Shown here one piece after another: positions 1-64,000 of a stretch of 64,000 nucleotides of DNA (position 1 is the stretch's first letter; the number at the start of each line of letters is the position of its first letter). The DNA is taken from positions 48,532 through 112,531 of IMG/VR virus record IMGVR_UViG_3300034112_000721. One strand, given 5' to 3'. The DNA comes from a virus. Below the pieces are notes generated by a model. That model saw nothing but the letters and a program-made list of their open reading frames with translations, was not told the DNA's origin and did not search any database. Made by a program: the position numbers and the translations under genes.

Positions 1-2125
1 CAATGTTCATAACCCATTGCTTATATTTAGCATCAGCATCAGGATCTTTTAATTCCATTTTATCTCCATCTATGTAAATTATTTTGTTTTTTTCTTCATA
101 TGGATCTTTTTTTGATTTGAGATCAATTTCTTTTGCGTCTTGAACAAAATCACGTACAGCAAGATTTACCTCTCCAGGTTTAGTTTTAGGTGCACTAGCT
201 AATTTTTCAACTGCAGCAAGACTTTTTGGTTTTGCTGTTGCTCTAGCAGCACTAACATTACTAGAAGGTTTAGATTTATTTTCTGATTCAGAGATTGCCT
301 TAGTAATATAATTAGCCATATTACCAAGACCACCAGCAGCACCACTAGCAATTAATCTTGAAAGCTCAGCAGCTTTTTCTTTTTCTTGAAGTTGTTTTAT
401 TGGATTACCTCCTTTATCCATTCTAGTTAATGAAGGTATAGAAATGTCTTCTATTATATATCCACCTTTTCTGTATTCTTCTATTTGATTATCATCAAGT
501 TCAAGTTCAATATAACTAGGTGCTCCAATCATATTTCTTAAAAAACTCTGTGCATCAGAATCTGCAATTGAAGGATTTTCAGTTGCTATATTTCTACCAT
601 AAACATTTGTAATTGGCCTATAACCAATTTTTCTATCTTCATCTACAGCATGCTGAAATGTTTCATGTGCAGGTGATTTTAAATATTCTCCTGTATTTTG
701 ATTAATACTATATGCATGATAATAACCATCACTCTCTTTGGGTTGATCATAATTAAATTTTTCTGGTCTTCCCTCAGAATCCCAATAACCCCTTATATCA
801 TATGTAGCATCATCTGTTTGAAGATTTTCAGGAAGTGTAGCATAAAATTTTTGAAATTCTATTTCTTCTTCTGGTGACAGTTTAGTAATACCACCATTTT
901 GTTTCCTTATAAGATTACCTATAGAATGTCCATAGCTTGCTTCTGGTAATTCTACACCATCTTTAAATATTTGTCCTGCACTTCCTAATTTATTAATAAC
1001 AGATTGTTTATTATCTATATGTCTATTTATTCCCAGTTCTTTTATTTTAGCTATCTTAGCTTTATCTGATCCTGTTGCAAATATTCTATCTTCAGATATT
1101 CCCGCAGCTCTTGCTCTTTCTATCATATCTGGTGTTACTTCAGCTCTAGCAGATATTATATATTTTTCATTAGGCATGGATTGAGCCATTTGTAAACCTC
1201 TATCTGTGCTAAGTGTATCATCAAAGTCAAATGAAATTATTTCACCTCCTATTTTTTTATATTTTAACTTTTTAAGATTTTCTAAAATGCTTTCTATTCT
1301 TTGTTCTTCTTGTCTCGCCTCTCCTTCTATTGTAGATGGATTCATATACATTCTTTCCTGTGCTAAATTTAGTATTTTCTCTTCTGGCATATCAGGATTT
1401 TCTTGCATAATTTGATCAAAAGCTTGATCAAATTCAACACCTCTTCTATCATAATAAGCACCTATTGCTTCATCTGATGCAACATATGGATTAGGCCTAA
1501 GACCTACTGAACCGTATGTACTCATTTTACCATCCATATTTTGTTTATCATGAAAAAGTTCATGCGCCAACCACCAAGGATTATTTATATTTTCTATTGG
1601 ACTATTTGGATTATATGTTATAGTTCTAAATGCAGAATTATAACCTAATTGATGTTCAGGATTATTAGGATCATAATTTTTTATTGGAACATATGTTATA
1701 CCACCATCTTGAAAATATGGAGAATTAGGATCAAAGATTTTATTCTTTACAGATTTTGATTTTTTAAATAACGGGTTTTTTGTAAATAATATATTCCTAG
1801 CCATTAAGCTTTTGGAATATTTTTTAGGATACTTTTTACTACCACCTTTCTTAGCTTGTGGTATTTCATAAACCATGTCTCCTTCAAACTGATACTCATT
1901 ACCTGGAGTCATGTATTGTGCATTACCTAAATTATCTATACCCAATAAGTCATCTTCTACTCCTTTCATGGTTATCTTTCCAGTAGGTGTAGGTACTGCA
2001 GTAGGAAGACCTGGGTAATCCCATTGCCCTCTTTCAGAAACAATAAATCCTTGAGTAAATCTTTTTAACTCATTTGGACCACCGGGTAAACCAGCTTTTT
2101 CATATTTCTTAAAAGACTTCTTCAT
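1..2125 (-). CDS. Large multi-domain putative virion cargo/ejected protein, truncated at the window edge; contains zincin-like (HELFH) and HAD-like (DFDDTL) domains separated by xxGG motifs
   Basis: Absent from the ORF track because it has no stop in the window. Hand translation from ATG 2125 (TAATG overlap with the upstream stop) gives MKKSFKKYEKAGLPGGP...WWLAHELFHDKQ...ISFDFDDTLS...IISAR...HIDNK...KQWVMNI, in frame to position 2. It follows the tail muzzle gene, as crAss-like cargo genes do. Confidence 0.75.
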   Translation of the reverse strand, partial: MKKSFKKYEKAGLPGGPNELKRFTQGFIVSERGQWDYPGLPTAVPTPTGKITMKGVEDDLLGIDNLGNAQYMTPGNEYQFEGDMVYEIPQAKKGGSKKYPKKYSKSLMARNILFTKNPLFKKSKSVKNKIFDPNSPYFQDGGITYVPIKNYDPNNPEHQLGYNSAFRTITYNPNSPIENINNPWWLAHELFHDKQNMDGKMSTYGSVGLRPNPYVASDEAIGAYYDRRGVEFDQAFDQIMQENPDMPEEKILNLAQERMYMNPSTIEGEARQEEQRIESILENLKKLKYKKIGGEIISFDFDDTLSTDRGLQMAQSMPNEKYIISARAEVTPDMIERARAAGISEDRIFATGSDKAKIAKIKELGINRHIDNKQSVINKLGSAGQIFKDGVELPEASYGHSIGNLIRKQNGGITKLSPEEEIEFQKFYATLPENLQTDDATYDIRGYWDSEGRPEKFNYDQPKESDGYYHAYSINQNTGEYLKSPAHETFQHAVDEDRKIGYRPITNVYGRNIATENPSIADSDAQSFLRNMIGAPSYIELELDDNQIEEYRKGGYIIEDISIPSLTRMDKGGNPIKQLQEKEKAAELSRLIASGAAGGLGNMANYITKAISESENKSKPSSNVSAARATAKPKSLAAVEKLASAPKTKPGEVNLAVRDFVQDAKEIDLKSKKDPYEEKNKIIYIDGDKMELKDPDADAKYKQWVMNI

Positions 2126-5100
2126 TATCTTATTGACATTTCATTTTTACTATTTACAACTTTTAATATAAAGTTGATATCTCTTTCTTGTTCTGTAGCA
2201 AGTTTAGATAAAAATAAATAATTTAAGTAATGTCTAAACTTCTTTCTTTGAGTATCTAACTTAGCATAATTTAAGTTTGCATTATTCAAAGTTTTAATAT
2301 AACCATTTGGTTCTGTATTCCAAATAAATTGTTCAGAATAATTACCAAGAAGTTGTGTAGTTCCAGGAACAAGAGGTCCTGTTGGAGGGTAATCTGACCC
2401 AATTGGAAATTCTCCTCTATCTTTTGTAATATCCCAATACTGATTAAACCTATACTTATTTTCTTCTTTTGAAAATAATATATCAAATGAAGATAAGTTG
2501 GATTGATTTAATTTAGGATATTGTAATGAAAGAGTAATATTATTTTTTGGGAATATGTTTAAATTAAGATATCCAGATACTTGCTCTGTGTTAGATATAA
2601 CTGCTTGACTAAAGTTTGCATCAAGAACATGAAACTGATCTACACAGTTAAATTGTGAATATCTATAACACTCTAAGGTATATTCTATTGATCTTACAAT
2701 ACTTGGAGCAGATCCTGTATTTATTGGATACTCTATTTCAAAAGGATATTGTGTACCATAAAAATTACAGAAGTCATCACATACATCATTATGTCTCCAG
2801 ATTGTATTACCTTTTACAGTAAACAATGTTTCTTTAGATGAAAATACAAGATCTGGATGCCAATCATGATAACTAATAAATACTTGTAATTTAGGGTCAT
2901 AACTTACAGTCCATGATGCATCAACAAAAACATTTGGGTGCCCTAATGGATAATTTACTCCAAGATAATTAAACTTATTTGTTTCTGGATTATAAGATAC
3001 TTTACCTATATCCTTTCTTAACTGATAATCTTTCTTAGTAAAGTATAGTATAGATGATCTTGTATCATATCCTGCTTGAACACCAATACCAGCTACTGGA
3101 TTATCTTGATGTGGATAATCTGGAAAATCTTCTGTTAGCTTATATGGTAAAAATAAAGAAAACCACCACTTCAATCCATTTTGTGAAATTTCTTTTATAC
3201 CCTCACCATATGCAAAAAGTTTACCCTGATTCATTGATGCATAATATAATCCAGCTGGTGAGTATATTACAGATCTTATATTTTGAGATGAACCATATTC
3301 AAATGGTGCATCAGCATTTACTGCAGACTGTGGAGGATTACTAAATAAACCACCATCTCCAATAGTTACTTTTTTACCAGATAAAGTCTGTAATGTATCT
3401 ATACCTTGATAGAACAAAGGTCCTGTAGTTGGGAATGTAAAGATCATACCTGTCATACCAACAGGTTTTACCGTAGTAATTTTATCATTAAACTGTACAT
3501 AGTTTAATGGTAAATAGATCAACCAATTATTATCATAGGATTGATCATCTTGGTACAATGAGTATAACGCTCTATTTGGATAATATGTAAAACATAATTC
3601 TGCAACTTGAGGATCATAATTTGCACCTTGTGTTGATCCGGCAGAAAGATACTGTGTAAAAAACTTAGTAACACTTAATGAATAATCATAGTTATAAAAG
3701 TTACCCTTAGTAATTACTTCTGGATTCATATCAAACAGCTGTCTTAAATCTGTATATTGATATGGTATATATGGTTGTTGTGATTGTAAAGTTCCTTGTG
3801 ATCTAAAGTCTACAAGTACATTACTCTCTACAAAGAAATCTCTTACACCAGAATTAGCTAAATACATGTATGAATCCTTAACAGATAAAAATCCTGGATA
3901 GTTTCCTTCCGTATCATTTTGTCTATCATAATTATCATTATCTAAATTATAATATCCTTTTGGCATTGGACCAGTACCAAATGTTGGCTGAGGAGTTAGT
4001 AAAGATATTATATCTGCAATTGTTGTTGCAATATTACCACCAGCAGCAATTGGATTTTCATCTTTACTGTATGGTGCAGTATTCATCCAATACCTTGCTG
4101 TAGGTATATTATTATATAATGCATAGTTCCATATAGTTCCATCAGGTAAATTATATAACCAGTTGTAAAAGAAAAGCATTGTGTTCTTTTCTGTAAATCT
4201 GTTTATATAAGTATCTCCTCCAAATATAATTTCTGATGTTGGAAGAACTTTATGAAATACTTGTCCATTCAACGGGCAGTTGCCAGATGTTGGTTGAGAA
4301 ATTATATTATTAGGATCAAATTTTTGTTCACACGTTGTTGCAACAACTTGTTTAATACTATCAATTCTACCATATTGATTTTGTACATTATATTTTAATC
4401 CAACATAATGACTTGCTATATTTCCTAAAAATTGTTTAAATAATGATTCATTTTTAAAACTCATATCAAAGCTTGGAACATCAGTTGCTTTACCAAGATT
4501 AATTAATGAGTTATCTTCTTGAAAACCAATTTGCTGTGTTGATCCAACATATGTACCAACTAACTGCGGTCCTATTGTTGGAGCAATGGTAGGTGATGTG
4601 TATGTTGTATTTGGAGCAGAAGTTCTAATAAAGACTGTCTTAGGTCTAGAAAGATTATTTATTGTAAATCTTTGAAAATTACCAAATCCATTTAAATAAT
4701 CTGGAACCTCTTGATTTCTATCACTAAGATAGAACCCGTTTTCAATTTTAAATCTTTTTAAGAAATTAGTATTAGGTGCAACAAATCTTGCATAGAATCC
4801 ATGTGCTAATGATTGTAAAGCATATTGTCTAAATGGTAAAAATGCTTGAATAATTCTTAGTGTTGTATTGAACCCCTCAGTAAAATAATATGGTAACTGC
4901 ACACCAATATTTATTGCGCTTGTTGCAAAAACACCAAGCCCTAAATTATTTAAAACAGTTGCTGTATTATAATCTGTTATAAGTGTTGTTGGTGGATATA
5001 GTCCAATATTTGCATATGATTGTGCCGTTGTTTCAAAAATCTCTTCAAGCGTTAAAGATGCCGGATTACCAGGTCCAGTAATTGCACCAGAAATTTGTTG

Positions 5101-7578
5101 AGAGGCACTATTAAAATAGTTATTAAGTTGTGTATAAAAGTTAAATGCATTACTTGCAGCAGCATTTACTGTAAATGAATCAAGATCTCCTGGTGGTGGA
5201 TTTGGTGGTGTTAAGTTATTACCATTACCACCTGCAATATTCCAATAATCATATTTTTGATAAGGGACTTGAAAATCTGGAAGAGCTGGTGATGATATCT
5301 GTTTCTTACCCAATAAGTTTAATAAAGCATTTCCAAGACCAGCTATAATTGCAATATAAACCGCAGCATTACTCATCAACTGATTTTCAGGATGCTTATC
5401 TGGTATTACAAAAGAATGTACTGAGTTACCTTCTAAACTTCCATAGATTTTTAATTCAGTTTGGTTTATAAAAGGATTTCTAAAGCTAGTATCTGGAGAT
5501 GTAAATGTAAGAAGGTTTTTTGGTATACCTTGATTTACAAATGTTTCATTTCCATCTTTATCTATAGTGGTTGTTTTAATAAAAGGATCATTATAATAAT
5601 AATCATGATCTCCAATATTTGCAGTATTATCTAATGGTATTGAACAGTTAAATGGATAGTTTGCATATAGTCCTGTTCTATTACCTTTTGATTGCCCCTG
5701 TATAGGATAAGTCCTAAAGTTATTAATCATCCCTTTAGCAACTATACTAAGATTACCTTCTCTTGAACCTCTTAGTATTTCATATCCAACTATATTAGGA
5801 ATATCATTACCGTCATTATCTTTTGGGTAGATTATATTATTAAACTCTACACCCATTATTCTAATAAACTTTTTACCATCAGAAGCATTAGCATTTTCTA
5901 CTCTAAAGTGATATGTATCAGGTGTTAATGCATTATCTGGAAACTTGTGATGTCTAATAGGTTTACCACAAAGATCATATCTTGGATCTTTAGTAGCTGT
6001 CCAACACTGTGAACTTGAATTCCATATGTTAGGTTGGTTATCAGGATATATTTCTGTAGATTGCCAGTATCCCATTTTACCTTTAGCTAATACAACTCCT
6101 CCATCAGGTAATACTGGATAGTTAGGAAAGTATGTATCTGTCTGCCAAGCTGTATTTACAGTTTCAAATAATAATGTGTTATCTACAAAACTATTCTTAT
6201 CTGTATATGTATCAGCATCTTTTGTATTTGCAGGAACATTATCTGGATTTGGTGTTGGATAGTTTTCTTCTGGTCTTCCAGGAATGTGATAAGATGCAGA
6301 TTTATCTCCAGTATTGTATACCCATCTTATAAAGAAAGCATATACCTCATCTCTAAGATAACCTACTTTAGATCCTCCAGTAATATAATAGTCTTCAGGA
6401 TATTCAACTGACACCCATTTAGTATTTATCAAATTAGCAAGTGGCTGATAATTAAAATCAAATTTAGATGTGGGAGCAATTCTAAGTAAGTACTGTCCAA
6501 CATTAACTATCTGATCTGATTTCTCATATACTGGATTTAATAATGGTATAGCTGATGTTGGTATAGTTATTAATGTCTGTGGTATATCATCTAATAAGAT
6601 TGATGTTTCAGAAGTAGAATAATAACCAATCTGTTTTGCTTGAACATTTTCATTAATTGATCTAACTATTACTAATTCAAACTGCTCAAAGTTTTCAGTG
6701 TCTAAATCTAATGTTAATAGTAATGATCCTTGTGAAACATCATTAGGATTATATACTGGTTGAAGATTACTTGGAGAAAAATAATTAGTTACATTCTGAC
6801 CCTTAATAGAATATGCTACAACGGCAAAGTAAGTTCCATTTTCTAATGTACCTGTACCAGGTGCAATTGAAAGTTGAACGCATGGTGTCTGTACTAATGA
6901 TGCCAATCTTATTTTGTCACAATCTAAAAAGTTTAAATCTGTACATATTTTACAATCTCCAGGAGTACATTTTTGTTCCCATGCAGTAATTGGCCATAAT
7001 ACAGTTCCACTTGATGAAATATATCTATTATAATTTATACCTGCTGTAGCTTGATTAGAGCCACCCCATTGAAAAGATGAATCTGGCCATGTCTTTGGAT
7101 CACCAATATTTAAATATCTATCAGGATTTAAACCATCTGCCCAATACACTTCCCACTTACAATCTCCCTTTTGTCTAGAAGCTCCGGTAATTAAATTATA
7201 TGGACTAAAATTTAAACATGGTGCAGAAACAATTGGTCTATACAAACAATGTTCTTCTTCATATAAACCAATTTCAGAATTAACAGGTTTACCATTTACA
7301 GTAGCAACAGTAAATATAATCCACTTATCCGCATATAAATGTATAATACCAATAATAGCTTTATCACCCTGCATGGTCTCTCCACTTGTTCCGCAGAGAT
7401 AGTTTGAGTCCTCATTAGATAAAGTACCTAGGTTACCCTCATCAGTATTATTGACCATGTTTCTTGCATGTGTCCATAGTCCAGATGTTACAAATGATGG
7501 GTCTGTATCTTTATTTAGACCTTTAGAGAAACTATTTGTAATATTCTGAGTAGTATTTTGAAGACCTTTTTTAGCCAT
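2125..7578 (-). CDS. Tail muzzle / stabilization protein (crAss-like)
   Basis: 1817 aa; N-terminal FSKGLNKD..P...W..ARN pattern, internal YLRDEVYAFFIRW and WTVSYDP...FISYHDWHP; lies downstream of ring proteins. Confidence 0.8.
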   Translation of the reverse strand: MAKKGLQNTTQNITNSFSKGLNKDTDPSFVTSGLWTHARNMVNNTDEGNLGTLSNEDSNYLCGTSGETMQGDKAIIGIIHLYADKWIIFTVATVNGKPVNSEIGLYEEEHCLYRPIVSAPCLNFSPYNLITGASRQKGDCKWEVYWADGLNPDRYLNIGDPKTWPDSSFQWGGSNQATAGINYNRYISSSGTVLWPITAWEQKCTPGDCKICTDLNFLDCDKIRLASLVQTPCVQLSIAPGTGTLENGTYFAVVAYSIKGQNVTNYFSPSNLQPVYNPNDVSQGSLLLTLDLDTENFEQFELVIVRSINENVQAKQIGYYSTSETSILLDDIPQTLITIPTSAIPLLNPVYEKSDQIVNVGQYLLRIAPTSKFDFNYQPLANLINTKWVSVEYPEDYYITGGSKVGYLRDEVYAFFIRWVYNTGDKSASYHIPGRPEENYPTPNPDNVPANTKDADTYTDKNSFVDNTLLFETVNTAWQTDTYFPNYPVLPDGGVVLAKGKMGYWQSTEIYPDNQPNIWNSSSQCWTATKDPRYDLCGKPIRHHKFPDNALTPDTYHFRVENANASDGKKFIRIMGVEFNNIIYPKDNDGNDIPNIVGYEILRGSREGNLSIVAKGMINNFRTYPIQGQSKGNRTGLYANYPFNCSIPLDNTANIGDHDYYYNDPFIKTTTIDKDGNETFVNQGIPKNLLTFTSPDTSFRNPFINQTELKIYGSLEGNSVHSFVIPDKHPENQLMSNAAVYIAIIAGLGNALLNLLGKKQISSPALPDFQVPYQKYDYWNIAGGNGNNLTPPNPPPGDLDSFTVNAAASNAFNFYTQLNNYFNSASQQISGAITGPGNPASLTLEEIFETTAQSYANIGLYPPTTLITDYNTATVLNNLGLGVFATSAINIGVQLPYYFTEGFNTTLRIIQAFLPFRQYALQSLAHGFYARFVAPNTNFLKRFKIENGFYLSDRNQEVPDYLNGFGNFQRFTINNLSRPKTVFIRTSAPNTTYTSPTIAPTIGPQLVGTYVGSTQQIGFQEDNSLINLGKATDVPSFDMSFKNESLFKQFLGNIASHYVGLKYNVQNQYGRIDSIKQVVATTCEQKFDPNNIISQPTSGNCPLNGQVFHKVLPTSEIIFGGDTYINRFTEKNTMLFFYNWLYNLPDGTIWNYALYNNIPTARYWMNTAPYSKDENPIAAGGNIATTIADIISLLTPQPTFGTGPMPKGYYNLDNDNYDRQNDTEGNYPGFLSVKDSYMYLANSGVRDFFVESNVLVDFRSQGTLQSQQPYIPYQYTDLRQLFDMNPEVITKGNFYNYDYSLSVTKFFTQYLSAGSTQGANYDPQVAELCFTYYPNRALYSLYQDDQSYDNNWLIYLPLNYVQFNDKITTVKPVGMTGMIFTFPTTGPLFYQGIDTLQTLSGKKVTIGDGGLFSNPPQSAVNADAPFEYGSSQNIRSVIYSPAGLYYASMNQGKLFAYGEGIKEISQNGLKWWFSLFLPYKLTEDFPDYPHQDNPVAGIGVQAGYDTRSSILYFTKKDYQLRKDIGKVSYNPETNKFNYLGVNYPLGHPNVFVDASWTVSYDPKLQVFISYHDWHPDLVFSSKETLFTVKGNTIWRHNDVCDDFCNFYGTQYPFEIEYPINTGSAPSIVRSIEYTLECYRYSQFNCVDQFHVLDANFSQAVISNTEQVSGYLNLNIFPKNNITLSLQYPKLNQSNLSSFDILFSKEENKYRFNQYWDITKDRGEFPIGSDYPPTGPLVPGTTQLLGNYSEQFIWNTEPNGYIKTLNNANLNYAKLDTQRKKFRHYLNYLFLSKLATEQERDINFILKVVNSKNEMSIR

Positions 7579-8624
7579 TATATTATTCTATTGCCGGTTA
7601 AGTTTCTATAATATGCTGCATTAGGAGAATAACTTTCAAACATATAGTAATACTTACCATACATTGATTTTCTATTTGTCCACCACATCTTTTCAAGTTC
7701 CTTGAAGTTTGGTGTATTAACAACACTTAATGCTTGATTTCTAGCTGCTCTTAATCTTTGTTCAATTAACTGCATTCTTTGTGCTACATCCTCACCATTA
7801 ATATATAGGTTTTCAAGTATTCTAGATTTTAAAGCATATTCATAATATTCATTTATTAGATCATGATCTGGGACCATTAAGTATCCTTGATCATTTACCA
7901 TTTCACCTTGATAATTTAAATATACCTTACCAGTTTCAAATGTTGTAAATAGAAAACCACCTTTTATCCAACCTTGGTTTGCTGTATTAAAATAAAGATT
8001 TGGACAGTCACATTCTATTTCTTGACTAGCCTTCATTCTTAATGGTAATAAATCTGTGTAAACTCTTGTAGCTCCAGAATTATTCATTACTTGAACTAGT
8101 TCCCACTTTTCCCCTTTACAATTCATAAAAACTCTAGGTGCAATACAAGTATCACCATAAGGATTGTTTGGGTCATACTCTGTAGGTATTGGATCTACTA
8201 TAGGAAAATTAAGATCACATGCTGCAGTTTTGTTACATGGATTAGAATTACATGTTCTGCAGTTAACTGTTGGTGGTGCACACACATCTGTAGTAGATGG
8301 AGTTTCTTGGTATCTTACTTCTTGTATATTAGTTCCTGCAGACATTGGACCATATCCAACTTGTTGAACATAGTTACCGCATACTAATGCAAAGTTAAAT
8401 ACATAAAAATCATCTGGTAGTTTTACCTTACCATGACATACATCTAGAATAACTTCTTTAGTTTGATTTACCCTTAGACCAAGATCATAATTTAGTTTTT
8501 TAACCAGCTTAATTAATTGCTGAGGCTCTATCATGTTTTCTAGAGCAAAGGTGTTTAAATCAACTGTTACATCTTCTAACAATTGATCAAAAGTTCTATA
8601 TCTAAGAGTATAATTAAAATCCAT
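7578..8624 (-). CDS. Tail ring / tubular-type structural protein
   Basis: 348 aa; KVKLPDDF and GYLMVPD...EYYEY patterns of tubular/adaptor proteins, with a Cys-rich insertion; directly upstream of the muzzle gene. Confidence 0.6.
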   Translation of the reverse strand: MDFNYTLRYRTFDQLLEDVTVDLNTFALENMIEPQQLIKLVKKLNYDLGLRVNQTKEVILDVCHGKVKLPDDFYVFNFALVCGNYVQQVGYGPMSAGTNIQEVRYQETPSTTDVCAPPTVNCRTCNSNPCNKTAACDLNFPIVDPIPTEYDPNNPYGDTCIAPRVFMNCKGEKWELVQVMNNSGATRVYTDLLPLRMKASQEIECDCPNLYFNTANQGWIKGGFLFTTFETGKVYLNYQGEMVNDQGYLMVPDHDLINEYYEYALKSRILENLYINGEDVAQRMQLIEQRLRAARNQALSVVNTPNFKELEKMWWTNRKSMYGKYYYMFESYSPNAAYYRNLTGNRII

Positions 8625-9289
8625 TATCTAAGTATATTTTGACCATCATCAGGACCATCTGTTGGAACCTGCATAGTCATAGTTAATTCTTTAATTACAA
8701 ACTGCTCTACTTCAGAAAATAAATACTCTGGAATAGTTAATAATTTATCTTGTGCTATCTCACACTGTTGAGCAGGATCACACGGATCAGTTACTCCTTG
8801 AAAGATAGCCTCCATTCTAATTGCTTCCCAATCTATATTGGGGCAGTATAAATATCCATTTAAATACCAAAAATATTTTCTTGTATTATATTTAAATGTA
8901 GTAGTCTTTGTCATTGAAACCCATGTACCCGGATCTGTTCTAAACATTTCTATACTACCATCTATTGAAGATACTGTACGTATAACAGGACCAAATGTTC
9001 CTTCTAATATAGTTGGTAGTTTATCTTTTGTTCTTTTAAAATAACATCCAGAATAAACACCAAGACATCCAGCTTCTACTTTATCTACATCTATAAGTTC
9101 AAGATATGGTAATACCTGAAATATAGAGCTAATCTTCATTAGCTTGAATTGATTATCCTCTCTCTTTAAAAGAGTCTGGCCATATTTAATTAGAGAGCTA
9201 TAGATTACTCTATCAGTTAAAAAAGAATCTTCTTTAACTGCTTTTAAAGTATTTCTAACCCGTGATATTGCTTCACCTATAGTTGTCAT
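8624..9289 (-). CDS. Tail ring / adaptor structural protein
   Basis: 221 aa; crAss-like ring-protein pattern (DS.LTDR.I, YFWYLNGYLY) and gene order. Confidence 0.6.
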   Translation of the reverse strand: MTTIGEAISRVRNTLKAVKEDSFLTDRVIYSSLIKYGQTLLKREDNQFKLMKISSIFQVLPYLELIDVDKVEAGCLGVYSGCYFKRTKDKLPTILEGTFGPVIRTVSSIDGSIEMFRTDPGTWVSMTKTTTFKYNTRKYFWYLNGYLYCPNIDWEAIRMEAIFQGVTDPCDPAQQCEIAQDKLLTIPEYLFSEVEQFVIKELTMTMQVPTDGPDDGQNILR

Positions 9290-9867
9290 AGTTCAAATTC
9301 ATTATATTGTTTTAAGTCCTCCTGTAGCTTTTTTTGCATAGAGTTGACTAAAAAATTTTTAGTATGGTTAAGTTTTATTTTTGCTGTTGGTTCAACTACA
9401 AGATACATATTCCAATTTTCTGGATAAGCTTTAGAAACCGCTCTTTTAAATTCTCTACATGCAGTAAATCCCCAAAATTCTCTATTCTTCATTTTGTGTT
9501 TTAATGCATAACTTGTAAAAAATATTTTTGCTAGTTTACCATCTGTTTCCCAATTCTTATTTGTAACAGATACTCCATACTTCTTTGACTTTGCAAAATC
9601 AGTATTTTGTTTTTTTGGACTTTGACATGTTCCAATAAATATCCAACCTATTTGTTCAGGTAGTTGAACACCATCCCTTGTATCAATAACTGTTTGATAA
9701 AAAGTATTATTAAAAGATTTTATAATCTTTCTTAAGTCTTTATCATCCATCTGTTTATACTTAGGATATTTCTTTTTAAAACTTTCAAAGAACTTCTTGT
9801 TCATAATTGTATGTACTTCAGGTCTATACCTTGGTGCATTTAAGTCTGGACTTTTAAATTCCTTCAT
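9286..9867 (-). CDS. IHF/HU-like DNA-binding protein
   Basis: Basic; helices followed by DGVQLPEQIGWIFI (cf. HU/IHF V.L..FG.F); crAss-like phages carry an IHF-like gene before the tail genes. Confidence 0.55.
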   Translation of the reverse strand: MKEFKSPDLNAPRYRPEVHTIMNKKFFESFKKKYPKYKQMDDKDLRKIIKSFNNTFYQTVIDTRDGVQLPEQIGWIFIGTCQSPKKQNTDFAKSKKYGVSVTNKNWETDGKLAKIFFTSYALKHKMKNREFWGFTACREFKRAVSKAYPENWNMYLVVEPTAKIKLNHTKNFLVNSMQKKLQEDLKQYNEFEL

Positions 9868-9921
9868 ACTATACTATTTAATATACTAAAAATAAATGAC
9901 TTTAACAAATATAGCAATAAA

Positions 9922-9950
9922 AGCAAAACCCCCGCGAGTGCAGGGGTTCT
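9922..9950 (-). terminator. Intrinsic terminator after the 9984 ORF
   Basis: AACCCC...GGGGTT inverted repeat with a T-run on the minus strand. Confidence 0.55.
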
Positions 9951-9983
9951 ACCAGTTGTTACAGAAACCAACAAACTGCAACT

Positions 9984-10985
9984 TTATATTTGTTCAACCA
10001 TCATTTGAGCTTGTAATAACCAAGCTGCAGATGTTGCATCTTTTGTTTTAAATTTTAAACTAACTGTTTCACCAGCATTTAAAGTAATATAATAAAAGAA
10101 AGAAACATTAAATGGTAACTGACCATTTAAGAATCTAAACTCAACTGTATTACCTGCAGTAGTTAAAACTTGATCAGGTGCAATAGAAGATCTATTTACA
10201 ATATCTCCAACATTTGCACCATCCATTAATGATCCTGATAATAACGGTCTTCCAAAATTTTGATAAACTGGTGTATCAATAAAACCAACAGTTTTTATAA
10301 TTGCTCCATCAACCCAGTTTGCAATATTAGAACTATTTGCTGATGTTGGTAATGTAACTGTATCATATGATACCCATACTTTATAATTCTTAGCTGCACC
10401 TCCAGGATTAGTATATGATAATGCAGAATAATTTACATTTGGAAAACTATATATACTTGGTGTTGCACCAGCATTAAGATTTACTGTTTGTACATTATCA
10501 TCATAGAAAAATTCTTTTGCTGTCGCATTTACAGTATATGTAGTTGTGTTACCTACTGTAGATGAAGTAATATTAATTCCTGTTCCTGATTCAAGTTGTA
10601 CAACTGGCAATTGTGTTGGATCAAAACAAATTGTATATGTAGTTACTCCTGTTACTGGGTTAGTGACTGAAGTTATATCTAAATAATCATTTGTATTACA
10701 TACCTCTACAACAGATCCTAAGTCTGGGCCAGTAATATACTCACAGAAAAAACTAATAATTGCATTAATAGCATCTGCTAAATTTGTATTAGTATCAACA
10801 ACAACTTGTTGTATACATTCAATTGGTAATCCACTATATACAACACATTCTGCATCAAATACCTCAGAACATGCAATTGGATTAGGACATCCTGCTGGAG
10901 TAGGACATGGTGCAGGTGAAATTAATCCATTATCTGAACATCCACATTTTTTACATCCACAAGAAGTACAAGTATTATGAGCCAT
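9984..10985 (-). CDS. Putative tail fibre/structural protein with Cys-rich N-terminus
   Basis: Cys-rich N-terminus, GTGINIT beta-repeat, beta-rich C-terminus. Confidence 0.55.
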   Translation of the reverse strand: MAHNTCTSCGCKKCGCSDNGLISPAPCPTPAGCPNPIACSEVFDAECVVYSGLPIECIQQVVVDTNTNLADAINAIISFFCEYITGPDLGSVVEVCNTNDYLDITSVTNPVTGVTTYTICFDPTQLPVVQLESGTGINITSSTVGNTTTYTVNATAKEFFYDDNVQTVNLNAGATPSIYSFPNVNYSALSYTNPGGAAKNYKVWVSYDTVTLPTSANSSNIANWVDGAIIKTVGFIDTPVYQNFGRPLLSGSLMDGANVGDIVNRSSIAPDQVLTTAGNTVEFRFLNGQLPFNVSFFYYITLNAGETVSLKFKTKDATSAAWLLQAQMMVEQI

Positions 10986-10996
10986 AGTTTAAATTA

Positions 10997-12676
10997 TTAA
11001 GGACAAACAATTGGTGTTGGTATATCTGTAGTACATGGATTAATATAAGCAATCAAACCATCAAGTTGAAAAATAAATCCTCCAAGATTTGTTTCATCAT
11101 TTGCGTTACAGCTAAACTGATATCTTAGATTTGCATTATATTCCATGTTAAGAGGAATGGTTCCCGCAGCAGCATTACTGTTTACATTAGTATTTATATT
11201 ATCAAACTTTGGAACATAATCTCCAAGACGAACATGTGAAATAATATAGTTTAAATGTGAAGTATCATAAGCAGCTGTTCCAGAAAAAATGTTTTGTTCT
11301 GCATTTTTAACTAATGCAAAGCTTAAAGTTTTATTACTTGAAATAGATAAGAATCCAACAGTTGTTAAAATTGTACTTGTATCAGGAGCATTGTCAATCT
11401 GAGTTCTTCTATATCCTGTAGAAAATTCTTTAGTATAATTATCATCTAATAATTCTGCAACTCCCATTACTGTAGATGGAATAACTACATTACCTTGATT
11501 AAATGTAATTAATCCAGAACCACTTGTAATAACAGACCCTGGTCCAACAGATGCAGGAGTAACAGTAGTTGATAAATAATAAGTATCAATTGGTGGAACA
11601 TTTTGATATTGCCATAACAATGGTGCACCTGTTCCATCATCAATAGGTATCATTACTTGACCTTTAAAATGCAATACATTACCAATTCTTCTTACTCTTG
11701 GTCTTAATGCATCTGTATCAGATCCAGTATAGAAACTAAAACCATCTAGGTCTACCCAACCTGTATCAAGAATCTTTGATGATACAGTATAAGCAGGTCC
11801 ACCAGTTACTGTTGTAGCTATTGTGTTTGTAGTAGCTCCTGTAACTGTTACTGTTGTACCATTGTATATATCACATAATACAATCCATAAATTATTAATC
11901 ACAGAAGCGATTGTACTTGCTGGTTGTATCCAAGTAGGATATTGTGCAGCATATGTAGCAGCAGGATTTACTTTTGTAAAATCTGTACCCGCAATACACT
12001 GAGCAGTTACTGCACTTAGTAAAGATGCAGTTGATCCAGTTGCAGCATAGAATCCACACCAAACATCATTTATAAACTCTTCTAGCACTACATCTATTCC
12101 ATATGAGTTTCCAGAAATAAGTGAATTAATAGGACAGTTTATTGTAAATGATGGTAATGTAAATACAGGTGCAGGAGTTGTTTCTAGTGTAGTTACTCTA
12201 ACATCTAGATCATTAATCTGTAAATTAATTGTGCTTATTTGTGTAATAAGATCACAAATTTTAGTACCCATTGCCTGGGCATATTCTGCAACAGACATTA
12301 CAGTTGTTGAACCTATAACAAAACATGGTGCTACAGTAACTAAAGTATCTGCTGTTGTTGTTCTTACAGTTGCGGATGGAGTTGCTACTGCAGTTGTTTG
12401 AGCAGTTTGCAGTGCACAAATCTTTTCAATTAAAAATTGAATTAATTCTTGAAAATTATTTGGTGCACAGCTTGAAAGATTAAAACAAGATAAATCATAT
12501 CCATTAACATCTAGTAGGTCTAATACATTACAAAGCTCAGTTGCAAGCTTATGAATTACATTAGATACAGTGTCTCCAGTACATAATTTTATACAAGGAA
12601 TATCTGGACCTTGCCATATCACACAGTTACTTGATATTGGACTACAAGGGCTATTATCTAAATTTAGAGGTTTCAT
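10997..12676 (-). CDS. Putative tail fibre/hub protein
   Basis: Cys-rich N-terminus, coiled coil, and DTGWVDL...RVRRIGNVLHFKG pattern typical of fibre/receptor-binding C-terminal domains. Confidence 0.6.
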   Translation of the reverse strand: MKPLNLDNSPCSPISSNCVIWQGPDIPCIKLCTGDTVSNVIHKLATELCNVLDLLDVNGYDLSCFNLSSCAPNNFQELIQFLIEKICALQTAQTTAVATPSATVRTTTADTLVTVAPCFVIGSTTVMSVAEYAQAMGTKICDLITQISTINLQINDLDVRVTTLETTPAPVFTLPSFTINCPINSLISGNSYGIDVVLEEFINDVWCGFYAATGSTASLLSAVTAQCIAGTDFTKVNPAATYAAQYPTWIQPASTIASVINNLWIVLCDIYNGTTVTVTGATTNTIATTVTGGPAYTVSSKILDTGWVDLDGFSFYTGSDTDALRPRVRRIGNVLHFKGQVMIPIDDGTGAPLLWQYQNVPPIDTYYLSTTVTPASVGPGSVITSGSGLITFNQGNVVIPSTVMGVAELLDDNYTKEFSTGYRRTQIDNAPDTSTILTTVGFLSISSNKTLSFALVKNAEQNIFSGTAAYDTSHLNYIISHVRLGDYVPKFDNINTNVNSNAAAGTIPLNMEYNANLRYQFSCNANDETNLGGFIFQLDGLIAYINPCTTDIPTPIVCP

Positions 12677-12695
12677 ATCTATAATATACTAATTA

Positions 12696-14561
12696 TTATT
12701 GAGAATTACAAGTGGTTGTTGGTGTCCCACAATTACATGGAGCATAACCACAAGATGGAGTACTTGGGCAACATGGATTAATAGAAGTACATATATAATT
12801 TGGATCTCTCAAAGCATCCAAATCTATAAGTTCTTTTTTAATTAACCATTTATCTGTATCTTCTGGACAACAGTCAGATATTCCATATCTTAAGTATAAT
12901 ACTTGTTTGTAATATACTTCTGCTGATTTGCAAGATATTTTCTCATATTTTTCAATGGTACATGCCGGTGTGTTATATCCTGGTTGAACACTTCTTCTTG
13001 GATAAATAACTGGTGGACAAGACCAAATATCTTGTTGTGTATCTTCTGTACAATCACCATAAGTTTCTATGTAGTCTGTTTCAGGATAATAAACATCCCA
13101 AACTCTCATACAGAATTTTTCAGACTGCGCTCCTGCAGCAAGTGTAAATGTTTGTACTATTAAATTACAATCAAAATAACTATATGTTTTAGATGTAGTA
13201 CTATCATTTCTTACAGTAGTACAAACACAAGGATATGTTAATAAACACTCAGTGCAGTTTGTATATTCTATTTCTGGAAATACTATACCGGCATTTGTAG
13301 GATCATTAGTTTGTTGTACAGTCCAACATGTTTCTGGACAATACTTTATTTTGATAACTGATCCTATATATTGACTTAGATCTGTATATGTTATAATTGG
13401 ATCTTTAAATCCTGTACAGTCAAAAAGCTTGTAATACTCTCTTGCACATGCAATGCAATCTGTGTAAGCTGCAGTAACTGTAACTATTGTATCAGAGGGT
13501 ATATCTTGTATCTCTTCTATATACCAACATCCTGGACAATCCCCTCTAAGAATTACTTGACCTACAAAAGGACTTAAGTCTGAACTTGTGTAAACTATTG
13601 TGTTTGGATCATCACAATTTGTGAGCTTATACTTACTTGGATTTTTACAAGTAGGACAATCATCATATGCTTGAACTACAACTACATCTATTGCACAATC
13701 ACAATTTGCAGTTGAATTAACTATCCAACATGTATCTGGATAATTTTCAATTTTTACTATTTGGCCAAGTATTGCATATAATCCTAGTGATAGTTTATTA
13801 GTAACAATAGGATCTTGAATACCATCACAGTCTACTAGTTCATAACACTCATCTGGGCAATTACCATTTACACATGGTCCTATATTCACAATATTAATTG
13901 GACTAGGAAATTCATTACCAATTACTGCAGGATATGTAGAGGAACATGATATTTGCTCAAGTGTTCCAGTAAGTGGTCCAGTATTTTGAACATTACCATC
14001 ACAGTCTATATATAAACAATCCTTAGAATTTGCAATTATATTATAACAATTACATGGACATTCACAGTCTTCTACATACGATAATGTTTCTGTTGTTGAA
14101 TTACAGAATAAACTTGCATTAGGTGATAAAGCTACCTGATAACATGTTGCTGGTAAATCTGTTCCTTGAAGTACTACTGACTGTCCAACATAGGCTGATA
14201 AATCTTGTGTGGTAGTAAATGGTGGTATTGAACCATCACATGAAACTAATAAATAACAAGGATCACATTCTGCACACTCTCCAAACAATACAGAACAATC
14301 TGTATATCCAGGACCAGTTGTTGACATCCAATTACTACCTATATTTGGATATGCAGATCCGTCTCCTACAACTTGAGTAAATAAATAACACTGGCCAGAT
14401 ATTAAACCATAGTAATCTCCATGAATTCCTGATGCATCATAGACTAGTTGCTGTGGAAAAGTAAAACCATAAATTGGTGAATTATTTGCAATTGGAGGTT
14501 GAAAATATAATATTTCACCTGTGCAACATGATTCAAGTCTATAATAGTAAGGAGCAGACAT
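12696..14561 (-). CDS. Very Cys-rich repeat protein, probably structural
   Basis: Several tandem ~65-aa repeats of Y.L.DC.G...PI.T..DLS.Y.GQ..K....P.TCW.V...Y.DC..C. Confidence 0.6.
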   Translation of the reverse strand: MSAPYYYRLESCCTGEILYFQPPIANNSPIYGFTFPQQLVYDASGIHGDYYGLISGQCYLFTQVVGDGSAYPNIGSNWMSTTGPGYTDCSVLFGECAECDPCYLLVSCDGSIPPFTTTQDLSAYVGQSVVLQGTDLPATCYQVALSPNASLFCNSTTETLSYVEDCECPCNCYNIIANSKDCLYIDCDGNVQNTGPLTGTLEQISCSSTYPAVIGNEFPSPINIVNIGPCVNGNCPDECYELVDCDGIQDPIVTNKLSLGLYAILGQIVKIENYPDTCWIVNSTANCDCAIDVVVVQAYDDCPTCKNPSKYKLTNCDDPNTIVYTSSDLSPFVGQVILRGDCPGCWYIEEIQDIPSDTIVTVTAAYTDCIACAREYYKLFDCTGFKDPIITYTDLSQYIGSVIKIKYCPETCWTVQQTNDPTNAGIVFPEIEYTNCTECLLTYPCVCTTVRNDSTTSKTYSYFDCNLIVQTFTLAAGAQSEKFCMRVWDVYYPETDYIETYGDCTEDTQQDIWSCPPVIYPRRSVQPGYNTPACTIEKYEKISCKSAEVYYKQVLYLRYGISDCCPEDTDKWLIKKELIDLDALRDPNYICTSINPCCPSTPSCGYAPCNCGTPTTTCNSQ

Positions 14562-14719
14562 TACTTAGTGTATTTTTGTAGATCTTGTTTATTTTTACCT
14601 AATTTAAGTTGTGCTTCATATTTTCCAATACAATTAGAACACACCTGTTGTCCGTTTGATGCTTTTCTTCTCTGACATCCACAAGACAATTTTGTTTTAC
14701 AATTTGCACATACTGACAT
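14561..14719 (-). CDS. Small Cys-rich (CxxC..CGC..CxxC) protein, 52 aa
   Basis: Hand translation MSVCANCKTKLSCGCQRRKASNGQQVCSNCIGKYEAQLKLGKNKQDLQKYTK; TAATG overlap with the next gene; AAAACCAAT leader. Confidence 0.7.
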   Translation of the reverse strand: MSVCANCKTKLSCGCQRRKASNGQQVCSNCIGKYEAQLKLGKNKQDLQKYTK

Positions 14720-14739
14720 ATTATTGGTTTTTAGTTAGT

Positions 14740-15300
14740 TTAACAATTTGTACAAGACAATTTATTTAAAAGCTTTAAAGCATAGTTGTATAAAGCCATT
14801 CCTTTCTGTGGCTCATGACAAAACTCTACTTTAGATTTTGCAGCTTGAAGATACATAAATATTAATCTAAGCTCCTCTAGCTTCTGTTGTATTTTAAATG
14901 GTGGTTCACATGCTGCTACATCAACATCACAAAGTATTTTGTAATATTTATTTAGGGCATGTGTTACCCTTAAATGATTATATTCTACATAAACTGTTTC
15001 ATTAGGTGAAACACTATATTTTATAATATAAATACCATCTGGTAAATTATAATATGAAGTTCCACAGTCTACAGTTTGTAGTTGTAAATCACAAGCAGTT
15101 ATGGTAGCAGATCCTGTAGTATAAAAATTTGTAGCATCTATTTGATTAGAATATCCAAATCCTGGAACAGTAATGTTCAAGGTAGGACATACTACAGGTA
15201 TTGCAGGATTTGCTGTTTGATACACACTTGTGTCAAGTAATTTAAGAACACATTCATTCATTACTTGAGGCACCTCTAAACTTAATACATGATTTGCCAT
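14740..15300 (-). CDS. Conserved crAss-like virion protein (head-tail region)
   Basis: LPDGIYIIKYSVSPN motif; directly downstream of the auxiliary capsid gene. Confidence 0.55.
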   Translation of the reverse strand: MANHVLSLEVPQVMNECVLKLLDTSVYQTANPAIPVVCPTLNITVPGFGYSNQIDATNFYTTGSATITACDLQLQTVDCGTSYYNLPDGIYIIKYSVSPNETVYVEYNHLRVTHALNKYYKILCDVDVAACEPPFKIQQKLEELRLIFMYLQAAKSKVEFCHEPQKGMALYNYALKLLNKLSCTNC

Positions 15301-15313
15301 AACTATGTTTTAT

Positions 15314-15348
15314 AAAAAAGGGAGAGGAGTATAAACTCTCTCTCCCCT
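15314..15348 (-). terminator. Intrinsic terminator after the 15373 ORF
   Basis: AAGGGAGAG...CTCTCCCTT-like inverted repeat plus T-run on the minus strand. Confidence 0.7.
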
Positions 15349-15372
15349 TATATATTTATTAACGTTTAACTA

Positions 15373-17016
15373 TTAGATTCCACACTGAGCTGGAAGAGCT
15401 GGAAACTCAATAGCTGAGCATGTAGACTCACAACTAAATGTTTCAATCTCACAAACTCCACAGTTATTTAACCAATCAGTAGTAGCAGTAACAAATGCAG
15501 CACCACTTGCAGGAGAAGTAAAGATAACTTCTAACAAGTATTGGTCATTGTCAAATGTACCGGTAGGATTGTTAAATCTTGGAACACTGTGTTGCAAGTA
15601 AGTTTTGTAATAAAGTGCTTGTCTGTTGATAGCATTTACTATTTGGTTACCTTGTGTAATCTCTCTGATACGGAAATCTGAAGAGAAGAAGTTTTGTCTG
15701 TAAGACTCAGAAAGAATCACATCTCTAAGAACTGTTTCTCCAAGACCCATAGCTTGGCTACCAAGACACTCATTAACTACACAAAGACCTTCAAACTGAC
15801 AAGGATCTCCATTAAGATCTACTTCACTTGGATACAAGTTAATTGGTTGTTTCTCATAGAAGTCAGAAATTTGGAAAGTACAATCTCCAAATCTTGTATC
15901 TACATAAGCACCATTAAGAATTAAACCTGCACATGCACCAGCAGTATGTCCTGGAGATACATAGTTATTCCAAGTATCAGCACCAACTGAAGCTAAGAAA
16001 GCTGCATCTGTTCCTGGAGCATACCAGATAACACCTGCCTCATCCTGAATAGCAATTTGGAAGAATGGAGATACAATTGGAGAGTTTAATAGATCATTAG
16101 CCCAAAGGATCATAACTTCAGTAGAATCTACTGCAGTTGGAGCAATAGCTCCTGCTGGACAGCATCCTGTATAAGCAGATGCAGTATAGTATGCATTGTG
16201 ATCTAAGAATCTTAGAGCAGGAGAACCTTTAACATCTAAACGAAGATAGTAAGTCTCACCACATAAGAATTCTTTACAACAGTTAGTTCCAGAAATAACT
16301 GGAGCAATTGCAGTTGTAACAGTTAATACATCAATAGTAGCATCATTGTTACCTGCATCAATAGTTAATGTATCACCAATTGTATATCCTTTACCAGGAG
16401 AAAGAAGTGCAACAGCAGTTACTACACCAAGACCATTTGCATTAAATTCTACAATTGCACCTGTACCTGTACCACCAGTTACACCAGCAGTAGAAGTACC
16501 AGCTGGATATCCAGTACCACCAACTAATGATCCTGCATCAAGAGTAAGAACACCACCACCTGCACTAGCATAAGTAGAACCAACGTGTACTACATTGTTA
16601 GTAGGAGTACAAGGCTCTACATCATAAAATCTAGATACATACTTAGGGTTAACAACTTTAGACTTATTAGTCTCTTGATAACCACCAATGAATGGACTAA
16701 CTTTATCTTTACAATAGATAGTAGATCCTGCAAGATAAAGAGGACAACATTCAGTTGCTGTACTAGGAACAACAGAAAGATTAGTTTTAGTATCAAACCA
16801 ACCAACATAGTTATTCTCAAGACTACCAAATGAAGAAGTTGCTGCAACTGCCAACTGATTTAATGCATAAGTTGGGCGACTTGCAGTTGATAAAAATCCA
16901 CCAGTAGCAGATGCATTACCTAATGCACCTCCACTTGGATTAGTGATAGCTACAGGACCAATTGTGGCTCCTGTTGCCAAAAACGTTTTTCTAAACGCGT
17001 GATTAAAATAAGCCAT
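15373..17016 (-). CDS. Auxiliary capsid / abundant structural protein
   Basis: 547 aa with its own promoter and terminator; carries an inserted GGTGY...G.GA...PGKGY.IGD.LTI beta-domain; position in the crAss capsid module. Confidence 0.6.
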   Translation of the reverse strand: MAYFNHAFRKTFLATGATIGPVAITNPSGGALGNASATGGFLSTASRPTYALNQLAVAATSSFGSLENNYVGWFDTKTNLSVVPSTATECCPLYLAGSTIYCKDKVSPFIGGYQETNKSKVVNPKYVSRFYDVEPCTPTNNVVHVGSTYASAGGGVLTLDAGSLVGGTGYPAGTSTAGVTGGTGTGAIVEFNANGLGVVTAVALLSPGKGYTIGDTLTIDAGNNDATIDVLTVTTAIAPVISGTNCCKEFLCGETYYLRLDVKGSPALRFLDHNAYYTASAYTGCCPAGAIAPTAVDSTEVMILWANDLLNSPIVSPFFQIAIQDEAGVIWYAPGTDAAFLASVGADTWNNYVSPGHTAGACAGLILNGAYVDTRFGDCTFQISDFYEKQPINLYPSEVDLNGDPCQFEGLCVVNECLGSQAMGLGETVLRDVILSESYRQNFFSSDFRIREITQGNQIVNAINRQALYYKTYLQHSVPRFNNPTGTFDNDQYLLEVIFTSPASGAAFVTATTDWLNNCGVCEIETFSCESTCSAIEFPALPAQCGI

Positions 17017-17094
17017 TTTTTTTATAATTTAATTAAACAAAGAATATACTATAATATAGTAAAAAATTTTATAATAACAAAAAAAGCTAGAAAA

Positions 17095-17724
17095 TTATCC
17101 AGCTACTTCTGCCATATCATTATCTAATAGTCTTAAAGCTAATGGATCTGTACCAAATGTTCTTAGTTTATCCATCCAAGTTTGCATCTTATCATGCTCT
17201 TCAACTTGTTCTTTTAAGTATCCTAAACATAATTCATAAAGAATATGATCCTTATTTGACATTGCAAAATCTGCCATTTTTTTAATTTGAGTAGATACTT
17301 CTATCTCATGCTCATAAGATAACCTTACAATTTCTGGAAGACTTCCTGAAAAATCTTGTTGTGGTTGATCTAATCTTGGAGTTAATGGTTGTACTCCAAA
17401 TGATAATAAATACTTACGTGCAATATCAGCATGAGTTAATTCTTCATCTGAATACTTTCTCCATAGAGCAGCAGCACCTTTGAATCCTTTTTCATCTAAC
17501 CACATTGTCATTGACATATAAATTCTAGAAGAATACTCTTCTTGTTGAATTCTATAATTTAAATAGTCAACAGCATTATCTGTAATTAATGGGTTCATAG
17601 TAGCTACATCTGGAACTTCTTTTGATGCACCAGAACTTGGTTTATCAATACTAGGAATTCCTGTAGATGGCGGAAGTTTTACTACACTTGTATCTAATCT
17701 TTTTAATAATCTTTTCTGTTCCAT
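17095..17724 (-). CDS. Non-haem ferritin (FtnA-like) with N-terminal extension
   Basis: LN.RI..E.YSS..Y..M..W, EE..HA, HE..VS..I and EQVEE match the ferroxidase-centre pattern. Confidence 0.85.
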   Translation of the reverse strand: MEQKRLLKRLDTSVVKLPPSTGIPSIDKPSSGASKEVPDVATMNPLITDNAVDYLNYRIQQEEYSSRIYMSMTMWLDEKGFKGAAALWRKYSDEELTHADIARKYLLSFGVQPLTPRLDQPQQDFSGSLPEIVRLSYEHEIEVSTQIKKMADFAMSNKDHILYELCLGYLKEQVEEHDKMQTWMDKLRTFGTDPLALRLLDNDMAEVAG

Positions 17725-17730
17725 TTTATA

Positions 17731-18432
17731 TTAGTTGTTTCTTTCAGCAGTTTCTGTACCTCTAGAGAATTGGTTTCCAGATTCAATATCTCCAGCTATA
17801 ATACTAACTGCCTCATCTATTATTACTTCTATTATATCATCTTTAAATTCACACTCTACATTTGCAGTAGACTGAACCCCTGTATATGGATCTACACAAC
17901 CATCAATTTGTATCTTTCTAGGTTGTCTATAGTATGTAAGATCTACTTCAGAGATATTAAAGTCATTATTTGTGTAGACATTAATTCTGTCATCTATAAG
18001 TGTAGCAAATGTTTCCGCCCATTCAAAACTTGGTTGTTTTAATTTATCTCTTAAAAGTACAGATACATTACCTTCTTCTGCAAGATATACTACCATCCTT
18101 CTTTTATCACAGCAATCCTTTTGTGCATATACATCTACTCTTTTCCATTGTAAATAATCTTGAGGAATGCTTAAGAATGAATAGTCTCCTTTATCAGTTA
18201 ATCCACCAATAGTAGTTTTATAAAGAAGAACTTGTAAGTCATCCTTTCTCCGGGTAGATTGCTCATCACCTTCTTTAACAATATTAATACCGTGCAACTG
18301 CCTTCTAGACCATTCTACTTGGGCTTTATTAAATGCCTCTACTACCTGCCAACATTCTATGTTGTCGTAGTCTTGGCTATCTAATTTATTTAGCCTTTGC
18401 TTAATCTTTACAGTTATAGTACTATTTAACAT
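17731..18432 (-). CDS. Ring / head-tail adaptor protein
   Basis: FNKAQ.EW, IPQDYL, Y.R.P..I and II..AV.II pattern of crAss-like ring proteins. Confidence 0.6.
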   Translation of the reverse strand: MLNSTITVKIKQRLNKLDSQDYDNIECWQVVEAFNKAQVEWSRRQLHGINIVKEGDEQSTRRKDDLQVLLYKTTIGGLTDKGDYSFLSIPQDYLQWKRVDVYAQKDCCDKRRMVVYLAEEGNVSVLLRDKLKQPSFEWAETFATLIDDRINVYTNNDFNISEVDLTYYRQPRKIQIDGCVDPYTGVQSTANVECEFKDDIIEVIIDEAVSIIAGDIESGNQFSRGTETAERNN

Positions 18433-18434
18433 TA

Positions 18435-18929
18435 CTATCTATTTTTAGCAATTTTCTTTAAAGTCTTTGCAAGAGCTTTTCTCTTAGGAGTACAAGTAGG
18501 TTTAGTCATTGGAGTACAATATCCTTTGTGCGCAGGATTAATTGCCTTTTGAATCCACTTCTTATCAGTTGACCCACCTTTTTTAGCTTTAAACATTGGT
18601 TTATCTTCAACAGGTGCTGGGGGCGTAGAAGTTTTTGGAACTCCTCTTAAAACTCCTTTTAAAGTTCTTGTTTCCTTAGCTCTTTCAGGCTCACCATAAT
18701 TTTTTTTAACTACTGTTTTATAGTTACCATCTGGAGAATAAAACTTCATCTTTGCTTCTTTTGGTGCTTTATCACTTAAAGCTCCTCCATTATCAAATTT
18801 AGTTCTTGCAGGTTCTCTTTTACCTATAGGAGTATAGCCTTGATCTTTAGCAGATCTAATCTTACCAGGATATCCTCTCTGTACTTTTACAGATGCTCCA
18901 AACTTTGCAGTAGTCTTTTTAGTTGCCAT
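18435..18929 (-). CDS. Small Lys-rich protein (KKWIQKAI...ALAKTLKK motif)
   Basis: ORF track; very basic; contains FDNGG and AKKGG. Confidence 0.7.
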   Translation of the reverse strand: MATKKTTAKFGASVKVQRGYPGKIRSAKDQGYTPIGKREPARTKFDNGGALSDKAPKEAKMKFYSPDGNYKTVVKKNYGEPERAKETRTLKGVLRGVPKTSTPPAPVEDKPMFKAKKGGSTDKKWIQKAINPAHKGYCTPMTKPTCTPKRKALAKTLKKIAKNR

Positions 18930-18933
18930 GACT

Positions 18934-18972
18934 TTACTTTTTTACTTTACCTTTATTTCTACAGCTACACAT
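18934..18972 (-). CDS. Possible 12-aa basic micropeptide MCSCRNKGKVKK
   Basis: ATG-TAA ORF that fills the gap between two operon genes; composition matches its neighbours. Confidence 0.4.
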   Translation of the reverse strand: MCSCRNKGKVKK

Positions 18973-18974
18973 GA

Positions 18975-19313
18975 TTATTTCTTTTTAGAGCCACCTTTTT
19001 TCATGTAACCCATTTTATTTCTAACAGCTGTTGGTAATTTAGACAATCCAACTTTTCCTGCAGGAACTGGTTTAAGTGATCCACCAGTAGCCATTTTTTT
19101 AACAGCACCACCTTTCTTCATAGTAGGGTTAGTTCCCATTTGATTCTTAGAAATATCTGTGTTACCATTAGTAGGGCGCATTGGTAGGCCATTTAATGGA
19201 ATACCGTAGTTATAATCTGTAGCTCCACCTTTAGCCATCTTTTTTACTTTCTTAACAGGACCACCAGCTTTCATTTTGCCGCAACCCATTTTACAAGTTT
19301 TCATAGTTTTCAT
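18975..19313 (-). CDS. Small Lys-rich protein with five MxxGG motifs
   Basis: MKAGG, MAKGG, MKKGG, MATGG, MKKGG. Confidence 0.7.
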   Translation of the reverse strand: MKTMKTCKMGCGKMKAGGPVKKVKKMAKGGATDYNYGIPLNGLPMRPTNGNTDISKNQMGTNPTMKKGGAVKKMATGGSLKPVPAGKVGLSKLPTAVRNKMGYMKKGGSKKK

Positions 19314-19331
19314 AGTAATATATATAATAAG

Positions 19332-19721
19332 TTAACAATTCCACTTTCTTAAAGACTTGTTGATTCTAGAGTTAGGATCATTAGCAGTCTTTGAGCTTGT
19401 TAGTTTTTTCTTCATACCAGACATTCTAGCACAAAAGCTTTTTCTTCTATTGGCATCTTTACTTCCAGCTTTTAGTTTAGAAGGTTTAGTAGTTACTGCT
19501 GTCTGAAGTTTACTTCCTGGATTTTCTCTTCTATAAGAAGCAACTCCTTTAGCATTAAGACCTCCTTCTGGATTCTTACCTTCTTTTCTTTGCCATGCTG
19601 GAGTAGAGCCACCTTTCTTCATTTTATGATCTGAGTCTCTCATTATAGAGCCATCAGGCATTACATGATAACCTTTTGGTATATTAAGAGCAGCTTTCAT
19701 TAATTTTGAATTCCTTGCCAT
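19332..19721 (-). CDS. Small basic protein, DUF6321-like
   Basis: PAWQRKEGKNPEGGLNAKG.ASY...RRKSFCARM.G...SLRKWNC pattern recalled from this phage family; preceded by an H.MPDG..M motif. Confidence 0.7.
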   Translation of the reverse strand: MARNSKLMKAALNIPKGYHVMPDGSIMRDSDHKMKKGGSTPAWQRKEGKNPEGGLNAKGVASYRRENPGSKLQTAVTTKPSKLKAGSKDANRRKSFCARMSGMKKKLTSSKTANDPNSRINKSLRKWNC

Positions 19722-19723
19722 GA

Positions 19724-19894
19724 CTATTTTTTTACACAGTTATTATATGTTTTACCATACATCTTTTTAGTACCTTTCTTTTCATAACCTGGCCAACAAC
19801 TCTTTGCACTTCCACCAGCTTTCATCTTAGGCTTCTTACCAGCTATCTTCATTGAGATAGCTATTGCTGCTTGTTGTGCCCTACTTTTTGCCAT
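19724..19894 (-). CDS. Small basic protein, 56 aa (CWPGY...NCVK motif)
   Basis: Hand translation MAKSRAQQAAIAISMKIAGKKPKMKAGGSAKSCWPGYEKKGTKKMYGKTYNNCVKK; fills the operon gap. Confidence 0.75.
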   Translation of the reverse strand: MAKSRAQQAAIAISMKIAGKKPKMKAGGSAKSCWPGYEKKGTKKMYGKTYNNCVKK

Positions 19895-20153
19895 TACTTT
19901 TTCCTTTACCTTTATACTTATAATCAGGGTTATCTCTATGCCATTTCTTTGTAGCAGCTACACCCTGCGCAACTGTTTTGGCTCTACCTATTTTAGTAAG
20001 ATCAATTGTGTCCCATTGACCTTTATCTTTAGTAGGATGGTTGACCATAATATGACCAACCTTTCCTTCTCCTTTTTTTGTAGTCTTCTTATATACTACA
20101 TGTTTTTCACCACCGGCAGTAACTTTTACTTTCTTAGTTTTTGCCTTTGCCAT
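19881..20153 (-). CDS. Small Lys-rich protein
   Basis: ORF track; tight operon packing. Confidence 0.7.
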   Translation of the reverse strand: MAKAKTKKVKVTAGGEKHVVYKKTTKKGEGKVGHIMVNHPTKDKGQWDTIDLTKIGRAKTVAQGVAATKKWHRDNPDYKYKGKGKSNGKK

Positions 20154-20155
20154 TA

Positions 20156-20401
20156 TTAAATCTTTTTACCAGAAGCAATACTGTTAAATTCTTTTGCTTT
20201 CTCAGCTGCCATCTTTTTTACATCTGCCATTAACTTTGCATTCTTTTGTATTTCAGAAGCTCTTTGTAATGTAGACATAGCAGATTCAACTTCCCATTTT
20301 CTCATTTCTGCTTTGTTACCACCAAAAATAGAAATACCAACTGAAGAATTTGCTTTCTTAGCTGGTGTGGATTTTTTAGTTGTTGTTCTTTTAATTGCCA
20401 T
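20156..20401 (-). CDS. Small basic protein
   Basis: ORF track; tight operon packing. Confidence 0.7.
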   Translation of the reverse strand: MAIKRTTTKKSTPAKKANSSVGISIFGGNKAEMRKWEVESAMSTLQRASEIQKNAKLMADVKKMAAEKAKEFNSIASGKKI

Positions 20402-20403
20402 AA

Positions 20404-20670
20404 CTATCTAAATCTTGCTGCCTTTTGGGCTATGCCCTTGGGCTGTTTAACAAATTGTTTTCCTTTACTATTACCTTTAGCCTTTGCTTTATTTGTTGCA
20501 GCTTTCTCTCCTGCTGATAAAGAACCCCAAGCAGCTTCAGGTAAATATCTTTTTTTACCTTTTGACTTTACCTCTTTAGAAGAACCTTTCTTCTTATTTG
20601 CATAAGTTCCAGATGTCATCCATTTTTGTGCTGACCAATCTCTTAAACTTTGCTGAGGATCTTTAGCCAT
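20404..20670 (-). CDS. Small basic protein resembling the C-terminal half of DUF5872
   Basis: QQSL..W..QKW, RYLP.AAW and GKQFVKQP motifs. Confidence 0.65.
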   Translation of the reverse strand: MAKDPQQSLRDWSAQKWMTSGTYANKKKGSSKEVKSKGKKRYLPEAAWGSLSAGEKAATNKAKAKGNSKGKQFVKQPKGIAQKAARFR

Positions 20671-20870
20671 TACTTCTTGGTTTTATAACCACCACCTTTA
20701 GACTTATATTCTTTAGCTAAAAGTTGTGCTTTTCTTGCAGACCATTCTCCAGGATCTCCACCCTTAGAACCAGCTTTAATTCTTTCAAACAAAGACTTAC
20801 GCATACCAGGCTTAGTGTAAACACCAGCCTGGTTAACGCGACTTTTAGTAGTAGATTTCTTTAGTGGCAT
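20670..20870 (-). CDS. Small basic protein resembling the N-terminal half of DUF5872
   Basis: YTKP..R...AGSKGG.PGEWSARKAQLLA..YK..GGGY. Confidence 0.7.
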   Translation of the reverse strand: MPLKKSTTKSRVNQAGVYTKPGMRKSLFERIKAGSKGGDPGEWSARKAQLLAKEYKSKGGGYKTKK

Positions 20871-21244
20871 TATTTCATTTTTTTAGCACCACCTTTTTTC
20901 ATCATAGAAGCACCATACATAGCTTTAGGAACTGCAGTTTTAGGAGCTTTAGAAGTTCCACCTGAACGTCCTTTAGCTATTTTAGATGCAGAAACTTTAG
21001 CATTCTCTCCAGAGATTACACCTTTAGAGCCAGCTACTTTAGAAGCAGTTACACTTTTATTAGCATTAGTCATTCCACCAGTTTTCATTTTTTTACCAGC
21101 TGTAGCACCTACCGGACTTTTTGCAGCTTTGCCAGCCATAGCACCAAATGTAGCACCTGCTGCACCTCCAGCAAGTTTACCAGCTTCATAACCATAATTC
21201 ATGGCTGAAGTTCCTTTTTTAGATTTTTTCTTTGGAGTTAACAT
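20870..21244 (-). CDS. Lys/Ala/Gly-rich histone-like protein
   Basis: Low-complexity basic sequence; contains MKTGG and MKKGG. Confidence 0.7.
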   Translation of the reverse strand: MLTPKKKSKKGTSAMNYGYEAGKLAGGAAGATFGAMAGKAAKSPVGATAGKKMKTGGMTNANKSVTASKVAGSKGVISGENAKVSASKIAKGRSGGTSKAPKTAVPKAMYGASMMKKGGAKKMK

Positions 21245-21256
21245 TTTATATAATTT

Positions 21257-22282
21257 TTAAGAGTTCCATAATTTTTCAACAGAAGCTGTAACATCTTTAA
21301 GAATATCTTCATTTAAAGGATTCTTAAAGTATTCTACAACATCTGATACATTTCTACCAAGTAAGCTGTTAGACTTAGCATGATAAATATGACCATCTGC
21401 CTTACTTATAATATACTTAAAAAATACGGAATCTCTAACAATTGATTTAATTTTTAGTGTTTCCATATCCATATTTACTGCATCAATGAAAGATTTAGCT
21501 GCTCTTTCTTTATTAGTCTCACCACCCTCTCCATTAATGTACATATCCATATTCTCATAGATAATGTCATTTGGTGTTGATTTTCTGTACTGTGTACTAT
21601 TAAGATCAACAACTTTTGCAATGTAGAATAGTTTAGTACTATTCTTATCAAATAATTTCTGAAGTTCAGAAAGTGCTTTGTTACGCATTTTCTTGTACTC
21701 AGTTCTAACCATCACAGTTTCTTCTTCTTTATCTAGATAAAACTTAGGTGGTTTTGCTTTTGATCTTGCATCTTCATAACTCTTTGCTATAATTGAAAAT
21801 GCCCCAGCTTCAATAGCATAAATCTTAATTCTATCAAAAGGATCTTTTGGATCTAAAAATACTGGCTCATTACCACATTTAATATCAATCTTATTCCAGA
21901 AATCTTTATTGTCTGGTTTAAGTAATTTAACTTTGTTCCAAAAATCCTTATCCTCAATATCTAAAACATTAGCTGCAAGTTCTCTTTCAAGTTCTGCAAC
22001 TGCTGTTCTTATTTCTCTAATTTTTGCTTCTCTTTGATCTGATGGTAATGTTTTAATTTCTGGAGCAAATTCATTAAGCCCAGTAATATATCTTGTTACA
22101 CCATTTACTTCAAGACAAGCTAATTGTTCTTGGTGCTTTACACCATCAAACAAAACTTGTTGGTAATTTTCTAATCCCATGTTTGACATTCTGCTGTCAA
22201 AGTATGGTCTAATAGCAATAGCTGTTTTTCTTGCGGTGGCAGCTTTGTTAATTTCCACCATTGTAAATTCTGCGTTTTCCAT
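21257..22282 (-). CDS. Conserved crAss-like protein downstream of the major capsid protein
   Basis: Gene order; C-terminal LG.N....VEY.KNP.N pattern. Confidence 0.6.
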   Translation of the reverse strand: MENAEFTMVEINKAATARKTAIAIRPYFDSRMSNMGLENYQQVLFDGVKHQEQLACLEVNGVTRYITGLNEFAPEIKTLPSDQREAKIREIRTAVAELERELAANVLDIEDKDFWNKVKLLKPDNKDFWNKIDIKCGNEPVFLDPKDPFDRIKIYAIEAGAFSIIAKSYEDARSKAKPPKFYLDKEEETVMVRTEYKKMRNKALSELQKLFDKNSTKLFYIAKVVDLNSTQYRKSTPNDIIYENMDMYINGEGGETNKERAAKSFIDAVNMDMETLKIKSIVRDSVFFKYIISKADGHIYHAKSNSLLGRNVSDVVEYFKNPLNEDILKDVTASVEKLWNS

Positions 22283-22318
22283 TTTTGTTGGTTTTAAATG
22301 TTAATTAAAAATAAGTAA

Positions 22319-22344
22319 AAAGAGGGAGATTTTACTCTCCCTCT
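22319..22344 (-). terminator. Hairpin/terminator after the MCP gene
   Basis: GAGGGAGA...TCTCCCTC inverted repeat followed by TTTT on the minus strand. Confidence 0.7.
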
Positions 22345-22358
22345 CATACTCTGATCTA

Positions 22359-23978
22359 TTATAGAGAGCCACCAGTGATTGGGTTTCTCATAACAATTTT
22401 CAAGACTTTTGTAGGGTCTTTTACCCAGATAGCTGGCATTGTTTGAGACATCATCACACGGTACCCGTTGAATTGTCCAGAAGACTGGAATCCTTGAGTT
22501 CTTCCCATGTAGTCCATAGTACCATTTTGGTACCACCACTTCAATTGGTTATCCCAAGAAAGTTTCAACATAAAGATGTTATCATTAGTGTTATCAGTGA
22601 TATCAAAGATGATAAAGCTGTAAGAAGATAATGGGAAACCATCAATGATTGGGTTCTCAATATCATTTGTATGAACATTGTCAAATGCTGGGTTAAGAAC
22701 AAACTTAACATTTGCCAAGAATGGAATTACATATGAAGTATAAGCAAATCCAAAGTTCAAGTCCATACCTTTACCAGTGATAGCACCAATATCAGCAGCC
22801 TGAATTAACAAACCTGAAGAGATAGCTTCTTGCTTGATGGCCTCATTAACCATACGCATACCACCCATACCAGTTTGTACAATAAGAGATCTTTTTGGAT
22901 CTGGTCCTTGGAACTCAACCTTACCATTGAAGAAGTTATAGATTTCTCCACGGAATAAGTCAAGAGTAAAGTTATTTTTGTTGTATACTCTTTTGAACGC
23001 ATTGTTCAATTGTTGCCAAAGTCCAACAGATAATCTGATATCATCTGGACCATCTTGCTTAACTTTACCTCCTTGTCCCCACATTAAGTAAGTCTCAATG
23101 TCAGTTGCAATTTTAGAAAGGTGAGCTGCTTCCATGTTTGTCAAGAAAGTTCTAGACAAATCTCCGTTATCAAATGCTTTTTTAACAGCATCTTTACCCA
23201 TAACTTTTACCATATCCTCTAAAGATGTGATAGATGGATCAGTAACATTTTTGTCAAATGTTCTCCAGATCTCTGTTACAGGAATAGTACCATCTGCATT
23301 CATACCACCTTTGATCATTAAGTCTGCTCTAGAAGAGATAGAATAATGTACGTGAGCTTCAGCACCACCAACAAAGTTGTAGTATTCACGGAAACCAGCT
23401 TGTGTAATGATGTCAGAAAATCTTTCACCATACTCACCTCTTGCAGAACCTTTTCTGAAGAATCTAGTTCCATTAGCTAAATATGCATTGTCTAAGAATC
23501 TAGTGTTGTCATTATTTACAAGTTGAACAGTGTAAATAAATCCATCACCAATTGGAAGAATGTCTTCATCTGTGATGTACAATTCCACACCATTATACTT
23601 GTCATAAGTAATAATGTCACCGTGACCAAATTCTCTACGGCTTAATTTAATTCTGAAGGTTGTTCCATCAATACCTTTGAAAGTATTTGTTGGTTCAATA
23701 TCTTCAATTACATATGGAAGATCTGTAGAGACAGGAGTCTGCCACTTATACTCTCCACGAGCATTATCAACCATAATTACATTTTTGCCACCAAAGCTAG
23801 AAAGCTGATAAAGGGGCATTTCTACTTTTTGAGCCATAGCCCAAAGGTCTACTGGACCTAAATCCATAGGTTCAGCATCTTTTAACATATTCACTAAGTG
23901 ATAAGAGTCTACATGCGATGAAGCTTGGTAGGCTGTATCTCTCAGGAATATCCCATTGTTTAAAATTGGAGTTGCCAT
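22359..23978 (-). CDS. Major capsid protein (crAss-like, HK97 fold)
   Basis: 539 aa in TerL-portal-scaffold-MCP order; E..LMWG...GLWQQ and TG.GG motifs. Confidence 0.85.
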   Translation of the reverse strand: MATPILNNGIFLRDTAYQASSHVDSYHLVNMLKDAEPMDLGPVDLWAMAQKVEMPLYQLSSFGGKNVIMVDNARGEYKWQTPVSTDLPYVIEDIEPTNTFKGIDGTTFRIKLSRREFGHGDIITYDKYNGVELYITDEDILPIGDGFIYTVQLVNNDNTRFLDNAYLANGTRFFRKGSARGEYGERFSDIITQAGFREYYNFVGGAEAHVHYSISSRADLMIKGGMNADGTIPVTEIWRTFDKNVTDPSITSLEDMVKVMGKDAVKKAFDNGDLSRTFLTNMEAAHLSKIATDIETYLMWGQGGKVKQDGPDDIRLSVGLWQQLNNAFKRVYNKNNFTLDLFRGEIYNFFNGKVEFQGPDPKRSLIVQTGMGGMRMVNEAIKQEAISSGLLIQAADIGAITGKGMDLNFGFAYTSYVIPFLANVKFVLNPAFDNVHTNDIENPIIDGFPLSSYSFIIFDITDNTNDNIFMLKLSWDNQLKWWYQNGTMDYMGRTQGFQSSGQFNGYRVMMSQTMPAIWVKDPTKVLKIVMRNPITGGSL

Positions 23979-24006
23979 TTTTATATTTGTTTTATTTGTT
24001 ACTTAA

Positions 24007-25248
24007 TTAAAATCTCTTGAAGAATCCACCTCTTGAGATAGTTTTTTGCGGTTTGCTAGTTCTTGTTTTTGAATCATATTCTCTATCATCATTTACAGAA
24101 GAAGTAATTTTTCTAGCTTGTTCTGTCTTTAATTGTCTTACAACTTTTTCTGTAGCTTGCTTACCACCTTGCTCTTTTATCTTTGACTTATATCCATTTG
24201 GATCTGCAAGTAACCAAAGTGCCTCAGCAATTAAATCATGTCTTGGTTCTACAAACTGATATTTCTCTAATAAGTGGCCTAGTAAGTTTGTAGGTTTACC
24301 AGATATAGATGGATAATTAGGTTGTACTAATCCGGAGTATAACATACTTTGTACTTTCTTATCTAATCTTATTCCACCTATCTCACCATTAACAAGAGTA
24401 CTATATACATTATCTGTATAAGCTCTAGCTGCTTCTTCTTGCTGTTGCCTTTTTAATTCTTGTTCAGCAAGTTGTCTAGCAACTATTTCTTCTTGCATTC
24501 TATCTAACTTTGGTTTAAACTGATTAGCCTTTTGTTCAAGTCTATTCATATCTTTCCAGTCATTGATTTCTTCTTCAATTTCTTCTGGAGTACCAAAGCT
24601 TGTAGCATATAAATACTGACGTGCAATTTCTGCTTGATCATATTCATCAGATGGATCTAGTTGTCTCATCTCTTCTACTTGAGCAAGAGTTCTAAAGAGA
24701 CCTTTAAGATCTGTACCACCATCTGCTACATACTTAGCTGCATACTGAAGTTCTTCTGGAAGTGCATTAAAAAACTCTTTTGGAGTATTTTCTCTTACTG
24801 CATTTTCTCTTTCCTGGAAGTTTGCTTCAAATAGTTCACGGAAATCTTTTGTAGTATATTCTTCTAATGGTTTGTCATCATCAAAAGGTACTAAAGATCC
24901 TTCCTCAATCATTTTTTGTGCTAATTCAGCAAGACCAGATTTATCAATTTTTGGTCTACCTTTATTACCAGCATCTTCTTCTTGAGTAATTAAACTATCT
25001 AGCTCAGCTATAGTTTCTTCTACTTCTTCTTTCTTTGCTACTTCTTCTTTAGAAGCAGGCTTGTCAAGGAACGAGGTATCTGTAGTTTCCTTTGAAAATA
25101 CAGATTTTGGTTTTTCTTCTTCTACTGGTAGCATTACATTTTCTGCTCCCGGCATTCCAAACATCTCATCAATATTTACATCTACATTCCCTACCAGTGT
25201 AGAGTCCTGTACCTGACCTTTGTCAGATTTGTTTTCTAATTCTTCCAT
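24007..25248 (-). CDS. Putative scaffolding protein
   Basis: Acidic, helical/coiled-coil protein between portal and MCP. Confidence 0.65.
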   Translation of the reverse strand: MEELENKSDKGQVQDSTLVGNVDVNIDEMFGMPGAENVMLPVEEEKPKSVFSKETTDTSFLDKPASKEEVAKKEEVEETIAELDSLITQEEDAGNKGRPKIDKSGLAELAQKMIEEGSLVPFDDDKPLEEYTTKDFRELFEANFQERENAVRENTPKEFFNALPEELQYAAKYVADGGTDLKGLFRTLAQVEEMRQLDPSDEYDQAEIARQYLYATSFGTPEEIEEEINDWKDMNRLEQKANQFKPKLDRMQEEIVARQLAEQELKRQQQEEAARAYTDNVYSTLVNGEIGGIRLDKKVQSMLYSGLVQPNYPSISGKPTNLLGHLLEKYQFVEPRHDLIAEALWLLADPNGYKSKIKEQGGKQATEKVVRQLKTEQARKITSSVNDDREYDSKTRTSKPQKTISRGGFFKRF

Positions 25249-25339
25249 ATGTGTTGGTTTTGTTTATAATTTAATATAAGAAATAAACTTCAAAAATTTA
25301 TGATAATAAAATTTATTTTTCGCACTATATAGCTAAGTA

Positions 25340-28090
25340 CTATTCTTTTTCTTTATTTTTATTTTTATTATCGTATTTATTTTTGTTTTCTCTGGCTATT
25401 TGTAGCTGTTTATCTGCTATTTCTTTCTGTGCCATGATCTTTTCTCTCTCTATATCCATCTTCTGAGACTGTCTTAAGTTTTCATTAGATTGCTTTTCAA
25501 TCTGTAAACTTGTTTGTTGCTCATAAGCTTCTGACTGTCTTATCTCTTTCATAGCATCTGCATAATCAGATATTTGATTTTTATTTACATCTGCCATAGA
25601 GCCATAACCTGCTGCTTTAATTTCAGCAACCAAGATATCTCTTTGTCTATCTTTTTCTTTTTCAGCAGCTTGTGCATCAAGTTTCATCTTCTCAGTTTGC
25701 TGCATTGACTGTAATTGCTGTTGTTGCATTTGCTGTTGTTGCTGTAGTTCTTGTTGTTTTTGTGATGATATTTTTTCTTCAGAAGCTTTAAGAACATTAT
25801 TAAGCTCTGCAATTGAATCAGATTGTACTATTCTTCCAAGATCATAAATACTTGCTCCAGTAGTATTATTTTGAATAGCCATTTGTTTTAACTGTTCTAA
25901 TACAGATCTATGATTAGCAGTTGTAGAACAATAAATATTTAAATCTCTCATTAAGAGATCTGTACCATTTACTTCAAAGTTTACTTTCTCATCTGCAGAA
26001 GTTGTATATGTAAGTCTTGCAGATGGTTTTGTAGAGTTATAGTATTGTGCCAAGTCAGTTCTCATTTGATGAACTCTTGGCATTAGATAATCACAGTGCT
26101 GAATAAAGAATACTTCTGTCTGTGCATATGACGCTTGTAAAGCTTGTTCTACTCCGGTAGCTGTAGTTTGAGATAACTGTTGACCCATTCTTTGTGGGTT
26201 AACACCTATTACTTCATATGCTTGTTGCTTAAAGTGATTAGCTAAACTAATTCTTGACATTAATCTTTCTGTCTGAGAAAGATCTAGTTTTTGAAAATGC
26301 TGGAAGTTTAATGCATTCTCTGTATTTGTAATAGATGTATCCAAAGGTAACATCTGGAAGTTCTTCATTGCAACATATGCTTTAGCATAGTTTCCTTTAC
26401 CCCAGTCTTCTCCAAGAGAATGTTTAGGTAGAGTATTCTGATCAAGCATGATAATAGTACCTAGTTCATCTACTAAGATATCTGCAATCTGATTGTTTAC
26501 AATGTTATATCCAATCTGATATGGCTTCATTAGATCTATAAGTGCAGTAGACTTAGTATTTCTATCTGAGAACACAGAACCTTCTACTGGTAACTTACAA
26601 CCATATAAACTTTGATCTCCTTTAAATTGGAACTTTAATGCTCCAATTTTATTTTTTTGTACACCAATATATATTGGAGAGAATCCTCCTGGATTATTCA
26701 TACCCCAGAAAGAAGGAATGTTTGGACCAATTTTAATACCACCCCAAACTTCATTAATCCAAATCCAATCTATATGCTCACCTTGTACAAGAGTATCTTT
26801 AGTTTTGTTTTTGAATAATCTATTATCATATATTGGTTTGTCTGTTACTTCATAATCTTCTGTAACAATTTCATTTGCAACTTCTCCAGTTTCTGAAATC
26901 TTTGTAAGGTGACCAACTTTTCTTTGTGACTTCCAATATGCTGTAGTTACTCTTAATAGATATGCAGTACCTTGATCAAAGTAATCTTCACCTTGTGAAA
27001 GTATTTGATTTATAATATCGCCACCATCTGTAATTGAGTTTGCAACTGCAGTTGTATACTGTCTATATGCAAGAGAAGGCATATTAACATTCCATTCATG
27101 AGATTTTGTGCCGTCATAATATGTACCATCATTTTGATATCCACCAACTATATAACCACCAGATCTAATAGGATAGATTGCTTCTAATGCCTTTAATTGT
27201 TCTTCAGACATAATATATCCAAACTTGTCTATTACATCTGATACAGTAAACATATCTATCTTACCTACCCAGTTACCTTGTGATATATATCTTGCATCTG
27301 GAGATTTGTGATAGAATGTAACTACTGGATTCCAGAGTTCTACCTCATAGTCATCTTCCATCATGTGGAAGTGCCAGAACTCTCTATCTGTAATAAGCAT
27401 GTCTCTAAAGGCTCTTTCCTCTAGCTCATCCATTCTAAATCTTTCAACATCTACTTTATGCTGATGATATGCCCACTGCTCTATCATAGATCTATAATCT
27501 TTCTTAAAGAAAGATTCTATCTCTGGTAATGTTTTAAGATTTTCTGGTGATACTTGCTCTTGTACTTCAGGTGCTTGAGGATCTATTCCCTGCTCTATTA
27601 ATGCAGTAACAATTTTTAACTGTGCATCTGCTAAAAGAGTTTCTTCTACCATCTGTCTTTTTTCTTCTAGCATCTCATTATATGAGAACTCATCTACCGC
27701 TCTATATGTCAGTTTAGTTGATCTTTTAGCAAACTCTGCTACTAACACATTAATTACGTTTGGAATAATTGGATAGAACTTTAACTCAAGAGCTGTTGCT
27801 TCTTCTCTGGTTAATATTTCTACTATATCTCTATATTCATTATTCTCCTCAATTATATAATCTGTTCTATCTATAATTCCCTTTGCAAGTTTATAGTTCT
27901 TCATTAGTCTTCTTGCATTTCTTCTGATTTGCTTAAGACCATTCCATTCTAACCAGTCTAAGTTCCAAGCTGCCCATTCTTCATCTTTATCTTTCTTAGA
28001 TAAAAACTGTAGAGGCTGGGTAATACTACCCATCCTATTTTGTTCTGTTTTAGCTCCTTTTTTTAACTGTAATGCGTTATATACCTGCAT
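25340..28090 (-). CDS. Portal protein
   Basis: 916 aa after TerL; YPIIPNVINVL..E, KPYQI.YN and G...QRMGQ motifs; Gln-rich C-terminal coil. Confidence 0.9.
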   Translation of the reverse strand: MQVYNALQLKKGAKTEQNRMGSITQPLQFLSKKDKDEEWAAWNLDWLEWNGLKQIRRNARRLMKNYKLAKGIIDRTDYIIEENNEYRDIVEILTREEATALELKFYPIIPNVINVLVAEFAKRSTKLTYRAVDEFSYNEMLEEKRQMVEETLLADAQLKIVTALIEQGIDPQAPEVQEQVSPENLKTLPEIESFFKKDYRSMIEQWAYHQHKVDVERFRMDELEERAFRDMLITDREFWHFHMMEDDYEVELWNPVVTFYHKSPDARYISQGNWVGKIDMFTVSDVIDKFGYIMSEEQLKALEAIYPIRSGGYIVGGYQNDGTYYDGTKSHEWNVNMPSLAYRQYTTAVANSITDGGDIINQILSQGEDYFDQGTAYLLRVTTAYWKSQRKVGHLTKISETGEVANEIVTEDYEVTDKPIYDNRLFKNKTKDTLVQGEHIDWIWINEVWGGIKIGPNIPSFWGMNNPGGFSPIYIGVQKNKIGALKFQFKGDQSLYGCKLPVEGSVFSDRNTKSTALIDLMKPYQIGYNIVNNQIADILVDELGTIIMLDQNTLPKHSLGEDWGKGNYAKAYVAMKNFQMLPLDTSITNTENALNFQHFQKLDLSQTERLMSRISLANHFKQQAYEVIGVNPQRMGQQLSQTTATGVEQALQASYAQTEVFFIQHCDYLMPRVHQMRTDLAQYYNSTKPSARLTYTTSADEKVNFEVNGTDLLMRDLNIYCSTTANHRSVLEQLKQMAIQNNTTGASIYDLGRIVQSDSIAELNNVLKASEEKISSQKQQELQQQQQMQQQQLQSMQQTEKMKLDAQAAEKEKDRQRDILVAEIKAAGYGSMADVNKNQISDYADAMKEIRQSEAYEQQTSLQIEKQSNENLRQSQKMDIEREKIMAQKEIADKQLQIARENKNKYDNKNKNKEKE

Positions 28091-28092
28091 AG

Positions 28093-30294
28093 TTATTTTA
28101 TATTTTTAAATGGTGATTTTTTAAATACCGAACCATTTGTTAATCTACCGTTATTACCCATGTGCCTAAATGGACTACTATTTAATTTAAACAAATTTTC
28201 TGACTTTTGCAAGTTTTTAGCGGCATCATCCATTATAGTTCTTCTTGCATATCCCCTATTAGATTGTTGCACTCTCATAAATGCAACTAATGCTGTAAAT
28301 GCTACAAGTCTATCCACGTTCAGACCATCTGTATATTCTTGCATCTCTTTGAGTAACATTGGATCTGGAATTCTTTCTATACCATATTTAGTCTTAACAA
28401 TTGTACCATCCGGTTTTGTAACTGTATCTAACTCCTCCTTACAATATTCAATAGCATAACTTAATAAGTGACCTTTAAATAAATTACCAGTATTTCTCCA
28501 ACCATACTCTTGGTATACGTTAGTATTAGCACCTAGATCCTTTAAAAACATGATCTGACTCTTTGGTACAAGATACCTTTGTTTTTTCTTAGATATCATG
28601 TATTGTATAAATAAAGAGATGTTACTTTCTATTAGTGCCCAGGCATTATACCATTCTATTATTAGCTCTAACTTCTGATGTGTTTTATTTATATCATCAT
28701 ATCTACCACACCATGATGCAACAATTTTATCTTGTTCTATATATGTTTCTGTTTCTACACCCGTATGTCTAGTTACTTGTATAGGGGCTTTCATTACAAA
28801 TATAGAACACAATGAATCTGATGTAGTTGTCTTACCTTCTGATACAGGGTCAATAGAAGCATAATACTGTCCGAACTCTGGATCCTTAACCGGTCTTTCC
28901 CATACAACAAGAGTACCTGTTTTATCTTCTAATTTTTTAGATACGGGAAACTGCATGATGGGCAGCTTATTAGTTTCCTTAACTTTTGGCTTTCCATTCT
29001 CATCATAGAATATATCTAAGAATTCATATGCATATTCTTTCTCATCTATTCTTCTCTGCTGTGCTGCTACCAGATGTGTTGGGAATACAGAGACTGATCT
29101 ATGTGCAAATGCTTCTTCAATATTTCTAGGGTGCTGAGATATTCTTAACTGGTAGTCTTCTGGAGATAAATCTTTCTTCCACTGTTCAAATTGATTCTCA
29201 AGTGCAACTAATGCTTCTTCTACAAGTGAATTACCATATTGATCTATATGTGGTGGCATAGACCATTGCTCAGGAATAAACAATCCTGAGAGACCTTCTG
29301 TTCCTTTGCTATCTATCAAGTTTGTTTCTACCGCATAGATATCTTTAGATGTAGGGTTTAGAATCATATCCTTAAGGGGATTACACTGAGATAAATCTCC
29401 TACTGATCCTGCAGCTATAAACATACCAGTAGTAATTAAACCAGATCTCATTGCTGGCCTCATATACTCATATGTTTGATCCATCTTTGGTGCAATACCA
29501 GCCTCCTCATGGAAGAAGAATTTTACTGGACCCCCTACACCATTTGTAGGATCTTTCTCAAATGACATGCCCTGCATTGTACCTTTGAGACCTACTTCAT
29601 TTTTTCTATCTCCCTTTCTTACTTCAATCTTTTGCTGCCACATCATTACCTTATGTGGTGTCATTGGTCTATACCATGCGGTATGCTCATTTAAGAAAGC
29701 AGCATATTCATCTAAGAACTTCCATGAACCTTTCTCATTTATATAGTCTTTAAGACTTGCTCCTATCTTTAAAGTAACCCCAGATTCAAACCAAATCTGA
29801 TTTAATAGTTTGGCCATGTGAAAATAAGAAGATGCTATCTGTCTTTTTTTTAGAATAGCTACATGCTTATAGTTGAGCTCTGCCAATAGTTCATAGAGGG
29901 CCATGTGATACTGGGCGTCACGTATTTTAGCAAAGTCAAAAATTTGTTGTTCTTTATCAAATATTGGTAAGAAGTTAAGCCACATGTAGTAATCTCTTGT
30001 AAGGTACCAGGTGTTTTCTCCTGACTTATAGATAACTCCTCTTCTACATCTAAGTTTTTGATCATCCCAGTAATTGATAAAATCTTTGGATTTAAAGGGT
30101 GCGTCACAATAGTATCCATTGTCTCTAAACTTTCTTGATTCTGTATTAAATAGTAAGCTAGTTTCATCAAATTTATATTTACCGGGTTCATCAAAAATAT
30201 CTCTTACAAACTTAGAAAATTCCTCTCTTGAGGAAAAGTCTGTAATAGTCCAATTTCCATTATCATAGGTTGGTATATTTTCAAATATTTCCAT
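28093..30294 (-). CDS. terL: Terminase large subunit
   Basis: LKKRQIASS (Walker A region), FFHEEAG (Walker B), YYASIDP and ALIESN nuclease motifs, C-terminal DRL. Confidence 0.92.
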   Translation of the reverse strand: MEIFENIPTYDNGNWTITDFSSREEFSKFVRDIFDEPGKYKFDETSLLFNTESRKFRDNGYYCDAPFKSKDFINYWDDQKLRCRRGVIYKSGENTWYLTRDYYMWLNFLPIFDKEQQIFDFAKIRDAQYHMALYELLAELNYKHVAILKKRQIASSYFHMAKLLNQIWFESGVTLKIGASLKDYINEKGSWKFLDEYAAFLNEHTAWYRPMTPHKVMMWQQKIEVRKGDRKNEVGLKGTMQGMSFEKDPTNGVGGPVKFFFHEEAGIAPKMDQTYEYMRPAMRSGLITTGMFIAAGSVGDLSQCNPLKDMILNPTSKDIYAVETNLIDSKGTEGLSGLFIPEQWSMPPHIDQYGNSLVEEALVALENQFEQWKKDLSPEDYQLRISQHPRNIEEAFAHRSVSVFPTHLVAAQQRRIDEKEYAYEFLDIFYDENGKPKVKETNKLPIMQFPVSKKLEDKTGTLVVWERPVKDPEFGQYYASIDPVSEGKTTTSDSLCSIFVMKAPIQVTRHTGVETETYIEQDKIVASWCGRYDDINKTHQKLELIIEWYNAWALIESNISLFIQYMISKKKQRYLVPKSQIMFLKDLGANTNVYQEYGWRNTGNLFKGHLLSYAIEYCKEELDTVTKPDGTIVKTKYGIERIPDPMLLKEMQEYTDGLNVDRLVAFTALVAFMRVQQSNRGYARRTIMDDAAKNLQKSENLFKLNSSPFRHMGNNGRLTNGSVFKKSPFKNIK

Positions 30295-30809
30295 TACTGA
30301 TCATATGCCATTCCAATACCACCTCTTACTCTACTAGATTGTTCTTCCTGTAGATCTTTATATGCACCTTTAAATGATGCTCTAATCTGTTCAAAGTTTT
30401 TAGCTGCAGCTACCAGAGAGTTAATATTACCATCTCTACCATGTGAGATAGGTGTAGTCTCCATATACTTAGCTAATCTGTCTAACATGGATGCAATACC
30501 TTTATATGCTCTAGATGTAGGTGTTTCATACATTCTTTGGCAAAACTGTAAGGCTATAAATATATCCTGATCTTCTGTAGAGAACTCAGCATCTATCTGT
30601 TCAAGTATAAGTGACTCTTTATCTACTTCTGGTGTATAAAAGAATGGGTTCAAGTCTGGGTTAGGGCAAGTCATATAAAACAAGTATTGATATATCTTGA
30701 TATAATTATCAGGATAATTATCCATAACATCTTTTAATGCCTTTAATGTATAGCAATGTTCTGTTGGAATTACTTTACCATTCTGTATGTCAAATAGTTT
30801 TACAATCAT
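30294..30809 (-). CDS. Conserved protein upstream of TerL (possible small terminase)
   Basis: TAATG-coupled to terL; helical C-terminus. Confidence 0.45.
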   Translation of the reverse strand: MIVKLFDIQNGKVIPTEHCYTLKALKDVMDNYPDNYIKIYQYLFYMTCPNPDLNPFFYTPEVDKESLILEQIDAEFSTEDQDIFIALQFCQRMYETPTSRAYKGIASMLDRLAKYMETTPISHGRDGNINSLVAAAKNFEQIRASFKGAYKDLQEEQSSRVRGGIGMAYDQ

Positions 30810-31639
30810 TTCTTTTTAATATTGTTTCTATTATCATGTAAATAATGCATAATAGCTGTTACTTCATCTTTTAAATATGGTATTTCCATTTGAACTACAT
30901 CTTTAACAATTGGATCACCATTATCATCATAGCTTGTTAAAGGATACCCATATCTATCTTCCCCCTCTGTTTCAAATAGTATATGATGAATAAACATTCT
31001 TCCGGGTTGCAATTTAGGATTATGTTTTAGTATCATATACATGTAGATACTTAACTGTAAGCTGTAGTGATTAAAATTACAATCATCTAAGTTAGATATA
31101 GGAGGGAGTAATTTTTCAGAAACTCCCTCCCAATCTTTGTAAGATTCAGTCTTAATCTCTTTATTAGTTTTGTAATCAATAATATTTACTCTACCATTAA
31201 CTACTTCTACGAGATCTGACTGACCACAGATGCCTGCTGATTTAAGATAAACCATATGCTCTGGATACACGCCTGGTTCTAATTTTTGTGAAGGTGCTGT
31301 CTTAATTCCATTTGCTAAATCATTAGGTTTAAACACTGGAACTGTAACACCTTCTCTTTCTATTGAAGCTAAAGAACATAAGTCAGCCTCTCTTTGATTA
31401 TGATAAAATGTACCAAGAGTAACTGCTCTTTCTGATTCTGCATTCCAAATAGATATAATATCTTTTGGTGAAAAACCAAACCACTTAGATCTCTTATTCT
31501 TACAAACCTTTTTTGCTACTTTTTCAGCATCAAAAGGTTTTTTAAAATGAGATACAAGTGTAGTAACACTTATCCAATTAATCTCTGAGCCGTCATTGCT
31601 TTTATAGCTATGATCCTTGGCATTAAATACTATACTCAT
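30806..31639 (-). CDS. PD-(D/E)XK exonuclease
   Basis: SVTT, GT..H, E....ICGQSDLV, IIDYKT and Y.LQLSIY motifs. Confidence 0.85.
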   Translation of the reverse strand: MSIVFNAKDHSYKSNDGSEINWISVTTLVSHFKKPFDAEKVAKKVCKNKRSKWFGFSPKDIISIWNAESERAVTLGTFYHNQREADLCSLASIEREGVTVPVFKPNDLANGIKTAPSQKLEPGVYPEHMVYLKSAGICGQSDLVEVVNGRVNIIDYKTNKEIKTESYKDWEGVSEKLLPPISNLDDCNFNHYSLQLSIYMYMILKHNPKLQPGRMFIHHILFETEGEDRYGYPLTSYDDNGDPIVKDVVQMEIPYLKDEVTAIMHYLHDNRNNIKKK

Positions 31640-31929
31640 AGTTTTTCTAATTCTTCTTCTTGTTCTTCAGTAATAATAGCTTGCCATTTACCTAATGGAC
31701 ATTCTGATGATAAAGATCTAGTTTTAAAGGCTAGTGAACATCCACACTCATTACAGCATGGAGCCGTTCCTTTTACAGCACACTTTTTACCTTTATGTTG
31801 ACATTCATCACAAATATCATATCTGAGTCTAGATATTTCTTCTACTGTCTCATCTCTAATAACAGAGTTTTTAATACCCTCAAATATTTGTGATCTATTT
31901 TGCCAGATTAGATTAAGTACATTTTTCAT
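31636..31929 (-). CDS. Small Zn-binding protein (DUF6171-like)
   Basis: R..IC..C, C..CGC.L..K and CP.GKW motifs. Confidence 0.7.
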   Translation of the reverse strand: MKNVLNLIWQNRSQIFEGIKNSVIRDETVEEISRLRYDICDECQHKGKKCAVKGTAPCCNECGCSLAFKTRSLSSECPLGKWQAIITEEQEEELEKL

Positions 31930-32288
31930 TTATTCTTGTTTTTAAAAAAAGCTTCTCTTTTTTCTGTTTGATCTTGAATCTTAAGATTTAATTTCAATAG
32001 TAGTTCTAATTTATTTTCTAGTGCTTTCTTATTATGATAAGCTTTAAATGTAGATGTGTCATGTTCTTTTAATATTCTTGATATCTTTTCTATTGATCCA
32101 TATACCATCTTTGGTTTTGAAACAAAATGACCAAGACCCTCTATGTTTATTCTAGGATATTCTAAATTAGATAATAAACTTCTGACATCTTTGTAATAAA
32201 ACTCTACTAAGTCTTCTACTAAATCCTTATCAATATTTAATTCTTCTGCAACTTCTTGATATATTCTTTTAGGCTTTCTGGGATTCAT
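31926..32288 (-). CDS. IHF/HU-like DNA-binding protein
   Basis: EVAEELNI.K..VE..V..Y...INIEGLGHF. Confidence 0.7.
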   Translation of the reverse strand: MNPRKPKRIYQEVAEELNIDKDLVEDLVEFYYKDVRSLLSNLEYPRINIEGLGHFVSKPKMVYGSIEKISRILKEHDTSTFKAYHNKKALENKLELLLKLNLKIQDQTEKREAFFKNKNK

Positions 32289-32646
32289 CTCCTAAAAATT
32301 TATAGTCTAATAAAATAGTACCTGTTGTCTGAATTTTTAAACTTGGATTTATCCGAATTAATTTTTTGTTTTCCTCATCTTTAACAACTAAGTTTGTTTT
32401 CTCAGCTTTATTTATACAGTTTCTCACAGTTTGTGGAGACTTGAAAATAGGCTCTTCTTCTGAAGATGCATCATAACAAAAATGTGTTAATTCTATTGGC
32501 TCATTAAAACTTAGTAAGGTCAAGCAGTTAAGGTCAGAGTCACTTAAGTTGATTCTATTAATATAGCAGTGGGTAAGTATTTGAAACTTAACCACATCCC
32601 ACTTAGGCATTCTTACACGCTTCTGTACTTGATTTACTATAGCCAT
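32269..32646 (-). CDS. Winged-helix DNA-binding protein
   Basis: LSDSDL..L.LL...SPQTVRN.I.K..K.NLV MarR/wHTH-like pattern. Confidence 0.55.
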   Translation of the reverse strand: MAIVNQVQKRVRMPKWDVVKFQILTHCYINRINLSDSDLNCLTLLSFNEPIELTHFCYDASSEEEPIFKSPQTVRNCINKAEKTNLVVKDEENKKLIRINPSLKIQTTGTILLDYKFLGDESQKA

Positions 32647-32648
32647 GA

Positions 32649-32948
32649 CTAGCCTCTTTTAAGCTTTCTCTTTCCTTGATCTGCTGTATTAGACTCTTTA
32701 TCAATATCAAAATCTGAACCTCTTTCTTCATCTGCTTCTTCTTGTTGAGGAGCCATCATCATAGCATACTGATATTGAATACTAGATCTTTTAAATCTTG
32801 CTTCATCAATTTTTAAAAGCATTTCTTCATAATCTAATTGTGCTCTTAAATAAGGCATAGAAGTTTGATAAAACTCTAGCATTTTTTCTTTTTGCTCTTC
32901 TAACTGTTCAGGAGTTAGTTGCATTTCTGGTTGTTGGTTTGTTTCCAT
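32649..32948 (-). CDS. Hypothetical coiled-coil protein
   Basis: ORF track; first gene after a promoter motif. Confidence 0.6.
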   Translation of the reverse strand: METNQQPEMQLTPEQLEEQKEKMLEFYQTSMPYLRAQLDYEEMLLKIDEARFKRSSIQYQYAMMMAPQQEEADEERGSDFDIDKESNTADQGKRKLKRG

Positions 32949-32974
32949 AAGACTTTAATTTATATTAGTTTACA

Positions 32975-33019
32975 CAAATATATATATAAAAAGTTTAAAT
33001 AAAACAAGTTTAAATAAAA
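32975..33019 (-). promoter_or_regulatory. TATATTTG promoter element plus a tandem direct repeat (AAGTTTAAATAAAA x2 on the plus strand)
   Basis: CAAATATA at 32975-32982; repeat copies at 32991 and 33006. Confidence 0.5.
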
Positions 33020-33074
33020 AAATCCAGGCATACTATATACCTGGATCACCTTACTTAGAGAAGTTTAAGTAATA

Positions 33075-33233
33075 TTATCTATTCTTAATGGTAAGATTTA
33101 ATATAGTAAGTAAGTAAAAGTTTCTAGATATATCCATTTCAAAAGAAAAAATATCTAATGATGATAATCTTATTCTTATCATTATTTTATCCCACTGTTT
33201 TGTGGATGATTTCCAAGAGTTTCTAAATTTCAT
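33075..33233 (-). CDS. Hypothetical 52-aa protein
   Basis: Hand translation MKFRNSWKSSTKQWDKIMIRIRLSSLDIFSFEMDISRNFYLLTILNLTIKNR; starts 1 nt after the amidase stop. Confidence 0.55.
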   Translation of the reverse strand: MKFRNSWKSSTKQWDKIMIRIRLSSLDIFSFEMDISRNFYLLTILNLTIKNR

Positions 33234-33234
33234 T

Positions 33235-33882
33235 TTATAGGTTTTTTAACATTTCTATTACTTTAGGATCTGGATACATATCACTCTTATCCTTTCTTAC
33301 TGAATTATGTGTATATATTCCAGGAACCCCCTTAAAGGCTTCTCTATCTATTGCCCAGATTTCTGATCTGTAAGTCTTAGGAATATCATATGTTTCACAT
33401 AAGTATTCTACTAATTGTCTTAAAGATTCAATCTGTGCATCTGAATATTTGTACCAATATTTGGTACCTTTAAATGGTGTCTCAAGAGTTGTTACATTCT
33501 CTGGTTTAACCACACCATTTACATAGTTATAGTATTTACCATTGCGGAATTTTAATGGTCCCCAATTACAAACTTCTATACCTACAGAAAGTTTATTTAA
33601 GTTTTGATATTTTGCACCGTTCTTAGTAAAGTCTTCTGAATCTATTCCTAAATGCCATGCCCAATGTTTAGATGAGAAGCATTGTACAATATCTCCATTT
33701 TCACCAATAACAAATGCAGTTGCTATTCTTGTATCATTACTATTCCAGTACCGTGATACAGCTACTGCATTGCCTCCACCCGCTGTATGATGCAGATAGA
33801 TTTGTGTCTTTTTAGACTCTTCAGCATAGAACTGATCTTTATCTAATCTTGCTTGAACAATTTTACTAATATCTAGTTTCAT
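33235..33882 (-). CDS. Endolysin, N-acetylmuramoyl-L-alanine amidase (Amidase_2)
   Basis: IYLHHTAG, AWHLG, N..SVGIE and H......K.D Zn-amidase motifs. Confidence 0.9.
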   Translation of the reverse strand: MKLDISKIVQARLDKDQFYAEESKKTQIYLHHTAGGGNAVAVSRYWNSNDTRIATAFVIGENGDIVQCFSSKHWAWHLGIDSEDFTKNGAKYQNLNKLSVGIEVCNWGPLKFRNGKYYNYVNGVVKPENVTTLETPFKGTKYWYKYSDAQIESLRQLVEYLCETYDIPKTYRSEIWAIDREAFKGVPGIYTHNSVRKDKSDMYPDPKVIEMLKNL

Positions 33883-34379
33883 TAGTTCTTGATGTCTTTA
33901 TAAGTGTCTGATGCGTCTTTTAGACCTTTTCTTAATTTCTTTACAGTATCACATGTTTTTTTAAGAACATTGTTACCTGTAATATCAAACCAGTTTTCAT
34001 TAATAGATGCAAGTTCTATAATTGAGAATATACCAAGTAAAATATTAGTAAGAATAGCAGGCACTCCTATAACAAAATCAAAATTTAAAAACTTTAGCAG
34101 TCCATTGATAAATGGAGTTAATGCATAATAGTCCAAAGGAAAAACTACTCCTGCAGTAATATAATATCCTAAAGCTTTATATACATATCCTTGTCTAAGT
34201 ATTCTTGACTTAAATACCTCTCTATATTTTCTATTAGTTTCTTTAGCAATTTTCTTAAGAGAAATTAATTTAACTACAGTATCTACAAAGATAATTAGCA
34301 TTAGAACAAGAGCCATTAGCTCTATTGGTGCAAAGAATGATGTGATTGACAAGGTTACAAGAGTTAATTTTGTTTTCAT
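33882..34379 (-). CDS. Holin (phage holin 4-like)
   Basis: Multiple TM segments; D...G..K and IE..SI.EN pattern; adjacent to the endolysin. Confidence 0.75.
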   Translation of the reverse strand: MKTKLTLVTLSITSFFAPIELMALVLMLIIFVDTVVKLISLKKIAKETNRKYREVFKSRILRQGYVYKALGYYITAGVVFPLDYYALTPFINGLLKFLNFDFVIGVPAILTNILLGIFSIIELASINENWFDITGNNVLKKTCDTVKKLRKGLKDASDTYKDIKN

Positions 34380-34864
34380 ATTGCAGGTATTTGAGCTTTA
34401 ATCAGACGATATATAATATATAATATAATAATTATTAACCATATACCGCCAATCCATGCCAGGAAGTTTACCCAACCCGGGATATATTTTATCTTTTCAG
34501 GCTTTAATGTTTTAGTTACTACTTGTGTTTTATAAACTGTATTACCAGGTACAAGTTTATAAATAGTATCTGTCTTAGCAATTACTTTGTATTTATTGTT
34601 CTTTATTCTAGCTTGGAGCTTAAGTATTGTTCCATCTTTTTCAGATAGTCTAGAAGCATAAACATTACCAAGAGAATCACAAAATAAAGTATCTTCTATA
34701 AATACAGTTTCTCCTGGGATTTCTATTGTGGTATCTTTATATTGTATTACTGTAACTGTACTATCTTTTTGAGTACATAGTGGACAGTATTTAGCTAGTC
34801 TTTTTTCTAATGAACAAGAAGTAATAAATACTAATAGTAAAGAAACTACAAATAAATTTTTCAT
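34376..34864 (-). CDS. Putative unimolecular spanin
   Basis: N-terminal lipobox (FITSC), beta-rich middle, C-terminal TM helix; inside the lysis cassette. Confidence 0.65.
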   Translation of the reverse strand: MKNLFVVSLLLVFITSCSLEKRLAKYCPLCTQKDSTVTVIQYKDTTIEIPGETVFIEDTLFCDSLGNVYASRLSEKDGTILKLQARIKNNKYKVIAKTDTIYKLVPGNTVYKTQVVTKTLKPEKIKYIPGWVNFLAWIGGIWLIIIILYIIYRLIKAQIPAI

Positions 34865-35124
34865 TATAATGTTGCTACCGTTAAATGTGCCACATATGCT
34901 TGATCAACAGTGTTCCAAACCATTGTTTTAGATACAAGGTATTTATCAGGATTAGCAGTAAAATATGCATCAATTTGATCTTTCATATTTGTTGCATTTA
35001 AATCTGAAAATACAATCTCATCACAATTGCTTAATTGTGATAGTGCTAGTCCTTGTAAAACTTTTAGTTGATATGGAAAGTTATTTCCTTTATTTCCATA
35101 ATCTTTTAAATTTCCTACTGACAT
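34864..35124 (-). CDS. Small protein sharing its N-terminal module with the 35143 ORF
   Basis: MSVGNLKDYGNKGNNFPYQLKVLQGL. Confidence 0.65.
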   Translation of the reverse strand: MSVGNLKDYGNKGNNFPYQLKVLQGLALSQLSNCDEIVFSDLNATNMKDQIDAYFTANPDKYLVSKTMVWNTVDQAYVAHLTVATL

Positions 35125-35142
35125 AATTTCTATTTATTTTAA

Positions 35143-36462
35143 TTATCTACTTACTTCTTCCCAGTCTATTGATGCAAACACACTTTCACCACCTGATGTA
35201 GTTCCTACAGCAACTTCAATTACTAATTCATAAGCAGTGCTTGTAAATGAGTTTCTTTCTAACTGCGTTGCAAAAAGAGCTTCTTTTAAAATGTTTATGG
35301 TTGGAGATCCTTGATTAGAAGAATTTAAATATCCTTGTGCTAATACTCTACCACCCGCAGTAGATGTTCCTGTAAGATTATACTCTACAGCTGAATCAGC
35401 ACCTGCAGAAACCCAAGCACCACCAGTTATAGTAGCTGATTGCACAATTCTCCATGCATAGTTTTTACCATTACCAGTACCAAGTATTGATATTGCTGTT
35501 GCAATTACAACAGCATCTAGTTTACTTGCTGTTAATTTAATTCCTACTATAGGATAAAATGTTCCTGCAACAGCAAATGTTCTAGGTGTTGTAATTGGTG
35601 TACCAACAGCTTGTTGTCCACCTCTAAGTTCATATCCCCCTTCTGAAATTGCTGTAGAGCAAACTTGTTTTAATGTGCTACTATTTGCTGTAACTCCAGT
35701 ATTTGTTATTTCATATCTAATTGGAAGAGATGCTGTAGTAATATAAGTTGATGTAACAAGATTGGCATGGTTAAACTTATGACATAATAAAAATACACCA
35801 TCTATAATAAACCCAACTCTTACTGTTCCTTCACCTAACCACTCAATATCCATAAATAATATTTGAGCTTTAGTAATATCTAGAACTACACCAGAGGGAC
35901 CATTACCATCTAAAGTATCTACATTCCATGCAGATTGATTTACTACAGTTTCAGTAACTACTCCAGTAACTAAACTTCTTTCTACAAAACTTAGTGTTTG
36001 GTTATTTAATTGAAGATATATTCCGTTACTAGTTCCAAAATAACCAACTCTTTGTCTTAAGTTAGTTTGAGCAGGAGCCATCACAAATGTATTAAAAACT
36101 AAAAGTGATTTTCCAGGTTGATAGGAAAATACTTTAAGGGTTTCTCTTAATACTTGTGAGCCACTTGTAGTATTTACATTTAAGTTTACTAGTCCTTCAT
36201 TTGCACTAAATACAGCAGCACCTCCACTAGCAGTAGATGTTGCCCATAAACCATTATCTTTATATCTATGAGATGAATCAAATAATGTCAAAGGACTAGA
36301 AACTCTTTGCCTTCCAAAGGCATCAATAGCCATTGAATTGGCATTTGTAATGTTACCGGTTACTATACTACTATTAATAGTATCTAACCCTTGCAACATT
36401 TTCAATTGCCAAGGAAAATTATTCCCTTTATTCCCGTAATCTTTTAGGTTGCCTACTGACAT
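35143..36462 (-). CDS. Putative virion fibre/decoration protein
   Basis: DAFGR.RVS.P.TLFD, YQPGKS and WLG.G.VR.G pattern of beta-sandwich phage structural proteins. Confidence 0.65.
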   Translation of the reverse strand: MSVGNLKDYGNKGNNFPWQLKMLQGLDTINSSIVTGNITNANSMAIDAFGRQRVSSPLTLFDSSHRYKDNGLWATSTASGGAAVFSANEGLVNLNVNTTSGSQVLRETLKVFSYQPGKSLLVFNTFVMAPAQTNLRQRVGYFGTSNGIYLQLNNQTLSFVERSLVTGVVTETVVNQSAWNVDTLDGNGPSGVVLDITKAQILFMDIEWLGEGTVRVGFIIDGVFLLCHKFNHANLVTSTYITTASLPIRYEITNTGVTANSSTLKQVCSTAISEGGYELRGGQQAVGTPITTPRTFAVAGTFYPIVGIKLTASKLDAVVIATAISILGTGNGKNYAWRIVQSATITGGAWVSAGADSAVEYNLTGTSTAGGRVLAQGYLNSSNQGSPTINILKEALFATQLERNSFTSTAYELVIEVAVGTTSGGESVFASIDWEEVSR

Positions 36463-36495
36463 GATTATGTGTTTTTATAGATTATTAAATATATT

Positions 36496-36522
36496 GCCGG
36501 GACAATAAATGCCCCGACAAAA
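36496..36522 (-). terminator. Hairpin/terminator
   Basis: TTGCCGGG...CCCGACAA imperfect inverted repeat in an intergenic region. Confidence 0.4.
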
Positions 36523-36537
36523 GTATTTTAACATCTA

Positions 36538-37008
36538 TTAGTTAATAATCATAAAGTGTACTTTAACTATATTGTTTAATGCAGCATTTCCACCATTTGC
36601 TATAACAACCTTGAATGATCCAGCAGCAATATCAGATACACCAACTACAGGAATTCCTGTTGCAGCTTCATCATATTGCACACTTACTAAAATGCGTGAT
36701 GTAGCAGTTATGTTTGAGTTGTTTACTGTAAAAAATGTTTTAGCATTTGCAGCTAATGTAGAAGATACAGTAGTTATTACACCGTTTAATGTATCCAATG
36801 TTACAGCCGTTGTAATAGAAGTTAACTGAGTTACAGTACCTGTATTATACAAAGATTGTAAAGGTCCTGCATTTACTGCTAATGGTAACCAAGCATCATC
36901 TCTAGTTACATCTTTTGATCCAATTGCCAATAGATTAGGAACATCTGTTGGAAGAGTTTCTCTATAGTTTCCTGCTTTAATCCAGGAGATAAAATTTAAA
37001 ACATCCAT
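36538..37008 (-). CDS. Putative head decoration/fibre protein
   Basis: GTVTQLTSITTAVTL...G.IT beta-rich domain; shares the MD.LNFISWI N-terminus with the next ORF. Confidence 0.6.
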   Translation of the reverse strand: MDVLNFISWIKAGNYRETLPTDVPNLLAIGSKDVTRDDAWLPLAVNAGPLQSLYNTGTVTQLTSITTAVTLDTLNGVITTVSSTLAANAKTFFTVNNSNITATSRILVSVQYDEAATGIPVVGVSDIAAGSFKVVIANGGNAALNNIVKVHFMIIN

Positions 37009-37033
37009 GACTTTTTGTTTTTATATATTATTA

Positions 37034-38017
37034 TTAAATTCTTACAACTGATAAATATCTAGCTCCAATTTGGTCTGTTGCACTTGATTGAACTGTAACT
37101 ACAACATATATGTTTTGAGTCCAATCAATTGTTCCAACTGACATACCATTATCAAATATACTTGAATTATATGTAGCTGCATTTGCTCCAATTCCAGAAT
37201 CTGAAAAGCCATCACTTGGAAGACCCAATGGTAAAAATTGTAAAGTTGATCCTGAAAAGAAAATATCTTTTTCAATTTTTACAATTTTTTGACCTGAGCC
37301 ATTAGTTGCTGTATCAACTTCAGCAATTAATGTTGCTCCTGCAGTAAAATAATCAATTCCTTGAAAAGGAACATTATTTGAAACATACACTCTTACAACC
37401 ATAGTGTTTGCAGATGCTATTTTTTGTAAAGCAGTTTTAATTGCAAAAATTGGTCTAATAGAATTATTAAAAGTATTAGCCGGTATTGTTGAAAAAGAAA
37501 CAACTGTATTAAATGGTGAAGATGCTGAAACTAATCCTGATGGTACTGCGCTAAAATTAGGATTTGAACTTCCTGCAGGTCCAACAGGACCTTGGATTCC
37601 TTGAGGACCTTGGGGACCAGTGGCTCCTTGAGAAGCTAATAAAGCCCAATTTAAAGGATCTGTAGCAGGGTTTGTAGGAGATGGTCCAACAGGATTAATA
37701 CAAAAATATGATGCTCCACCAAAACCTACTGCATCATTTAATACATAAACTCCAGCTGCTGACCATGATCCTTGCCAGTTAAGCCCTGCTGGTCCTACTG
37801 GTCCTGGTACACCTTGAGGTCCAATTGGTCCTTGTGCACCAGCTGGTATATTTGCTGCAACTTGTGTTGTAAAATTTTGTACAGAAATTGCACCTGTTAA
37901 ATATTCATCATCTCTTCTATCATCTTGAAGAGCTACAGGTAGTAATGTTTTATTAGGATCAACAGAGTTAACCACTCTACGTCCTCTAATCCAAGAGATA
38001 AAATTTAAAATGTCCAT
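37034..38017 (-). CDS. Collagen-repeat fibre protein
   Basis: Gly-X-Y runs flanking a WQG.W.....Y...D.V...G.SY module. Confidence 0.75.
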   Translation of the reverse strand: MDILNFISWIRGRRVVNSVDPNKTLLPVALQDDRRDDEYLTGAISVQNFTTQVAANIPAGAQGPIGPQGVPGPVGPAGLNWQGSWSAAGVYVLNDAVGFGGASYFCINPVGPSPTNPATDPLNWALLASQGATGPQGPQGIQGPVGPAGSSNPNFSAVPSGLVSASSPFNTVVSFSTIPANTFNNSIRPIFAIKTALQKIASANTMVVRVYVSNNVPFQGIDYFTAGATLIAEVDTATNGSGQKIVKIEKDIFFSGSTLQFLPLGLPSDGFSDSGIGANAATYNSSIFDNGMSVGTIDWTQNIYVVVTVQSSATDQIGARYLSVVRI

Positions 38018-38079
38018 TTCTAAATAATTATATACATTATATCTATAATATAATGAAAATTATTTAGATAACAAATTAA

Positions 38080-38214
38080 TTAAGATATTATATCCCCAAT
38101 TTCTAATATGTCAGAAATGATATAAGTTGTTTCTGAAAGCATGTATAGATTTTCTTCTTCTATACTTATAATATTTTCTACCTTATTATCTACTATTATT
38201 GCTACTCTTAACAT
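38080..38214 (-). CDS. Small protein following the Gly-rich fibre (possible assembly chaperone), 44 aa
   Basis: Hand translation MLRVAIIVDNKVENIISIEEENLYMLSETTYIISDILEIGDIIS; TAATG overlap. Confidence 0.6.
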   Translation of the reverse strand: MLRVAIIVDNKVENIISIEEENLYMLSETTYIISDILEIGDIIS

Positions 38215-40019
38215 TAGAAGTAAGTTATAATTATACAAAACCCATTTCCTCCAGTTCCTCCACCACCTGAGTTTGCACCATTTGTAGATGCACCACCACC
38301 AGCACCACCAGCACCAGGTCCACCGTTACCACCTTTTCCACCAGCTATTGTGCCCGCAGCATCTCCTGAATTTCCACCACTACCACCAGTTGAGAAAAAC
38401 AATCCGGAAGGGCTATTAGTTATTAAACTGCCATTATTACCACTTGCACCTACAGTTCCAGATACAGTAACACTTGCTATTATTTGAGCTGTAGCAAGAC
38501 CTGTTAAGTTCATACCTCCACCAGTATTAGTAGCATTTACTGTGCTAAGACCTCCTCCTTGTCCACCAGCCATTAATGGTCTAGATATATAAGTTGTTGT
38601 ACCTCCAGAAAAGTTAGCTGGTCCAACAGAACCAGTACCAAAAATTGATGTAGTATAAATTACACCAAACATTATTGAGTTACCAATACCAGAGCTACCT
38701 TGTGATGCTGCAGTTCCACCTAATCCACCAAATCCATTTCCAGTACTAAGTTTTGCTGTAGTAGAAACACCTGTTCCTCCAAAGAAAGATGGTGCTCCTG
38801 TTCCTCCTGCTGCACCATTAGTATCATTGACTCCTATAGCTGAAGCACCTGTTCCACCAACACCAATCCAAACATTTTCTGTAGACCCTAAGTTGTTTGC
38901 ATTTATTTTAGCAATGTTAAAAGAACCAGAAGACCCACCCCCACCGCCATATCTAGCTGTACTTGCTGCACCTCTTCTACCTGAAGCACCTCCACCACCT
39001 CCTCCAACTAAATAAATTTCAACATATTTTGCATTAGCAGGTTTTGTCCATACACCACTAGATAAGAAAATTTGAGTATCTATTAGTGATTCTGTTGATG
39101 TATAATTAGGAATATTTAAAGTAGAACCTGTAAGTGTAGCTGCACCTGACGTACCTGTAGTAGTTAAACTAAGTATTGGCTGATATGTGCTTGCTGCTGT
39201 TGCTGATGTAAGATAAGGTAATAAAGCAGATGATGTTATATAACCAGCAGGGTTAGCATTATCATAGGGTGTATAACCAAGAGCAGTAGTAATATCAAAA
39301 GCTGTAATTCCTGAAATATAACCTGAAGGGTTGCTGCTATCATAGGGAACATACCCTAAAGCACTAGTAACCATTGATCCTGATATGGCATTTAAGTAAC
39401 CAGCTGGGTTACTAGAATCATATGGTGTGTATCCTAGTGCAGTTGTTACATCTAAACTTGTTATACCTGTGATATATCCATTAGGATTTGTAAGTGGATA
39501 ATAAGTACTAGCTGCTACAGCAGAAGTTAAATAACCTGAGAGAGCTGCACTTGTAATGTATCCAGCTGGATTAGTACTGTTATATGGTGTAAACCCTAAT
39601 GCGGTTGTTACCATTAAACTAGTTATTCCAGAAATATATCCAGAAGGATTAGTTAAAGGATAGTATGTACTTGCTGCAGTAGCAGAAGTTAAATATGGTG
39701 TTAGTGCAGTAGAATTAATATATCCCGCTGGATTGGCTGAGTCATATGGTGTATATCCAAGAGCACTGGTAACCATAGACCCAGATATAGCGTTTAAATA
39801 ACCTGCAGGATTTGAACTTAATGGATAATAGTACATATTATATGTAGATACTCCTAAATTCCAATCTACTCCTGGGTTAGGATAAGTACCATAAAGGTCC
39901 CCACCTGCTGGTCCAGTAGGAGATCCACCACCTCCACCAGTAGTTTTTGGTTTACCATCAGGACCAGTTATCTCAATCCCACCACCAAATACATTACCAT
40001 TACTATCTATTACTTGCAT
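38214..40019 (-). CDS. Fibre protein with TALGYTPY..NP.GY repeats and Gly-rich C-terminal domain
   Basis: About 9 tandem ~23-27-aa repeats; F.SSG.WTKP....VGGGGGG glycine-rich domain. Confidence 0.75.
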   Translation of the reverse strand: MQVIDSNGNVFGGGIEITGPDGKPKTTGGGGGSPTGPAGGDLYGTYPNPGVDWNLGVSTYNMYYYPLSSNPAGYLNAISGSMVTSALGYTPYDSANPAGYINSTALTPYLTSATAASTYYPLTNPSGYISGITSLMVTTALGFTPYNSTNPAGYITSAALSGYLTSAVAASTYYPLTNPNGYITGITSLDVTTALGYTPYDSSNPAGYLNAISGSMVTSALGYVPYDSSNPSGYISGITAFDITTALGYTPYDNANPAGYITSSALLPYLTSATAASTYQPILSLTTTGTSGAATLTGSTLNIPNYTSTESLIDTQIFLSSGVWTKPANAKYVEIYLVGGGGGGASGRRGAASTARYGGGGGSSGSFNIAKINANNLGSTENVWIGVGGTGASAIGVNDTNGAAGGTGAPSFFGGTGVSTTAKLSTGNGFGGLGGTAASQGSSGIGNSIMFGVIYTTSIFGTGSVGPANFSGGTTTYISRPLMAGGQGGGLSTVNATNTGGGMNLTGLATAQIIASVTVSGTVGASGNNGSLITNSPSGLFFSTGGSGGNSGDAAGTIAGGKGGNGGPGAGGAGGGASTNGANSGGGGTGGNGFCIIITYF

Positions 40020-40021
40020 AT

Positions 40022-40330
40022 CTATTGAGCATAATCTGTACCGTAAACATAGTATGATGTTCCTACTATATCACTATATACAATTAATTGATCTCCTGGG
40101 TTTAGGGCATATATGGTATTATCAGTAACTGAATCCCCAGCAGATAGATTAAATTCATATATTGTTTCAGTAGATGCTGTTAAAGCATCATATCTAGTTA
40201 AGGTAAGTATGTAAGCTGCTGGATTATAAAACTTTAATAATGTTATTTTAGTAGATAAGGGTCCGGCTATACCAGTATATATTACTGTACCTAAAACACT
40301 TACTTGACCCTGATTTATAATTTCTGCCAT
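40022..40330 (-). CDS. Hypothetical small beta-rich structural protein
   Basis: ORF track; has its own promoter motif; LNPGDQL pattern. Confidence 0.6.
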   Translation of the reverse strand: MAEIINQGQVSVLGTVIYTGIAGPLSTKITLLKFYNPAAYILTLTRYDALTASTETIYEFNLSAGDSVTDNTIYALNPGDQLIVYSDIVGTSYYVYGTDYAQ

Positions 40331-40343
40331 AAACTAATATACA

Positions 40344-40372
40344 AAAAAATCCCCAGCTTTGCAACTGGGGAT
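40344..40372 (-). terminator. Intrinsic terminator
   Basis: ATCCCCAG...CTGGGGAT perfect stem plus T7 on the minus strand. Confidence 0.8.
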
Positions 40373-40410
40373 TATAGCCTGAAGTAAACCATTGGAAAGA
40401 AGAGAACAGG

Positions 40411-40602
40411 CTAAAGTAGTAGGCCAATGGTAAATGCAAAAAACAACATAAAGAATACACAGACTATTGCCAGTTTAATACTATCTTCATCTGATACATA
40501 TTCTTTTTTGAGTTTGTCATATGCAGGTTTATACATCACATGTGCAACCATCCATAATATTGCTATTGCAGATAATAACATTATGATAGATAAAACCTTC
40601 AT
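40411..40602 (-). CDS. Small two-TM membrane protein
   Basis: Two hydrophobic helices. Confidence 0.6.
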   Translation of the reverse strand: MKVLSIIMLLSAIAILWMVAHVMYKPAYDKLKKEYVSDEDSIKLAIVCVFFMLFFAFTIGLLL

Positions 40603-40856
40603 TACTTCATATTTAATAGCTTCTCAACAATTAATTGAGCAGCTGTAATTTGGCCAATTGCTTGATCAAATAATAAACTCTTTACTGGAGATTTAGATTG
40701 GTTATAATTTTCTTTTAACATCTCAGCTATCTTAGAAATTGATCTTCTTATTTCTAAAATTTCTTCTGTCTCTGTAAATTCTTCTTTATCTAAACCAACT
40801 AAGATATCTCCAAAAGAATAGATCTTAGTTTCTTTAAAAGCTACTTGCTCACTCAT
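40602..40856 (-). CDS. Hypothetical protein (weak Acb2/Tad1-like pattern)
   Basis: FG..LVGL...I..I....AE...A...I..AQ....K helical hairpin. Confidence 0.5.
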   Translation of the reverse strand: MSEQVAFKETKIYSFGDILVGLDKEEFTETEEILEIRRSISKIAEMLKENYNQSKSPVKSLLFDQAIGQITAAQLIVEKLLNMK

Positions 40857-41161
40857 AATCTATCAATTCTTCTTTGTAAATATACTAAAGCTTTTTGTAA
40901 ATCCTCTTTCTTACTAGAAGTTTTTTTACCCGCTCTTGCTAAATATTTTATAACATTCCCCAGATAGAAATCTTCATCTAAACCCCAAGCTTCTAATACA
41001 TTAAATACTTCATAAGTATTCCCTGCACCACCATAATACTTAGGCCTATCAAGATTTATAATTCTATCTTTTAATGGTATCTCTTTAGATATTATTCTAT
41101 CAAAAGGTGTACTCATTTTACTTTGATAGAGATCTTCTGATTCTTGTGTAAAGTTTACCAT
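40853..41161 (-). CDS. DUF3310-family protein
   Basis: P.YY...FYLGNVIKYL.RAGKK...EDL.KA..YL. Confidence 0.8.
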   Translation of the reverse strand: MVNFTQESEDLYQSKMSTPFDRIISKEIPLKDRIINLDRPKYYGGAGNTYEVFNVLEAWGLDEDFYLGNVIKYLARAGKKTSSKKEDLQKALVYLQRRIDRL

Positions 41162-41430
41162 ACAATTGCAATATCTCTTTCAGCAACCATTAACTTCATT
41201 CCATCCTCAAGCTCTACTGCTTCAGATGCTTGTAACCCGGTAATTCCCATGTACACTTTATCCCCCACCTTTACACTTGATACTTCATCCCCTACTGCAT
41301 AAACTTCTAGTTTAGTCCATGTCTTTCTCATATCCATTTCAAGTGCAAGCTTGTCAGCTTCACTTAATTCAAATGGAGATTCTTTTACTTCTGGTTTATT
41401 TAATAAAACCCTTTTTCCTTTTAGTTGCAT
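41155..41430 (-). CDS. groES: GroES-like co-chaperonin
   Basis: L.GKRVLL...V.AVG..V..VKVGD.V...ERDI; likely ATG start at 41430 rather than the TTG at 41535, which overlaps the promoter. Confidence 0.7.
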   Translation of the reverse strand: MQLKGKRVLLNKPEVKESPFELSEADKLALEMDMRKTWTKLEVYAVGDEVSSVKVGDKVYMGITGLQASEAVELEDGMKLMVAERDIAIVW

Positions 41431-41550
41431 TGTATTGGTTTTTAATTTTTCAAATAATTCTCTAGCTTGCAAGTTGTCTTCTGCAAGAGTAGTAGCCTTT
41501 TCCCAAAGTACTTTTTCTTCTAGAGTCACAGACAAATATAAATAAAAAAT

Positions 41551-41688
41551 TTATTTACCTTGTCCTCTATATAACTTTTTATAATTCTTGCTTGCTTTAA
41601 GTTTGCTAATTTTAGTTTTAGCATGTACTCCTGGACGGGATACTTTTACTGCAACTATTTTTTTTGGAGCTTCTTTTATTTTTGCCAT
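41551..41688 (-). CDS. Small basic protein ending K.YRGQGK, 45 aa
   Basis: Hand translation MAKIKEAPKKIVAVKVSRPGVHAKTKISKLKASKNYKKLYRGQGK; has its own promoter motif. Confidence 0.7.
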   Translation of the reverse strand: MAKIKEAPKKIVAVKVSRPGVHAKTKISKLKASKNYKKLYRGQGK

Positions 41689-41723
41689 GATATAAATAAT
41701 TAAGTACTATATAATATACTCAA

Positions 41724-42356
41724 TTATTCGTTATCATAAAACATTCTTTCTGAATCTTCTGTATGCCACTTATCAAATCCCTCACAGTTATAGTAATCTT
41801 TATTAACTAAGTAATCTGGTTTTTCAGGGAATGGTTTAGTTACAAAACTTGGTTCAGACCACTTGATTCTATTATTTGGTTGAAGAGCTATTTGTCCGTT
41901 GTCAAGTAAAATCACATGATGACTCTTGTGTTCTAGTGGGTCTTCTGCTAAAGATATGTCAGTATTAATATCTCCGCTACCCCAGTTTATTGTTGCATAG
42001 TAACTACCTGGGTAGAACTTGTGATCTTTCATATATACTTCTACAGGAGTATCATACAAATATGATAGATGTAACAAAGTAAAGTTATAAGAGAAACAAT
42101 TCCATATCTGTAGAAAGTGAAATGGTAGATCTGGATCTGGTAACTCAGGCTTAGTCAGTAGGGCATGGCTTGGTAACTTGTCTCTAAGTACGCCATTCTC
42201 TAACAATACCTGGAACAATGCTGCTTGTCCTGGTAGACATCTTACAGATATAATTACCCCCGGGGTAAATTCTCCATGACCTTTTGTACCTTGGTACATG
42301 TACTCATTCCTAACAAATACCTTGAGAGGAAAGAAGTTGTGTTCTATGTATGCCAT
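41724..42356 (-). CDS. Conserved hypothetical phage protein
   Basis: VR.EY.Y, G.....LP.HA, LQ.W.CFS and HK..H...L.NG..A.QPNNR pattern. Confidence 0.65.
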   Translation of the reverse strand: MAYIEHNFFPLKVFVRNEYMYQGTKGHGEFTPGVIISVRCLPGQAALFQVLLENGVLRDKLPSHALLTKPELPDPDLPFHFLQIWNCFSYNFTLLHLSYLYDTPVEVYMKDHKFYPGSYYATINWGSGDINTDISLAEDPLEHKSHHVILLDNGQIALQPNNRIKWSEPSFVTKPFPEKPDYLVNKDYYNCEGFDKWHTEDSERMFYDNE

Positions 42357-42799
42357 TATTTCTTAAAGAAGTTTTTCTTTGGTTGTTCCTTTGTACTAAA
42401 TCCTAGCTTTTCAATTATCTTGTTTGCTTCATCTTCAGCAAAGGTAATAGCTTCTTCTTCTTTATCCTTGATATTCCAGTTATTTAATAAAAGACTCATA
42501 TGCATAGTTTCATGCATAACAGCTGTGGCTTTCTCTGTAAGAGAGTATTTCTTAAATGTCCCTAGATTAATAAATAGAAATGGTTTGTATGGGGCTTTTG
42601 CTGTTAGCTTTTTATCAGCGGGATCATAGTTAGTAAAACCATAAATATAAACCCCATTGCCAACAGTCTTATCTACTTCTTCTGCCTTGGCATCTTTACG
42701 GTTTAACCCGTGCATTTCTGTAACGTCATAGTAATCAAATATCTCAGTAGCATTATTACCAGCTATTAAGATATATTTACCCATATCATACTCTTTCAT
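42356..42799 (-). CDS. Putative zincin metallopeptidase
   Basis: HETMH (HEXXH) followed by EEEA. Confidence 0.55.
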   Translation of the reverse strand: MKEYDMGKYILIAGNNATEIFDYYDVTEMHGLNRKDAKAEEVDKTVGNGVYIYGFTNYDPADKKLTAKAPYKPFLFINLGTFKKYSLTEKATAVMHETMHMSLLLNNWNIKDKEEEAITFAEDEANKIIEKLGFSTKEQPKKNFFKK

Positions 42800-42809
42800 A
42801 ACACTAGTT

Positions 42810-43415
42810 TTAGATATCTGTAGATTCTAGCAAAGTATAAGAAAACTTATTGCCATGTATCTTAGCTGCCCTTTTACATATGGACATAAACTCATTAAAG
42901 TCTTTTACTCTTTTAAACACTTGACATCCCTCACTCCAATTCTCTACCCATGTGCTGTCAGTACCTGCTTTGTGAATATTAATTCCAAATATGCCGGTAT
43001 CTTTTACCTTTTCATCAAACACTAAATCTTTATTAGCATCTCTCCATACAGTAACATTACCTAGTCTCTGGCATAATGCATCATATTTGCCCTGGTGTTT
43101 ATCAACCATCCATGTTGATCTATACTGCCCAGGTACTAGTCTTGCTACACCCTTGGCATTGTGGAATTGTTGTACTCCCTTTTTGCCCGGGTCAGTAGTT
43201 GCATTCCAGCAGAAAAAGTTCCAGTTACCTAAGCTATCCTTAAATGTAATGGTAATACAATCATCAAATACATTGGTTACTTTTCTATAAACTGCTGGAG
43301 AATTATTGCGGACACCCACAACATTAACATCATACCCTTTATTAGCAGCATCTTCAAACCACTTATAACCTTTAGCTTTTACAGCACGTTCTATTTGCTC
43401 TCTAGTATAACACAT
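42810..43415 (-). CDS. Putative peptidoglycan-active enzyme, YkuD/L,D-transpeptidase-like
   Basis: GINIH...WSEGCQ resembles the H..S.GC catalytic motif. Confidence 0.5.
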   Translation of the reverse strand: MCYTREQIERAVKAKGYKWFEDAANKGYDVNVVGVRNNSPAVYRKVTNVFDDCITITFKDSLGNWNFFCWNATTDPGKKGVQQFHNAKGVARLVPGQYRSTWMVDKHQGKYDALCQRLGNVTVWRDANKDLVFDEKVKDTGIFGINIHKAGTDSTWVENWSEGCQVFKRVKDFNEFMSICKRAAKIHGNKFSYTLLESTDI

Positions 43416-43438
43416 ATCCTTTTACTTTAATATACAAA

Positions 43439-43570
43439 TTATTTCCGGATACTAGTCTTACTATAAGCATCACACTTTTGAGTAGACTTACATCCCGTCA
43501 TAAGATACCCTATAGCCAAACCTATGCATATACCAAATACACATAAGCAAAATACTTTCCATTTTTCCAT
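43439..43570 (-). CDS. Small lipoprotein, 43 aa
   Basis: Hand translation MEKWKVFCLCVFGICIGLAIGYLMTGCKSTQKCDAYSKTSIRK; promoter motif upstream. Confidence 0.65.
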   Translation of the reverse strand: MEKWKVFCLCVFGICIGLAIGYLMTGCKSTQKCDAYSKTSIRK

Positions 43571-43879
43571 ACAACAAATATAATAAAATAACAAAGGCCC
43601 GGGCTTTCAACTCCAGACCTTTGTACCAGTATTAACCAAATAATATAGCATGACAAATATACAACTGTATTTTAATATTCCAAACCGGTGGTAAAAATAT
43701 TTTGTTTTAGAGATTGTTAGGGACCCCTAGTAGCCAGACCCCCCCACCTGCCGCGCTTGGTGCTACCCCCTACTTCTTTCTACTAGACATGTTGAATTGT
43801 AGAATAATTTGTAAATGTTTTACAGCTGGAAGTTTCTGGTACTTCTTTCTACAGATGTTGAATCATTAAAATTTTTATC

Positions 43880-44110
43880 ATGAAAAAGTTACTTGTTACT
43901 GTTATGTTCTTTGCTGTTTTGTTTGGTGTACCAATGATGTTTTATTGGGTAGTGTTCTATATATTATATATGGGCTTTGCGGTAGATATTGTTATTAGCT
44001 TCTTGATATCTCTTATGGGTAGTGTGACCATGTTTCTTGGACTTGTTAAGGTTGCTGAGAAGTTAGTTAATAAGGGTTTGGATATATACATTATTGATAT
44101 GAGAAGATAA
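43880..44110 (+). CDS. Small two-TM early membrane protein
   Basis: ORF track; promoter motif upstream and hairpin downstream. Confidence 0.65.
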   Translation: MKKLLVTVMFFAVLFGVPMMFYWVVFYILYMGFAVDIVISFLISLMGSVTMFLGLVKVAEKLVNKGLDIYIIDMRR

Positions 44111-44152
44111 GGGCTTTGCCCTTTCTTCTTGTACTTCTTCTTACTTGTTTAG

Positions 44153-44255
44153 AATATAACAAGGAATGTTTCCTGGGGGAGCAAGGCCAGCCGTGGCTAC
44201 TGCTTAATATACCTACGAGAGGAAGTCCTACGGAAACACTTGTTATATTTTTTTT
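44153..44255 (+). ncRNA. Candidate structured ncRNA 1
   Basis: AATATAACAAG/CTTGTTATATT and TGTTTCC/GGAAACA stems enclose two GC-rich hairpins; ends in a T-run; no ORF. Confidence 0.6.
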
Positions 44256-44297
44256 ATACTTCTTCTTACTTGTGTTAAACTATTAAAATTATTTATT

Positions 44298-44447
44298 ATG
44301 AAAGATTTTGTTAACTATTTGATTGCTGTTGTATCTATGGGTTGTATAACAGGTTTACTTGTTTCTATGGGATCTCAGATCTTATTAGCTATGGGAATTA
44401 TGTCTTTATTTTGGGCAGGTATGTTTGCGCCAATGTTAAGGGGATAA
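44298..44447 (+). CDS. Small hydrophobic protein, 49 aa
   Basis: Hand translation MKDFVNYLIAVVSMGCITGLLVSMGSQILLAMGIMSLFWAGMFAPMLRG; sits in a promoter/terminator cassette. Confidence 0.65.
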   Translation: MKDFVNYLIAVVSMGCITGLLVSMGSQILLAMGIMSLFWAGMFAPMLRG

Positions 44448-44499
44448 TTCCCCTTTTATACTTCTTTGTACTTATTAAGAACCAATAAAATTTTATGCT

Positions 44500-44574
44500 A
44501 TGGGAACTGTAACTTATGTTATTATCAATGGAGTTTTAACTGTTAAGTCTTGGGTAAAGAACCCCAATGCTTAA
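44500..44574 (+). CDS. 24-aa micropeptide MGTVTYVIINGVLTVKSWVKNPNA
   Basis: Only sizeable ORF between promoter motif 44459 and the terminator at 44586. Confidence 0.5.
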   Translation: MGTVTYVIINGVLTVKSWVKNPNA

Positions 44575-44585
44575 TGGTTTAAGTT

Positions 44586-44612
44586 AAGGGAGAGCAATCT
44601 CCCTTTTCTTTT
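44586..44612 (+). terminator. Intrinsic terminator
   Basis: AAGGGAGA-GCAA-TCTCCCTT followed by TTCTTTT. Confidence 0.8.
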
Positions 44613-44654
44613 GTACTTATTTATACATATTAGAAACCAATAAATTATTTACTT

Positions 44655-44822
44655 ATGGAAGAGACCAGATTAGTTATGACTTGGGAAGAATACAAGTTAC
44701 TATTAGATGTATTAAACCATGTATATCACCAGACAGATTACAAACCAATAAATGATTTGTATGTCAAGTTATACATGCAGATGAATGCGCGTAAAGTAGA
44801 AGATATAGAGTTACCCTTTTAA
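44655..44822 (+). CDS. Small early protein, 55 aa
   Basis: Hand translation MEETRLVMTWEEYKLLLDVLNHVY...VEDIELPF; sits in a cassette. Confidence 0.65.
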   Translation: MEETRLVMTWEEYKLLLDVLNHVYHQTDYKPINDLYVKLYMQMNARKVEDIELPF

Positions 44823-44846
44823 TAGGGTAATTCTTTCTACTTATTT

Positions 44847-44996
44847 AATAAAAGTTAGCCAAGGAATGTAAAGTGTTTTACCGGTGGAGAAAGTAGACTT
44901 TGGTGCTGATAATCAAGCACTTACAAAAAGCAAGTTTTTACACAAATTAATACCGCACAAAGCCTTGCTTATTTTGTCCTTCGGACAGCTTTTATT
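44847..44996 (+). ncRNA. Candidate structured ncRNA 2
   Basis: AATAAAAGTT/AGCTTTTATT ends pair; CAAGG/CCTTG; UUCG hairpin; shares CAAGGAATGT with ncRNA 1; no convincing ORF. Confidence 0.45.
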
Positions 44997-45044
44997 ATAC
45001 TTCTTTTTACTGTTTTAGATTATTAACCTTTTAATTTATTTATT

Positions 45045-45380
45045 ATGTCTAAAATTAATTTTAGTGAAACAAAGTCCTTGGTTGAATTCTTTGGTCAAAT
45101 ATCTGCTACTGATTTGCAGATTTGTCAAAGTAAAAGAACAGGTGGGTTATATGTAGTATTCAAATGTGCTGATGGTACAGAACAGAATGCTATGTTGGCA
45201 AAGTCTATATCTAATATAGATGCTAACAATGCTGCTGATTTGCAAGTATCTTGGATAGAAGGTACTACAGAAACAGGTAACCCATTGGAAGGTTTTATGA
45301 TTCATCCAACAGGTGAGCGTAAAGTTGTATCCAACTTTAGCCTTGCAGACCTTACTGCAAAGGTTGGTGCTATTGGTTAA
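45045..45380 (+). CDS. Hypothetical early protein
   Basis: ORF track; promoter motif upstream and terminator downstream. Confidence 0.7.
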   Translation: MSKINFSETKSLVEFFGQISATDLQICQSKRTGGLYVVFKCADGTEQNAMLAKSISNIDANNAADLQVSWIEGTTETGNPLEGFMIHPTGERKVVSNFSLADLTAKVGAIG

Positions 45381-45391
45381 TAGTACAACAA

Positions 45392-45425
45392 GAGATAGTG
45401 TCAGAAATGACACTATCTTTTTTTT
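45392..45425 (+). terminator. Intrinsic terminator
   Basis: AGATAGTGTCA-GAAA-TGACACTATCT followed by a T-run. Confidence 0.85.
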
Positions 45426-45716
45426 ATATTGCCTTCGGCAGCTTTTGTTTTACTTCTTTCTACTTAGTGTGGTAGGATATGTGTAGAGACAAGAACCTGT
45501 TATATGTATAATTTTTTTTATTTGGCTGTTACTAACCCAAGTTACTGTCAAAATATCTCTTACGCGCGTGTATGTTTGTTTAAATAAGTGATAGTATCTT
45601 GTTTATAGTAAACCTATTACACTATTCTCTACCACTAATAACTCTCTATATTCTATATATAATACTTTAGTATTATAACAAGATTTTATATAGCTAACCC
45701 TTTAATCTTATTACCT

Positions 45717-45944
45717 ATGCTTAGAACTACTTACTTCCTAATAGGAATGTTATTCTCTTCCTTAGTATATGCTCTATTACTCTCTATAGAAGAAACACAG
45801 AGAGAGCTTCCGGTTAAAGGTATAGACCGGGAATATTATTTAGAAGTTACCGGTGATAGTATCTTCTTAGAATCTAGACAAGGACAAATCTACCGTGGTA
45901 AGTACTCAGACTTAGACAGTCTTATTAATGTAGATAACTTGTAA
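45717..45944 (+). CDS. Hypothetical membrane-anchored protein
   Basis: N-terminal hydrophobic helix. Confidence 0.55.
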   Translation: MLRTTYFLIGMLFSSLVYALLLSIEETQRELPVKGIDREYYLEVTGDSIFLESRQGQIYRGKYSDLDSLINVDNL

Positions 45945-46059
45945 CAACTATGAACCACAGTATGAGTATTCTCTACTAACACATCTAGCGGACTGTGGTT
46001 TCCCGTTAAACTAATTACCTCTATATATATTTTATTAACCCGTTTAAATTTTATTTACT

Positions 46060-46200
46060 ATGAAAACAATTAGCATTGTTCTATTATGGTTTGCCTTTAT
46101 TGGTGCCGTTGCTTTTCTTACCGCTTGTAAGAGTGCTCATGTACACTGTGATGCCTATGGTAAGACAGAACAAGTTTCCCGAGATGATTCTGCCAAATGA
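46060..46200 (+). CDS. Small lipoprotein, 46 aa
   Basis: Hand translation MKTISIVLLWFAFIGAVAFLTACKSAHVHCDAYGKTEQVSRDDSAK; LTAC lipobox; ATGA overlap with the next gene. Confidence 0.7.
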   Translation: MKTISIVLLWFAFIGAVAFLTACKSAHVHCDAYGKTEQVSRDDSAK

Positions 46201-46439
46201 TATTTGACAGATATAAAACACTTGTAGAAGAAAGAGCAGATAATATCCTAATTCTAGATGCTCTTAAAAACTCAAATCAAGATCCAGAGATTGTATCTAT
46301 TGAGATCAGTGATCTTATCTATGAAATAAATTCATTAGATAAAAAGATTAACCAAGAGATAGCCGCAATATCTCTAAAGCTTATAGGGTCAGCCCTAATA
46401 TTATTTACAATTACATTAACATTAATTAAATTACTATGA
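46197..46439 (+). CDS. Hypothetical protein with C-terminal TM helix
   Basis: ORF track; overlapping start/stop. Confidence 0.6.
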   Translation: MIFDRYKTLVEERADNILILDALKNSNQDPEIVSIEISDLIYEINSLDKKINQEIAAISLKLIGSALILFTITLTLIKLL

Positions 46440-46714
46440 TTAAAACTATTATCTTAGCAAGTACATTACTGTTCTCAGTTATTACTGATGACAAGTATGA
46501 AGGTTTAACAAAAGAAGAGAAGAAATTTGTAAAGAACATTGAACTAATTGAATTAGAGGTTCTACAAAAGGTTTACAGAGCTTCCGAAAACACTCTTATG
46601 GTAGAGTTTGGTAGTATTAAATATCTCCTTAATTCTGAGACAGGTCATGTTGACAATGTCTGGGTTCTTGGAGATGATGATATAACCTGGGAAGAATTAG
46701 GTCCAGAATACTAG
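46436..46714 (+). CDS. Hypothetical exported protein
   Basis: Signal-like N-terminus. Confidence 0.6.
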   Translation: MIKTIILASTLLFSVITDDKYEGLTKEEKKFVKNIELIELEVLQKVYRASENTLMVEFGSIKYLLNSETGHVDNVWVLGDDDITWEELGPEY

Positions 46715-46722
46715 AAAGGTAT

Positions 46723-46796
46723 AGTCCCATAGCTCAACTGGATAGAGCAACACACTTCTAATGTGTAGGTTACAGGTTCGACTCCTGTTGGGACTA
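46723..46796 (+). tRNA. tRNA-Arg (anticodon TCT)
   Basis: AGTCCCA/TGGGACT acceptor, GCTC/GAGC D-stem, ACACA-CTTCTAA-TGTGT anticodon arm, ACAGG-TTCGACT-CCTGT T-arm; CCA not encoded. Confidence 0.95.
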
Positions 46797-46820
46797 CTTC
46801 TATTCACTAAAATTAATTAC

Positions 46821-47039
46821 ATGAAAGACAATAAGCTTATAACATCAGTAATGGGATTTGATCTTGAATGCAAAGTTCTAGATGAAAACAATCAACCAGT
46901 AAAACAAGGATTTACCACTGTTTACAAATTTAAAGGCGGACCAAACTTTAAAAACAGAATGATTAACAGAAAGTTTTGGACTAATTACAATGAGGGTCTA
47001 TTGAACAAGATTCTAGATTACAGAAGAAATAATGATTAA
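46821..47039 (+). CDS. Hypothetical protein
   Basis: Start moved to ATG 46821 so the gene does not overlap the tRNA. Confidence 0.6.
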   Translation: MKDNKLITSVMGFDLECKVLDENNQPVKQGFTTVYKFKGGPNFKNRMINRKFWTNYNEGLLNKILDYRRNND

Positions 47040-47454
47040 GACACACATACAATTTGATGAAACAGATGTTGCCAAGATACTTGAGAAAGTAATTACTGGT
47101 GATAACAAAGAAGAGATGATTAAGTTATTGACTCCAATAATATGTGAGGATAATAACAGTGTTGAGCTACTTACAAAAGTATACATTGGTCATCCACTTC
47201 CTAAAGTAATACCAGAGGGTTCCTTCTGTCATGTAAACTATGATAATCTTGGATACATATCTAACAATAAACAACAACTCTATCTAGATAACAGAGATGA
47301 GAATAACATGCTGGTTGGAATGGTTGGAGATTTCCGCGGTTATCATAAGGACATGTATAAGGTTACATTTAGACTTAAAGATGATAATGGTAATGTAGTT
47401 GAGGATTACAGCTACATAAGATCATATGAAATTGAAGTAATCAAGGAGTTTTAA
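47032..47454 (+). CDS. Hypothetical protein
   Basis: ORF track. Confidence 0.65.
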   Translation: MIKTHIQFDETDVAKILEKVITGDNKEEMIKLLTPIICEDNNSVELLTKVYIGHPLPKVIPEGSFCHVNYDNLGYISNNKQQLYLDNRDENNMLVGMVGDFRGYHKDMYKVTFRLKDDNGNVVEDYSYIRSYEIEVIKEF

Positions 47455-47489
47455 GATAGTGTATTCTGTGAATATACTTTTCCAATCCA

Positions 47490-47522
47490 AATAACAGGGG
47501 GTATTATTGCCCCCTTTTATTG
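47490..47522 (+). terminator. Intrinsic terminator
   Basis: AGGGGGTA...TGCCCCCT followed by TTTATT. Confidence 0.7.
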
Positions 47523-47603
47523 TTAGCTATATATTGCATTATTTTATTTTCTGTAAGCAGTTTTACTTGATATTATCACGTATTTTTACTACAGCTATAA
47601 TAA

Positions 47604-47876
47604 ATGCAATATCAGTTACCAAATGGAAAGGTTATATACCTAACAATTGAAGAGTATTTAGAACTTACAGATCTAGATATACAATTCTTAATGTCCATTG
47701 ATTATGGTGAACACATTATAGATCCTTTTATTGGTTCTGCTGTTGAGAAAAACACCAGAGAAAAATTTATTGATATAGACTTTCTTCCACTAGAAGATTA
47801 TGACCTTAATGATATACCATCAGATGATTGTCCATTTGATGATATCATTGACTTAGAGGATCCACTGGATAACTAA
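47604..47876 (+). CDS. Hypothetical acidic protein
   Basis: YQLPNGK.IYLTIEEYL with a very acidic tail. Confidence 0.65.
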   Translation: MQYQLPNGKVIYLTIEEYLELTDLDIQFLMSIDYGEHIIDPFIGSAVEKNTREKFIDIDFLPLEDYDLNDIPSDDCPFDDIIDLEDPLDN

Positions 47877-47993
47877 TATTGCTAATCGCGATATGCAATA
47901 TTAACACTTATCACTTAGCTTGAGTAACTAATGATATAGTACAATTCTACTCAAACAATCTATTTATTTATTTATTTATTAAAAACAAGAATT

Positions 47994-48470
47994 ATGAATT
48001 CAACAGTTAAAGTTGTAGCTGATGCTACTACAGGTGCAGTAGTTAGAGTTTCTGAATCTAACCCAGAGTTTGCAAGTGTAAGATTAGAGCAAACACGTAT
48101 GGTAATTGGAAACAATAACTTTATTGAAAGAAAAACAGTATCTACTTTGTTGCAAGGTGCTACTGCAGATTTAACAGCTATGGGCTTTTATGCCGGACAA
48201 GAGCTACCAGGTTCTATTGTTATTGAGGAGTCATTGACTGCATTTAACAAGAAAAATCCTGAGCGTGATCTTAAGATTGCTGGAGAAACAGGTATTGTTT
48301 GTACTGTAGGTGGGCAACCAATCTACCGTAGAGCAACTTATTCTACTGCATCTAATGCACAAGACACACTTGTTAAGCATGATAATGTAGAACAATTGCG
48401 TTCTGCTTATGCACAAACTAGTAATAGTGCAGCACTTAAATCTGCTGCTGGACAAGAGTTCAATATCTAA
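47994..48470 (+). CDS. Hypothetical beta-rich protein (possibly OB-fold)
   Basis: ORF track; structured leader and its own terminator. Confidence 0.65.
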   Translation: MNSTVKVVADATTGAVVRVSESNPEFASVRLEQTRMVIGNNNFIERKTVSTLLQGATADLTAMGFYAGQELPGSIVIEESLTAFNKKNPERDLKIAGETGIVCTVGGQPIYRRATYSTASNAQDTLVKHDNVEQLRSAYAQTSNSAALKSAAGQEFNI

Positions 48471-48486
48471 GAACTAGATGAAATAT

Positions 48487-48514
48487 AAATGGGGGTCACT
48501 GGCCCCCATTTTTT
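48487..48514 (+). terminator. Intrinsic terminator
   Basis: AAATGGGGG...CCCCCATTT followed by a T-run. Confidence 0.8.
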
Positions 48515-48533
48515 ATTATTATGATTTATTAAT

Positions 48534-49034
48534 ATGAAAATGTATAAAATGGAAAAGTTAAAACAGGAAATTAGAAGTTATCAGTTAAATGCAGGTAAAA
48601 CCTACATGCAATATGAATCAGATGGATACTCTCAATATCAGAATTATCTGTACAAAAGAGCACTATATGGTTTAAATGCACTGACACAAGAAGAACTTGC
48701 TTCAATGTGTAGCAAAAAGAAACAAAGGGTGCTTAATGTGTATAAGCGTGCACAGAAGGTACTTAATGTATTCAAACAAAAGGTTACTATTCAGTATACT
48801 AATGAGATATTCAAGACTCTATTCCCAAAGAGCCCTTGGACAGATGACATGCTTACATACGTGGAAACAGATGAGAAATTTGTAAACACTTTAACTTTTA
48901 AAGATTTAAATATATCCAAAAAGGATATTATCACTATCTTTATGTCTGAGGGTATTCTTCCCAAAAACTTTTTAAGTTTAAAAGAAGCACCAGTAACATT
49001 ACCAAGATTAAAGAATGAAGTTAAAAGTATGTGA
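48534..49034 (+). CDS. Hypothetical protein
   Basis: ORF track. Confidence 0.65.
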   Translation: MKMYKMEKLKQEIRSYQLNAGKTYMQYESDGYSQYQNYLYKRALYGLNALTQEELASMCSKKKQRVLNVYKRAQKVLNVFKQKVTIQYTNEIFKTLFPKSPWTDDMLTYVETDEKFVNTLTFKDLNISKKDIITIFMSEGILPKNFLSLKEAPVTLPRLKNEVKSM

Positions 49035-49419
49035 TGGCTGTCAAAAAGAGACAGTAATATGGAAGAACCATGGGGGATTTAAATACTGTAAATATTGTTG
49101 GAGTTGCCAAAAAGCCATTGATAGTAACAGTGTACAGAAACCAACTGACTATAAAATTCCCCAGGTTTCTTCTAAACGGAAGAAAAAAGACCAAGAGTAT
49201 TTAAAGCTAAGAAACAGGTTTCTTACTGATTTCAGTCTATGTCAGATTGCAGTAAAAGGTTGTAGTGTTAATGCTACAGATGTACACCACACATATGCTG
49301 GTGCTAACAGAGATGCCTTTTATTTGGTACAGTCTACATGGCTTGCAGTTTGTAGAAACTGTCATGATTGGATTCATGCTCATCCAAAAGAATCAAGAGC
49401 ATTTGGTTACTTAAAATAA
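49015..49419 (+). CDS. HNH-family nuclease with N-terminal Zn finger
   Basis: CxxC..CxxC; DVHH...LAVCRNCHDWIH. Confidence 0.75.
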   Translation: MKLKVCDGCQKETVIWKNHGGFKYCKYCWSCQKAIDSNSVQKPTDYKIPQVSSKRKKKDQEYLKLRNRFLTDFSLCQIAVKGCSVNATDVHHTYAGANRDAFYLVQSTWLAVCRNCHDWIHAHPKESRAFGYLK

Positions 49420-49429
49420 TTTAAAATTT

Positions 49430-50173
49430 ATGATTATGAATATGATTGGAAAAGAACTAAAAGTAAACACAACTACAGATTATTCAAAGTTTGCTGTACT
49501 ACCTATGAACAGAGGTATTGATAGCAAGCATGTACAAAAGATGATTGCTAGTATCCGTAAAATGGGAGTACTAAGATGTGTTATCACAACAACCACTAAT
49601 ATAATAGAGGGTGAAAATAAAAGATACATTATTGATGGTCAGCATCTTGCTACTGCATTAGAAAGAGAAGAAATGCCCATTCCTTATATTGAGATTAATG
49701 TAGAATCAGAACAAGATTTAGTTGAAAAAATGGCTTATCTTAATAACTCATCTAAGTCTTGGGATTTAATGAATTACATTAATGCATGGAAAATGATTCA
49801 GCCAGACTACATGAAGTTATTCAAGTGGAAGAACATGTATGACATAGAAATAACTATGTTAGCTGCAATTGGTATTAATAATGCTGGTTTTAAGAGCAGT
49901 TCACAAAGCATAAAGACAGGTGATTTTAGAATTACTAATCCAAATGCAGAAGATATGTGTAAAGCATTTAATGATATCTTCTTAAAGATTGGTATGTCTG
50001 AGCGGTCAGTAAAGTTTCAGTTTCTCACAGCATTCTTACAAGCTTATGGTAATTATAACCATGAGAAGGTAATTGCTAATCTTGATAAACATCTTAAAAC
50101 TGTAAAGCTTATGATGAATGGAGATGAAACTGCTACTTATATCAGACGTAAAATATTTAATTTACCAAAATAA
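49430..50173 (+). CDS. ParB/Srx-like N-terminal domain protein
   Basis: NR.I...HV..M..SI...G and YIIDGQH...A. Confidence 0.75.
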   Translation: MIMNMIGKELKVNTTTDYSKFAVLPMNRGIDSKHVQKMIASIRKMGVLRCVITTTTNIIEGENKRYIIDGQHLATALEREEMPIPYIEINVESEQDLVEKMAYLNNSSKSWDLMNYINAWKMIQPDYMKLFKWKNMYDIEITMLAAIGINNAGFKSSSQSIKTGDFRITNPNAEDMCKAFNDIFLKIGMSERSVKFQFLTAFLQAYGNYNHEKVIANLDKHLKTVKLMMNGDETATYIRRKIFNLPK

Positions 50174-51267
50174 TGGAAAGACAGGAAATACAAGATGAAG
50201 CTCTAAAAGCAACTGAGGGAAAGCAAAGGTGCACCATAGTACTTGGTACGGGTGTAGGCAAAACTCTTGTTGGTCTAAAGCACATGGCAAAATATTACTC
50301 TCCATTGCAAAGTATTCTGATTGTTGCTCCTAAACTTTCTATCATAAGCTCATGGAGATATGAAGCTGAGAAATTTGGATTAAGTAAAGTGCTTGAGGGT
50401 GCTACTTTTTCTACTTATCTGAGCTTAAATAAACATAATCCTAATGATTATGATGCAGTTTATTTTGATGAAGTCCACAGTTTATTAGATAGTCACAGAT
50501 CTTTTCTTAATAGTTATGCGGGTAGAGTACTGGGTTTAACCGGTACTCCACCCAAGCATAAGAACTCTGAGAAAGGTAGATTAGTATCAGAATATTGTCC
50601 AGTTGTCTACACTTTTAAGGCAGATGATGCAATAGAAAATGGTATTATTAATGACTATCAAATAATTGTGCATGAAATTAATCTTGACACTGCCAAGAAC
50701 TATAAAGTATCAACACAGAAAGGAAGTTTTATGACATCTGAGTTGCAAAATTATGGTTACTGGGGTACAAGGATTGATACAGGATCAGGGCAACCTCATA
50801 TACTTAGAGTAATGAGAATGAAAGCTATGATGGAGTATCCAAGCAAAGAAAGATATGCAAAAGCTCTGTTATCTAGTATAACAAGCAAGTGCATTGTATT
50901 TGCTAATACTCAAGAACAAGCTGATAGAATGTGTACACATAGCTATCATAGTAACAATCAAGATTCTGAAGAGAATCTACTTGATTTTAAAAATGGTAAG
51001 ATAAATAAACTTTCATGTGTATTGCAATTAAATGAAGGTGTAAACATACCAGGTTTAAAACAAGGTATTATTATGCATGCATATGGTAATGAACGTAAAG
51101 CTAGTCAGAGAATAGGAAGACTTTTGCGTTTAAATCCAGATGATAAAGCTATTGTACATATACTATGCTATGTAGGTACAGTTGATGAGAAATGGGTCAA
51201 GGATGCATTAGAAGACTTTGATCAGACTAAAATAGTATGGAGAAGTTATAGTTTGCAACCAACATAA
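50173..51267 (+). CDS. Superfamily 2 (DExH) helicase
   Basis: GTGVGKT, DEVH, LTGT, EGVN and QRIGRLLR motifs. Confidence 0.9.
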   Translation: MERQEIQDEALKATEGKQRCTIVLGTGVGKTLVGLKHMAKYYSPLQSILIVAPKLSIISSWRYEAEKFGLSKVLEGATFSTYLSLNKHNPNDYDAVYFDEVHSLLDSHRSFLNSYAGRVLGLTGTPPKHKNSEKGRLVSEYCPVVYTFKADDAIENGIINDYQIIVHEINLDTAKNYKVSTQKGSFMTSELQNYGYWGTRIDTGSGQPHILRVMRMKAMMEYPSKERYAKALLSSITSKCIVFANTQEQADRMCTHSYHSNNQDSEENLLDFKNGKINKLSCVLQLNEGVNIPGLKQGIIMHAYGNERKASQRIGRLLRLNPDDKAIVHILCYVGTVDEKWVKDALEDFDQTKIVWRSYSLQPT

Positions 51268-51283
51268 TTCTTATATTTATTAT

Positions 51284-51538
51284 ATGGAAGACTTAGCAAC
51301 ACACAAACTTGTTTTGCATAATGATGACAAGAATTCATTTTTATATGTAATTGCTTGTCTTATAAGATTTTGTGAGCACCAACCAACACAAGCAGAGCAA
51401 TGTGCATTGCTTGTGCATGAGATGGGAAGATGCACTGTAAAATCTGGAGACTACTTAAAGATGCTTGAGATTTCAGAATCTTTGCGTAATTTAGATCTTA
51501 AAACATCAGTAGAACAATATGAGGGCAATTTGCATTGA
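51284..51538 (+). CDS. clpS: ClpS-like N-degron adaptor
   Basis: LVLHNDD.N.F.YVI..L...A...A..VH..G...V..G. Confidence 0.85.
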   Translation: MEDLATHKLVLHNDDKNSFLYVIACLIRFCEHQPTQAEQCALLVHEMGRCTVKSGDYLKMLEISESLRNLDLKTSVEQYEGNLH

Positions 51539-51794
51539 TGCTTCAAATAAACCAAGTAAGATACCAGATAGTGAGTGGATTGTAGAGGGTGAAGTTTATA
51601 CTATTACAAGAATAGTAAGGATGGGATTACAACAAAACAAGTTTGGCGTTCTATTAAAAGAAATAAAACTATCTACTAGCTCATTCCCTTATGAAGTTTA
51701 TGATGCTGACAGATTTTTACCAATTGATTTATTAGCTGAAGCATTTAAAAAAGAAGAAGAAACAGTTAAAGAAGCTGATTTAGAATTAATTTAA
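51519..51794 (+). CDS. Hypothetical protein
   Basis: ICID...G.VYTI...RF pattern of small SH3-like phage proteins. Confidence 0.6.
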   Translation: MRAICIDASNKPSKIPDSEWIVEGEVYTITRIVRMGLQQNKFGVLLKEIKLSTSSFPYEVYDADRFLPIDLLAEAFKKEEETVKEADLELI

Positions 51795-51799
51795 ATTTT

Positions 51800-51985
51800 A
51801 TGGAAGAGAGACACTGGGTGATGTTATACAACATAGCATTGTTGTACATCATAATTGGACAGATGTTTGCTTTATATTTCTGGTATGTATTTGCACAGAA
51901 CCACGGATTTTTAGCATCAGTATTTATTGGACCAATTGTAGGTGAGATCAAAGGTCTCTTGTTCCCATTTTTTATATGGACATGA
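51800..51985 (+). CDS. Small membrane protein
   Basis: Two hydrophobic segments. Confidence 0.55.
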   Translation: MEERHWVMLYNIALLYIIIGQMFALYFWYVFAQNHGFLASVFIGPIVGEIKGLLFPFFIWT

Positions 51986-52476
51986 GAGATGATGTATTAG
52001 AGCTCTACAAAGTTGCAAATAAAGATATTGTAGATGTCATTGAGAAGTTTAATCTCACAGCAAAGACCAGAAAAAGAGGTATAGTATATAAAAGATACTA
52101 TTTATACTATGTACTGACATCAAAAAGATTTCTTAGTTATAGTATGACCGGTAAGTTTTTTGGTAAGGATCATTCAACCATCTGTCATGGACTTAAGTTA
52201 CATGATTACTGGTGGAAGAAAAAAGATATGAATTATCTAACTGAAATCAATCCTGTATATGAGTTACTAAAGAATGAGAGAATAGATGATGGTCTGTTTG
52301 GTTTTGAGGTTCAACATCTTGGTGAGGAAGAAACAAAGGTCATTATAACAGGTAACTTTGATTGGAGAATATTAGAAAAATTGCCCAGTAGGATGGCAAG
52401 AGAAGAATTAATTAAAATATTTAAAGAGTATGGGAAGAATGAAAGAGATCTATATTCAGATAATGAATGCAAATGA
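51976..52476 (+). CDS. DnaA-C-terminal-like HTH protein
   Basis: S....G..FGKDHSTI.HG matches the DnaA domain IV (RDHTTV.H) pattern. Confidence 0.7.
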   Translation: MDMRDDVLELYKVANKDIVDVIEKFNLTAKTRKRGIVYKRYYLYYVLTSKRFLSYSMTGKFFGKDHSTICHGLKLHDYWWKKKDMNYLTEINPVYELLKNERIDDGLFGFEVQHLGEEETKVIITGNFDWRILEKLPSRMAREELIKIFKEYGKNERDLYSDNECK

Positions 52477-52660
52477 TGGTATACCAGAAGAGATGACCAT
52501 TCAGGACTTTTTAAAAATGAGAGATTTAAACATTTATCATTGGAAAGAATATGAAAGAGCGCAAGAAAGAGCCAGATTACAACTTAATAAACAAGAAGAT
52601 CTGGGAGAGACTACAAAAGATTCTGAAGGAGAATCCATCAGAAGAGAAGCAAACAATTAA
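52430..52660 (+). CDS. Hypothetical protein
   Basis: ORF track. Confidence 0.55.
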   Translation: MGRMKEIYIQIMNANDGIPEEMTIQDFLKMRDLNIYHWKEYERAQERARLQLNKQEDLGETTKDSEGESIRREANN

Positions 52661-52672
52661 AAAACCAAAAAA

Positions 52673-53125
52673 ATGAAAAGATTATTAGTATTAGCAAGTA
52701 TTAGTTTATTTAGTTTTAGTGCATTATCACAGTGGGTAGTTGAGAAGATTGATAATGGATTTGATACTCCTTATAAAATTGCATACACTGAAGATGGTCA
52801 GAGTGAGTTTTTGAAACTTGAAAACTACAAGGGTATTGCATTCTATATTGGTGGGGTGTATGTATGTGATGAGTCTGTTACTGTAGATATTTCATTTTTA
52901 GTAAATGGAGAGTACAAAAAATACAGTGTTACAGGCAGAACATCTGAGAACCGTAAAACCTTATTTATGGTAGATGATCTTAATTCAGATTTAAGTTTTT
53001 TAGCTGATTTTAAAGCTGCATCATCTGTAAGAATAAGAGTTAATGATACTACATGTGATACAGAAATCTATGAATTTAAAATGACAGGTAGTACTGCAGC
53101 ATACAATTCTATAAGTAATCCGTGA
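52673..53125 (+). CDS. Hypothetical exported protein
   Basis: Bacteroidota-style signal peptide ending in Q (SALSQW). Confidence 0.65.
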   Translation: MKRLLVLASISLFSFSALSQWVVEKIDNGFDTPYKIAYTEDGQSEFLKLENYKGIAFYIGGVYVCDESVTVDISFLVNGEYKKYSVTGRTSENRKTLFMVDDLNSDLSFLADFKAASSVRIRVNDTTCDTEIYEFKMTGSTAAYNSISNP

Positions 53126-53337
53126 AACACTTTATAAAATATCTATTGGTATGGATAAGCCAAAACTTGTCCATACCATTTTGGATGGTGGGGCATATAC
53201 ATCTCTCAGTAAATGTGTATGAGGACATTCATGAGATACTTATGTCACTGGGAATGAACATTATAGTTGCAATTGGATTTATTATTGATTATAGAGATTC
53301 AAGAAAAAGTAGTAATTTAGAAGAAAAAAATGAGTGA
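53122..53337 (+). CDS. Small membrane protein
   Basis: ORF track; hydrophobic. Confidence 0.55.
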   Translation: MKHFIKYLLVWISQNLSIPFWMVGHIHLSVNVYEDIHEILMSLGMNIIVAIGFIIDYRDSRKSSNLEEKNE

Positions 53338-53548
53338 TATAACAATGTGCCATGGATTTGAATGTCCAGTAAAAGAAAAGTGTAAAAGATTTACTGCTAA
53401 ACCTAATGATCATTGGCAAGCATATTTCCTAGAGCCACCATATGATAAAACTGATACAAGTTTTACATGTGATTTTTACTGGGGAGATAATGCTGAGGCT
53501 GTATGGAAACAGCTAAATGATATTATGGGTATATCTCTACCAGAATAG
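53330..53548 (+). CDS. Small Cys-rich protein (DITMC...CP....C.R)
   Basis: Recurring small phage Zn-binding pattern. Confidence 0.65.
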   Translation: MSDITMCHGFECPVKEKCKRFTAKPNDHWQAYFLEPPYDKTDTSFTCDFYWGDNAEAVWKQLNDIMGISLPE

Positions 53549-53717
53549 TGTTAACCTATAAGACCAAAAGAATAGATAAATTTTAAACCTATAAGCTATG
53601 AAACAAACGGCAGAACAAATAATAGTGCCTTAAGATGCACTATATGATTCAAGTACATAAGAGAAACCAAGAAATTTATAATATAGTGCTATTTAGTGCA
53701 CAAATAAATAAAATAAG

Positions 53718-53927
53718 ATGAAACAAACAGCAGTAGAGTGGTTGGTTGATGAATTAATACTAGAGGGTTTTAATGTTCCTAAAGTTTTTTATGACAAAGC
53801 CAAAGCAATGGAGAAGGAGCAGAGCGGTTATAGTGAAGAAGATGTAATTAAAATTGTAGAAAAAAGTAGAGAAACGGGATTAACTGCGGAGTTTTTACTA
53901 TTAACCTATAAAAAACAAGAACAATGA
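53718..53927 (+). CDS. MKQTAVEWL-type small protein
   Basis: ORF track. Confidence 0.65.
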   Translation: MKQTAVEWLVDELILEGFNVPKVFYDKAKAMEKEQSGYSEEDVIKIVEKSRETGLTAEFLLLTYKKQEQ

Positions 53928-54268
53928 CAACAAAAAGAATTGATAGTCAAATGGAATTAATGGAGTTCATTCATTTATTGCAAGGCAATTTTATAGAAAT
54001 CCCAGAAAATGTTACTTTGCAAATTGATAGCAATTATTTAGAAGCTGATATTTTAGATTCAGCAAAAAGAATTTGGAATATATCAATTGATGATAAATTA
54101 AAAGATTTTAGATTTATGGGTCAAAAGGTATCACTTAAACAACAAGAACAATGAAAACAGAAAAACAACAAACAGCAGTAGAGTGGTTGGTTGATGAATT
54201 AATACTAGAGGGTTTTAATGTTCCTAAAGTTTTTTATGACAAAGCCAAAGCAATGGAGAAGGAGCAGA
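53722..54268 (+). repeat. Exact 102-bp direct repeat (53722-53823 and 54167-54268)
   Basis: Identical AACAAACAGCAGTAGAGTGG...GGAGAAGGAGCAGA in both copies. Confidence 0.9.
53924..54154 (+). CDS. Hypothetical protein
   Basis: ORF track; ATGA overlaps. Confidence 0.6.
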   Translation: MTTKRIDSQMELMEFIHLLQGNFIEIPENVTLQIDSNYLEADILDSAKRIWNISIDDKLKDFRFMGQKVSLKQQEQ

Positions 54269-54357
54269 TAGTTGAGGCATATTATTATGACCCTAATTGT
54301 GATGAAATAAAAGATGACGGAGAACAATACTACAACGAAACCTTTAAATCAGAATAA
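54151..54357 (+). CDS. QTAVEWL-type small protein (paralog of the 53718 ORF)
   Basis: Identical N-terminal half, different C-terminus. Confidence 0.65.
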   Translation: MKTEKQQTAVEWLVDELILEGFNVPKVFYDKAKAMEKEQIVEAYYYDPNCDEIKDDGEQYYNETFKSE

Positions 54358-54358
54358 G

Positions 54359-54583
54359 ATGAAAGCAAAAGAAAAAGCTAAAGAACTATTTAGAAAGTTT
54401 GTTGCCCCAACACAGCAATGGGATGATGTGGATGGTTACATTACTGATGAATATAATTCTAAACAATGTGCACTAATAACAGTTAATGAAATATTAGAAA
54501 TGGACTTACCTATTCTAGAAGAAGATGCGGATACATTTTATGACTATTGGGAAGAAGTTAAACAAGAAATTGAAAAACTATGA
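54359..54583 (+). CDS. Hypothetical protein (KEKAKEL...KQCALI.V.EI...YW.EVKQEIEKL type)
   Basis: Likely start at ATG 54359, just after the preceding stop. Confidence 0.65.
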   Translation: MKAKEKAKELFRKFVAPTQQWDDVDGYITDEYNSKQCALITVNEILEMDLPILEEDADTFYDYWEEVKQEIEKL

Positions 54584-54801
54584 AAGCACAACTAACCTTT
54601 GACCTACTGGAAGACAAATATGAATGGGAGAATGCTATCCGGGCTGATGCTATGTATGCAGCTCTATGGGATATCTCTCAAGATCTTAGAAAACTATGGA
54701 AGTATGAAGAACTTAGTGAGGAAGAGTGGAAGATGGTTGAGAGAATTAGAGATAAGTTTCATGAGATACTGAGTGATCACAACATAAATCTAGAGAAGTA
54801 A
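54580..54801 (+). CDS. Hypothetical protein
   Basis: ORF track. Confidence 0.65.
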   Translation: MKAQLTFDLLEDKYEWENAIRADAMYAALWDISQDLRKLWKYEELSEEEWKMVERIRDKFHEILSDHNINLEK

Positions 54802-54819
54802 CTAAATAAACCAATACAT

Positions 54820-55035
54820 ATGATTATTTTAAGAAAAGGAGAGGAAAGGAAGGGACACAGAGTATTAATTGTAAAAGAGAATGAGCATACCGGAACTAAG
54901 TTTGCAGTGCAAGAAAAGGGCAAGTTCTTATTCTTCTTTACTAAATGGACATTTGTTAGAGACCAAGCTGGGAATGTAAAACTATTTGATTCTAACAAGA
55001 ACGCAAGTGCTTATATCAACTTTAAAAGAAGGTGA
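54820..55035 (+). CDS. Hypothetical protein
   Basis: ORF track; AAACCAAT leader. Confidence 0.6.
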   Translation: MIILRKGEERKGHRVLIVKENEHTGTKFAVQEKGKFLFFFTKWTFVRDQAGNVKLFDSNKNASAYINFKRR

Positions 55036-55913
55036 TAGAAAAAGTCACGCGGAAAACATTTAAAATAAGACCAAGTGGAAGGAGCACTGATTTCATTGCT
55101 CCTTCTTTTGGTTTTGGCTGTTTGTATAACTGTAGTTATTGCTACATGAAAAGACATAAGCCAGAAGGACTGTCTGTAGCAACAAATACTATGGATATCC
55201 TGACAGAGATTAATTCACATGTTTGGTTTGCTGATGTAGAAAAACCTAATCAAACACATCCAGATTATATTACTTATGATATCTCTTGTAATGAAGACTT
55301 TGCTTTGCATGCTAAGTATCATGACTGGAAAGCAATCTTTAAGTTCTTTAGAGACCATCCACTTGCTATGGGTTCATTTGCTACTAAGTATGTAAATACT
55401 GATTTGCTTCAGTTTAATCCAGAGTATAAGATTAGAATTAGATTTAGTCTTATGCCTGAAAAGATTAGGCAAATATTAGAACCTAACACAAGTACAATAG
55501 AAGAGAGATTAAGTGCAGTAACTTTATTTAGTATGGTAAATTATGAAGTACATTTAAACTTTAGTCCTGTAGTTGTATATGACGGGTGGTTGGATGATTA
55601 TAAAGAACTCTTTGAGAGAATAAACTGGCATGCACACACAAGGAATGGTGTACCAGAAAATCTTGCATTTGACGGTTGTAAAGCTGAAGTAATATTTCTT
55701 ACACATAACAAAGATAAACATGAGTACAATGAGAAAAATAAGATCATGGGTGAAGAATTACTTTGGACACCCAGCATACAGGAATCCAAAGAATCCCAGT
55801 ATGGAGGAAAGAACATTAGGTATGCACAGGGATGTAAATCACATTACATTAAACAATTTACAGAGTTACATGATGCCATTATTCCCTGGAACACTATTAG
55901 ATATATATTTTAG
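55032..55913 (+). CDS. Spore photoproduct lyase-like radical SAM protein
   Basis: GCLYNCSYCY (CxxxCxxC), FATK, RIRFSL, EP.TS...ERL.A and W...Y..L match the SplB pattern. Confidence 0.8.
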   Translation: MIEKVTRKTFKIRPSGRSTDFIAPSFGFGCLYNCSYCYMKRHKPEGLSVATNTMDILTEINSHVWFADVEKPNQTHPDYITYDISCNEDFALHAKYHDWKAIFKFFRDHPLAMGSFATKYVNTDLLQFNPEYKIRIRFSLMPEKIRQILEPNTSTIEERLSAVTLFSMVNYEVHLNFSPVVVYDGWLDDYKELFERINWHAHTRNGVPENLAFDGCKAEVIFLTHNKDKHEYNEKNKIMGEELLWTPSIQESKESQYGGKNIRYAQGCKSHYIKQFTELHDAIIPWNTIRYIF

Positions 55914-55914
55914 A

Positions 55915-56319
55915 ATGGAAGCACAAGAAATTAAAAAACTAGTTGCAGCAATTGCTGAAGAACATTATAATATAACAGATGGTGTAGATGGTAATCTAAA
56001 CTATCTGTGGTATATGTATCATAAAGGAACTAAGAAAGATGAGTTCCGGCCTTTTGTATATATGGCTGAGTTAATGTTGTTAAAGAAGTATGATTATATT
56101 ACAACAACAGAGGTACAAAATGTAGTGGAAATGATGAAGTCAGAGGATAAAGATAATCTTACTATGGTTACATTAACTATAGAGAATCTTAGGAATTTAA
56201 GAATTAAAGAACATGGAATATATTCAAAAGAAAACAAAGCATATGCTGAACTAGAGTACACATATGCATTTGATGTATTGAATCATACTGTGTTTTTACA
56301 AACAATGGCAGAAAAATGA
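55915..56319 (+). CDS. Hypothetical protein
   Basis: Likely start MEAQEIK at 55915, right after the SPL stop. Confidence 0.6.
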   Translation: MEAQEIKKLVAAIAEEHYNITDGVDGNLNYLWYMYHKGTKKDEFRPFVYMAELMLLKKYDYITTTEVQNVVEMMKSEDKDNLTMVTLTIENLRNLRIKEHGIYSKENKAYAELEYTYAFDVLNHTVFLQTMAEK

Positions 56320-56582
56320 CAGAACAAGAATTAATTAACTTAGGCTTTGATAGAGTAGAAGTCTCAGATAGTGAGAGTCAAAATGGTTATGACTATTATT
56401 ACTATGTATTAGACTTATTACCAGGACTTAGTTTAATATCATCTGGTAATGATGAGAGTCAGGATGGCTGGTGTGTATACAACTTTGATTGGATAAATGG
56501 AGATAAGATAACAAAAGATTCTATTCTTCATCTGAAAGAGGTTGCCGTTGCCCAGGGTTATCTAGGTCAACATCTCCACTAA
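56316..56582 (+). CDS. Hypothetical protein
   Basis: MTEQELINLGF start; ORF track. Confidence 0.6.
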   Translation: MTEQELINLGFDRVEVSDSESQNGYDYYYYVLDLLPGLSLISSGNDESQDGWCVYNFDWINGDKITKDSILHLKEVAVAQGYLGQHLH

Positions 56583-56838
56583 GTTTAGTAAGTTGTGCTT
56601 TCTCTGCAAGTATGTTAAACATGATCATAGCAGCAGCAGATTTATAACAATCATCTATCTCAGTTTGGACTATATCCATAGGGACGGGAGTTGTTAGAAC
56701 CTCTCCTGTTCTTAAATGGATTCTAGTACCTGCATCAGGATTCATTACATTAACAAATGAAGTTCTAGTAATGTGTGTTATATTGAGATGTTCAATATAC
56801 TCTCCGTCTTTGTCTTTTAGTACTATTGGTAGAAACAT
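56521..56838 (-). CDS. Hypothetical protein (FlbD-like pattern LN...I....P...T.I.L..G)
   Basis: TAATG-coupled to the phosphoesterase gene. Confidence 0.55.
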   Translation of the reverse strand: MFLPIVLKDKDGEYIEHLNITHITRTSFVNVMNPDAGTRIHLRTGEVLTTPVPMDIVQTEIDDCYKSAAAMIMFNILAEKAQLTKLSGDVDLDNPGQRQPLSDEE

Positions 56839-57863
56839 TAGATAATTGTGTTGCCTTCTATTTTGTAATTATTTACAGACACTAAATTATCAATTTTTGT
56901 TAGAATGGCAAACCCATGGTTCCATTCATTTATCTCCATATAGTCTGGAGCTAGTTCACATAGACACCCAAGGCTATAGGCATTAATTGTTGTAGGTTCA
57001 CCAGTTCCATAAACTCTTTGTGAGCTTTGAGAACTTTTGTGAAAGTGATTAATAATACAATTTGTTTTAAGCCTTAGTAATGCAGTTCTAGCAGGTACAA
57101 CACCACCAGCTCCAGGAATTTTATCACCATGCTCTATAAGAAAATCTCCAAAGATTACTTTAGTTCTAAATGGGATATATTCTATTTTATATTCTGCTAC
57201 ATGTAGGATTACATCTAGTCTGAATTCATCCATGTCAAGTAACTCAGATGCTTTTATTCTAAGATACCTTTCAAACCTGTTTTCATGATTACCAGGTATA
57301 AAATAAATAGGAATGCCTGGGAATCTTGAGCGCATATACTCAAAGAACTGCTTACCTGCTTCTATTTCATTTTTAAAATGAACCTTTCTAGGATCTTTCT
57401 CATGAAAAGAAAGCTGATAGAAGTCAAGTAGATCTCCATTGATTAGAATGCTATCTACACCTTCTGCTTCCATTTTGTCACATGCAGTTTCTATTGCATC
57501 TTCATCATGATAGGGAATATGTAGATCACCAATTACACCTAGCTTCTTACAGCCTGTAGGAAATGTAAATGTTCCCCTTTTTTGTGTAAGAGAAGATGGT
57601 AGTGATACAAAATTATTCATAACTTTAACTTTAAGTTCTTGTTTAAATTCTTTGGTTCTTAATGCTTTTCTATTATTACTCCCCATTTGACCTCTGTAGT
57701 ATCTTACTCTGAGATAAACTTGTTCAAGATCAGTAAAGAATCCTGCATTTTCATCATAGATTTTACGTGATATAGTTTTACTAGGAGAATTGGGAAATTT
57801 TTCAAGATATTCTAAAACAATTTTAGTATTCTCTTTAAAGCTGTTTTTTAGATTTTTACTCAT
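56838..57863 (-). CDS. Calcineurin-like metallophosphoesterase
   Basis: GDLH, GD..D, GNHE, HGD and H.H motifs. Confidence 0.85.
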   Translation of the reverse strand: MSKNLKNSFKENTKIVLEYLEKFPNSPSKTISRKIYDENAGFFTDLEQVYLRVRYYRGQMGSNNRKALRTKEFKQELKVKVMNNFVSLPSSLTQKRGTFTFPTGCKKLGVIGDLHIPYHDEDAIETACDKMEAEGVDSILINGDLLDFYQLSFHEKDPRKVHFKNEIEAGKQFFEYMRSRFPGIPIYFIPGNHENRFERYLRIKASELLDMDEFRLDVILHVAEYKIEYIPFRTKVIFGDFLIEHGDKIPGAGGVVPARTALLRLKTNCIINHFHKSSQSSQRVYGTGEPTTINAYSLGCLCELAPDYMEINEWNHGFAILTKIDNLVSVNNYKIEGNTII

Positions 57864-57895
57864 GAGTACATAATAATATAATAAAAATATACGAT

Positions 57896-58270
57896 ATGTT
57901 TAGCTTCAAACTTATTAAAAAGAATGGTAAGTTAGTGTATATTAATGAAAGCACAAAGATTTCTTATCAATTGTTTCTTGATAAACTTCAAGAAGGTCAG
58001 GAGGTTGAAGTCTTTATGGGACTGACTTCAGATACAGGTAGTTTAGCACAATTAGCTAAGGTACATGCCTGTATTAGAGAATTAGCCAAGGAATCTGGCT
58101 ATACATTTGAAGAAATGAAATTTATAGTTAAAAAACATTCTGGACTCTGCTATGATGCAGGAGATGCAGAATATTGTAAGTCTTTTAAAGACTGTAGTAA
58201 AGATGAATTAGCAATGGCAATAGAATCTGCTATTGAACTTGGTAGAGATTTAAATATTAACCTTGCTTAG
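57896..58270 (+). CDS. NinB-like recombination protein
   Basis: S.AQ....H..I.ELA..SG.T..EMK...S...CS..E pattern. Confidence 0.55.
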   Translation: MFSFKLIKKNGKLVYINESTKISYQLFLDKLQEGQEVEVFMGLTSDTGSLAQLAKVHACIRELAKESGYTFEEMKFIVKKHSGLCYDAGDAEYCKSFKDCSKDELAMAIESAIELGRDLNINLA

Positions 58271-58574
58271 GTTCTACATAACCTGGATCATCAGGTTCTA
58301 GAACTTCCTTCTCGTCATATAGATTAGGATTCTCTTGAACTTGTTTTTCTATTTCAGATAGTAAAAGTGTAATTGTATAAAATGCTCTTTCAAAGTCACC
58401 GAGCTCTTGATATTGTTTAGTTAAAATGTGTTGTACACTTTCTTCTTGACTCTTACCATCAATAAGATGCTTGAAGATTGTATATAATGCATCTTTGGAC
58501 ATTAGATAGAAGTTCTTATTGACCTTAATATCAATTAGTGCATTATCTTTTATTTCTTTTACTTTTACTGGCAT
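58257..58574 (-). CDS. Hypothetical protein
   Basis: Likely start MPVKVKE at 58574, with TATATTTG 16 nt upstream. Confidence 0.6.
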   Translation of the reverse strand: MPVKVKEIKDNALIDIKVNKNFYLMSKDALYTIFKHLIDGKSQEESVQHILTKQYQELGDFERAFYTITLLLSEIEKQVQENPNLYDEKEVLEPDDPGYVEPKQG

Positions 58575-58604
58575 GCTAAATTGTTTTAACAAATATAATA
58601 AATA

Positions 58605-59306
58605 ATGATAATAGAAGAGTATAAACAAAAAATATTTGAGATGTTGGAACCAAGTGGTTGGGGTAAGGTTCTTAAACCTTATATATTTAGTATTGAATTT
58701 GAAAACATACTTACAAGTTTATATGACTTAAGTAATGCAAACAAAAGATTTACACCGCCACTAAAAGATGCATTTAATGCATTTTTAGAGTGTCCCTATA
58801 ATGAATTAAAACTAGTAATAGTTGGTCAAGATCCTTATCCACAGTTGGGAGTTGCCGATGGTATTGCTTTTAGTTGTAGTAATACAGGAGTTCTACAGCC
58901 CAGTTTAAGATATATGTTTAATGAAATCAATAAAACTATTTATGGTGGCACTACTCTTTGTACTGATGTTGACTTGAGAAGATGGTCTAACCAAGGAGTT
59001 CTGATGCTTAATACATCTTTGACAACTCAAGTTGAGAAGATTGGTCAGCACTATGATATCTGGAAAGGATTTGTTTCATATTTATTTGACTATCTGGATC
59101 ACAATAAAAAAGATCTTGTGTATCTTTACATGGGAAAGAAAGCTCAAGAATGGGCAGACTTTGTTGGTGATAATAATCACAAGATATTTACAAGTCATCC
59201 GGCAAGTGCAGCATATAACAAACAAAAAGAATGGAATTCAGATAATGCATTCTTAAAGGCACAATATGCTGTTGCAGAGAGAACTGGATTTATAATTAGT
59301 TGGTAG
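58605..59306 (+). CDS. ung: Uracil-DNA glycosylase, family 1
   Basis: VIVGQDPYP, G.AFS, PSL, W..QGVLMLN..LT and SHP motifs. Confidence 0.92.
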   Translation: MIIEEYKQKIFEMLEPSGWGKVLKPYIFSIEFENILTSLYDLSNANKRFTPPLKDAFNAFLECPYNELKLVIVGQDPYPQLGVADGIAFSCSNTGVLQPSLRYMFNEINKTIYGGTTLCTDVDLRRWSNQGVLMLNTSLTTQVEKIGQHYDIWKGFVSYLFDYLDHNKKDLVYLYMGKKAQEWADFVGDNNHKIFTSHPASAAYNKQKEWNSDNAFLKAQYAVAERTGFIISW

Positions 59307-59307
59307 T

Positions 59308-59895
59308 ATGGAAGATATATTTTTAAGATTTATTGGCGAGGGTATAACGCCAAATAGTTACTATATATTACATTGTATAAAGAGCAGCATGATACCATGC
59401 TCTTATGTAAGTAAAGAGCTTGAGGTTAATAGATTAATTTCTGATGGTTGGTTGAATGAAGACTTGACATTAACAGATAAAAGTATTATCTTTACTACTG
59501 AGATTGACGGATACTTTAAGAAGTCAAAGAAGAAAACATCTAAAACTTTATTGGGAGATAACTTTGAGGACAATGTGAAGAAATATTCAGAAACATTTCC
59601 AAGTATAAAACTTGCCAGTGGTAAGTATGCAAGATCTAATCCAAAGAATTTAGAAAATGCATTTAGATGGTTCTTTGAAACTTATGATTACAGTTGGGAT
59701 ACAGTTTTATTGGCAGCAAAGAAATATGTTTTGGAGTACAGAGAGATTAGTTATCAATACATGAGAACATCTCAATATTTTATTAGAAAACAAAGCAGTG
59801 ATAAAACATGGGACTCAGACTTGGCTGATTATTGTGAGATGATTTTAAATAAACCAGATGATGAGATAATATTTATTAAAGAGAGATTATTTTGA
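59308..59895 (+). CDS. Putative replication initiator / helicase loader
   Basis: N-terminal wHTH-like region plus F...FP...Y C-terminal domain; upstream of DnaB. Confidence 0.5.
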   Translation: MEDIFLRFIGEGITPNSYYILHCIKSSMIPCSYVSKELEVNRLISDGWLNEDLTLTDKSIIFTTEIDGYFKKSKKKTSKTLLGDNFEDNVKKYSETFPSIKLASGKYARSNPKNLENAFRWFFETYDYSWDTVLLAAKKYVLEYREISYQYMRTSQYFIRKQSSDKTWDSDLADYCEMILNKPDDEIIFIKERLF

Positions 59896-60089
59896 TTGTA
59901 GTAAACATACATAAGCTATTTATTGGTTTAATTGGTAGTATTTTACTATACCTGATTATCAATAGATTTATAGTAGAAGTAAGTGTCACACAGTATATTG
60001 TGATTGAGGTACTTATCACAGTTTCCCATTGGTTATATGTTCAATTAGAGCGTTATATGGATGATGGGGATAGTGAATTTAGAGCATAA
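59892..60089 (+). CDS. Small membrane protein
   Basis: Hydrophobic; overlapping start. Confidence 0.5.
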   Translation: MIVVNIHKLFIGLIGSILLYLIINRFIVEVSVTQYIVIEVLITVSHWLYVQLERYMDDGDSEFRA

Positions 60090-60100
60090 TCCGTAAACAT

Positions 60101-61072
60101 ATGTATAATAATGCTAGGGCATTAAAGCCCGTGAGTGAAAGAGATGCTCTTAAAAAGGCTCTCTATAAAATAAAAGCTAGACACAATGGTGAATTAAAAT
60201 CATTGAAGACAGCTTGGGTAAATTTTAATGATGCTTTTTGTGATGGGTTGGAGTGGAGGACTATCACAGTTGTTGGTGCTAGGCCTGGTACTGGTAAGAC
60301 TTTATTTATGGAACAATTGGTTAATGATGTCATAAAGATGAATCCTGACCAAAAGTTTAGAGTATTAAAGTTTCAGTTTGAGATGTTGGATGAAACAAAT
60401 GGTATCAGAAAATTGTCTATGAATGTTGGTTCTGATTACAATACTCTGATGAGTAAGGGTAAGCCTATTGACAAAGGTATTTTCCAGAAGTGTGTGCAGT
60501 TTTATGAAGATACTGCAAGTTATGATATGGTAGATGTAGTGTATGATCCATGTACAGTGGAAGAGATGTGTGCTACCATTCATGCTTATATGTTAGAAAA
60601 TAAAACAGATGAGGGATTTACAAATACTTTGGTCACTATAGATCACTCAGCTTTATTTAAAACTGGTGGAAAGTATAAAGATAAGTTTGAGATGTTATAT
60701 GGTCTAGGTGAGGCTCTTACAGAAATGAAGAAGAAGTTTCCTGTGGCATTCTTAGTGTTAAGTCAGCTCAACAGAAATGTTGAAACACCTGAGAGAGCAA
60801 AGGATGGTACTTATGGAAACTATATTCTGGATTCTGATTTATATGGTTCTGATGCTTTATTACAACATGCTGATGTTGTTCTGGGAATAAACCGCCCTTA
60901 TAATAGAAAGATTAAGTTTTATGGTCCGGAGAGATATATTATAAACAATCCAGATCTATTAGTATTTCACATACTTAAATCCAGAAATGGTTTTATGGGT
61001 ATGACATTCTTTAAACTTGATAGAGTTATTATGAGGATAGTAGAAGTAGACCCGCCACCAACAGCATCATAA
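60101..61072 (+). CDS. dnaB: Replicative DnaB-like helicase (ATPase domain)
   Basis: GARPGTGKT, FEM, IDH, LSQLNR, GSD.L.Q.AD and K.RNG motifs. Confidence 0.92.
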   Translation: MYNNARALKPVSERDALKKALYKIKARHNGELKSLKTAWVNFNDAFCDGLEWRTITVVGARPGTGKTLFMEQLVNDVIKMNPDQKFRVLKFQFEMLDETNGIRKLSMNVGSDYNTLMSKGKPIDKGIFQKCVQFYEDTASYDMVDVVYDPCTVEEMCATIHAYMLENKTDEGFTNTLVTIDHSALFKTGGKYKDKFEMLYGLGEALTEMKKKFPVAFLVLSQLNRNVETPERAKDGTYGNYILDSDLYGSDALLQHADVVLGINRPYNRKIKFYGPERYIINNPDLLVFHILKSRNGFMGMTFFKLDRVIMRIVEVDPPPTAS

Positions 61073-61086
61073 TTTAAACTAAAAAT

Positions 61087-61662
61087 ATGTATACAAGAAG
61101 AGAAAAAGAAAAAGAGATGATGGAACATCACCTTGATTACTTACAAAATCTAAAAACAGCTTATCAGTTTACTGTTAAAACTGCATTCTTTAGCAAGGGT
61201 AAAGTTGGTAGAAACATACAGCTGTTTGAGAATGAACTTAGTAGGGGTTCTGATATTTATATTGAACTAGTAGACTTTCTCAGAGATCCAAGTGGAGTGG
61301 AGATAGATATGGTACCAATGTATGAAGAAAGACCACTATTTAAGTACAGATATAATCCTTATTTTAGTGAAGAATATGAAACTAAAACGGGTACAAGCTC
61401 AAGAGGTGAGGAATATATCACATATGTTATACCTGCTTCTGAGTTAGTTTATGTTACTAGAGATGGGAGTGAAATGCCATACAATCAGTATGATAAGTAT
61501 AGGCTTGAAGAACCAAAGAAACAAACTAAACTCAGTGTTTTTCCAGACTTTGAGCAGGAATTCCTTCCCAAAATAAAGCAGGAAAGTAATGAGGTAAGTT
61601 CTATTTTATTAGAAATTGCAAGTGGATTTCAAAAACTTGCAGAAGCATTAAAAGAAAAATAA
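61087..61662 (+). CDS. Hypothetical protein
   Basis: ORF track. Confidence 0.65.
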   Translation: MYTRREKEKEMMEHHLDYLQNLKTAYQFTVKTAFFSKGKVGRNIQLFENELSRGSDIYIELVDFLRDPSGVEIDMVPMYEERPLFKYRYNPYFSEEYETKTGTSSRGEEYITYVIPASELVYVTRDGSEMPYNQYDKYRLEEPKKQTKLSVFPDFEQEFLPKIKQESNEVSSILLEIASGFQKLAEALKEK

Positions 61663-61663
61663 T

Positions 61664-62383
61664 ATGAGTATAGTACTTCCAACAAAGAAAGTAAAAGCTG
61701 ATAGAGTTAATCCCAAAAGATTGATTGTCTATTCTAAGCCTAAAACTGGTAAGACAACTGCATTTGCAGGTCTTGATGATAATTTGATTATTGACTTAGA
61801 GAATGGTGCAGACTATGTAGAAGCCCTAAAAGTCAAGGCAAATAATCTGCAGGAATTGAAAGAAGTTGGTAAAGCAATTAAAGAAGCTAACTATCCGTAC
61901 AAGTATGTTACAATTGATACTGTAACTGCTTTGGAGGACATGGTTATGCCACTTGCAATTAACCTTTACCAAAAGACACCAATGGGTAAGAATTATTCTG
62001 GAGATAGTATTCTAACCTTACCAAATGGTGCTGGCTATCTATATATTAGACAAGCATTCTTTCAGGTTTTAGATTTTATTGATACATTAGCACCCCATAT
62101 TATTCTATCTGGTCACATTAAAGACAAGCAGGTAGATGATAAAGGTGAGATGGTATTATCTGCAAATATAGATTTGACGGGTAAGATAAAATCTCTAATC
62201 TGCGCTAATGCAGATGCAATAGGTTATATGTACAGAAAGGGTAATGAAACTATTATTAGCTTTAAAACTAATGAAGAAGTTACTTGTGGTGCAAGACCTG
62301 AGCACTTAAGAAATGAAGAGATAGTAGTTTCTGAAATGAAAAATGGTGAGATAATAACTCACTGGGATAAAGTATATAAATAA
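61664..62383 (+). CDS. AAA_24 / Sak4-like ATPase recombinase
   Basis: YSKPKTGKTT, IDLENG, IDTVT and GAGY motifs. Confidence 0.8.
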   Translation: MSIVLPTKKVKADRVNPKRLIVYSKPKTGKTTAFAGLDDNLIIDLENGADYVEALKVKANNLQELKEVGKAIKEANYPYKYVTIDTVTALEDMVMPLAINLYQKTPMGKNYSGDSILTLPNGAGYLYIRQAFFQVLDFIDTLAPHIILSGHIKDKQVDDKGEMVLSANIDLTGKIKSLICANADAIGYMYRKGNETIISFKTNEEVTCGARPEHLRNEEIVVSEMKNGEIITHWDKVYK

Positions 62384-62397
62384 TAAATAATAACAAA

Positions 62398-63087
62398 ATG
62401 GGATTAAGCACAAAAGATCTAGTAAGTGAAAACACGGGTGGTGGGATGGCAAAAACAATTGCACCAGGAAACCACACACTAAAAATTAATAGTATTGTAT
62501 TGGAGAACTTTCAATTTATTGATGGTGCCAAGCATTTAATACTTAATGTTGAAACAGAACCAATTGAGGGGTTTGAAGGCTTTTATATTGACAAAGATGA
62601 TGAAAGCAAGGGTAGATATGCTGGACAGATTGGTAGGGTAAAAGCTAGTCAATATGCATTTGCTGATGGTGTAACTAAGTCTGGAATTAAAATTCAGAGA
62701 GATAGATCTCTAATGATGTTCTTGGCTAACTTATCTAAGGCAACGGGTATTATGAAATGGTTTGAGGAGCAGGATAATAAGTTTAATACTATTGAAGAAT
62801 TTGTAAGAAACTTTAGTGATAATGCTCCACTTAAAGATAAGTATTTAGATTTCTGTATTGCTGGTAAGGAATATGAAAACAAGTCTGGTTATACTGCCTA
62901 TGACATGTGGTTACCAAAAGCAGAAAATAATAAATATGCTTATGCTGAAATGAGTGCAGATAAAGTACTTCAGTATGATGAAACTAAACATCTTAAAAAA
63001 CTTGAAGTAAAGCCAGTAGAAAACTTTGGTGATGATGATGAATTCTCAGCACCATCTAGGGGTTCTTCTGATTTCAGTTTAGATTAA
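62398..63087 (+). CDS. Putative single-stranded DNA-binding protein
   Basis: Follows the Sak4-like gene; PG.H..KI beta pattern; acidic/aromatic C-terminal tail. Confidence 0.55.
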   Translation: MGLSTKDLVSENTGGGMAKTIAPGNHTLKINSIVLENFQFIDGAKHLILNVETEPIEGFEGFYIDKDDESKGRYAGQIGRVKASQYAFADGVTKSGIKIQRDRSLMMFLANLSKATGIMKWFEEQDNKFNTIEEFVRNFSDNAPLKDKYLDFCIAGKEYENKSGYTAYDMWLPKAENNKYAYAEMSADKVLQYDETKHLKKLEVKPVENFGDDDEFSAPSRGSSDFSLD

Positions 63088-63094
63088 CAGCTCT

Positions 63095-63131
63095 TGTATA
63101 CAGGGGAGTTAATCTAGCTCCCCTTATACAT
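63095..63131 (+). terminator. Hairpin/terminator
   Basis: TGTATA.AGGGGAGTT...AGCTCCCCT.TATACA inverted repeat. Confidence 0.65.
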
Positions 63132-63146
63132 TTAAATTGGGTTGCT

Positions 63147-64000
63147 ATGATTTCTACAAAGAATTTAATATATGATTTAGCTGATGTCCCAAGAGAGTGG
63201 GTATTTGAACACTATCTAAACCTTACTGAAAAACTTACAGGTCAGGATATTAAAATAAAGTCTGTATTTAATACACGGGAGAAAACACCTTCTATGTGTA
63301 TTTATATTGACAGAAATAATATTTATAAGTTTAAAGATTTTTCTTCAGGTAATGGTGGTGATGCAATTAGTCTTGTCCAAAATTTATTTAATTTACCTAC
63401 TAGAGGTTCTGCAAGTTATAAGATTATTGAAGACTATAACCAATATGTTCTAAACAATGGTTATAATCCTATTAAATCTTACAAACAGCACAGTAAGTTT
63501 AAAGTTACTGATTATGAAATGCGGCACTGGAATACTCTTGATCAAAAATATTGGATGGGATTTCACATTGGTTCTAGATTGTTGTCTAGATATAATGTTG
63601 TTCCACTAGAATATTATGTGATGACAAAGACAGATGAAAATGATGTTGTGTCAAGCATAACTATCAGGGGTAACTATATCTATGGGTATTTTAGAGAAGA
63701 CGGGACACTCTATAAGATCTATCAGCCAAAGGTTAAAGAAAGTAAATTTATCAAGGTAAGAGATTATATACAGGGTACGGAACAATTAGTATTTGATAAA
63801 CCTTATTTGATAATTACATCTTCCCTTAAAGATCTGATGGCATATCAAAAACTAAAGATTAGTAATTCAGAAGTAATTGCACCAGACAGTGAGAATACTA
63901 TGATACCTGAGAACATAATGAATAGCATTAGTTCTAAGTATCAAAAAGTATGTGTGTTGTTTGATAATGATGAGGCTGGTATAAAAGCTGCTGAGAAGTA
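63147..64000 (+). CDS. DNA primase, truncated at the window edge
   Basis: Hand translation MISTKNL...EKTPSM...FKDFSSG.GGD...ITSSLKD.M...APDSE...LFDNDEAG (Toprim DxD). Confidence 0.85.
   Translation, partial: MISTKNLIYDLADVPREWVFEHYLNLTEKLTGQDIKIKSVFNTREKTPSMCIYIDRNNIYKFKDFSSGNGGDAISLVQNLFNLPTRGSASYKIIEDYNQYVLNNGYNPIKSYKQHSKFKVTDYEMRHWNTLDQKYWMGFHIGSRLLSRYNVVPLEYYVMTKTDENDVVSSITIRGNYIYGYFREDGTLYKIYQPKVKESKFIKVRDYIQGTEQLVFDKPYLIITSSLKDLMAYQKLKISNSEVIAPDSENTMIPENIMNSISSKYQKVCVLFDNDEAGIKAAEK

Follow-up and report, generated by a model that had tools for sequence, protein, structure and literature searches.

The window, the whole stretch of 64,000 nucleotides that was analysed, belongs to a complete 112.5 kb genome, bounded by terminal repeats, from an uncultured crAss-like phage. 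At the beginning of the window, on the minus strand, lies an ORF which is open at the window start and corresponds to codons 1–708 of a gene of 1645 codons (G000 45719..50656). The remaining 937 codons (G000 45719..48531) precede the window, which thus holds 43% of the 1645-aa protein. The start of the ORF at 2125 directly abuts the gene for the muzzle protein, the position taken in crAss001 by the gene for cargo protein C1 (gp45). Family scans of the neighbourhood detected muzzle, ring 1/2/3-4, capsid and portal families in order; the gene order in crAss001 is gp44, gp45, gp46. There, gp44 is the muzzle protein (PMC10172136)—named ‘stabilization protein’ in its GenBank record—and gp45 is C1, which is found in the virion and whose gene follows the muzzle gene (PMC10172136).

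The ORF is probably the front of a large cargo protein that is carried in the phage particle and injected, in keeping with the cargo-like character proposed for it in an earlier, sequence-only reading. Packaging and ejection are suggested by the gene position and by the N-terminal module, which is shared with gp041 of Cellulophaga phage phi17:2, an annotated virion structural protein (35% identity, E 4e-5). The assignment draws on this position and this one annotated relative since no homology to crAss001 gp45 or gp46 was detected by BLASTP or hhalign; BLASTP of the 1645-aa protein gave no gp45 match at E<=1, and hhalign of the N-terminal profile against gp45 gave a probability of 0.2%. Pfam and PHROGs scans of the 708-aa part returned nothing significant, the same part had no tblastn match among GenBank phages, and the C-terminal 33 aa used as a query gave chance matches only.

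Table 1. Features of the cargo-slot gene and its surroundings (window coordinates)
Feature	Residues	Position	Strand	Basis or remark
First 708 codons of polyvalent cargo-slot gene	1–708	2..2125	-	Open at the window start
Constant N-terminal module	1–95	1841..2125	-	Ends in QAKKGG; kept in distant orthologues and phi17:2 gp041
Basic linker	96–142	1700..1840	-	Ends in seam YFQDGG (...KIFDPNSPYFQDGG)
Zincin-like module (putative)	143–294	1244..1699	-	HELFH 188–192, EGEA 267–270; ends in YKKIGG
Capless HAD-like phosphatase module (predicted)	295–412	890..1243	-	Core 295–390; disordered linker ASYGHSIGNLIRKQNGG 391–412
Module D3	413–555	461..889	-	Core 413–504; invariant His in YYHA and P.H.TF
Linker/handle B	539–573	407..511	-	...YIELELDDNQIEEYRKGG YIIEDISIPSLTRMDKGG
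Start of central region	574–708	2..406	-	Leads to Gly/Ala-rich, weakly hydrophobic stretches outside the window
Muzzle protein, upstream neighbour	1817 aa	2125..7578	-	Pfam crAss_MUZ 5.7e-28
Nine small basic ORFs, clustered		18435..21244	-	Same M/F-x-x-GG motif; same cluster in relative G004

The modules are parted by short peptides ending in Gly-Gly, referred to here as seams: QAKKGG (residues 90–95), YFQDGG (137–142), YKKIGG (289–294), RKQNGG (407–412), YRKGG (551–555) and MDKGG (569–573). Between them lie the motifs ISFDFDDTL (297–305), ISAR (324–327) and HIDN (369–372) of the HAD-like module, and YYHAYS (468–473) and PAHETFQH (485–492) of D3. The constant N-terminal module reaches residue 142 in close relatives. 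Structure predictions of the HAD and D3 regions place the seam linkers at pLDDT <50.

Outside the window, handle B is repeated at residues 1322–1360 and also makes up the C-terminus of the protein (…DKEINQYRKGGWIVEEID). An SLT lytic transglycosylase domain is found there as well (Pfam 1.2e-8; PDB 9udh 5.6e-27), and residues 1138–1321, searched alone, match ART-PolyVal (PF18760) with 33.0 bits against a cut-off of 31.2 bits, a score that falls below the cut-off (28.9 bits) in the full protein. A single phage ORF of 1645 aa brings together zincin motifs, a HAD-like fold, SLT and a candidate ART-PolyVal domain. Most modules are without a Pfam family, and orthologues carry VanY or SLT modules in place of these. 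Transmembrane helices were considered for the central region and rejected: its stretches are Gly/Ala-rich and weakly hydrophobic, with a Kyte-Doolittle peak of 1.3.

Seams as a conserved peptide and as points of exchange

The sequence-only reading had described the ORF as discrete segments bounded by xxGG motifs, and comparison with relatives confirmed this; all six motifs are real module boundaries at which orthologues join modules. Syntenic orthologues range from 606 to 2007 aa, and in them modules have been gained, lost or swapped exactly at xxGG. Orthologue L004 joins modules directly at a seam (...YFQDGG|ITKLSPEEE), as does L008 (...YFAVGG|EIVSFDFDDT). The alignment of distant orthologues and of the Cellulophaga phage gp041 stops at residue 95; candidate seams in phi17:2 gp041 are FQAGG, YQNGG, FQIGG and FQSGG. 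Domain swaps at xxGG, the expectation set for alignments of homologues, were borne out when 166 relatives were compared all against all by BLAST: the second Gly of a GG coincided with 21% of right-hand similarity breakpoints, from HSPs that are mutually non-independent, whereas the control gave 0.9% (23-fold). Within 5 residues of a GG lay 49.5% of breakpoints (9.7% in the control), and about half were not near GG. D3 behaves likewise, with a GG within the 10 residues ahead of its start in 55 of 60 copies compared to 9.8% in the control.

Plain GG is not enriched in the 1645-aa protein (13 observed, 11.6 expected, P=0.37), and the raw GG test gave way to one for the five-residue motif [YFM]xxGG, with expectations taken from composition-preserving shuffles. 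The motif occurs 16 times in three cargo-slot proteins where 3.5 copies are expected (4.6-fold, P<0.001) and 10 times in the nine small basic ORFs where 1.2 are expected (~8-fold, P<0.001); in the other 97 ORFs it is at chance (14 observed, 13.9 expected). At the seams, Y, F or M occupies P5 in 68% of cases; the next position, P4, holds Q (46%) or K (23%), and the motif closes with GG. In a large subclass the residues after GG are also conserved, as Y and then I, V and E. Some seams are 17–18 residues apart. Gly and Gln codons at seams follow background codon usage, so a DNA-level recombination signal is rejected; the seam is conserved as peptide, not as DNA. The architecture, the seam motif, swapping at the seams and conservation at the level of the peptide are all directly seen in the comparison of relatives.

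Enzyme-like modules

A HAD-like fold had been proposed for the segment after YKKIGG, and both structure comparison and conserved motifs agree with it. The AlphaFold model has a core of pLDDT 83–94 and a linker of 31–36. VIA gives this model Z 10.6 (rmsd 2.1, 94 aligned) to the T4 Pnkp phosphatase 5uj0_B and Z 8–10 to many HADs, while USP 3tnj, Rossmann-like but unrelated, reaches Z 11.6; Foldseek gives E 4e-3 to KdsC/YrbI. The motifs SFDfDdT (motif I, DxDxT), SAR (motif II) and GSDeAK (the motif III Lys) are conserved in 11–13 relatives, and HIDN (the motif IV acidic pair) is moderately conserved. No Pfam HAD family matched the segment at E<=5. The predicted Rossmann-like core fold, together with the DxDxT motif, supports a HAD-like module.

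For the preceding segment, read earlier as a zincin, the motifs stood up to comparison while the fold did not gain support. The H/E/H of HELFH and T.EGEAR are conserved in >=90% of ~30 relatives; QN, RP and YY.RR are conserved in relatives too. The match to Pfam Peptidase_M91 (E=0.02, 15.7 bits) lies below the 25-bit cut-off, and a PDB profile search with the zincin and HAD alignment found nothing. Across most of the module the AlphaFold model has a pLDDT of 30–45, a confidence too low for a fold to be called. It is the conserved HExxH and EGEAR motifs that suggest a zincin-like module. Such modules are present in 37 copies among the 166 relatives. They are missing from orthologues L004, L005 and L008, and, counted by completeness, from four relatives that are 96–99% complete and from three partial ones, which makes the zincin an unlikely universal seam protease.

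The third, His-containing segment (D3) was also rightly singled out, and its His residues are conserved. D3 is a conserved module with no known fold and the most widespread module of the family. Its core is modelled with pLDDT 71–93. Against the PDB, Foldseek found nothing with E<5 and the best VIA match had Z 2.6; BFVD holds two uncharacterised viral proteins that match at E ~1e-4, and the ESM Atlas gave no usable match.

Possible roles of the seams

Tentatively, and at somewhat under an even chance, the reading slightly preferred here over a cutting site is that the seam is an uncut joint or handle. The protein is a string of beads, composed of a constant N-terminus, exchangeable modules of ~100–150 aa, a Gly/Ala-rich, weakly hydrophobic core, ART-PolyVal and SLT, with the beads connected by disordered linkers that have [Y/F/M]-[Q/K/R]-x-Gly-Gly ends. 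Beads are gained, lost or swapped by recombination within the few bases that code for GG and the next residues. The seam would be left uncut, as a flexible joint that doubles as a short docking handle. The clearest such handle may be the helix-GG-strand unit (...EIxxYRKGG-YIVEEID) which is also found at the C-terminus. With its seams uncut, the string would stay whole while it is loaded into the particle and while it passes in single file through the tail.

Several observations run against the uncut reading. Conservation is weighted to the N-terminal side, ends in Gly-Gly and lies inside a disordered linker, a pattern typical of protease sites, and the aromatic and Q/K positions would be superfluous in a plain flexible joint. 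One 112-aa basic protein contains five copies of the seam motif, where a hinge makes little sense. Short basic N-terminal leaders ending in a seam-type GG are present in the neighbouring 1432-aa cargo-slot protein (YGKGG, GG at 16–17) and in crAss001 gp45 (FDTGG, GG at 20–21).

The main rival, which is possible although clearly short of probable, is that the seams are proteolytic sites. A protease—an unrecognised enzyme or, where present, the zincin-like module—would cut after Gly-Gly at maturation or after ejection, freeing the modules as separate effectors and reducing the small basic proteins to short, basic peptides, as with adenovirus core precursors. Conservation of the motif on the P5–P1 side with GG at the end, the position of the seams in predicted disordered linkers and the restriction of the motif to cargo-slot and small basic proteins all fit with cutting, as do the basic leaders just described. 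The 37 zincin-like copies are likewise in its favour, peptidases of this kind having been proposed as processors of polyvalent proteins by Iyer et al. 2017 (PMC5512222). In crAss001 gp45, strict motifs at 21, 264 and 563 separate a tail-bound helix (214–245) from a portal-bound domain (425–552); however, the three copies are not above chance (~1.3 expected, by our own estimate). If cut, the gp45 seen in both tail and capsid would be two cleavage products, not one chain threaded through the portal. Published virion proteomics, which would also accommodate cutting, came from one excised band, so the size of the protein was not examined.

The enzyme itself is harder to place. Six-frame searches of the complete genome for Peptidase_C5, C48, C39, S78, S77 and CLP_protease gave no match at E<=1 to any of these six classical prohead or Gly-Gly protease families, and no protease of any family was recognised among the 33 proteins scanned with Pfam or the 15 scanned with PHROGs. 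The absence of the zincin module from the four near-complete relatives also speaks against cutting, and a protease of another type, D3 included, could conceivably be the seam cutter. The seams, too, have features that argue against cleavage. Pro is not depleted at P1' (40 of 703, against a background of 6%); the conserved residues after GG in the large subclass and the seams only 17–18 residues apart point the same way. About a quarter of the relatives (39 of 166) end 5–7 residues past the last seam, most commonly in YIVEEIN, YIVEELD or YIIEEID, where cleavage would yield a short peptide without obvious purpose, and not one of the 166 chains stops at a seam itself. Seams carry their hydrophobic residue at P5, whereas adenain, PLpro and deubiquitinases have it at P4. 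The proposal of a GG-cleaved polyprotein of swappable domains therefore survives as regards module exchange at xxGG, while its cleavage part is opposed by the missing protease family, the undepleted Pro and the conserved tails. A more specific version is rather unlikely: that an unrecognised crassvirus maturation protease cuts [Y/F/M]-x-x-Gly-Gly seams, turning cargo into a set of injected effectors and the small basic precursors into DNA-condensing peptides.

A quite unlikely alternative is that the motif has no recognition function, Gly-Gly linkers being tolerated and the motif being a by-product of repeated linker recombination that copies a short sequence. The crossover between the protein studied here and L004 does fall inside a microhomology of 12–13 bases, GGTGGTAT[A/T]AC, at the seam; unrelated modules can share an entire linker type (ASYGHSxGNLIRKxxGG and KIFDPNxxYYQDGG are examples), and the half of breakpoints away from GG would also be accounted for. 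Against this, seam codons at background usage add no extra DNA-level identity, and the motif survives in orthologues with an N-terminal module of only ~50% identity as well as in cultured phages of another genus. Small basic proteins, which are not mosaic strings, carry it too, and in the other 97 ORFs it is at chance. That the seam is a chance or compositional artefact of a Gly-rich protein is highly improbable, since only the raw GG count is at expectation while the five-residue motif, the breakpoints on GG and the GG ahead of D3 all far exceed their controls.

Crassviruses rank with the most abundant of known phages (PMC10172136), and they load and eject cargo protein amounting to several megadaltons. 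A seam rule would explain how these phages keep re-equipping their injected protein with new enzymes. It would also set where modules start and end, making >100 unknown module types ready for expression, and point to the sites worth examining for cleavage. Cut seams would make crassvirus cargo a polyprotein system; if they are uncut, the seam and the helix-GG-strand handle would be a candidate signal for loading cargo into the particle.

Relation to known systems

A close parallel in domain content is with polyvalent proteins (PMC5512222), which combine several unrelated enzyme domains in one chain, including ART-PolyVal, a zincin-like peptidase and a peptidoglycan-cleaving domain, show extensive mosaicism and have been proposed to be delivered with the DNA. 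Here, in contrast, small modules are parted, and exchanged, at a single type of conserved seam peptide, most modules lack a Pfam family and the zincin module is optional; the text of PMC5512222 contains neither ‘linker’ nor ‘glycine’. Literature searches on Crassvirales polyvalent proteins and on Gly-Gly prohead protease sites returned nothing relevant, and the aromatic-x-x-Gly-Gly seam was nowhere found described. With crAss001 gp45 (PMC10172136) the protein has in common a gene right after the muzzle gene and a large size with a Gly-rich hydrophobic part; gp45 is rich in GG as well (21 observed, 13.3 expected) and has the basic leader noted above. It differs in being twice as long and in having enzyme modules, and its D3 model, the one module searched against the PDB in this respect, showed no similarity there to the portal-binding domain of gp45.

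Adenovirus protease, ASFV pS273R and C39 double-glycine leader systems share with the seams a short motif that ends in Gly-Gly after a hydrophobic residue and recurs in internal virion proteins and small basic proteins; a conserved xxGG at the junctions is also what a polyprotein of the adenain/pS273R type would show. The analogy with adenovirus and ASFV drawn in the earlier reading nevertheless departs in detail, the hydrophobic residue being at P5 here and not at P4, and no C5, C39 or C48 peptidase being detectable. In polymorphic toxins, short junction peptides (VENN in CdiA, PxxxxDPxGL in Rhs) mark the recombinational exchange of toxin modules, with one junction before a single C-terminal toxin. 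The protein described here differs in its many seams per chain, its motif and its phage virion context. Finally, the hydrophobic spacing of handle B (L-S-D-K-E-I-N-Q-Y-R-K-G-G) is one which we take to resemble the leader consensus LSxxELxxIxGG.

Gene position and probable virion role

In the whole record (112,531 bp, direct terminal repeats, rated 100% complete; the window covers bases 48532–112531) the full ORF has 1645 codons, at 45719..50656. Only 43% of the protein was visible to the sequence-only reading; all the motifs quoted there are found at their positions. Directly upstream lies a muzzle protein gene (Pfam crAss_MUZ, 5.7e-28) and, farther upstream, genes for tail ring proteins 1, 2 and 3/4, a crassvirus major capsid protein, a P22-like portal and the large terminase; ORFs of 1432, 843, 1012, 2870, 4143 and 1123 aa follow downstream. 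The order in crAss001 is gp44 (the muzzle protein in PMC10172136), cargo protein C1 (gp45), C2 (gp46) and then the RNA polymerase proteins; the ORF, directly after the muzzle gene, therefore sits in the C1 slot. Neither sequence nor profile similarity was detected between gp45 and the ORF's protein. Its N-terminal module aligns (35% identity, E 4e-5) to Cellulophaga phage phi17:2 gp041, which carries the annotation virion structural protein, and the alignment stops at ...NFQAGG, opposite QAKKGG of the ORF. The gp041 gene is two genes downstream of a muzzle-like gene, with gp042 in between. Assignment of the product as a cargo protein rests on gene position and this one annotated relative. The ORF's protein combines two established concepts, the polyvalent protein (PMC5512222) and the crassvirus cargo protein (PMC10172136).

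The giant 4143-aa and 2870-aa ORFs (record positions 14695–35740, before the window) come after the cargo-slot genes, presumably encode the virion RNA polymerase proteins and have hardly any [YFM]xxGG (2 copies and 0, respectively). A ferritin-like gene occupies an unusual location inside the virion structural block. The Gly-richness of a 601-aa protein, probably collagen-like or a fibre, differs in kind from the motif described below.

Features in the window
Feature	Position	Strand	Remarks
Cargo-slot ORF	2..2125	minus	open at window start
Ferritin-like protein	17095–17724	minus	Pfam Ferritin 3.5e-26
Nine small basic ORFs	18435–21244	minus	50–164 aa; net charge +11 to +30; tightly packed
601-aa Gly-rich protein	38214–40019	minus	20% Gly; 39 GG pairs

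Modules joined at GG

Residues 1–142 show a mean identity of 92% among five orthologues, and residues 1–95 are still recognisable in distant ones. Residues 143–294, read earlier as a zincin, are a putative one by motif: HExxH and T.EGEAR are both kept in about 30 relatives, but the best Pfam score, to Peptidase_M91, is only E=0.02 and the AlphaFold model is poor. Residues 295–390 are predicted with confidence to form a Rossmann-like core (pLDDT 83–94), the model matching the phosphatase domain of T4 Pnkp over 94 residues (Z 10.6, rmsd 2.1 Å), a large number of HAD hydrolases at Z 8–10 and, by Foldseek, KdsC/YrbI (E 4e-3). Because a universal stress protein reaches Z 11.6, the HAD identity is not settled by fold alone; the conserved SFDFDDT, SAR and GSDxAK agree with HAD motifs I–III and bear out the HAD-like claim. 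The third, His-containing module (D3) is the commonest and best conserved of the family; its core, residues 413–504, is modelled at pLDDT 71–93, with no match among solved structures and two among uncharacterised viral proteins (E about 1e-4). Beyond the window lie Gly/Ala-rich stretches of weak hydrophobicity, an ART-PolyVal domain of borderline score and an SLT lytic transglycosylase (Pfam 1.2e-8; PDB 9udh 5.6e-27). Among the modules of relatives are a SET domain, present in 2 of the 30 aligned proteins (best E 1e-9), and, at loci L007 and L014, VanY D-Ala-D-Ala carboxypeptidases (7.8e-21 and 6.5e-24).

Syntenic IMG/VR orthologues (606–2007 aa) differ by whole modules joined at GG. In loci L004 and L005, which lack both the zincin and the HAD module, the join is ...YFQDGG|ITKLSPEEE; in L008, where the zincin module is missing, it is ...YFAVGG|EIVSFDFDDT; in L007, L009 and L014 a zincin variant directly follows ...YFQPGG|. 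A full HMMER scan gave 3026 relatives at E<=1e-3, with widely varying module positions. When 166 of these were compared all-against-all by BLAST, with HSPs that are mutually dependent, 21% of right-hand similarity breakpoints fall exactly at the second Gly (control 0.9%), and 49.5% of right-hand and 39% of left-hand breakpoints lie within 5 residues of a GG (controls 9.7% and 9.6%). The proposal that domain swaps fall at xxGG is thus upheld by the orthologue joins and by these breakpoints, about half of which lie away from any GG, as in the L004 swap near residue 1095. A GG occurs within 10 residues before D3 in 55/60 copies (control 9.8%) and before the HAD module in 10/13, and the zincin HExxH comes 53–57 residues after a GG. 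The median GG-delimited piece, among those of at least 60 aa, is 142 aa long; a rough single-linkage count sorts these pieces into about 170 clusters, including 117 singletons.

The seam motif

The junction peptide, here called a seam, has Y/F/M at P5 (68%), Q (46%) or K (23%) at P4, D/K/E/N at P3 and GG at P2–P1, counted back from the second Gly. Raw GG in the ORF's protein is not above background (13 vs 11.6 expected). [YFM]xxGG numbers 16 vs 3.5 expected in the three cargo-slot proteins, 10 vs 1.2 in the nine small basic ORFs and 14 vs 13.9 in the remaining 97 ORFs. The basic cluster lies between the ring 3/4 gene and a capsid-adjacent gene; one 112-aa member has five M-x-x-GG motifs, and cluster and motif are also kept in a relative's genome (L032 5893–9787).

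The linkers, predicted to be disordered, recur as the same types between unrelated modules: KIFDPNxxYYQDGG, ASYGHSxGNLIRKxxGG and GG-ΦIΦEL-xDxEIxxYRKGG-YIVE[DE]I, the last also forming the C-terminus. Distant orthologues L021 and L027 replace GG-YIVEEID, internally and C-terminally, by GG-x-[YF]NPNTDE[FI][IL]GF[IV]D, internal copies being followed by LPKAQDG. A zinc-ribbon-like linker (…CKKCGWTWDAADGGNDLTTCHKCGGQGLIHAQxGG) precedes differing modules in L007 (6001–9405) and in relatives P0036, P0051, P0120 and P0152. Seam Gly and Gln codons match background usage, and selection therefore acts at the peptide level. The crossover between the ORF and L004 falls within GGTGGTAT[A/T]AC; the seam also serves recombination. 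The seam rule is absent from PMC5512222 and PMC10172136, and a literature search found nothing relevant to it.

Joint or cleavage site

We tentatively favour seams that stay uncut, as a joint or handle between modules. Cleavage at the seams is possible though somewhat less likely. In favour of cutting, conservation is heavier on the P side and terminates in GG within a disordered linker, and the small basic proteins carry the motif repeatedly; both the 1432-aa cargo-slot protein and gp45 begin with a short basic leader that closes in a seam-type GG, and zincin modules have been proposed as processors of polyvalent proteins (Iyer et al., PMC5512222). However, a search of the complete genome for six protease families detected none, Pfam and PHROG scans of the structural genes yielded no protease, and the zincin module is absent from four relatives of 96–99% completeness. 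Pro right after the seam is at background (40/703), and a large subclass of seams keeps the post-GG residues Y-I-V-E. The chain ends 5–7 residues past the last seam in 39/166 relatives, mostly with YIVEEID-type tails, and at a seam in 0/166.

Also on the side of cutting, gp45 has strict motifs at residues 21, 264 and 563, three being no more than expected by chance; cleavage there would part the tail-bound helix 214–245 from the portal-bound domain 425–552; the published proteomics, from one excised band, was blind to protein size. NAFGG at 424–428 lies within the modelled residues 425–552, and this bond is therefore intact in the virion. That the seam is a neutral by-product seems improbable.

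gp45 (L033 3988–6516) contains 21 GG vs 13.3 expected, with a recurring A-[F/Y]-G-G motif (SAYGG, KAFGG, NAFGG, FAYGG).

Follow-up and report, generated by a model that had tools for sequence, protein, structure and literature searches.

A hypervariable cassette of small basic proteins with a recurrent GG peptide in an aquatic crAss-like phage

The internal proteins IPI, IPII and IPIII of phage T4 are small and basic, are encoded at a hyperplastic locus and have one short peptide in common; once packaged into the head, they are injected along with the DNA. Their targeting signal is N-terminal and ~10 residues long, and is removed by the gp21 prohead protease at L-x-E. Encapsulins rely on cargo-loading peptides, short, often C-terminal and Gly-containing, which direct unrelated cargo into an HK97-fold shell. 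The record of phage T7 states that gp6.7 passes from the virion into the host cell by injection. In cyanomyoviruses, a DUF6321 protein is encoded in a mobile, endonuclease-flanked cassette together with metabolic genes, within a hypervariable region (PMC3037559).

Here we analysed a 64,000-nt stretch of DNA (the window) from an aquatic (lake/sea) crAss-like phage. It holds a cassette of tiny basic genes, several of which carry a short peptide ending in GG. We describe the cassette, its variation among relatives and the distribution of the peptide, and consider whether its products could be passengers of the phage head.

Results

The cassette occupies positions 18435-21244 of the window on the minus strand. 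It consists of nine solid, tightly packed open reading frames (ORFs) of 56-164 aa, lettered A to I, with gaps or overlaps of -14 to +45 nt between them:

20870-21244, minus strand: A, 124 aa; low-complexity Lys/Gly/Ala protein with a Gly-zipper-like stretch (residues 24-40), MKTGG (nt 21074-21088) and a C-terminal MKKGG (nt 20888-20902) followed by a basic tail
20670-20870, minus strand: B, 66 aa; family phrog_17747; GG motif absent
20404-20670, minus strand: C, 88 aa; family phrog_14910; GG motif absent
20156-20401, minus strand: D, 81 aa; basic, found in 26 related loci; GG motif absent
19881-20153, minus strand: E, 90 aa; small domain of beta-sheet plus helix, predicted with a pLDDT of 74
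19724-19894, minus strand: F, 56 aa; DUF3008-like N-terminal peptide, MKAGG (nt 19811-19825) and a CWPGY..NCVK Cys-pair module
19332-19721, minus strand: G, 129 aa; GYHVMPDG hairpin at the N-terminus, then a disordered linker containing MKKGG (nt 19608-19622) and DUF6321
18975-19313, minus strand: H, 112 aa; motif carrier with five MxxGG in the series MKAGG, MAKGG, MKKGG, MATGG, MKKGG (nt 19260-19274, 19224-19238, 19107-19121, 19080-19094 and 18990-19004)
18435-18929, minus strand: I, 164 aa; FDNGG (nt 18783-18797) and AKKGG (nt 18573-18587), then a KKWIQKAI...C..C module
18934-18972, minus strand: 12-aa ORF (MCSCRNKGKVKK), very short and doubtful, not counted among the nine

The first-pass annotation had described about eleven ORFs; the tight packing stands, and the count is nine. 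F, which was absent from its track, is real, with homologues in 16 related loci and PHROG matches. The basic, Lys-rich character noted at that stage extends to all nine proteins (pI 10.3-10.7, net charge +11 to +30, K+R 21-28%, D+E 2-9%). The row had also been placed behind the capsid gene. It does not follow that gene directly, as a gp33-like gene lies between the two. The flanking features are:

22320..22345, minus strand: terminator-like hairpin that follows the capsid gene and precedes the unit containing the cassette
21257..22282, minus strand: gp33-like gene, 341 aa, left flank; weak syntenic homologue of crAss001 gp33, kept in 66 related loci
17731..18432, minus strand: homologue of the crAss-type tail ring protein 3/4, right flank
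17085..17104, minus strand: terminator-like hairpin at the ferritin stop codon, overlapping the 3' end of the ferritin gene (17095-17724) and running beyond it

A Crassvirales structural module of ring, muzzle, portal, terminase and capsid genes surrounds the cassette, with matches in Pfam (CrAss_Ring_1, 5.9e-14; Ring_2, 2.8e-23; crAss_MUZ, 5.7e-28; Ring_3_4, 0.0017, below the cut-off) and in PHROGs (portal, terminase and capsid). The hairpin at 17085..17104 is likely the end of the transcription unit. No terminator was found inside the nine-gene row, and the start contexts of its genes match those of other late genes, which supports their assignment to one late transcription unit with the structural genes. 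The position of the cassette alone proves little, because clearly non-structural genes, encoding ferritin, an LCIB-like carbonic anhydrase and an HNH endonuclease, share the island in this phage or in relatives. The cassette is absent altogether from crAss001 and from Leptolyngbya phage Lbo-JY46, and is thus dispensable for building such capsids.

The nine ORFs are genuine genes under selection. Three of the nine proteins fall in known families, and PHROG or Pfam matches exist for B, C, F and G. Full-length profile matches were obtained for B (PHROG 17747, E 2.3e-34, positions 4-63 of 63) and C (PHROG 14910, E 1e-25, positions 4-79 of 80), while residues 48-127 of G (nt 19341-19580) match Pfam DUF6321 (PF19846; 76.7 bits, cut-off 28.5, E 2.2e-21). 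Pfam and PHROG profile searches gave no family match for D. Seven of the genes (B, C, D, E, F, H and I) have dN/dS values of 0.06-0.29 (B 0.17, C 0.06, D 0.17 and E 0.11), compared with 0.08-0.13 for the capsid, gp33-like and ring genes; the value for A, from a single sequence pair, is 0.58. In the AF2 model of G, the DUF6321 domain is predicted with a pLDDT of 81-90 and the linker with a pLDDT below 50. The predicted model of E matches no known fold, and fold searches recognised no DNA-binding fold for G or E; the best matches, which were non-significant, are extended basic ribosomal proteins. The earlier description of the products as protamine-like suits only the low-complexity or disordered members (A and H). 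It does not suit B, C, D, E and G, which are conserved under purifying selection, with confident AF2 models for G and E.

To describe variation, we took as relatives the 45 loci that have both flanks and a capsid at least 89% identical. Across these, the slot between the flanks ranges from 866 to 4905 bp, and basic proteins fill it in every case. Modules are fused or split differently from one relative to another (E+F+G, F+G, E+G and H+I), with E joined to F and/or G in some, and the KKWIQKAI...C..C module of I also occurs as a separate 48-aa protein. The closest relative has an Endonuclease_7 HNH gene within its cassette.

Several modules travel far beyond this clade. Those of DUF6321, phrog_17747 and phrog_14910 are also present in many unrelated aquatic phages; these three families and DUF5872 are annotated 'unknown', and no paper on DUF6321 turned up in a full-text literature search. 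Sequence identity of B is 74-95% across 80 viral contigs, and only a minority of these have the capsid genes of this clade, suggesting that its partner is universal, for example DNA, rather than one capsid. B has 4422 clusters in the protein database, its closest ESM Atlas clusters are exclusively viral, and on many contigs of unrelated phages it is accompanied by C. B, C and G are conserved among phages that have unrelated capsids and infect unrelated hosts (SAR11, Roseobacter, Methylophilales and cyanobacteria); in pelagiphages, their genes adjoin lysis genes. In other phages, the genes for H-type proteins immediately follow the portal gene, precede terminase and portal, or lie ahead of tail-fibre genes. 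For cyanophage S-SCSM1, the virion proteome has been determined by mass spectrometry, and the phage's record gives a DUF6321-bearing protein the label 'virion protein'. H itself contains a portable peptide:

18990..19085, minus strand: portable peptide, residues 77-108 of H, GG-SLKPVP-x-G-x-x-GLSKLPTAVRNKMGY-MKKGG

This peptide of ~30 residues hardly varies across 34 sequence contexts, which come from 48 of the 80 loci that were retrieved with H. Of these 80 loci, 61 have no markers of the clade to which this phage belongs. A run of twelve residues, VRNKMGYMKKGG, does not vary at all across many phage lineages.

The cassette is best explained as a clade-specific hypervariable accessory insert between the gp33-like gene and tail-ring gene 3/4, and its mini-proteins as mosaics of portable mini-domains and disordered Lys/Gly/Met spacers. 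On this explanation, the portable parts are DUF6321, phrog_17747, phrog_14910, the Cys-pair modules and the SKLPxxVRNKMGY peptide, all shared with many unrelated aquatic phages. The only conserved element of the spacers is K-K-[M/Y/F]-x-x-G-G-[S/A/T], and this element marks the joints between modules as well as C-termini.

We scored the motif as [MFY]xxGG and derived its expected frequency from shuffles within each protein. The cassette contains 10 occurrences (1.2 expected), and three cargo-like proteins of 843, 1432 and 1645 aa contain 16 (3.5 expected). The remaining ~30,500 residues of the genome are at chance level, with 14 against 14.1 expected. In the relatives, 296 occurrences lie within the cassette (31 expected) and 95 in the other genes of those loci (82 expected). 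The cargo-like proteins adjoin the muzzle gene, where crAss001 has its cargo genes, and the 1645-aa protein has SLT and ART-PolyVal domains; the crAss001 cargo protein gp45 has three FxxGG (1.2 expected).

These counts agree with the first-pass annotation in that the motif is common to the cassette and the cargo-like proteins and is not equally common in replication proteins. Each motif that it listed was found. The sharing of MxxGG described at that stage holds for four or five of the nine proteins: A, F, G and H carry the motif and I does so weakly, it is missing from B, C and D, and in E there is only VTAGG. The proposed placement just before mini-domains is confirmed in G (MKKGG at residues 34-38, DUF6321 at 48-127), F (MKAGG at 24-28, CWPGY at 33) and I (AKKGG at 115-119, KKWIQKAI at 123).

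Across 292 contexts, the consensus is K-K-[M/Y/F]-x-x-G-G-[S/A/T]; GG is separated from the hydrophobic position by two residues and is followed by a small residue (S/A/T) in 61%. None of 306 cassette proteins has the motif at its start, and 28 have it at the end with a basic tail; many motifs sit 4-17 residues before the C-terminus. Homology breakpoints pile up on the motif, ~six-fold over random. Its codons are biased to AAA and GGT, its Gly codons vary synonymously with the amino acids kept, and in H orthologues the GG columns are the sole conserved columns. The synonymous Gly codons, the absence from N-termini, the breakpoints and the GG columns of H together argue that the motif is a signal at the protein level. 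We found no publication on this motif in the literature.

The whole genome gave no match to seven protease families (Peptidase_C48, C5, S78, S77, ClpP, C39 and S49), including PF00770 and PF02902 (Peptidase_C5/C48, clan CE) and, at E <= 1, PF03420 (S77, gp21 prohead protease), nor to MPTase-PolyVal (PF18818). Scans of the late genes with Pfam and PHROGs revealed no protease family. An HExxH module is invariant in the 1645-aa cargo-like protein and in 33 homologous modules, with a weak match to Peptidase_M91 (E 0.037). As to the co-occurrence of motif and candidate protease, suggested at first pass as a check, this module is present in only one of five near-complete relatives, all of which have the motif cassette. 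Cleavage at the motif is unsupported.

Discussion

We tentatively read the cassette proteins as head-internal passengers, with the GG peptide as a joint or address label, and judge this slightly short of probable. Because the large cargo-like proteins bear the same joint, the small ones probably travel in the head. The mini-proteins would be made late, taken into the procapsid, kept on the packaged DNA by charge and ejected together with it, acting much as the T4 internal proteins or T7 gp6.7 and gp7.3 do. In mini- and cargo-like proteins alike, the GG peptide would act as a flexible joint and probably also as an address label, rather than as a demonstrated cleavage site. A packaged, DNA-associated role is plausible in view of the S-SCSM1 'virion protein' label and of H-type proteins near portal, terminase and tail genes. 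The motif can be no universal entry ticket, because B, C and D do without it and E has only VTAGG.

Some observations sit less easily with passengers of the head: the non-structural genes of the island, DUF6321 in a mobile cassette of cyanomyoviruses, B, C and G beside lysis genes in pelagiphages, the failure of fold searches to find a DNA-binding fold for G or E, and the capsids of crAss001 and Lbo-JY46, made without a cassette.

In a rather doubtful alternative, the products would be late small proteins that bind nucleic acid, ribosomes or the nucleoid in the infected cell, stay out of the virion and use GG as a mere flexible linker; they might, for example, shut off the host, protect or compact phage DNA during replication, or act in counter-defence. 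The conservation of B, C and G across unrelated capsids and hosts, their varying genome positions, including those beside lysis genes and in a mobile metabolic-gene cassette, the morons in the island and the resemblance, though non-significant, to extended basic ribosomal proteins are all in keeping with it. This alternative leaves unexplained why the three cargo-like proteins, specifically, share the motif with the cassette while replication and other genes have it no more often than expected by chance, and it has to accommodate a DUF6321 homologue labelled virion protein in a measured virion proteome and H-type proteins consistently embedded in head or tail modules. It is highly improbable that the locus is instead a recombination hot spot of selfish or near-neutral mobile mini-genes, whose motif is kept because it promotes shuffling, through microhomology at the codon-biased ATG-AAA-AAA-GGT-GGT or through homing endonucleases, and not for the protein. 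Extreme variability beside a capsid gene at least 89% identical, the HNH gene inside the closest relative's cassette, the endonuclease-flanked cyanophage counterpart and the AAA and GGT bias would all be expected of such a site. Most members are nevertheless under purifying selection, Gly codons change synonymously with the amino acids retained, enrichment of the motif extends to the large cargo-like proteins, and the invariance of the twelve residues VRNKMGYMKKGG across lineages points to selection on the peptide.

It is unlikely, in our view, that the GG peptide is a polyprotein-style cleavage site, cut after G-G and before S/A/T, at which fused and split genes would yield the same mature mini-proteins plus short basic peptides. 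The parallels would be adenovirus pVII/mu and the T4 internal peptides, and the protease an unrecognised phage enzyme or a host enzyme. The motif does lie at module joints, S/A/T does follow GG in most contexts, and fused and split forms interchange among close relatives. Fused G reads ...MKKGG-S-TPAW and free-standing G begins MAK-TPAW or MAK-SPAW, so that a cut would give nearly the same N-terminus, in a linker that should be accessible because it is predicted to be disordered; the invariant HExxH module, with its weak Peptidase_M91 match, also speaks for this alternative. The genome-wide protease searches speak against it, as do the scans of the late genes and the restriction of the HExxH module to one of five motif-bearing relatives. 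The M-x-x-G-G spacing misfits the adenain rule (M/L/I)-x-G-G, and for the many motifs close to the C-terminus, cutting would free merely a tiny tail.

Returning to the passenger reading, a bolder form of it, which we rate as very unlikely, is that K-K-[M/Y/F]-x-x-G-G, most conserved as ...VRNKMGYMKKGG, is a portable signal for loading and ejection, read through a conserved procapsid, portal or packaged-DNA feature in many unrelated aquatic tailed phages. If so, any mini-domain or enzyme bearing the peptide would become a virion passenger. The peptide would be the first general sequence-defined cargo-loading peptide of tailed phages beyond the T4 targeting sequence, and would account for the swarm of tiny basic genes in aquatic phage genomes. 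The locus supplies a natural experiment of 45 near-identical capsid backgrounds with differing cassettes, a sharply defined peptide at module joints that ties mini-proteins to large crAss-type cargo-like proteins, and a ~30-residue peptide nearly invariant across phage lineages. An address label could predict injected phage proteins and could load foreign proteins into phage heads; a cleavage site would mean that an unknown protease awaits discovery.

The closest known systems each share part of this pattern. Encapsulin peptides have a different consensus and no homology to the GG peptide; that the latter might bind this capsid is pure conjecture. The adenovirus proteins pVII and mu, processed by adenain, are basic, DNA-associated virion proteins with a signal of the hydrophobic-x-G-G type. 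The first-pass analogy with them breaks down in its defining features: Peptidase_C5/C48 is missing, the cassette proteins are Lys-rich rather than Arg-rich, and the [M/Y/F]-x-x-G-G consensus does not fit the adenain sites (M/L/I)-x-G-G|x or (M/L/I)-x-G-x|G. Adenovirus moreover belongs to the double-jelly-roll capsid lineage, unlike this HK97-type tailed phage.

T7 gp6.7 and gp7.3 are similarly small (88 and 99 aa) and encoded beside head and tail genes, with a Lys-rich N-terminus in gp7.3 and a C-terminus ...FGGKK in gp6.7; each is a single conserved gene and not part of a variable cassette, without homology, modular shuffling or a repeated motif. The T4 internal proteins resemble the cassette in forming a hyperplastic locus of small basic proteins. 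They differ in that the cassette peptide is internal or C-terminal, never N-terminal among the 306 proteins, and ends in G-G, that no S77 protease is encoded here and that the sequences are not homologous. Crassvirus cargo proteins (crAss001 gp45 and gp46) and phage polyvalent proteins are linked to the cassette through the motif in the 843-, 1432- and 1645-aa proteins and through the three FxxGG of gp45. The cassette proteins differ in their very small size and extreme basicity, and crAss001 has none of them; the crassvirus literature consulted in our search does not mention them. The basic multi-module protein of T4-like cyanophages (T4-GC119, DUF6321-DUF5872; for example S-SCSM1 ORF29, the 'virion protein' above) has mini-domains in common with the cassette, namely DUF6321, a CWxGY Cys-pair, a GY-x-MxDG hairpin and a DUF5872 N-terminal module, and lies in a hypervariable region. 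It is one chain of 460-700 aa without K-K-M-x-x-G-G joints, whereas the modules of the window occur as individual genes or as short fusions bounded by K-K-M-x-x-G-G.

A row of basic mini-proteins in one late transcription unit

The phage is crAss-like, with terminase, portal and capsid genes recognised by PHROGs, crAss-type ring proteins 1, 2 and 3/4 and a muzzle protein recognised by Pfam, and giant cargo genes together with RNA-polymerase-sized genes upstream. Its genome (112.4 kb, GC 32%) is complete, as the two ends overlap by 127 bases; IMG/VR classes it under direct terminal repeats with a completeness of 100%. Cultured capsid relatives are all distant, the nearest being Leptolyngbya phage Lbo-JY46 (28% identity), gut crAss-like phages and Cellulophaga phages.

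Behind the capsid gene lies a cassette of small basic ORFs on the minus strand (18435–21244). The first-pass annotation had counted about eleven; the row exists, but it holds nine ORFs of 56–164 aa, termed A to I. Neighbouring ORFs are spaced by −14 to +45 nt. All nine products are strongly basic, with a pI of 10.3–10.7 and a net charge of +11 to +30. The unit runs between two hairpin terminators, and a hairpin terminator scan found no internal one. Within it, the order is a 341-aa gene (gp33-like), the nine small genes, the ring protein 3/4 gene and a ferritin gene.

Features of the unit in the window
22345–22320: strong hairpin terminator downstream of the capsid gene, after which the unit starts
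20870–21244, minus strand: A, first gene of the cassette, with a Gly-zipper-like stretch at residues 24–40
19724–19894, minus strand: F
19332–19721, minus strand: G
18975–19313, minus strand: H
18934–18972, minus strand: doubtful tenth ORF, 12 aa only
18435–18929, minus strand: I, last gene of the cassette
17095–17724, minus strand: ferritin-like gene, extended at the N-terminus by ~50 aa (Pfam Ferritin, 3.5e-26)
17104–17085: next terminator, likely end of the unit

A to I are real genes. Compared with orthologues in related contigs, dN/dS is 0.06–0.17 for B, C, D and E and 0.25–0.29 for F, H and I, against 0.08–0.13 for the capsid, 341-aa and ring genes; the low-complexity A is looser (0.58, one pair only). 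G matches DUF6321 (E = 2e-21), B corresponds to phrog_17747 and C to phrog_14910. F and G both match several PHROGs in which a CWPGY module and DUF6321 occur in a single longer chain. Within the row, cysteines are confined to F, G, H and I, at exactly two per protein, and might pair through disulfides or a metal; A to E have none.

First-position cassette proteins often carry one Gly/Ala-rich hydrophobic, Gly-zipper-like stretch in an otherwise Lys-rich chain, as in A and in four of the viral loci retrieved for comparison (L023:10732–11625, L083:10956–12497, L018:13426–14115 and L051:14892–15623). Such a stretch could insert into a membrane.

The ferritin gene directly follows ring protein 3/4 and is common to only one or two related loci. 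A ferritin beside an HK97-fold capsid module recalls encapsulin cargo.

A GG joint common to the cassette and the cargo-like proteins

All motif instances named in the first-pass annotation are present. The wider pattern [MFY]xxGG is enriched over within-protein shuffles in two places: the cassette (10 observed versus 1.2 expected) and the three cargo-like proteins (843, 1432 and 1645 aa) whose genes adjoin that of the muzzle (16 versus 3.5). Across the remaining genome it occurs at expectation (14 versus 14.1). The proposal in the first-pass annotation therefore survives the refuting condition set there, a motif equally common in replication proteins. Of the stricter MxxGG, nine copies lie in A, F, G and H and four in the remaining ~34,600 residues of the genome. 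Sharing across the whole row, as first described, holds for A, F, G and H and, through the variants FDNGG and AKKGG, for I; B, C and D have no copy and E just VTAGG.

The motif signal acts at the protein level. Its Gly codons, mostly GGT GGT, vary synonymously (GGT, GGA, GGC, GGG), so the motif is not a hidden ribosome-binding site (AAAGGAGG); start contexts in the cassette are A-rich and lack a Shine-Dalgarno sequence, as in other late genes. In an AlphaFold2 (AF2) model of G, a confidently predicted helical DUF6321 domain (pLDDT 81–90) and a small N-terminal hairpin are separated by MKKGG, modelled as a low-confidence linker.

A variable slot for basic passengers

A capsid-based search of IMG/VR returned more than 590 contigs, the best 80 with capsids 89–98% identical to ours. 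In all 45 loci that include the 341-aa gene as well as ring protein 3/4, the slot between these two flanks contains basic proteins (K+R mostly 0.20–0.35), with widely different contents and a length of 866–4905 bp. Among the best 80 of the >590 loci, B and C each occur in 4, D in 26, E in 19 and G in 44. The modules are found separate or fused (E+F+G, F+G, E+G and H+I).

The motif is strongly enriched in the relatives' cassette proteins (296 observed versus 31 expected) but not comparably in other genes of these loci (95 versus 82). From 292 distinct contexts, the motif consensus is K-K-[M 72% / Y 18% / F 10%]-[K/Q/A]-[K/T]-G-G-[S/A/T/M]-x-K-K. Homology breakpoints between differently assembled proteins concentrate on it at ~6 times the random expectation; relative to the last Gly, high-scoring pairs (HSPs) start at −3 to −5 and end at 0 to +4. 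In an alignment of H orthologues, the conserved columns are almost only GG/KKGG, with large insertions between them. Among 306 proteins, 28 have the motif near the C-terminus, followed by 4–17 basic residues, and none at the N-terminus; as none begins with it, its Met is not a relic start codon of fused genes.

By comparison of gene order, the cassette is an insertion specific to this clade. In crAss001, gp33, which is syntenic with the 341-aa gene and weakly homologous to it, is directly followed by gp34 and gp35, and in Lbo-JY46 the counterpart of the 341-aa gene is directly followed by a ring-sized gene. Other passengers of the island are the window's own ferritin and, in most relatives, a 112-aa DUF5872 protein. 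An Endonuclease_7 (HNH) gene, homing-endonuclease-like, in the closest relative and an LCIB-type beta-carbonic-anhydrase-like gene in one other relative (slot genes L006:13733–14143 and L043:8589–9533) mark the slot as a general landing pad for accessory genes.

The modules travel among unrelated phages

DUF6321 occurs in 526 GenBank phage records, mostly of T4-like cyanophages, where it ends a basic protein of 460–700 aa that also has CWxGY, GY-x-M-x-DG and DUF5872-type modules; unlike the cassette proteins, this protein lacks K-K-M-x-x-G-G joints. Sullivan et al. 2010 place the cyanophage gene, T4-GC119, in a hypervariable region, within what may be a mobile cassette (PMC3037559). In the record of cyanophage S-SCSM1, the DUF6321 protein is labelled 'virion protein', and the report on that phage gives a virion proteome of 45 proteins, determined by mass spectrometry of CsCl-purified particles (PMC9602691). 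S-CREM2 ORF137, a member of the virion proteome of that phage, could not be tied to DUF6321.

B falls into 4422 database clusters; in the ESM Atlas, the clusters closest to it are without exception viral, and none has a name. B, C and G form a group of neighbours in many unrelated viral contigs. The three are also present in pelagiphages HTVC033P and HTVC035P, there adjacent to lysis genes and free of the motif. No significant hit came from PDB sequence searches with B, C, E and G. Nor did Foldseek and VIA-align recognise a relative of the AF2 models of G and E (pLDDT 79 and 74, E a small beta-sheet plus helix; best Z 4.3 and 3.5; Foldseek E > 1). Fold novelty does not follow from these models, and structure says nothing for or against DNA binding.

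Searches with H showed that its last ~30–32 residues are portable, with the pattern GG-SLKPVP-x-G-x-x-GLSKLPTAVRNKMGY-MKKGG.

Portable peptide and an associated gene
Window 18990–19085, minus strand: portable peptide of H, GGSLKPVPxGNKGLSKLPTxVRNKMGYMKKGG, near-invariant
L196:673–936, L203:1414–1788 and L192:4068–5222: examples elsewhere, in uncultured aquatic phages of other types
Window 41724–42356, minus strand: 210-aa gene, phrog_3704 (annotated ferredoxin/moron)

Carriers elsewhere are small basic proteins in many other phage types, and 61 of the 80 loci found with H lack the marker genes of this clade. The core G-L-x-K-L-P-x-x-V-R-N-K-M-G-Y-M-K-K-G-G is essentially invariant across 34 distinct contexts in 48 of the 80 loci. 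H-type proteins there are encoded right after the portal gene, before terminase and portal, or before tail or tail-fibre genes. A second conserved C-terminal peptide, MRGGGAATRGxNFNRGY, often lies downstream of the portable one. Homologues of the 210-aa gene directly follow H-type basic proteins in several unrelated viral contigs (L193, L199, L203, L205–L210 and L212). Neither the portable peptide nor the H-module turned up in GenBank phages or in the searchable literature, where DUF6321, the GG motif and the VRNKMGY peptide also gave nothing relevant. Within that literature, the phenomenon is undescribed.

A cleavage site or a handle?

The complete genome has no match to Peptidase_C48, C5, S78, S77, ClpP, C39, S49 or MPTase-PolyVal, and Pfam and PHROG scans found no protease family among the late genes. 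An HExxH scan located one candidate, at residues 150–330, in the 1645-aa cargo protein, whose C-terminal part corresponds to window positions 2–2125.

Candidate protease module
L086:14667–15230, minus strand: HExxH module, residues 143–330 of the 1645-aa cargo protein

The H-E-x-x-H signature (NNPWW-x-E-HELFH-x-LQN...G-x-RPN) is invariant: all 33 homologous modules in large cargo-like proteins have it, and the module usually comes just after a GG joint. The module has a sub-threshold match to Peptidase_M91 (E = 0.037) and no significant match in PDB or NCBIfam. It occurs in one of five near-complete relatives, although all five have motif-bearing cassettes, which speaks against an obligate partnership with the motif. 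A 129-aa gene beside H-type proteins in other phages lacks HExxH, and its sequence suggests a holin-like membrane protein, not a protease.

Cleavage at GG is conceivable. The small residue after GG, the predicted disorder of the linker and the equivalent products that fused and free forms would yield all favour it. However, with no match to these protease families in the complete genome, a motif spacing that misfits the adenain rule and many near-C-terminal copies, more like tail tags than processing sites, we consider genuine proteolytic maturation unlikely. A slightly better case, still a doubtful one, can be made for intracellular, non-virion nucleic-acid binding with the motif as a plain linker. 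That the locus is a recombination hot spot filled with mobile, near-neutral mini-genes seems improbable.

Tentatively, we favour the best-supported reading, in which the locus is hyperplastic and encodes passenger proteins that would lie inside the head. Its support comes from late expression together with structural genes, from extreme basicity, from a peptide common only to the cassette and the cargo-like proteins, from the structural-module neighbourhoods of H-type proteins in other phages and, in a cyanophage with a measured virion proteome, from a homologue that bears the virion-protein label. That the folded modules stay conserved among phages whose capsids are unrelated suggests a universal partner, which would most simply be nucleic acid.

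Comparison with known systems

The first-pass annotation had likened the cassette to adenovirus core proteins. As membership this fails, as neither the defining protease nor the motif spacing of that system was found; the defining protease and signal position of the T4 internal-protein system were likewise not found, leaving both memberships unsupported. The two systems may serve as analogies of working mode, not as family assignments. As a locus of head-internal passengers, the cassette would act in the manner of the T4 internal-protein locus or of T7 gp6.7/gp7.3, of which gp6.7 is injected (T7 record).

Follow-up and report, generated by a model that had tools for sequence, protein, structure and literature searches.

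A freshwater crAss-like phage with a complete genome of 112,531 bp carries, at a point where the coding strand switches, a 1.7-kb stretch in which a single short sequence recurs nine times, each copy followed by little more than a tiny reading frame or a small RNA. The question raised by this locus is which factor reads the repeated sequence, and whether it does so on DNA or on RNA. The window that was analysed comprises 64,000 nt of the genome, and coordinates refer to it unless they are marked as genome positions. The array stands at the head of the rightward genes, directly past a GC-rich landmark (C-runs ... GGTGCTACCCCC; 43717–43770, + strand) that borders the first motif and signals where the array begins. 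The TerL of the phage is only about 25% identical to those of known Crassvirales, and a DNA search of the annotated phage collection gave no match for the array region.

The repeated element reads TACTTCTTyyTACT and all nine sites are on the + strand. The first copy (TACTTCTTTCTACT, 43771–43784) forms a tandem pair with the second (43840–43853), which lies 26 nt 5' of the ATG of a 76-aa ORF. The remaining copies are found at 44132–44145, 44257–44270, 44459–44472, 44614–44627 (TACTTATTTATACA, the weakest), 44828–44841 (TAATTCTTTCTACT), 44998–45011 and 45451–45464. A position weight matrix was built from the nine sites and scanned over the whole 112,531-bp genome; the sites scored, in this order, 22.3, 20.8, 20.2, 20.2, 20.5, 14.4, 18.6, 20.9 and 22.3, eight of them thus reaching at least 18.6, and all strong copies of the genome were located inside the 1.7 kb. 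The best score outside the array was 15.1, for an antisense match within a coding region, and exceeds that of the site at 44614 (14.4; 8.1 in a leave-one-out scan). Matches to TACTTCTTYYTAC with at most one mismatch numbered 11 in the window against 0.88 ± 0.90 expected from 100 dinucleotide-preserving shuffles, eight of the 11 falling in the array. A sequence-only reading of the window had listed nine copies in one orientation at these positions and had seen none elsewhere; coordinates and sequences were confirmed, and the genome scan likewise speaks against a random scatter.

Behind the motifs lie five micro-ORFs (24–111 aa) and three ORF-less RNA units, all on the + strand and most of them ending in an intrinsic-terminator hairpin. 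The distance from motif to ATG is 26–33 nt, or else a structured RNA follows the motif. Unit 1 encodes the hydrophobic 76-aa peptide (43880–44110; hairpin at 44109–44123), which has no family match; in relatives its 5' UTR and first codons are kept and the body is replaced. Unit 2 is a structured RNA, here called RNA A (44146–44256), whose 13-bp closing stem followed by U8 constitutes its own terminator. It folds with a minimum free energy of −37.3 kcal/mol (z = −4.3), shows three compensatory pairs among 3 sequences and has no Rfam match. A hydrophobic 49-aa micro-ORF (unit 3, 44298–44447; hairpin at 44438–44455), a 24-aa micro-ORF conserved in relatives (unit 4, 44500–44574; hairpin at 44586–44605) and a 55-aa ORF with an acidic C-terminus (unit 5, 44655–44822) follow, the hairpin of the last (44807–44834) overlapping motif site 7 with its 3' arm. 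Unit 6 is RNA B (44842–44995), which ends in a UUCG hairpin (CTTCGG loop, 44974–44988) and has the 10-mer CAAGGAATGT in common with RNA A; its fold alone is not significant (z = −0.95). The 111-aa protein of unit 7 (45045–45380), closed by two successive terminator hairpins (45390–45441), is the most conserved member of the array and can be preceded by motifs of types A, C, D or H; as a single query it returned only near-identical loci. Unit 8 (45465–45519), a short ORF-less stretch ending in T8, has no significant fold and could represent either a short RNA or a leader belonging to the genes downstream. TROVE/Ro60, a conceivable partner of the array RNAs, is absent from the genome. The earlier description of one tiny unit per site broadly holds, the exception being the copies at 43771 and 43840, which stand in tandem before one and the same ORF; to call the units single-gene cassettes was not accurate, as units 2, 6 and 8 have no ORF and are taken as non-coding RNAs, not genes.

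Terminator-like hairpins are enriched in this region, with 10 between 43400 and 46000 against 1.4 ± 1.3 in shuffles, and they are placed just past a stop codon or where an RNA unit ends. They consist of a GC-rich stem-loop followed by a T-run, which is the definition of an intrinsic (factor-independent) terminator. As had been noticed from the letters alone, seven of the nine sites follow such a hairpin and T-run, namely six simple hairpins and, before site 44257, the stem that closes an RNA unit; none precedes sites 43771 and 43840. Stems measure 5–14 bp and loops 3–7 nt, the sequences are unrelated, and the spacing from hairpin to motif ranges from an overlap of 3–7 nt (site 7) to 10 nt. N4 promoters, to which the hairpins had been likened, are themselves hairpins: the stem has 5–7 bp and the loop 3 nt, bases are conserved and the position is fixed. 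They are read by a vRNAP that is a T7-like single-subunit enzyme. The hairpins of the array, standing 0–10 nt from the motif, have no fixed geometry, no fixed distance and no shared sequence, and two sites lack them altogether; the analogy was therefore abandoned and an N4-type hairpin promoter rejected. Their properties fit intrinsic terminators of the preceding unit.

Relatives of the phage have the same architecture with different motifs: nine types were distinguished in 18 genomes, each type being uniform within its genome, with the consensus of the small arrays (G006, G007, G009 and G010) picked by eye. A variable 5' part of 8–10 nt is followed by a common 3' (T/A)ACT. A counterpart of the landmark (CCCC..N..TACCCCC) lies immediately 5' of the array in 18 of 18 related genomes examined, and the search pattern has a single match in most whole genomes scanned (more than one in G004, G006 and G009); possible roles of the landmark are a genome end, a packaging site or a polymerase entry site. 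In seven typed genomes 8/12, 11/15, 11/12, 12/13, 9/9, 7/7 and 5/7 copies of the genome's own motif lie on the same strand within about 3.2 kb 3' of the landmark, one G008 copy at 4.4 kb being the outlier of these counts. The same payloads occur behind differing motif types, as is the case for RNA A, the 49-aa ORF (85% identical in G001, where it stands behind a type-B motif) and the 111-aa family. RNA A has been conserved behind no fewer than four well-defined motif variants (L322, a fifth locus, is ambiguous), and its homology begins at the closing stem, 7–8 nt past the motif; this constant spacing suggests that the 5' end of the RNA is placed near the motif. That one payload is found behind different, genome-uniform motifs points to a specificity factor that acts in trans and is a product of the same genome.

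The only polymerase recognised in the genome is a crAss-type two-barrel homologue, a virion RNA polymerase (vRNAP) of 4143 aa encoded on the − strand outside the window (genome positions 14695–27126; L162:696-13127) with a DFDxD motif at residue 2494. Residues 2100–3000 matched g066 of phage phi14:2 ('catalytic RNA polymerase subunit') by tblastn with E = 3e-10, and other crAss phages as well; the whole 4143-aa protein had no PHROG or PDB sequence match. A search for a T7-type RNA polymerase (PF00940) gave no match in the genome and was also empty in 14 control genomes. The gene belongs to a hypervariable block of giant proteins (genome positions 11.3–56.1 kb), of which only the gene of a 1817-aa virion protein (2125–7578, − strand) is complete in the window.

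Motif type was compared with the proteins of the phages. G000 and G001 share 85–97% identity in most replication proteins, 93% in the terminase and 96% in the capsid protein; their vRNAPs are just 35–41% identical, and their motifs differ. G005, which has the same motif as G000, has a vRNAP that is 94% identical. Mantel tests, which lean on few same-type pairs, related motif similarity to vRNAP identity (r = 0.61, p = 0.0002) and to identity of the 2870-aa neighbour of the vRNAP (r = 0.50, p = 0.0004); the coefficients for the backbone proteins capsid (0.08), portal (0.17) and terminase (−0.05) were all non-significant. In seven further genomes, which were typed by motif first, type-D motifs came with the type-D vRNAP group (44–64% identity) and type-F motifs with type F (41–78%), at a median of 33% between different types, the ranges of same-type (41–94%) and different-type (22–57%) pairs overlapping. 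The F-type polymerase and motif were found together in the backbones of both G006 and G019, whose helicases are 94% and 62% identical, respectively, to that of G000. Motif type hence tracks the vRNAP and its giant neighbour, not capsid, portal, terminase or helicase. The co-variation does not separate the vRNAP from other giant proteins of the block, as the 2870-aa neighbour follows the motif types nearly as closely. Within these genomes the polymerase block diverges fastest, and its changes accompany those of a distant cis-element, which argues for a strong functional coupling of the two.

We assume, with a probability of about 0.68, that each 14-nt motif is a promoter recognised by the virion RNA polymerase that the phage itself encodes, alone or with a partner from the same block. 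The motifs behave as promoters of a phage RNA polymerase should: they are repeated 5' of one class of genes and absent elsewhere, and their variants co-vary with the cognate polymerase. The earlier proposal of compact promoters for the own virion enzyme thereby gains in credibility, given that the motif type switches with the vRNAP block independently of the rest of the genome. We infer initiation at the motif, an early timing and the identity of the contacting protein from these sequence comparisons. After entry of the genome, the polymerase would start at or just past the 3' TACT of each motif and would produce a short monocistronic RNA, either the mRNA of a micro-protein with an AT-rich leader of 20–33 nt or a structured non-coding RNA. 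Transcription would then halt at the GC hairpin and T-run directly before the next motif. The variable 5' 8–10 nt presumably set the specificity and the common 3' (T/A)ACT would be used for initiation, by analogy with the T7/T3/SP6 families. The array motif is, in our opinion, the first good candidate promoter for the crAss-type virion polymerase family. Whether the clade moreover carries a natural collection of nine or more orthogonal pairs, each made up of a two-barrel virion RNAP and a 14-nt promoter, is, in our estimate, an even bet.

Several known systems resemble parts of this arrangement. T7, T3, SP6 and K11 have short linear promoters, many per genome, in which a specificity segment that shifts along with the polymerase adjoins a shared segment for initiation, and close relatives hold natural orthogonal polymerase/promoter pairs; the enzymes are synthesised after infection rather than packaged. 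The array has the same division into a variable specificity part and a shared initiation part, but the polymerase folds are unrelated, the T7-type enzymes do not enter with the virion, and there is no sequence similarity. Early promoters of N4 resemble the proposed situation in that the polymerase is packaged in the virion and a few early genes are read from phage-specific signals without host RNAP. However, the conserved element of N4 is a hairpin and that of the array a linear 14-mer, and the enzyme is of the single-subunit rather than of the crAss-type two-barrel kind. Thermus phage P23-45 delivers the two-barrel virion RNAP gp96 and has a conserved AT-rich motif 5' of many pre-early genes, a motif that is confined to relatives carrying the polymerase (bioRxiv 10.1101/2022.12.01.518664). 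Like the array phage it thus combines a virion-delivered two-barrel enzyme with a conserved motif 5' of many small pre-early genes; contrary to the array phage, its polymerase forms part of a fusion with the tape-measure protein and is unrelated in sequence, its motif is unrelated, and neither an array of terminator-separated mini-units nor a set of motif types is described there. Phage phi14:2 is the only crAss-like phage known to have mapped early transcripts, for which no common upstream motif was found, and its gp66 is the characterised crAss-like virion RNAP that was assayed on denatured or single-stranded DNA (bioRxiv 10.1101/2020.03.07.982082). It shares with the array phage the homologous, DFDxD-containing polymerase as well as an early region in which tiny ORFs are accompanied by abundant early non-coding RNAs (bioRxiv 10.1101/2020.03.07.982082). 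The left end of phi14:2 and the right (early) end of crAss001 contain no comparable repeated motif or terminator-bounded array and, given also the lack of an early motif in phi14:2, the array may be limited to this environmental clade.

An alternative that we regard as unlikely places the signal in RNA: one or several long RNAs would start near the landmark, and the motif would be a cleavage or binding site for a phage RNA-processing protein, possibly packaged in the virion, with the hairpins protecting 3' ends. Such a protein would equally account for the link between a phage gene block and a motif that differs by lineage, and the universal GC landmark could hold the sole true start. Homologues of RNA B in G001, G002, G004 and G008 have no lineage motif upstream, which indicates that some units are expressed in another way and implies read-through or processing somewhere. 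However, most units are closed by a hairpin and T-run at the frequency given above, unit 7 even twice, which favours termination over read-through, and the first motif adjoins the landmark so that nothing upstream is left to be processed. No nuclease-like protein was recognised in the co-varying block by a shallow search, its only recognisable enzyme being the RNA polymerase.

Promoters of an unusual class for the host RNAP, recognised through a primary or alternative sigma factor and possibly a small phage appropriator, would explain the motif types by different hosts; we consider this quite improbable. Tail-fibre and lysin genes also differ among these phages, so that the hosts may differ, and phi14:2 has its middle and late genes read by host RNAP with a phage-specific extended motif (bioRxiv 10.1101/2020.03.07.982082). 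A weak A/T-rich element 5–8 nt 3' of the motif (TTAGAA, TTGAAT) also resembles a −10 box. On the other hand, none of the nine sites fits the primary-sigma consensus of Bacteroidota (−33 TTTG, −7 TAnnTTTG, spacing of about 19 nt), while a perfect copy of this consensus (TTTG-N19-TAtaTTTG; 43654–43684, − strand) occurs 90 nt off, in the same intergenic region but on the other strand, and points leftward, away from the array. Genome-wide, nine matches to the Bacteroidota promoter compare with 5 ± 2 in shuffles. Sigma-70-like sites (TTGACA-N16-18-TATAAT) between 43400 and 46000 amounted to nine weak matches against 11.8 ± 3.1 in shuffles, which is no enrichment, and none was aligned with the motifs; a host consensus promoter was rejected on these grounds. 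Nor did the genome match either of the two sigma-70 domain models tested. Phages of near-identical backbone have unrelated motifs, and motif similarity follows no backbone gene.

Hardly more can be said, and perhaps a little less, for the motif as an operator, i.e. as the binding site of a phage regulator of all early units that overlaps a poorly conserved promoter. A repeated, genome-uniform and lineage-specific 14-mer would look the same in a regulon, but the motif has no dyad symmetry, the 0–10 nt between T-run and motif leave no space for a separate promoter, and giant virion proteins are the only genes that co-vary, with no small DNA-binding protein among them.

Close relatives differ in the gain, loss or replacement of entire units, the breakpoints coinciding with hairpin/motif junctions, in agreement with the initial impression of swappable units. 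The lysin-like gene upstream of the array (42810–43415), used as an anchor, identified six close relatives with arrays; its homologues at 80–88% identity had other, unrelated surroundings, among them contigs near 290 kb, and no repeated motif. An integron-like array, in which hairpin and core motif act as attC-type sites for site-specific cassette capture, would produce the same breakpoints but is highly improbable and was rejected, since the complete genome has no match to the tyrosine recombinase family PF00589, the short GC stems with T-runs share no sequence and are unlike attC sites, the motif co-varies with the polymerase and not with a recombinase, and homologous recombination across the repeated 25–40-bp motif region suffices for the exchange. 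The repeated motif and its flanks probably serve as short patches of homology for the exchange of whole units.

If such pairs of virion polymerase and promoter exist, the motifs would be the first defined promoters for a crAss-type enzyme, and polymerase block and promoter set, tens of kb apart, would be passed on together as matched sets that replace one another between genomes nearly identical elsewhere. This would amount to a means of switching specificity at the earliest step of infection, and the switching may stem from competition with co-infecting relatives or from host defences or decoys directed against early transcription. The array provides concrete candidate promoters together with natural specificity variants and cognate polymerases, and so allows a direct cross-test in vitro; pairs that hold could be used as compact orthogonal transcription parts.

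Note that the leftward genes show a recurrent sequence of their own: TTATTTTTAGTATAT was seen 5' of three giant or late genes and possibly represents a second class of promoter.

The motifs that head the array of tiny units are best read as promoters used by the virion RNA polymerase of this phage, a reading to which we assign a probability of roughly two in three on comparative grounds. The window belongs to a complete IMG/VR virus record (112,531 bp, ends overlapping by 127 bp) that is crAss-like: its portal, major capsid protein and terminase hit crAss families in PHROG, with a TerL only ~25% identical to known Crassvirales. The candidate polymerase (vRNAP) is a 4143-aa protein with DFDxD, encoded on the minus strand beyond the window (genome 14695-27126), of which residues 2100-3000 match phi14:2 g066, annotated as 'catalytic RNA polymerase subunit' (E = 3e-10). 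The genome gave no match to the sigma-70 domain models tested, and neither a TROVE protein nor a tyrosine recombinase was found in it; a search for a T7-type RNAP also gave no match, but control genomes gave none either.

The array lies exactly where leftward genes (virion, lysis) switch to rightward ones, and all nine motif sites listed in the sequence-only reading are present on the plus strand (9/9). Tandem sites at 43771 and 43840 precede a 76-aa ORF, followed by single sites at 44132 (ORF-less RNA A, 44146-44256), 44257 (49-aa ORF), 44459 (24-aa ORF), 44614 (55-aa ORF), 44828 (ORF-less RNA B, 44842-44995), 44998 (111-aa ORF) and 45451 (a short stretch ending in T8), all on the same strand. 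The four larger ORFs (76, 49, 55 and 111 aa) had no match in Pfam or PHROG. Because the gap between the motif's 3' end and the ATG varies (26-27 nt in four units, 33 nt in one, about 18 to 33 nt in relatives), the spacer behaves like a 5' UTR and not like a fixed translational element. Confinement of the motif to the array was borne out: with at most one mismatch the pattern matches 11 times in the window (0.88 ± 0.90 in shuffles), eight of these inside the array, and a weight matrix built from the nine sites gives eight of the array sites at least 18.6 and the weakest, 44614, a score of 14.4, against a maximum of 15.1 elsewhere in the full genome.

The sequence-only reading set the hairpins next to the motifs beside the hairpin promoters of N4 vRNAP, a likeness that did not hold. 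Terminator-like hairpins are enriched at the array (10 versus 1.4 ± 1.3 expected) and end 0-10 nt 5' of the motif, one overlapping it, but their stems and loops are unrelated to each other, sites 43771 and 43840 have none, and every hairpin comes after a stop codon or RNA end. They are terminators, not promoter parts. The sole likeness to N4 is a virion-borne polymerase; its hairpin-promoter features are absent from the array. In working logic the array may be likened to the phage-polymerase promoters of the T7 family or of P23-45. The virion RNAP of P23-45 provides a precedent (bioRxiv 10.1101/2022.12.01.518664). Sigma-70-like sites are not enriched at the array. A host consensus promoter as the identity of the motif and an integron as that of the array were rejected.

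Close relatives (loci L001-L006) share the motif and differ in how many units they carry and of what kind; where units have been inserted, deleted or replaced, the boundaries fall at hairpin/motif junctions, in agreement with the suggestion that whole units are swappable cassettes. Wider relatives, anchored on the helicase (70-97% identity), repeat this layout, in which a GC-rich landmark is followed by a terminator, the motif and a short leader that runs into an ATG or an RNA. The motif itself varies by lineage and is uniform in type inside each genome: A, TACTTCTTyyTACT (this phage, G000, with G005, L094, L109); B, (G/T)A(C/A)CTGTGTnTTACTA (G001, G002); C, AACATCTTwTTACT (G003, and L128 with 16 copies); D, ATACAGCTTTnnACTA (G004, G013, G017, G018); E, TTAATCTTTAATAA (G008); F, an (A/G)CCCTTrA core (G006, G007, G010, G019, G020); G, CmCCGCTTTTAACT (G009); H, AACAGCTCATAACC / TTCAGCTC.. 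(L140, G014); J, ACCATTTTwwAACT (G016); and the further variants ATACAACTCATTACT (L157) and ATCACCTTGTnTTACTA (L097). Many types have a 3' (T/A)ACT in common and differ in the preceding 8-10 nt. Some of these consensus motifs were picked by eye, which counts against the promoter reading. In seven genomes with a typed motif, most copies lie within ~3.2 kb past the landmark, on one strand.

The same payloads sit behind different motifs: the 49-aa ORF has an 85% identical copy behind the type-B motif of G001, the 111-aa family follows types A, C, D and H, and RNA A is kept behind four well-defined variants (at least four phage lineages), with a less clear fifth locus. Since this is so, the motif belongs to the genome and not to the payload, and a trans-acting specificity factor is called for. 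Within the array, conservation is widest for the 111-aa protein (45045-45380), which type-C genomes encode as a tandem pair of paralogues, one motif to each (L128, L146).

This factor probably maps to the polymerase block, eight contiguous giant virion genes including that of vRNAP (genome 11.3-56.1 kb; window part up to 7578). Compared with G000, type-B G001 retains 96% identity in capsid protein, 93% in terminase, 82% in portal and 85-97% in most replication proteins, whereas block genes generally fall to 27-60%, mostly in partial alignments (vRNAP 35-41%, its 2870-aa neighbour about 28%). In type-A G005 the block stays at 75-96% (vRNAP 94%, neighbour 87-89%) beside capsid and portal at 99% and terminase at 95%, the replication proteins not being on the contig. 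This hypervariable cargo block behaves as an exchangeable module. Mantel tests on 11 genomes showed that motif similarity tracks block-protein identity (vRNAP, r 0.61, p 0.0002; 2870-aa neighbour, r 0.50, p 0.0004; 1817-aa protein, r 0.31, p 0.02) and not backbone proteins (capsid, r 0.08; portal, 0.17; terminase, -0.05; none significant). In seven further genomes, motif-typed before the polymerases were compared, the D-motif went with the D-type polymerase group (44-64%) and the F-motif with the F-type (41-78%), against a median of 33% between different types. Related motifs pair with related polymerases (B-D 42-57%, A-C 42%, H-J 56%), and the F-type pair sits in backbones with a helicase that shares 94% (G006) or 62% (G019) identity with its G000 counterpart. 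Motif array and polymerase block, tens of kb apart, thus change together while the intervening genes do not. This supports the earlier suggestion of compact promoters for the phage's own polymerase; a caveat is that the 2870-aa neighbour tracks motif type nearly as closely as vRNAP does.

Under the promoter reading, the virion RNA polymerase would transcribe a set of early monocistronic units, and an intrinsic terminator would end each one. We infer early timing and start site from the position by the landmark, the likeness to the early end of phi14:2 with its tiny ORFs and ncRNAs (bioRxiv 10.1101/2020.03.07.982082), and the geometry of RNA A, whose homology begins at the closing stem, a constant 7-8 nt from the motif. 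RNA A, a structured RNA of ~100 nt with a three-way junction, folds with z = -4.3, shows three compensatory pairs among three sequences and has no Rfam match; its 13-bp closing stem and U8 are a terminator in itself. RNA A and RNA B have CAAGGAATGT in common. Five lineages retain the core of RNA B (GGTGGAGnAAGTAGACTTTGGTnCTGATAATCA); the RNA B fold alone is not significant. RNA B is preceded by a motif in this lineage only, and the motif-less homologues in G001, G002, G004 and G008 speak against the promoter reading, as does the finding of no comparable array in the phi14:2 left end and the crAss001 early end. In the literature open to search, no promoter is defined for a crAss-type polymerase; the array makes promoter recognition by this family directly testable.

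The landmark (43717-43770), directly before the array, comprises ~45 bp with several C-runs ending in GGTnnTACCCCCC within an AT-rich genome. A counterpart lies directly 5' of the array in 18/18 related genomes, and a pattern search gave a single match in most whole genomes scanned. Candidate roles are entry of the polymerase, packaging, the physical terminus of the genome, or formation of a G-quadruplex or i-motif. Also in this intergenic region is a Bacteroidota-type promoter that fits the consensus perfectly (TTTG-N19-TAtaTTTG, 43654-43684, minus strand), facing left, towards a small-ORF and lysin operon, which hints at a Bacteroidota host whose RNAP transcribes that operon. A TTATTTTTAGTATAT-like element common to the upstream regions of three leftward giant/late genes (window 9890 and 17053, genome 45689, minus strand) may be a second promoter class. 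Just 3' of the array lies a tRNA-Arg(TCT) gene (window 46723-46797), and the crAss001 early end likewise has a tRNA-Arg. In crAss001 (L327, 95965-96869 region), four copies of TTACTTCAA occupy a long intergenic gap adjoining the TROVE gene, which may be an RNA locus.

Follow-up and report, generated by a model that had tools for sequence, protein, structure and literature searches.

Location and fold of the RNA unit

The window, that is, the whole 64,000-nt stretch of DNA that was analysed, makes up the right-hand portion of an IMG/VR genome that is 112.5 kb long and bears direct terminal repeats. The terminase shares ~25% identity with its counterparts in Bacteroides, Flavobacterium and Cellulophaga crAss-like phages, the portal and capsid proteins match PHROGs annotated as portal and major head protein, and a 1817-aa ORF (2125-7578, - strand) contains the crAss muzzle-protein domain PF25731; by these sequence matches the phage is a distant crAss-like phage. 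Up to ~43.6 kb its genes point leftward and include those for structural and lysis proteins and for a 91-aa GroES-like co-chaperonin (41155-41430, - strand), a protein which is common to all lineages bearing the RNA described here and whose orthologue in lineage L165 matches Cpn10. Beyond that point the genes run rightward, starting with a string of tiny units, behind which come the ParB-like, helicase and primase genes. The GC-skew minimum is at ~44 kb, near this strand switch. Exactly at the switch, just ahead of the first copy of a promoter-like motif, sits an island that is GC-rich and contains C-runs (43717-43770); it is kept with changes in L005 and L048.

Within the string of tiny units, the unit at 44153-44255 (+ strand) is predicted by RNAfold to form a three-armed RNA around a three-way junction, ~100 nt long with its outer stem and with a conserved core of ~77 nt. 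The unit and its immediate surroundings comprise the following elements.

44109-44123, + strand: terminator hairpin of the upstream 76-aa gene, AAGGGCTTTGCCCTT and then a T-rich tail (terminator scan)
44132-44148, + strand: promoter-like motif TACTTCTTCTTACTTGT heading the RNA unit (direct reading, motif scan)
44153-44163, + strand: 5′ strand of P0, AAUAUAACAAG, an 11-bp outer closing stem whose partner is 44239-44249 (RNAfold, covariation)
44164-44166, + strand: GAA bulge, which is GAA or CAA in P0-bearing homologues (RNAfold, alignment)
44167-44173, + strand: 5′ strand of P1, UGUUUCC, a 7-bp stem (covariation)
44174-44178, + strand: 5′ strand of P1b, the G-run UGGGG; GGGGGAG is almost invariant (alignment)
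44179-44205, + strand: P2 hairpin, GAGCA-A-GGCCA-GCCG-UGGCU-AC-UGCUU (RNAfold, covariation)
44206-44211, + strand: junction AAUAUA; CUUAAUA(U/C)ACC is invariant save for the single U/C position
44212-44222, + strand: P3 hairpin, CCUACGAGAGG, read as CCU-ACGAG-AGG, invariant (alignment, 23S comparison)
44223-44231, + strand: junction AAG, its first base being A, U, C or G, then UCCUA, the 3′ strand of P1b, and a bulged C (alignment)
44232-44238, + strand: 3′ strand of P1, GGAAACA (covariation)
44239-44249, + strand: 3′ strand of P0, CUUGUUAUAUU (RNAfold, covariation)
44248-44255, + strand: run of eight Ts at the end of the closing stem, a terminator-like 3′ end (direct reading)
44257-44273, + strand: second copy of TACTTCTTCTTACTTGT, heading the unit of a 49-aa membrane microprotein (44298-44447) (motif scan)

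The minimum free energy of the RNA unit is -35 kcal/mol, compared with -21.4 ± 3.0 for shuffled sequences (z = -4.49, with none of 200 dinucleotide shuffles as good), and its minus strand gives a weaker fold (z = -3.1). An earlier note made from the DNA letters had described an ORF-less three-way-junction RNA that is GC-rich relative to its flanks, lies between two identical motifs and ends in a T-run, and that could be recognised neither as a tRNA nor as a hammerhead. This description held up on closer inspection. The two motifs are identical 17-mers (44132-44148 and 44257-44273), RNAfold of 44153-44255 reproduced every element that had been listed, the T-run is present, and the GC content is 0.41 as against ~0.32 across the window. 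The lone overlapping ORF, a 56-aa TTG frame, is disrupted by 1-nt indels in homologues, and the results of the class searches given below agree that the unit is neither a tRNA nor a hammerhead.

Comparison with known RNA families

The Rfam search that had been proposed along with that description produced no match of the unit to a known family: with the 4227 models of Rfam 15, nothing overlapped 44153-44255 at the gathering score or at E values up to 10, and at the loci of the other members only tRNAs were found. ARAGORN and RF00005 placed no tRNA or tmRNA at the RNA unit, the sole tRNA found being a tRNA-Arg at 46723-46797. A hammerhead was rejected because the junctions (UGGGGGA, AAUAUA and AAG-UCCUAC) contain no CUGANGA/GAAA core and because neither RF00008 nor RF00163 gave a match. 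A protein-coding microgene was likewise discarded, the longest ATG frame being 13 aa and the homologues showing 1-nt indels together with paired substitutions.

Two kinds of RNA invite a closer comparison. Y RNAs and bacterial YrlA resemble the unit in their paired 5′ and 3′ ends, in a long bulged stem that bears a structured module, in a U-rich tail and in an action that is thought to go through protein binding. The present unit, however, has no tRNA-like module and its stem sequences are unrelated, and a Y RNA was rejected since the phage genome encodes neither TROVE nor RtcB and no Rfam Y_RNA/YrlA match was obtained. The cultured crAss-like phage phi14:2 makes abundant and unusually stable non-coding RNAs from two intergenic regions in its early arm (bioRxiv 10.1101/2020.03.07.982082). 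These are, like the RNA unit, intergenic, non-coding and located in the early arm of a crAss-like Bacteroidota phage; they are described, however, as long intergenic RNAs. The family model of the present RNA (R2, see below) had no match in nt 1-9000 of phi14:2, which speaks for no homology to the RNA family.

Homologues, covariation and selection

Homologues were sought by exact-pattern scans with pieces of the core over IMG/VR and the JGI/ENA metagenomes. After six chance matches had been dropped (L178, L182, L186, L189, L199 and L201), ~20 distinct variants of the RNA remained, in ~40 uncultured viral or metagenome contigs from freshwater and marine sources with quite different flanks. All members were found by sequence patterns derived from the core, so that the apparent invariance reported below is inflated. 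Searches of other kinds returned nothing further: BLAST and a single-sequence covariance model found nothing but identical copies in 160 loci gathered via neighbouring proteins, the single-sequence model R1 gave identical copies and plain terminators and nothing else in 80 related loci, and R2 gave no homologue in 96 related loci, which included phi14:2 nt 1-9000. A second match of R2 in the phage's own genome (window ~63350-63423, 17.7 bits) lies inside the primase ORF and was regarded as noise. No copy of the RNA was present in 50,697 GenBank phage records (blastn) or, by pattern scan, in 185,579 prokaryote species represented by one genome each in GTDB; the lone match of a second, looser GTDB pattern, in a Saccharibacteria coding sequence without P3, was put down to chance. 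Judging from these sequence searches, the RNA family was found only in uncultured crAss-like environmental phages within the collections searched.

The core, CCUGGGGGAGCAAGGCCAGCCGUGGCUACUGCUUAAUAUACCUACGAGAGGnAGUCCUACGG, is almost constant across variants, with ~40 core positions invariant, and the stems change pairwise. P1 takes the forms UGUUUCC/GGAAACA, UGUAUCC/GGAUACA, UAUUUCC/GGAAAUA, UGUUUUC/GAAAACA, CAGUUAUCC/GGAUAACUG and CUAUUC/GAAUAG; P2a is GAGCA/UGCUU, GAGCG/CGCUU, GAGUA/UACUU or GAGUGU/ACACUU; and P2b is GGCC/GGCU or GGCU/AGCU. In an alignment of 20 sequences, pairing is kept in 90% of the cells at paired positions, where shuffles give 80.6% and slid partners 37-48%, and double changes occur at 20 pairs, a score that was matched by none of 500 shuffles. 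Covariation among homologues, which had been set beforehand as a test of the RNA, is present in P1 (7 of 7 pairs, with 95% of cells paired), in P2 (100% of cells paired, with compensatory changes from C-G to U-A or from A-U to G-C at three pairs) and, within the P0-bearing homologues, in P0 (double changes at 10 of 11 pairs). P1b has one-sided changes only, that is, no covariation, so its pairing is neither supported nor contradicted. P3 is constant in all members, including those found with patterns that did not require it, and because it never varies its pairing is unproven by covariation. RNAalifold on the alignment gave the same three-way junction, as did each of the 20 distinct variants when folded singly, with the P3 loop predicted to be unpaired. 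P2 has two G.U pairs that never or hardly ever vary, and a third G.U pair is kept in 14 of the 20 variants, which fixes the plus strand as the RNA strand; an RNA from the minus strand was rejected, since it has the worse fold and its G.U pairs would turn into A.C.

When the window lineage is compared with that of L165, the RNA core is ~97% identical and the neighbouring GroES-like protein only 33% identical. Such conservation of the core points to strong purifying selection, or else to recent transfer with subsequent selection on the core only.

Promoter-like motifs and the cassette array

The RNA unit belongs to an array of nine or ten units, from 43771 to ~45500, which are headed by the motif TA(C/A)TTnTTnnTAC and most of which are preceded by a terminator hairpin. 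A motif scan gave 11 matches window-wide where 3.2 were expected, eight of them being clustered on the plus strand in 43771-45463, and further, looser copies are present in the array. In the region 43500-46000 a terminator scan detected 10 terminator-like sites, compared with 1.5 expected. The RNA is found directly behind the lineage's own promoter-like motif in five phage lineages, as follows.

Window lineage: RNA behind TACTTCTTnnTAC
L169/L175: RNA behind AACATCTTwTTAC, which has 11 copies, the others lying 20-45 nt upstream of ATG codons
L211: RNA behind TCATCTTTATAC, which has 6 copies and is also found ahead of small ORFs
L161: RNA behind ACTGGTCATAC...ACTGCTCCC
L165/L172: RNA behind the sigma-70-like TTTACG-17-TATAAT

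P0 begins 7-8 nt downstream of the TAC of the motif (window, L169/L175 and L211), so that the 5′ end of the transcript probably coincides with the start of the closing stem. At the 3′ end the RNA has U8 in the window and U5 in L169, and in L206 a separate GC hairpin with a T-run follows 10 nt downstream. Several other members have no U-tract or obvious terminator right after the stem, and their 3′ ends may therefore come from processing. From this arrangement we infer that the RNA forms a transcription unit of its own, driven by the lineage-specific promoter-like motif. Its expression would be early, as judged solely by its position at the start of the small-ORF and replication arm, by the strand switch.

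The order of units was tabulated in six near-identical relatives. In L083 it is leader, 65-aa gene, RNA, 47-aa, 67-aa and 24-aa genes, a 163-nt ORF-less unit, 55-aa gene, a 170-nt ORF-less unit and 111-aa gene. The array of L084 is that of L083 minus exactly the 125-nt RNA unit; L085 and L086 are also without it and have a 94-aa gene where L083 has the 47-aa and 67-aa units, and the window array has neither the 67-aa nor the 163-nt unit. Because its presence or absence among close relatives is exact to the unit, the RNA unit is a discrete and dispensable module. The order of the RNA relative to the small genes also differs between L165 and L162/L179. Small lipoproteins and a 77-80-aa membrane protein are encoded upstream of the RNA in L165/L172 and downstream of it in L162/L179; the lipoproteins are one of 46 aa with LTSCSS and one of 62 aa with ALGSCGTT (L165) or ALVSC (L172, L179).

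Gene shuffling of a comparable kind is known from the PeSL of T4-type phages (PMC2839356, PMC4122927), where short accessory units lie between repeated composites of terminator hairpin and promoter. The RNA cassette is similarly inserted, deleted or swapped exactly at the motif, with identical 17-mers on both sides and with L084 and L083 differing by the exact 125-nt unit. However, the phages are of another order and the motif is a different one, and PeSL units carry ORFs whereas the RNA cassette carries a structured RNA; the PeSL likeness accounts for the movement of the cassette and not for the job of the RNA. The suggestion made at the outset, of a novel small RNA in its own cassette, is borne out by the lack of a family match, the strong covariation, the lineage-specific motif and the clean unit-length indel. 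As far as sequence comparison can tell, this is a genuine structured RNA family of crAss-like phages, matching no described family and residing on a mobile accessory cassette. Its newness concerns the RNA family, which has no known relative.

Resemblance to the sarcin-ricin loop

The P3 hairpin CCUACGAGAGG contains UACGAGAGG(A), which equals E. coli 23S rRNA 2656-2665, the apex of the sarcin-ricin loop (helix 95, H95). Among the local matches between the RNA and E. coli 23S rRNA this 10-mer identity ranks first, and TACGAGAGG occurs in that rRNA once, at nt 2656-2664. The letters of P3 include the GAGA tetraloop of the sarcin-ricin loop with its closing C-G and the flanking A and G (23S 2657-2664); they also agree with an adjacent sheared A.G. 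The P3 loop is predicted to be exposed, and it is invariant. Yet the likeness spans 9-10 nt only. The bulged-G module of the sarcin-ricin loop (AGUA/GAA) is missing from P3, where CCUA replaces AGUA, as is the lower stem of H95, and P3 is set in a three-way junction of 77 nt. The base after GAGAGG is A, U, C or G among homologues, from which it follows that the U.A pair of the real sarcin-ricin loop is not kept. A GNRA loop with a closing C-G is a common structural element, and the loop of P3, being of the GNRA type, may simply serve for docking within the RNA itself.

With the family model, the best match in 23S rRNA is the stem of helix 91, CCUGGGG...GUCCCAAGG (13.7 bits, E ~0.004 in a 7-kb search), which is a weak match, a chance coding match elsewhere scoring 14.0 bits. 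Helix 91 touches helix 95 in the ribosome (PMC2952862). A likeness of the RNA to 23S nt 772-788 (15 of 17 positions, E 0.94) was dismissed as chance. Bacterial activities directed at the sarcin-ricin loop do exist, among them the toxin VapC20, which attacks it (as cited in PMC7781912), and an Rhs ADP-ribosyltransferase aimed at it (as cited in bioRxiv 10.1101/2024.02.24.581848).

Possible functions of the RNA

The unit is very probably a real RNA gene. What best explains it overall, with a probability of about 0.55, is a stand-alone gene for a stable, structured RNA that would act in trans by binding a protein. The RNA would be transcribed rightward from the promoter-type motif of the phage and would end at the closing stem and U-tract. 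In its fold, the closing helix P1, which is variable and in many members lengthened by P0, holds the near-invariant core with the covarying P2 and the invariant P3, and it is through the invariant core that a protein would be bound. The cassette itself would be gained, lost and moved via recombination between copies of the promoter/terminator motifs. Observed here were the fold, its covariation, a family that occurs in phages only, the location behind promoter-like motifs and the indel of the cassette; they fit such a gene, for which transcription as an RNA, early timing, stability of the product and protein binding would have to be assumed, and for its most specific version a decoy role besides. 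Covariation this strong together with an invariant core usually means that an RNA has a defined biochemical job, as a ribozyme, an aptamer or a protein mimic.

In that most specific version, the RNA would be an off-ribosome decoy or surrogate substrate for a factor that recognises the sarcin-ricin loop, the candidate targets being a GTPase of translation or assembly and, among host ribotoxins, one that belongs to a toxin-antitoxin or defence system. A decoy for a host RNA-binding or defence protein had been suggested at the outset, and the sarcin-ricin apex in P3, which that earlier note did not mention, gives this hypothesis one concrete lead. We regard a sarcin-ricin-loop decoy as a tentative proposal that has a real but lesser chance of being correct. 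Equally tentative is the joint reading in which the RNA is a minimal off-ribosome replica of the sarcin-ricin-loop surface, maybe with an H91-like stem, which is carried on a shuffled accessory cassette and which might draw away a host defence enzyme directed at the loop or sequester a GTPase of translation or assembly. As a decoy against a catalytic toxin, the RNA would have to be present in many copies or to bind tightly. Host systems are known to be disarmed by phage RNA mimics, namely the pseudo-ToxI of phage phiTE and the RNA anti-CRISPRs, and in these, too, a small phage RNA ties up a host protein by imitating a host RNA; they copy antitoxin repeats or CRISPR repeats, however, whereas the RNA unit would copy rRNA. 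To our knowledge, there is no published case of a phage small RNA imitating rRNA against a ribosome-directed host factor, and no earlier description of a sarcin-ricin-loop decoy RNA or of the function of a crAss ncRNA was found in the literature. If the replica were real, it would amount to mimicry of rRNA at the RNA level as a device of counter-defence or takeover, and a functional sarcin-ricin likeness would hint at undiscovered defence toxins of Bacteroidota that target this loop.

Several other explanations have to be weighed against a trans-acting protein-binding RNA. It could be that the RNA is catalytic, for instance a new self-cleaving ribozyme in which the junction bases form the active site and the GAGA loop makes an intramolecular tertiary contact. 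Covarying stems around many invariant junction bases are typical of small ribozymes, the several members without a terminator would fit processed ends, and the early region that holds the RNA in L165-type phages also contains, ~640 nt upstream of it, a complete hammerhead core. This element (L165:6852-6914, - strand), at the start of the early arm, has three stems and the core CUGAUGAG...CGAAAC...GUC; Weinberg et al. are said to have found new ribozyme classes through such association in 2015. However, the neighbour is confined to one lineage and stays under the gathering score of RF00008 (27 bits, E 0.0095), and the RNA itself matches no Rfam ribozyme model even at E up to 10, has no CUGANGA/GAAA hammerhead core and offers no proposable cleavage site, while the window unit looks complete from promoter to terminator. 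A ribozyme thus seems unlikely to us, and to the same degree so does a cis-acting regulatory RNA, be it a ligand aptamer with the closing stem and U-tract as terminator or a put-like antiterminator that modifies the polymerase. One could cite for a cis-acting RNA the aptamer-like architecture with its invariant junction, the U8 directly after the closing stem, the terminator behind nearly every unit of the array and the location of the RNA near the array start in all lineages. But the next gene has a full copy of the promoter-like motif in front of it, and the downstream genes vary by lineage, on which two grounds a riboswitch or cis-leader was rejected; furthermore, L084 retains the same downstream units without the RNA, no Rfam riboswitch was matched, and the pairing of the 5′ end with the 3′ end suggests that a stable RNA is released.

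A base-pairing sRNA directed at host or phage mRNAs, via the invariant single-stranded junction CUUAAUAUACC or the loops, would agree with a stand-alone unit that has a promoter and a terminator and with the presence of invariant unpaired stretches. Nevertheless, a seed requires far fewer than the ~40 invariant positions, which here are distributed among stems, loops and junctions, and the RNA has more structure than typical sRNAs, which makes this explanation a still less probable one. By far the least probable is that there is no RNA gene at all, and that the unit is a DNA-level element, such as a recombination or replication hairpin or an elaborate terminator, or a decayed remnant. Its vicinity to the strand switch and to the GC-skew minimum at ~44 kb, and its T-run end, might be explained in this way. 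On the other hand, the G.U pairs exist on the plus strand only, the compensatory changes are of the RNA type and the core is preserved amid unrelated flanks, and a plain terminator would not hold 40 invariant internal bases where a neighbouring protein is 33% identical. A DNA-level element is effectively excluded because of the RNA-type covariation.

The RNA is a dispensable cassette among microgenes for host takeover, and the 'ORFan' early arrays of these crAss-like phages appear to trade RNA genes as well. The 77-nt core is a compact and synthesisable object for testing.

Other ORF-less elements near the RNA

At 44846-44996 (+ strand) there is a second unit without an ORF, headed by a motif of its own and ending in a UUCG-hairpin terminator; it is found in L083, L084, L204 and L205. 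It has the 10-mer CAAGGAATGT in common with the RNA; a two-member family of both was set aside as unproven, the fold of the second unit having a z of -1.8. The window is without the 163-nt ORF-less unit (L005:5318-5470, - strand; also in L083 and L084) whose neighbours are the 24-aa and 55-aa genes. This unit has CCUACGAGA too, and its fold is weak (z = -1.15).

In L165, at ~5935-6040 (- strand), there is a non-coding element with a closed stem and a variable interior, AAAGAGAGUUGGYUAGUGCAC...UACAGAGAUA...CUGUACUCUCUUUU. The same element follows directly 3′ of the RNA in L168 and L194, with two copies in L194, and it looks like a second RNA family travelling with the first. Another conserved element without an ORF is located ~20-150 nt 3′ of the RNA in L166 and L172, where it is closed by UUGCGGACAA...UUCCGCAA and contains GGGCCAUAAGCC. 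Motif-headed ORF-less units are also present at 45451-45700 (+ strand) of the window and at +318 (L169) and +899 (L211) from the RNA, and since there are several of them, such units appear to be a regular part of the arrays.
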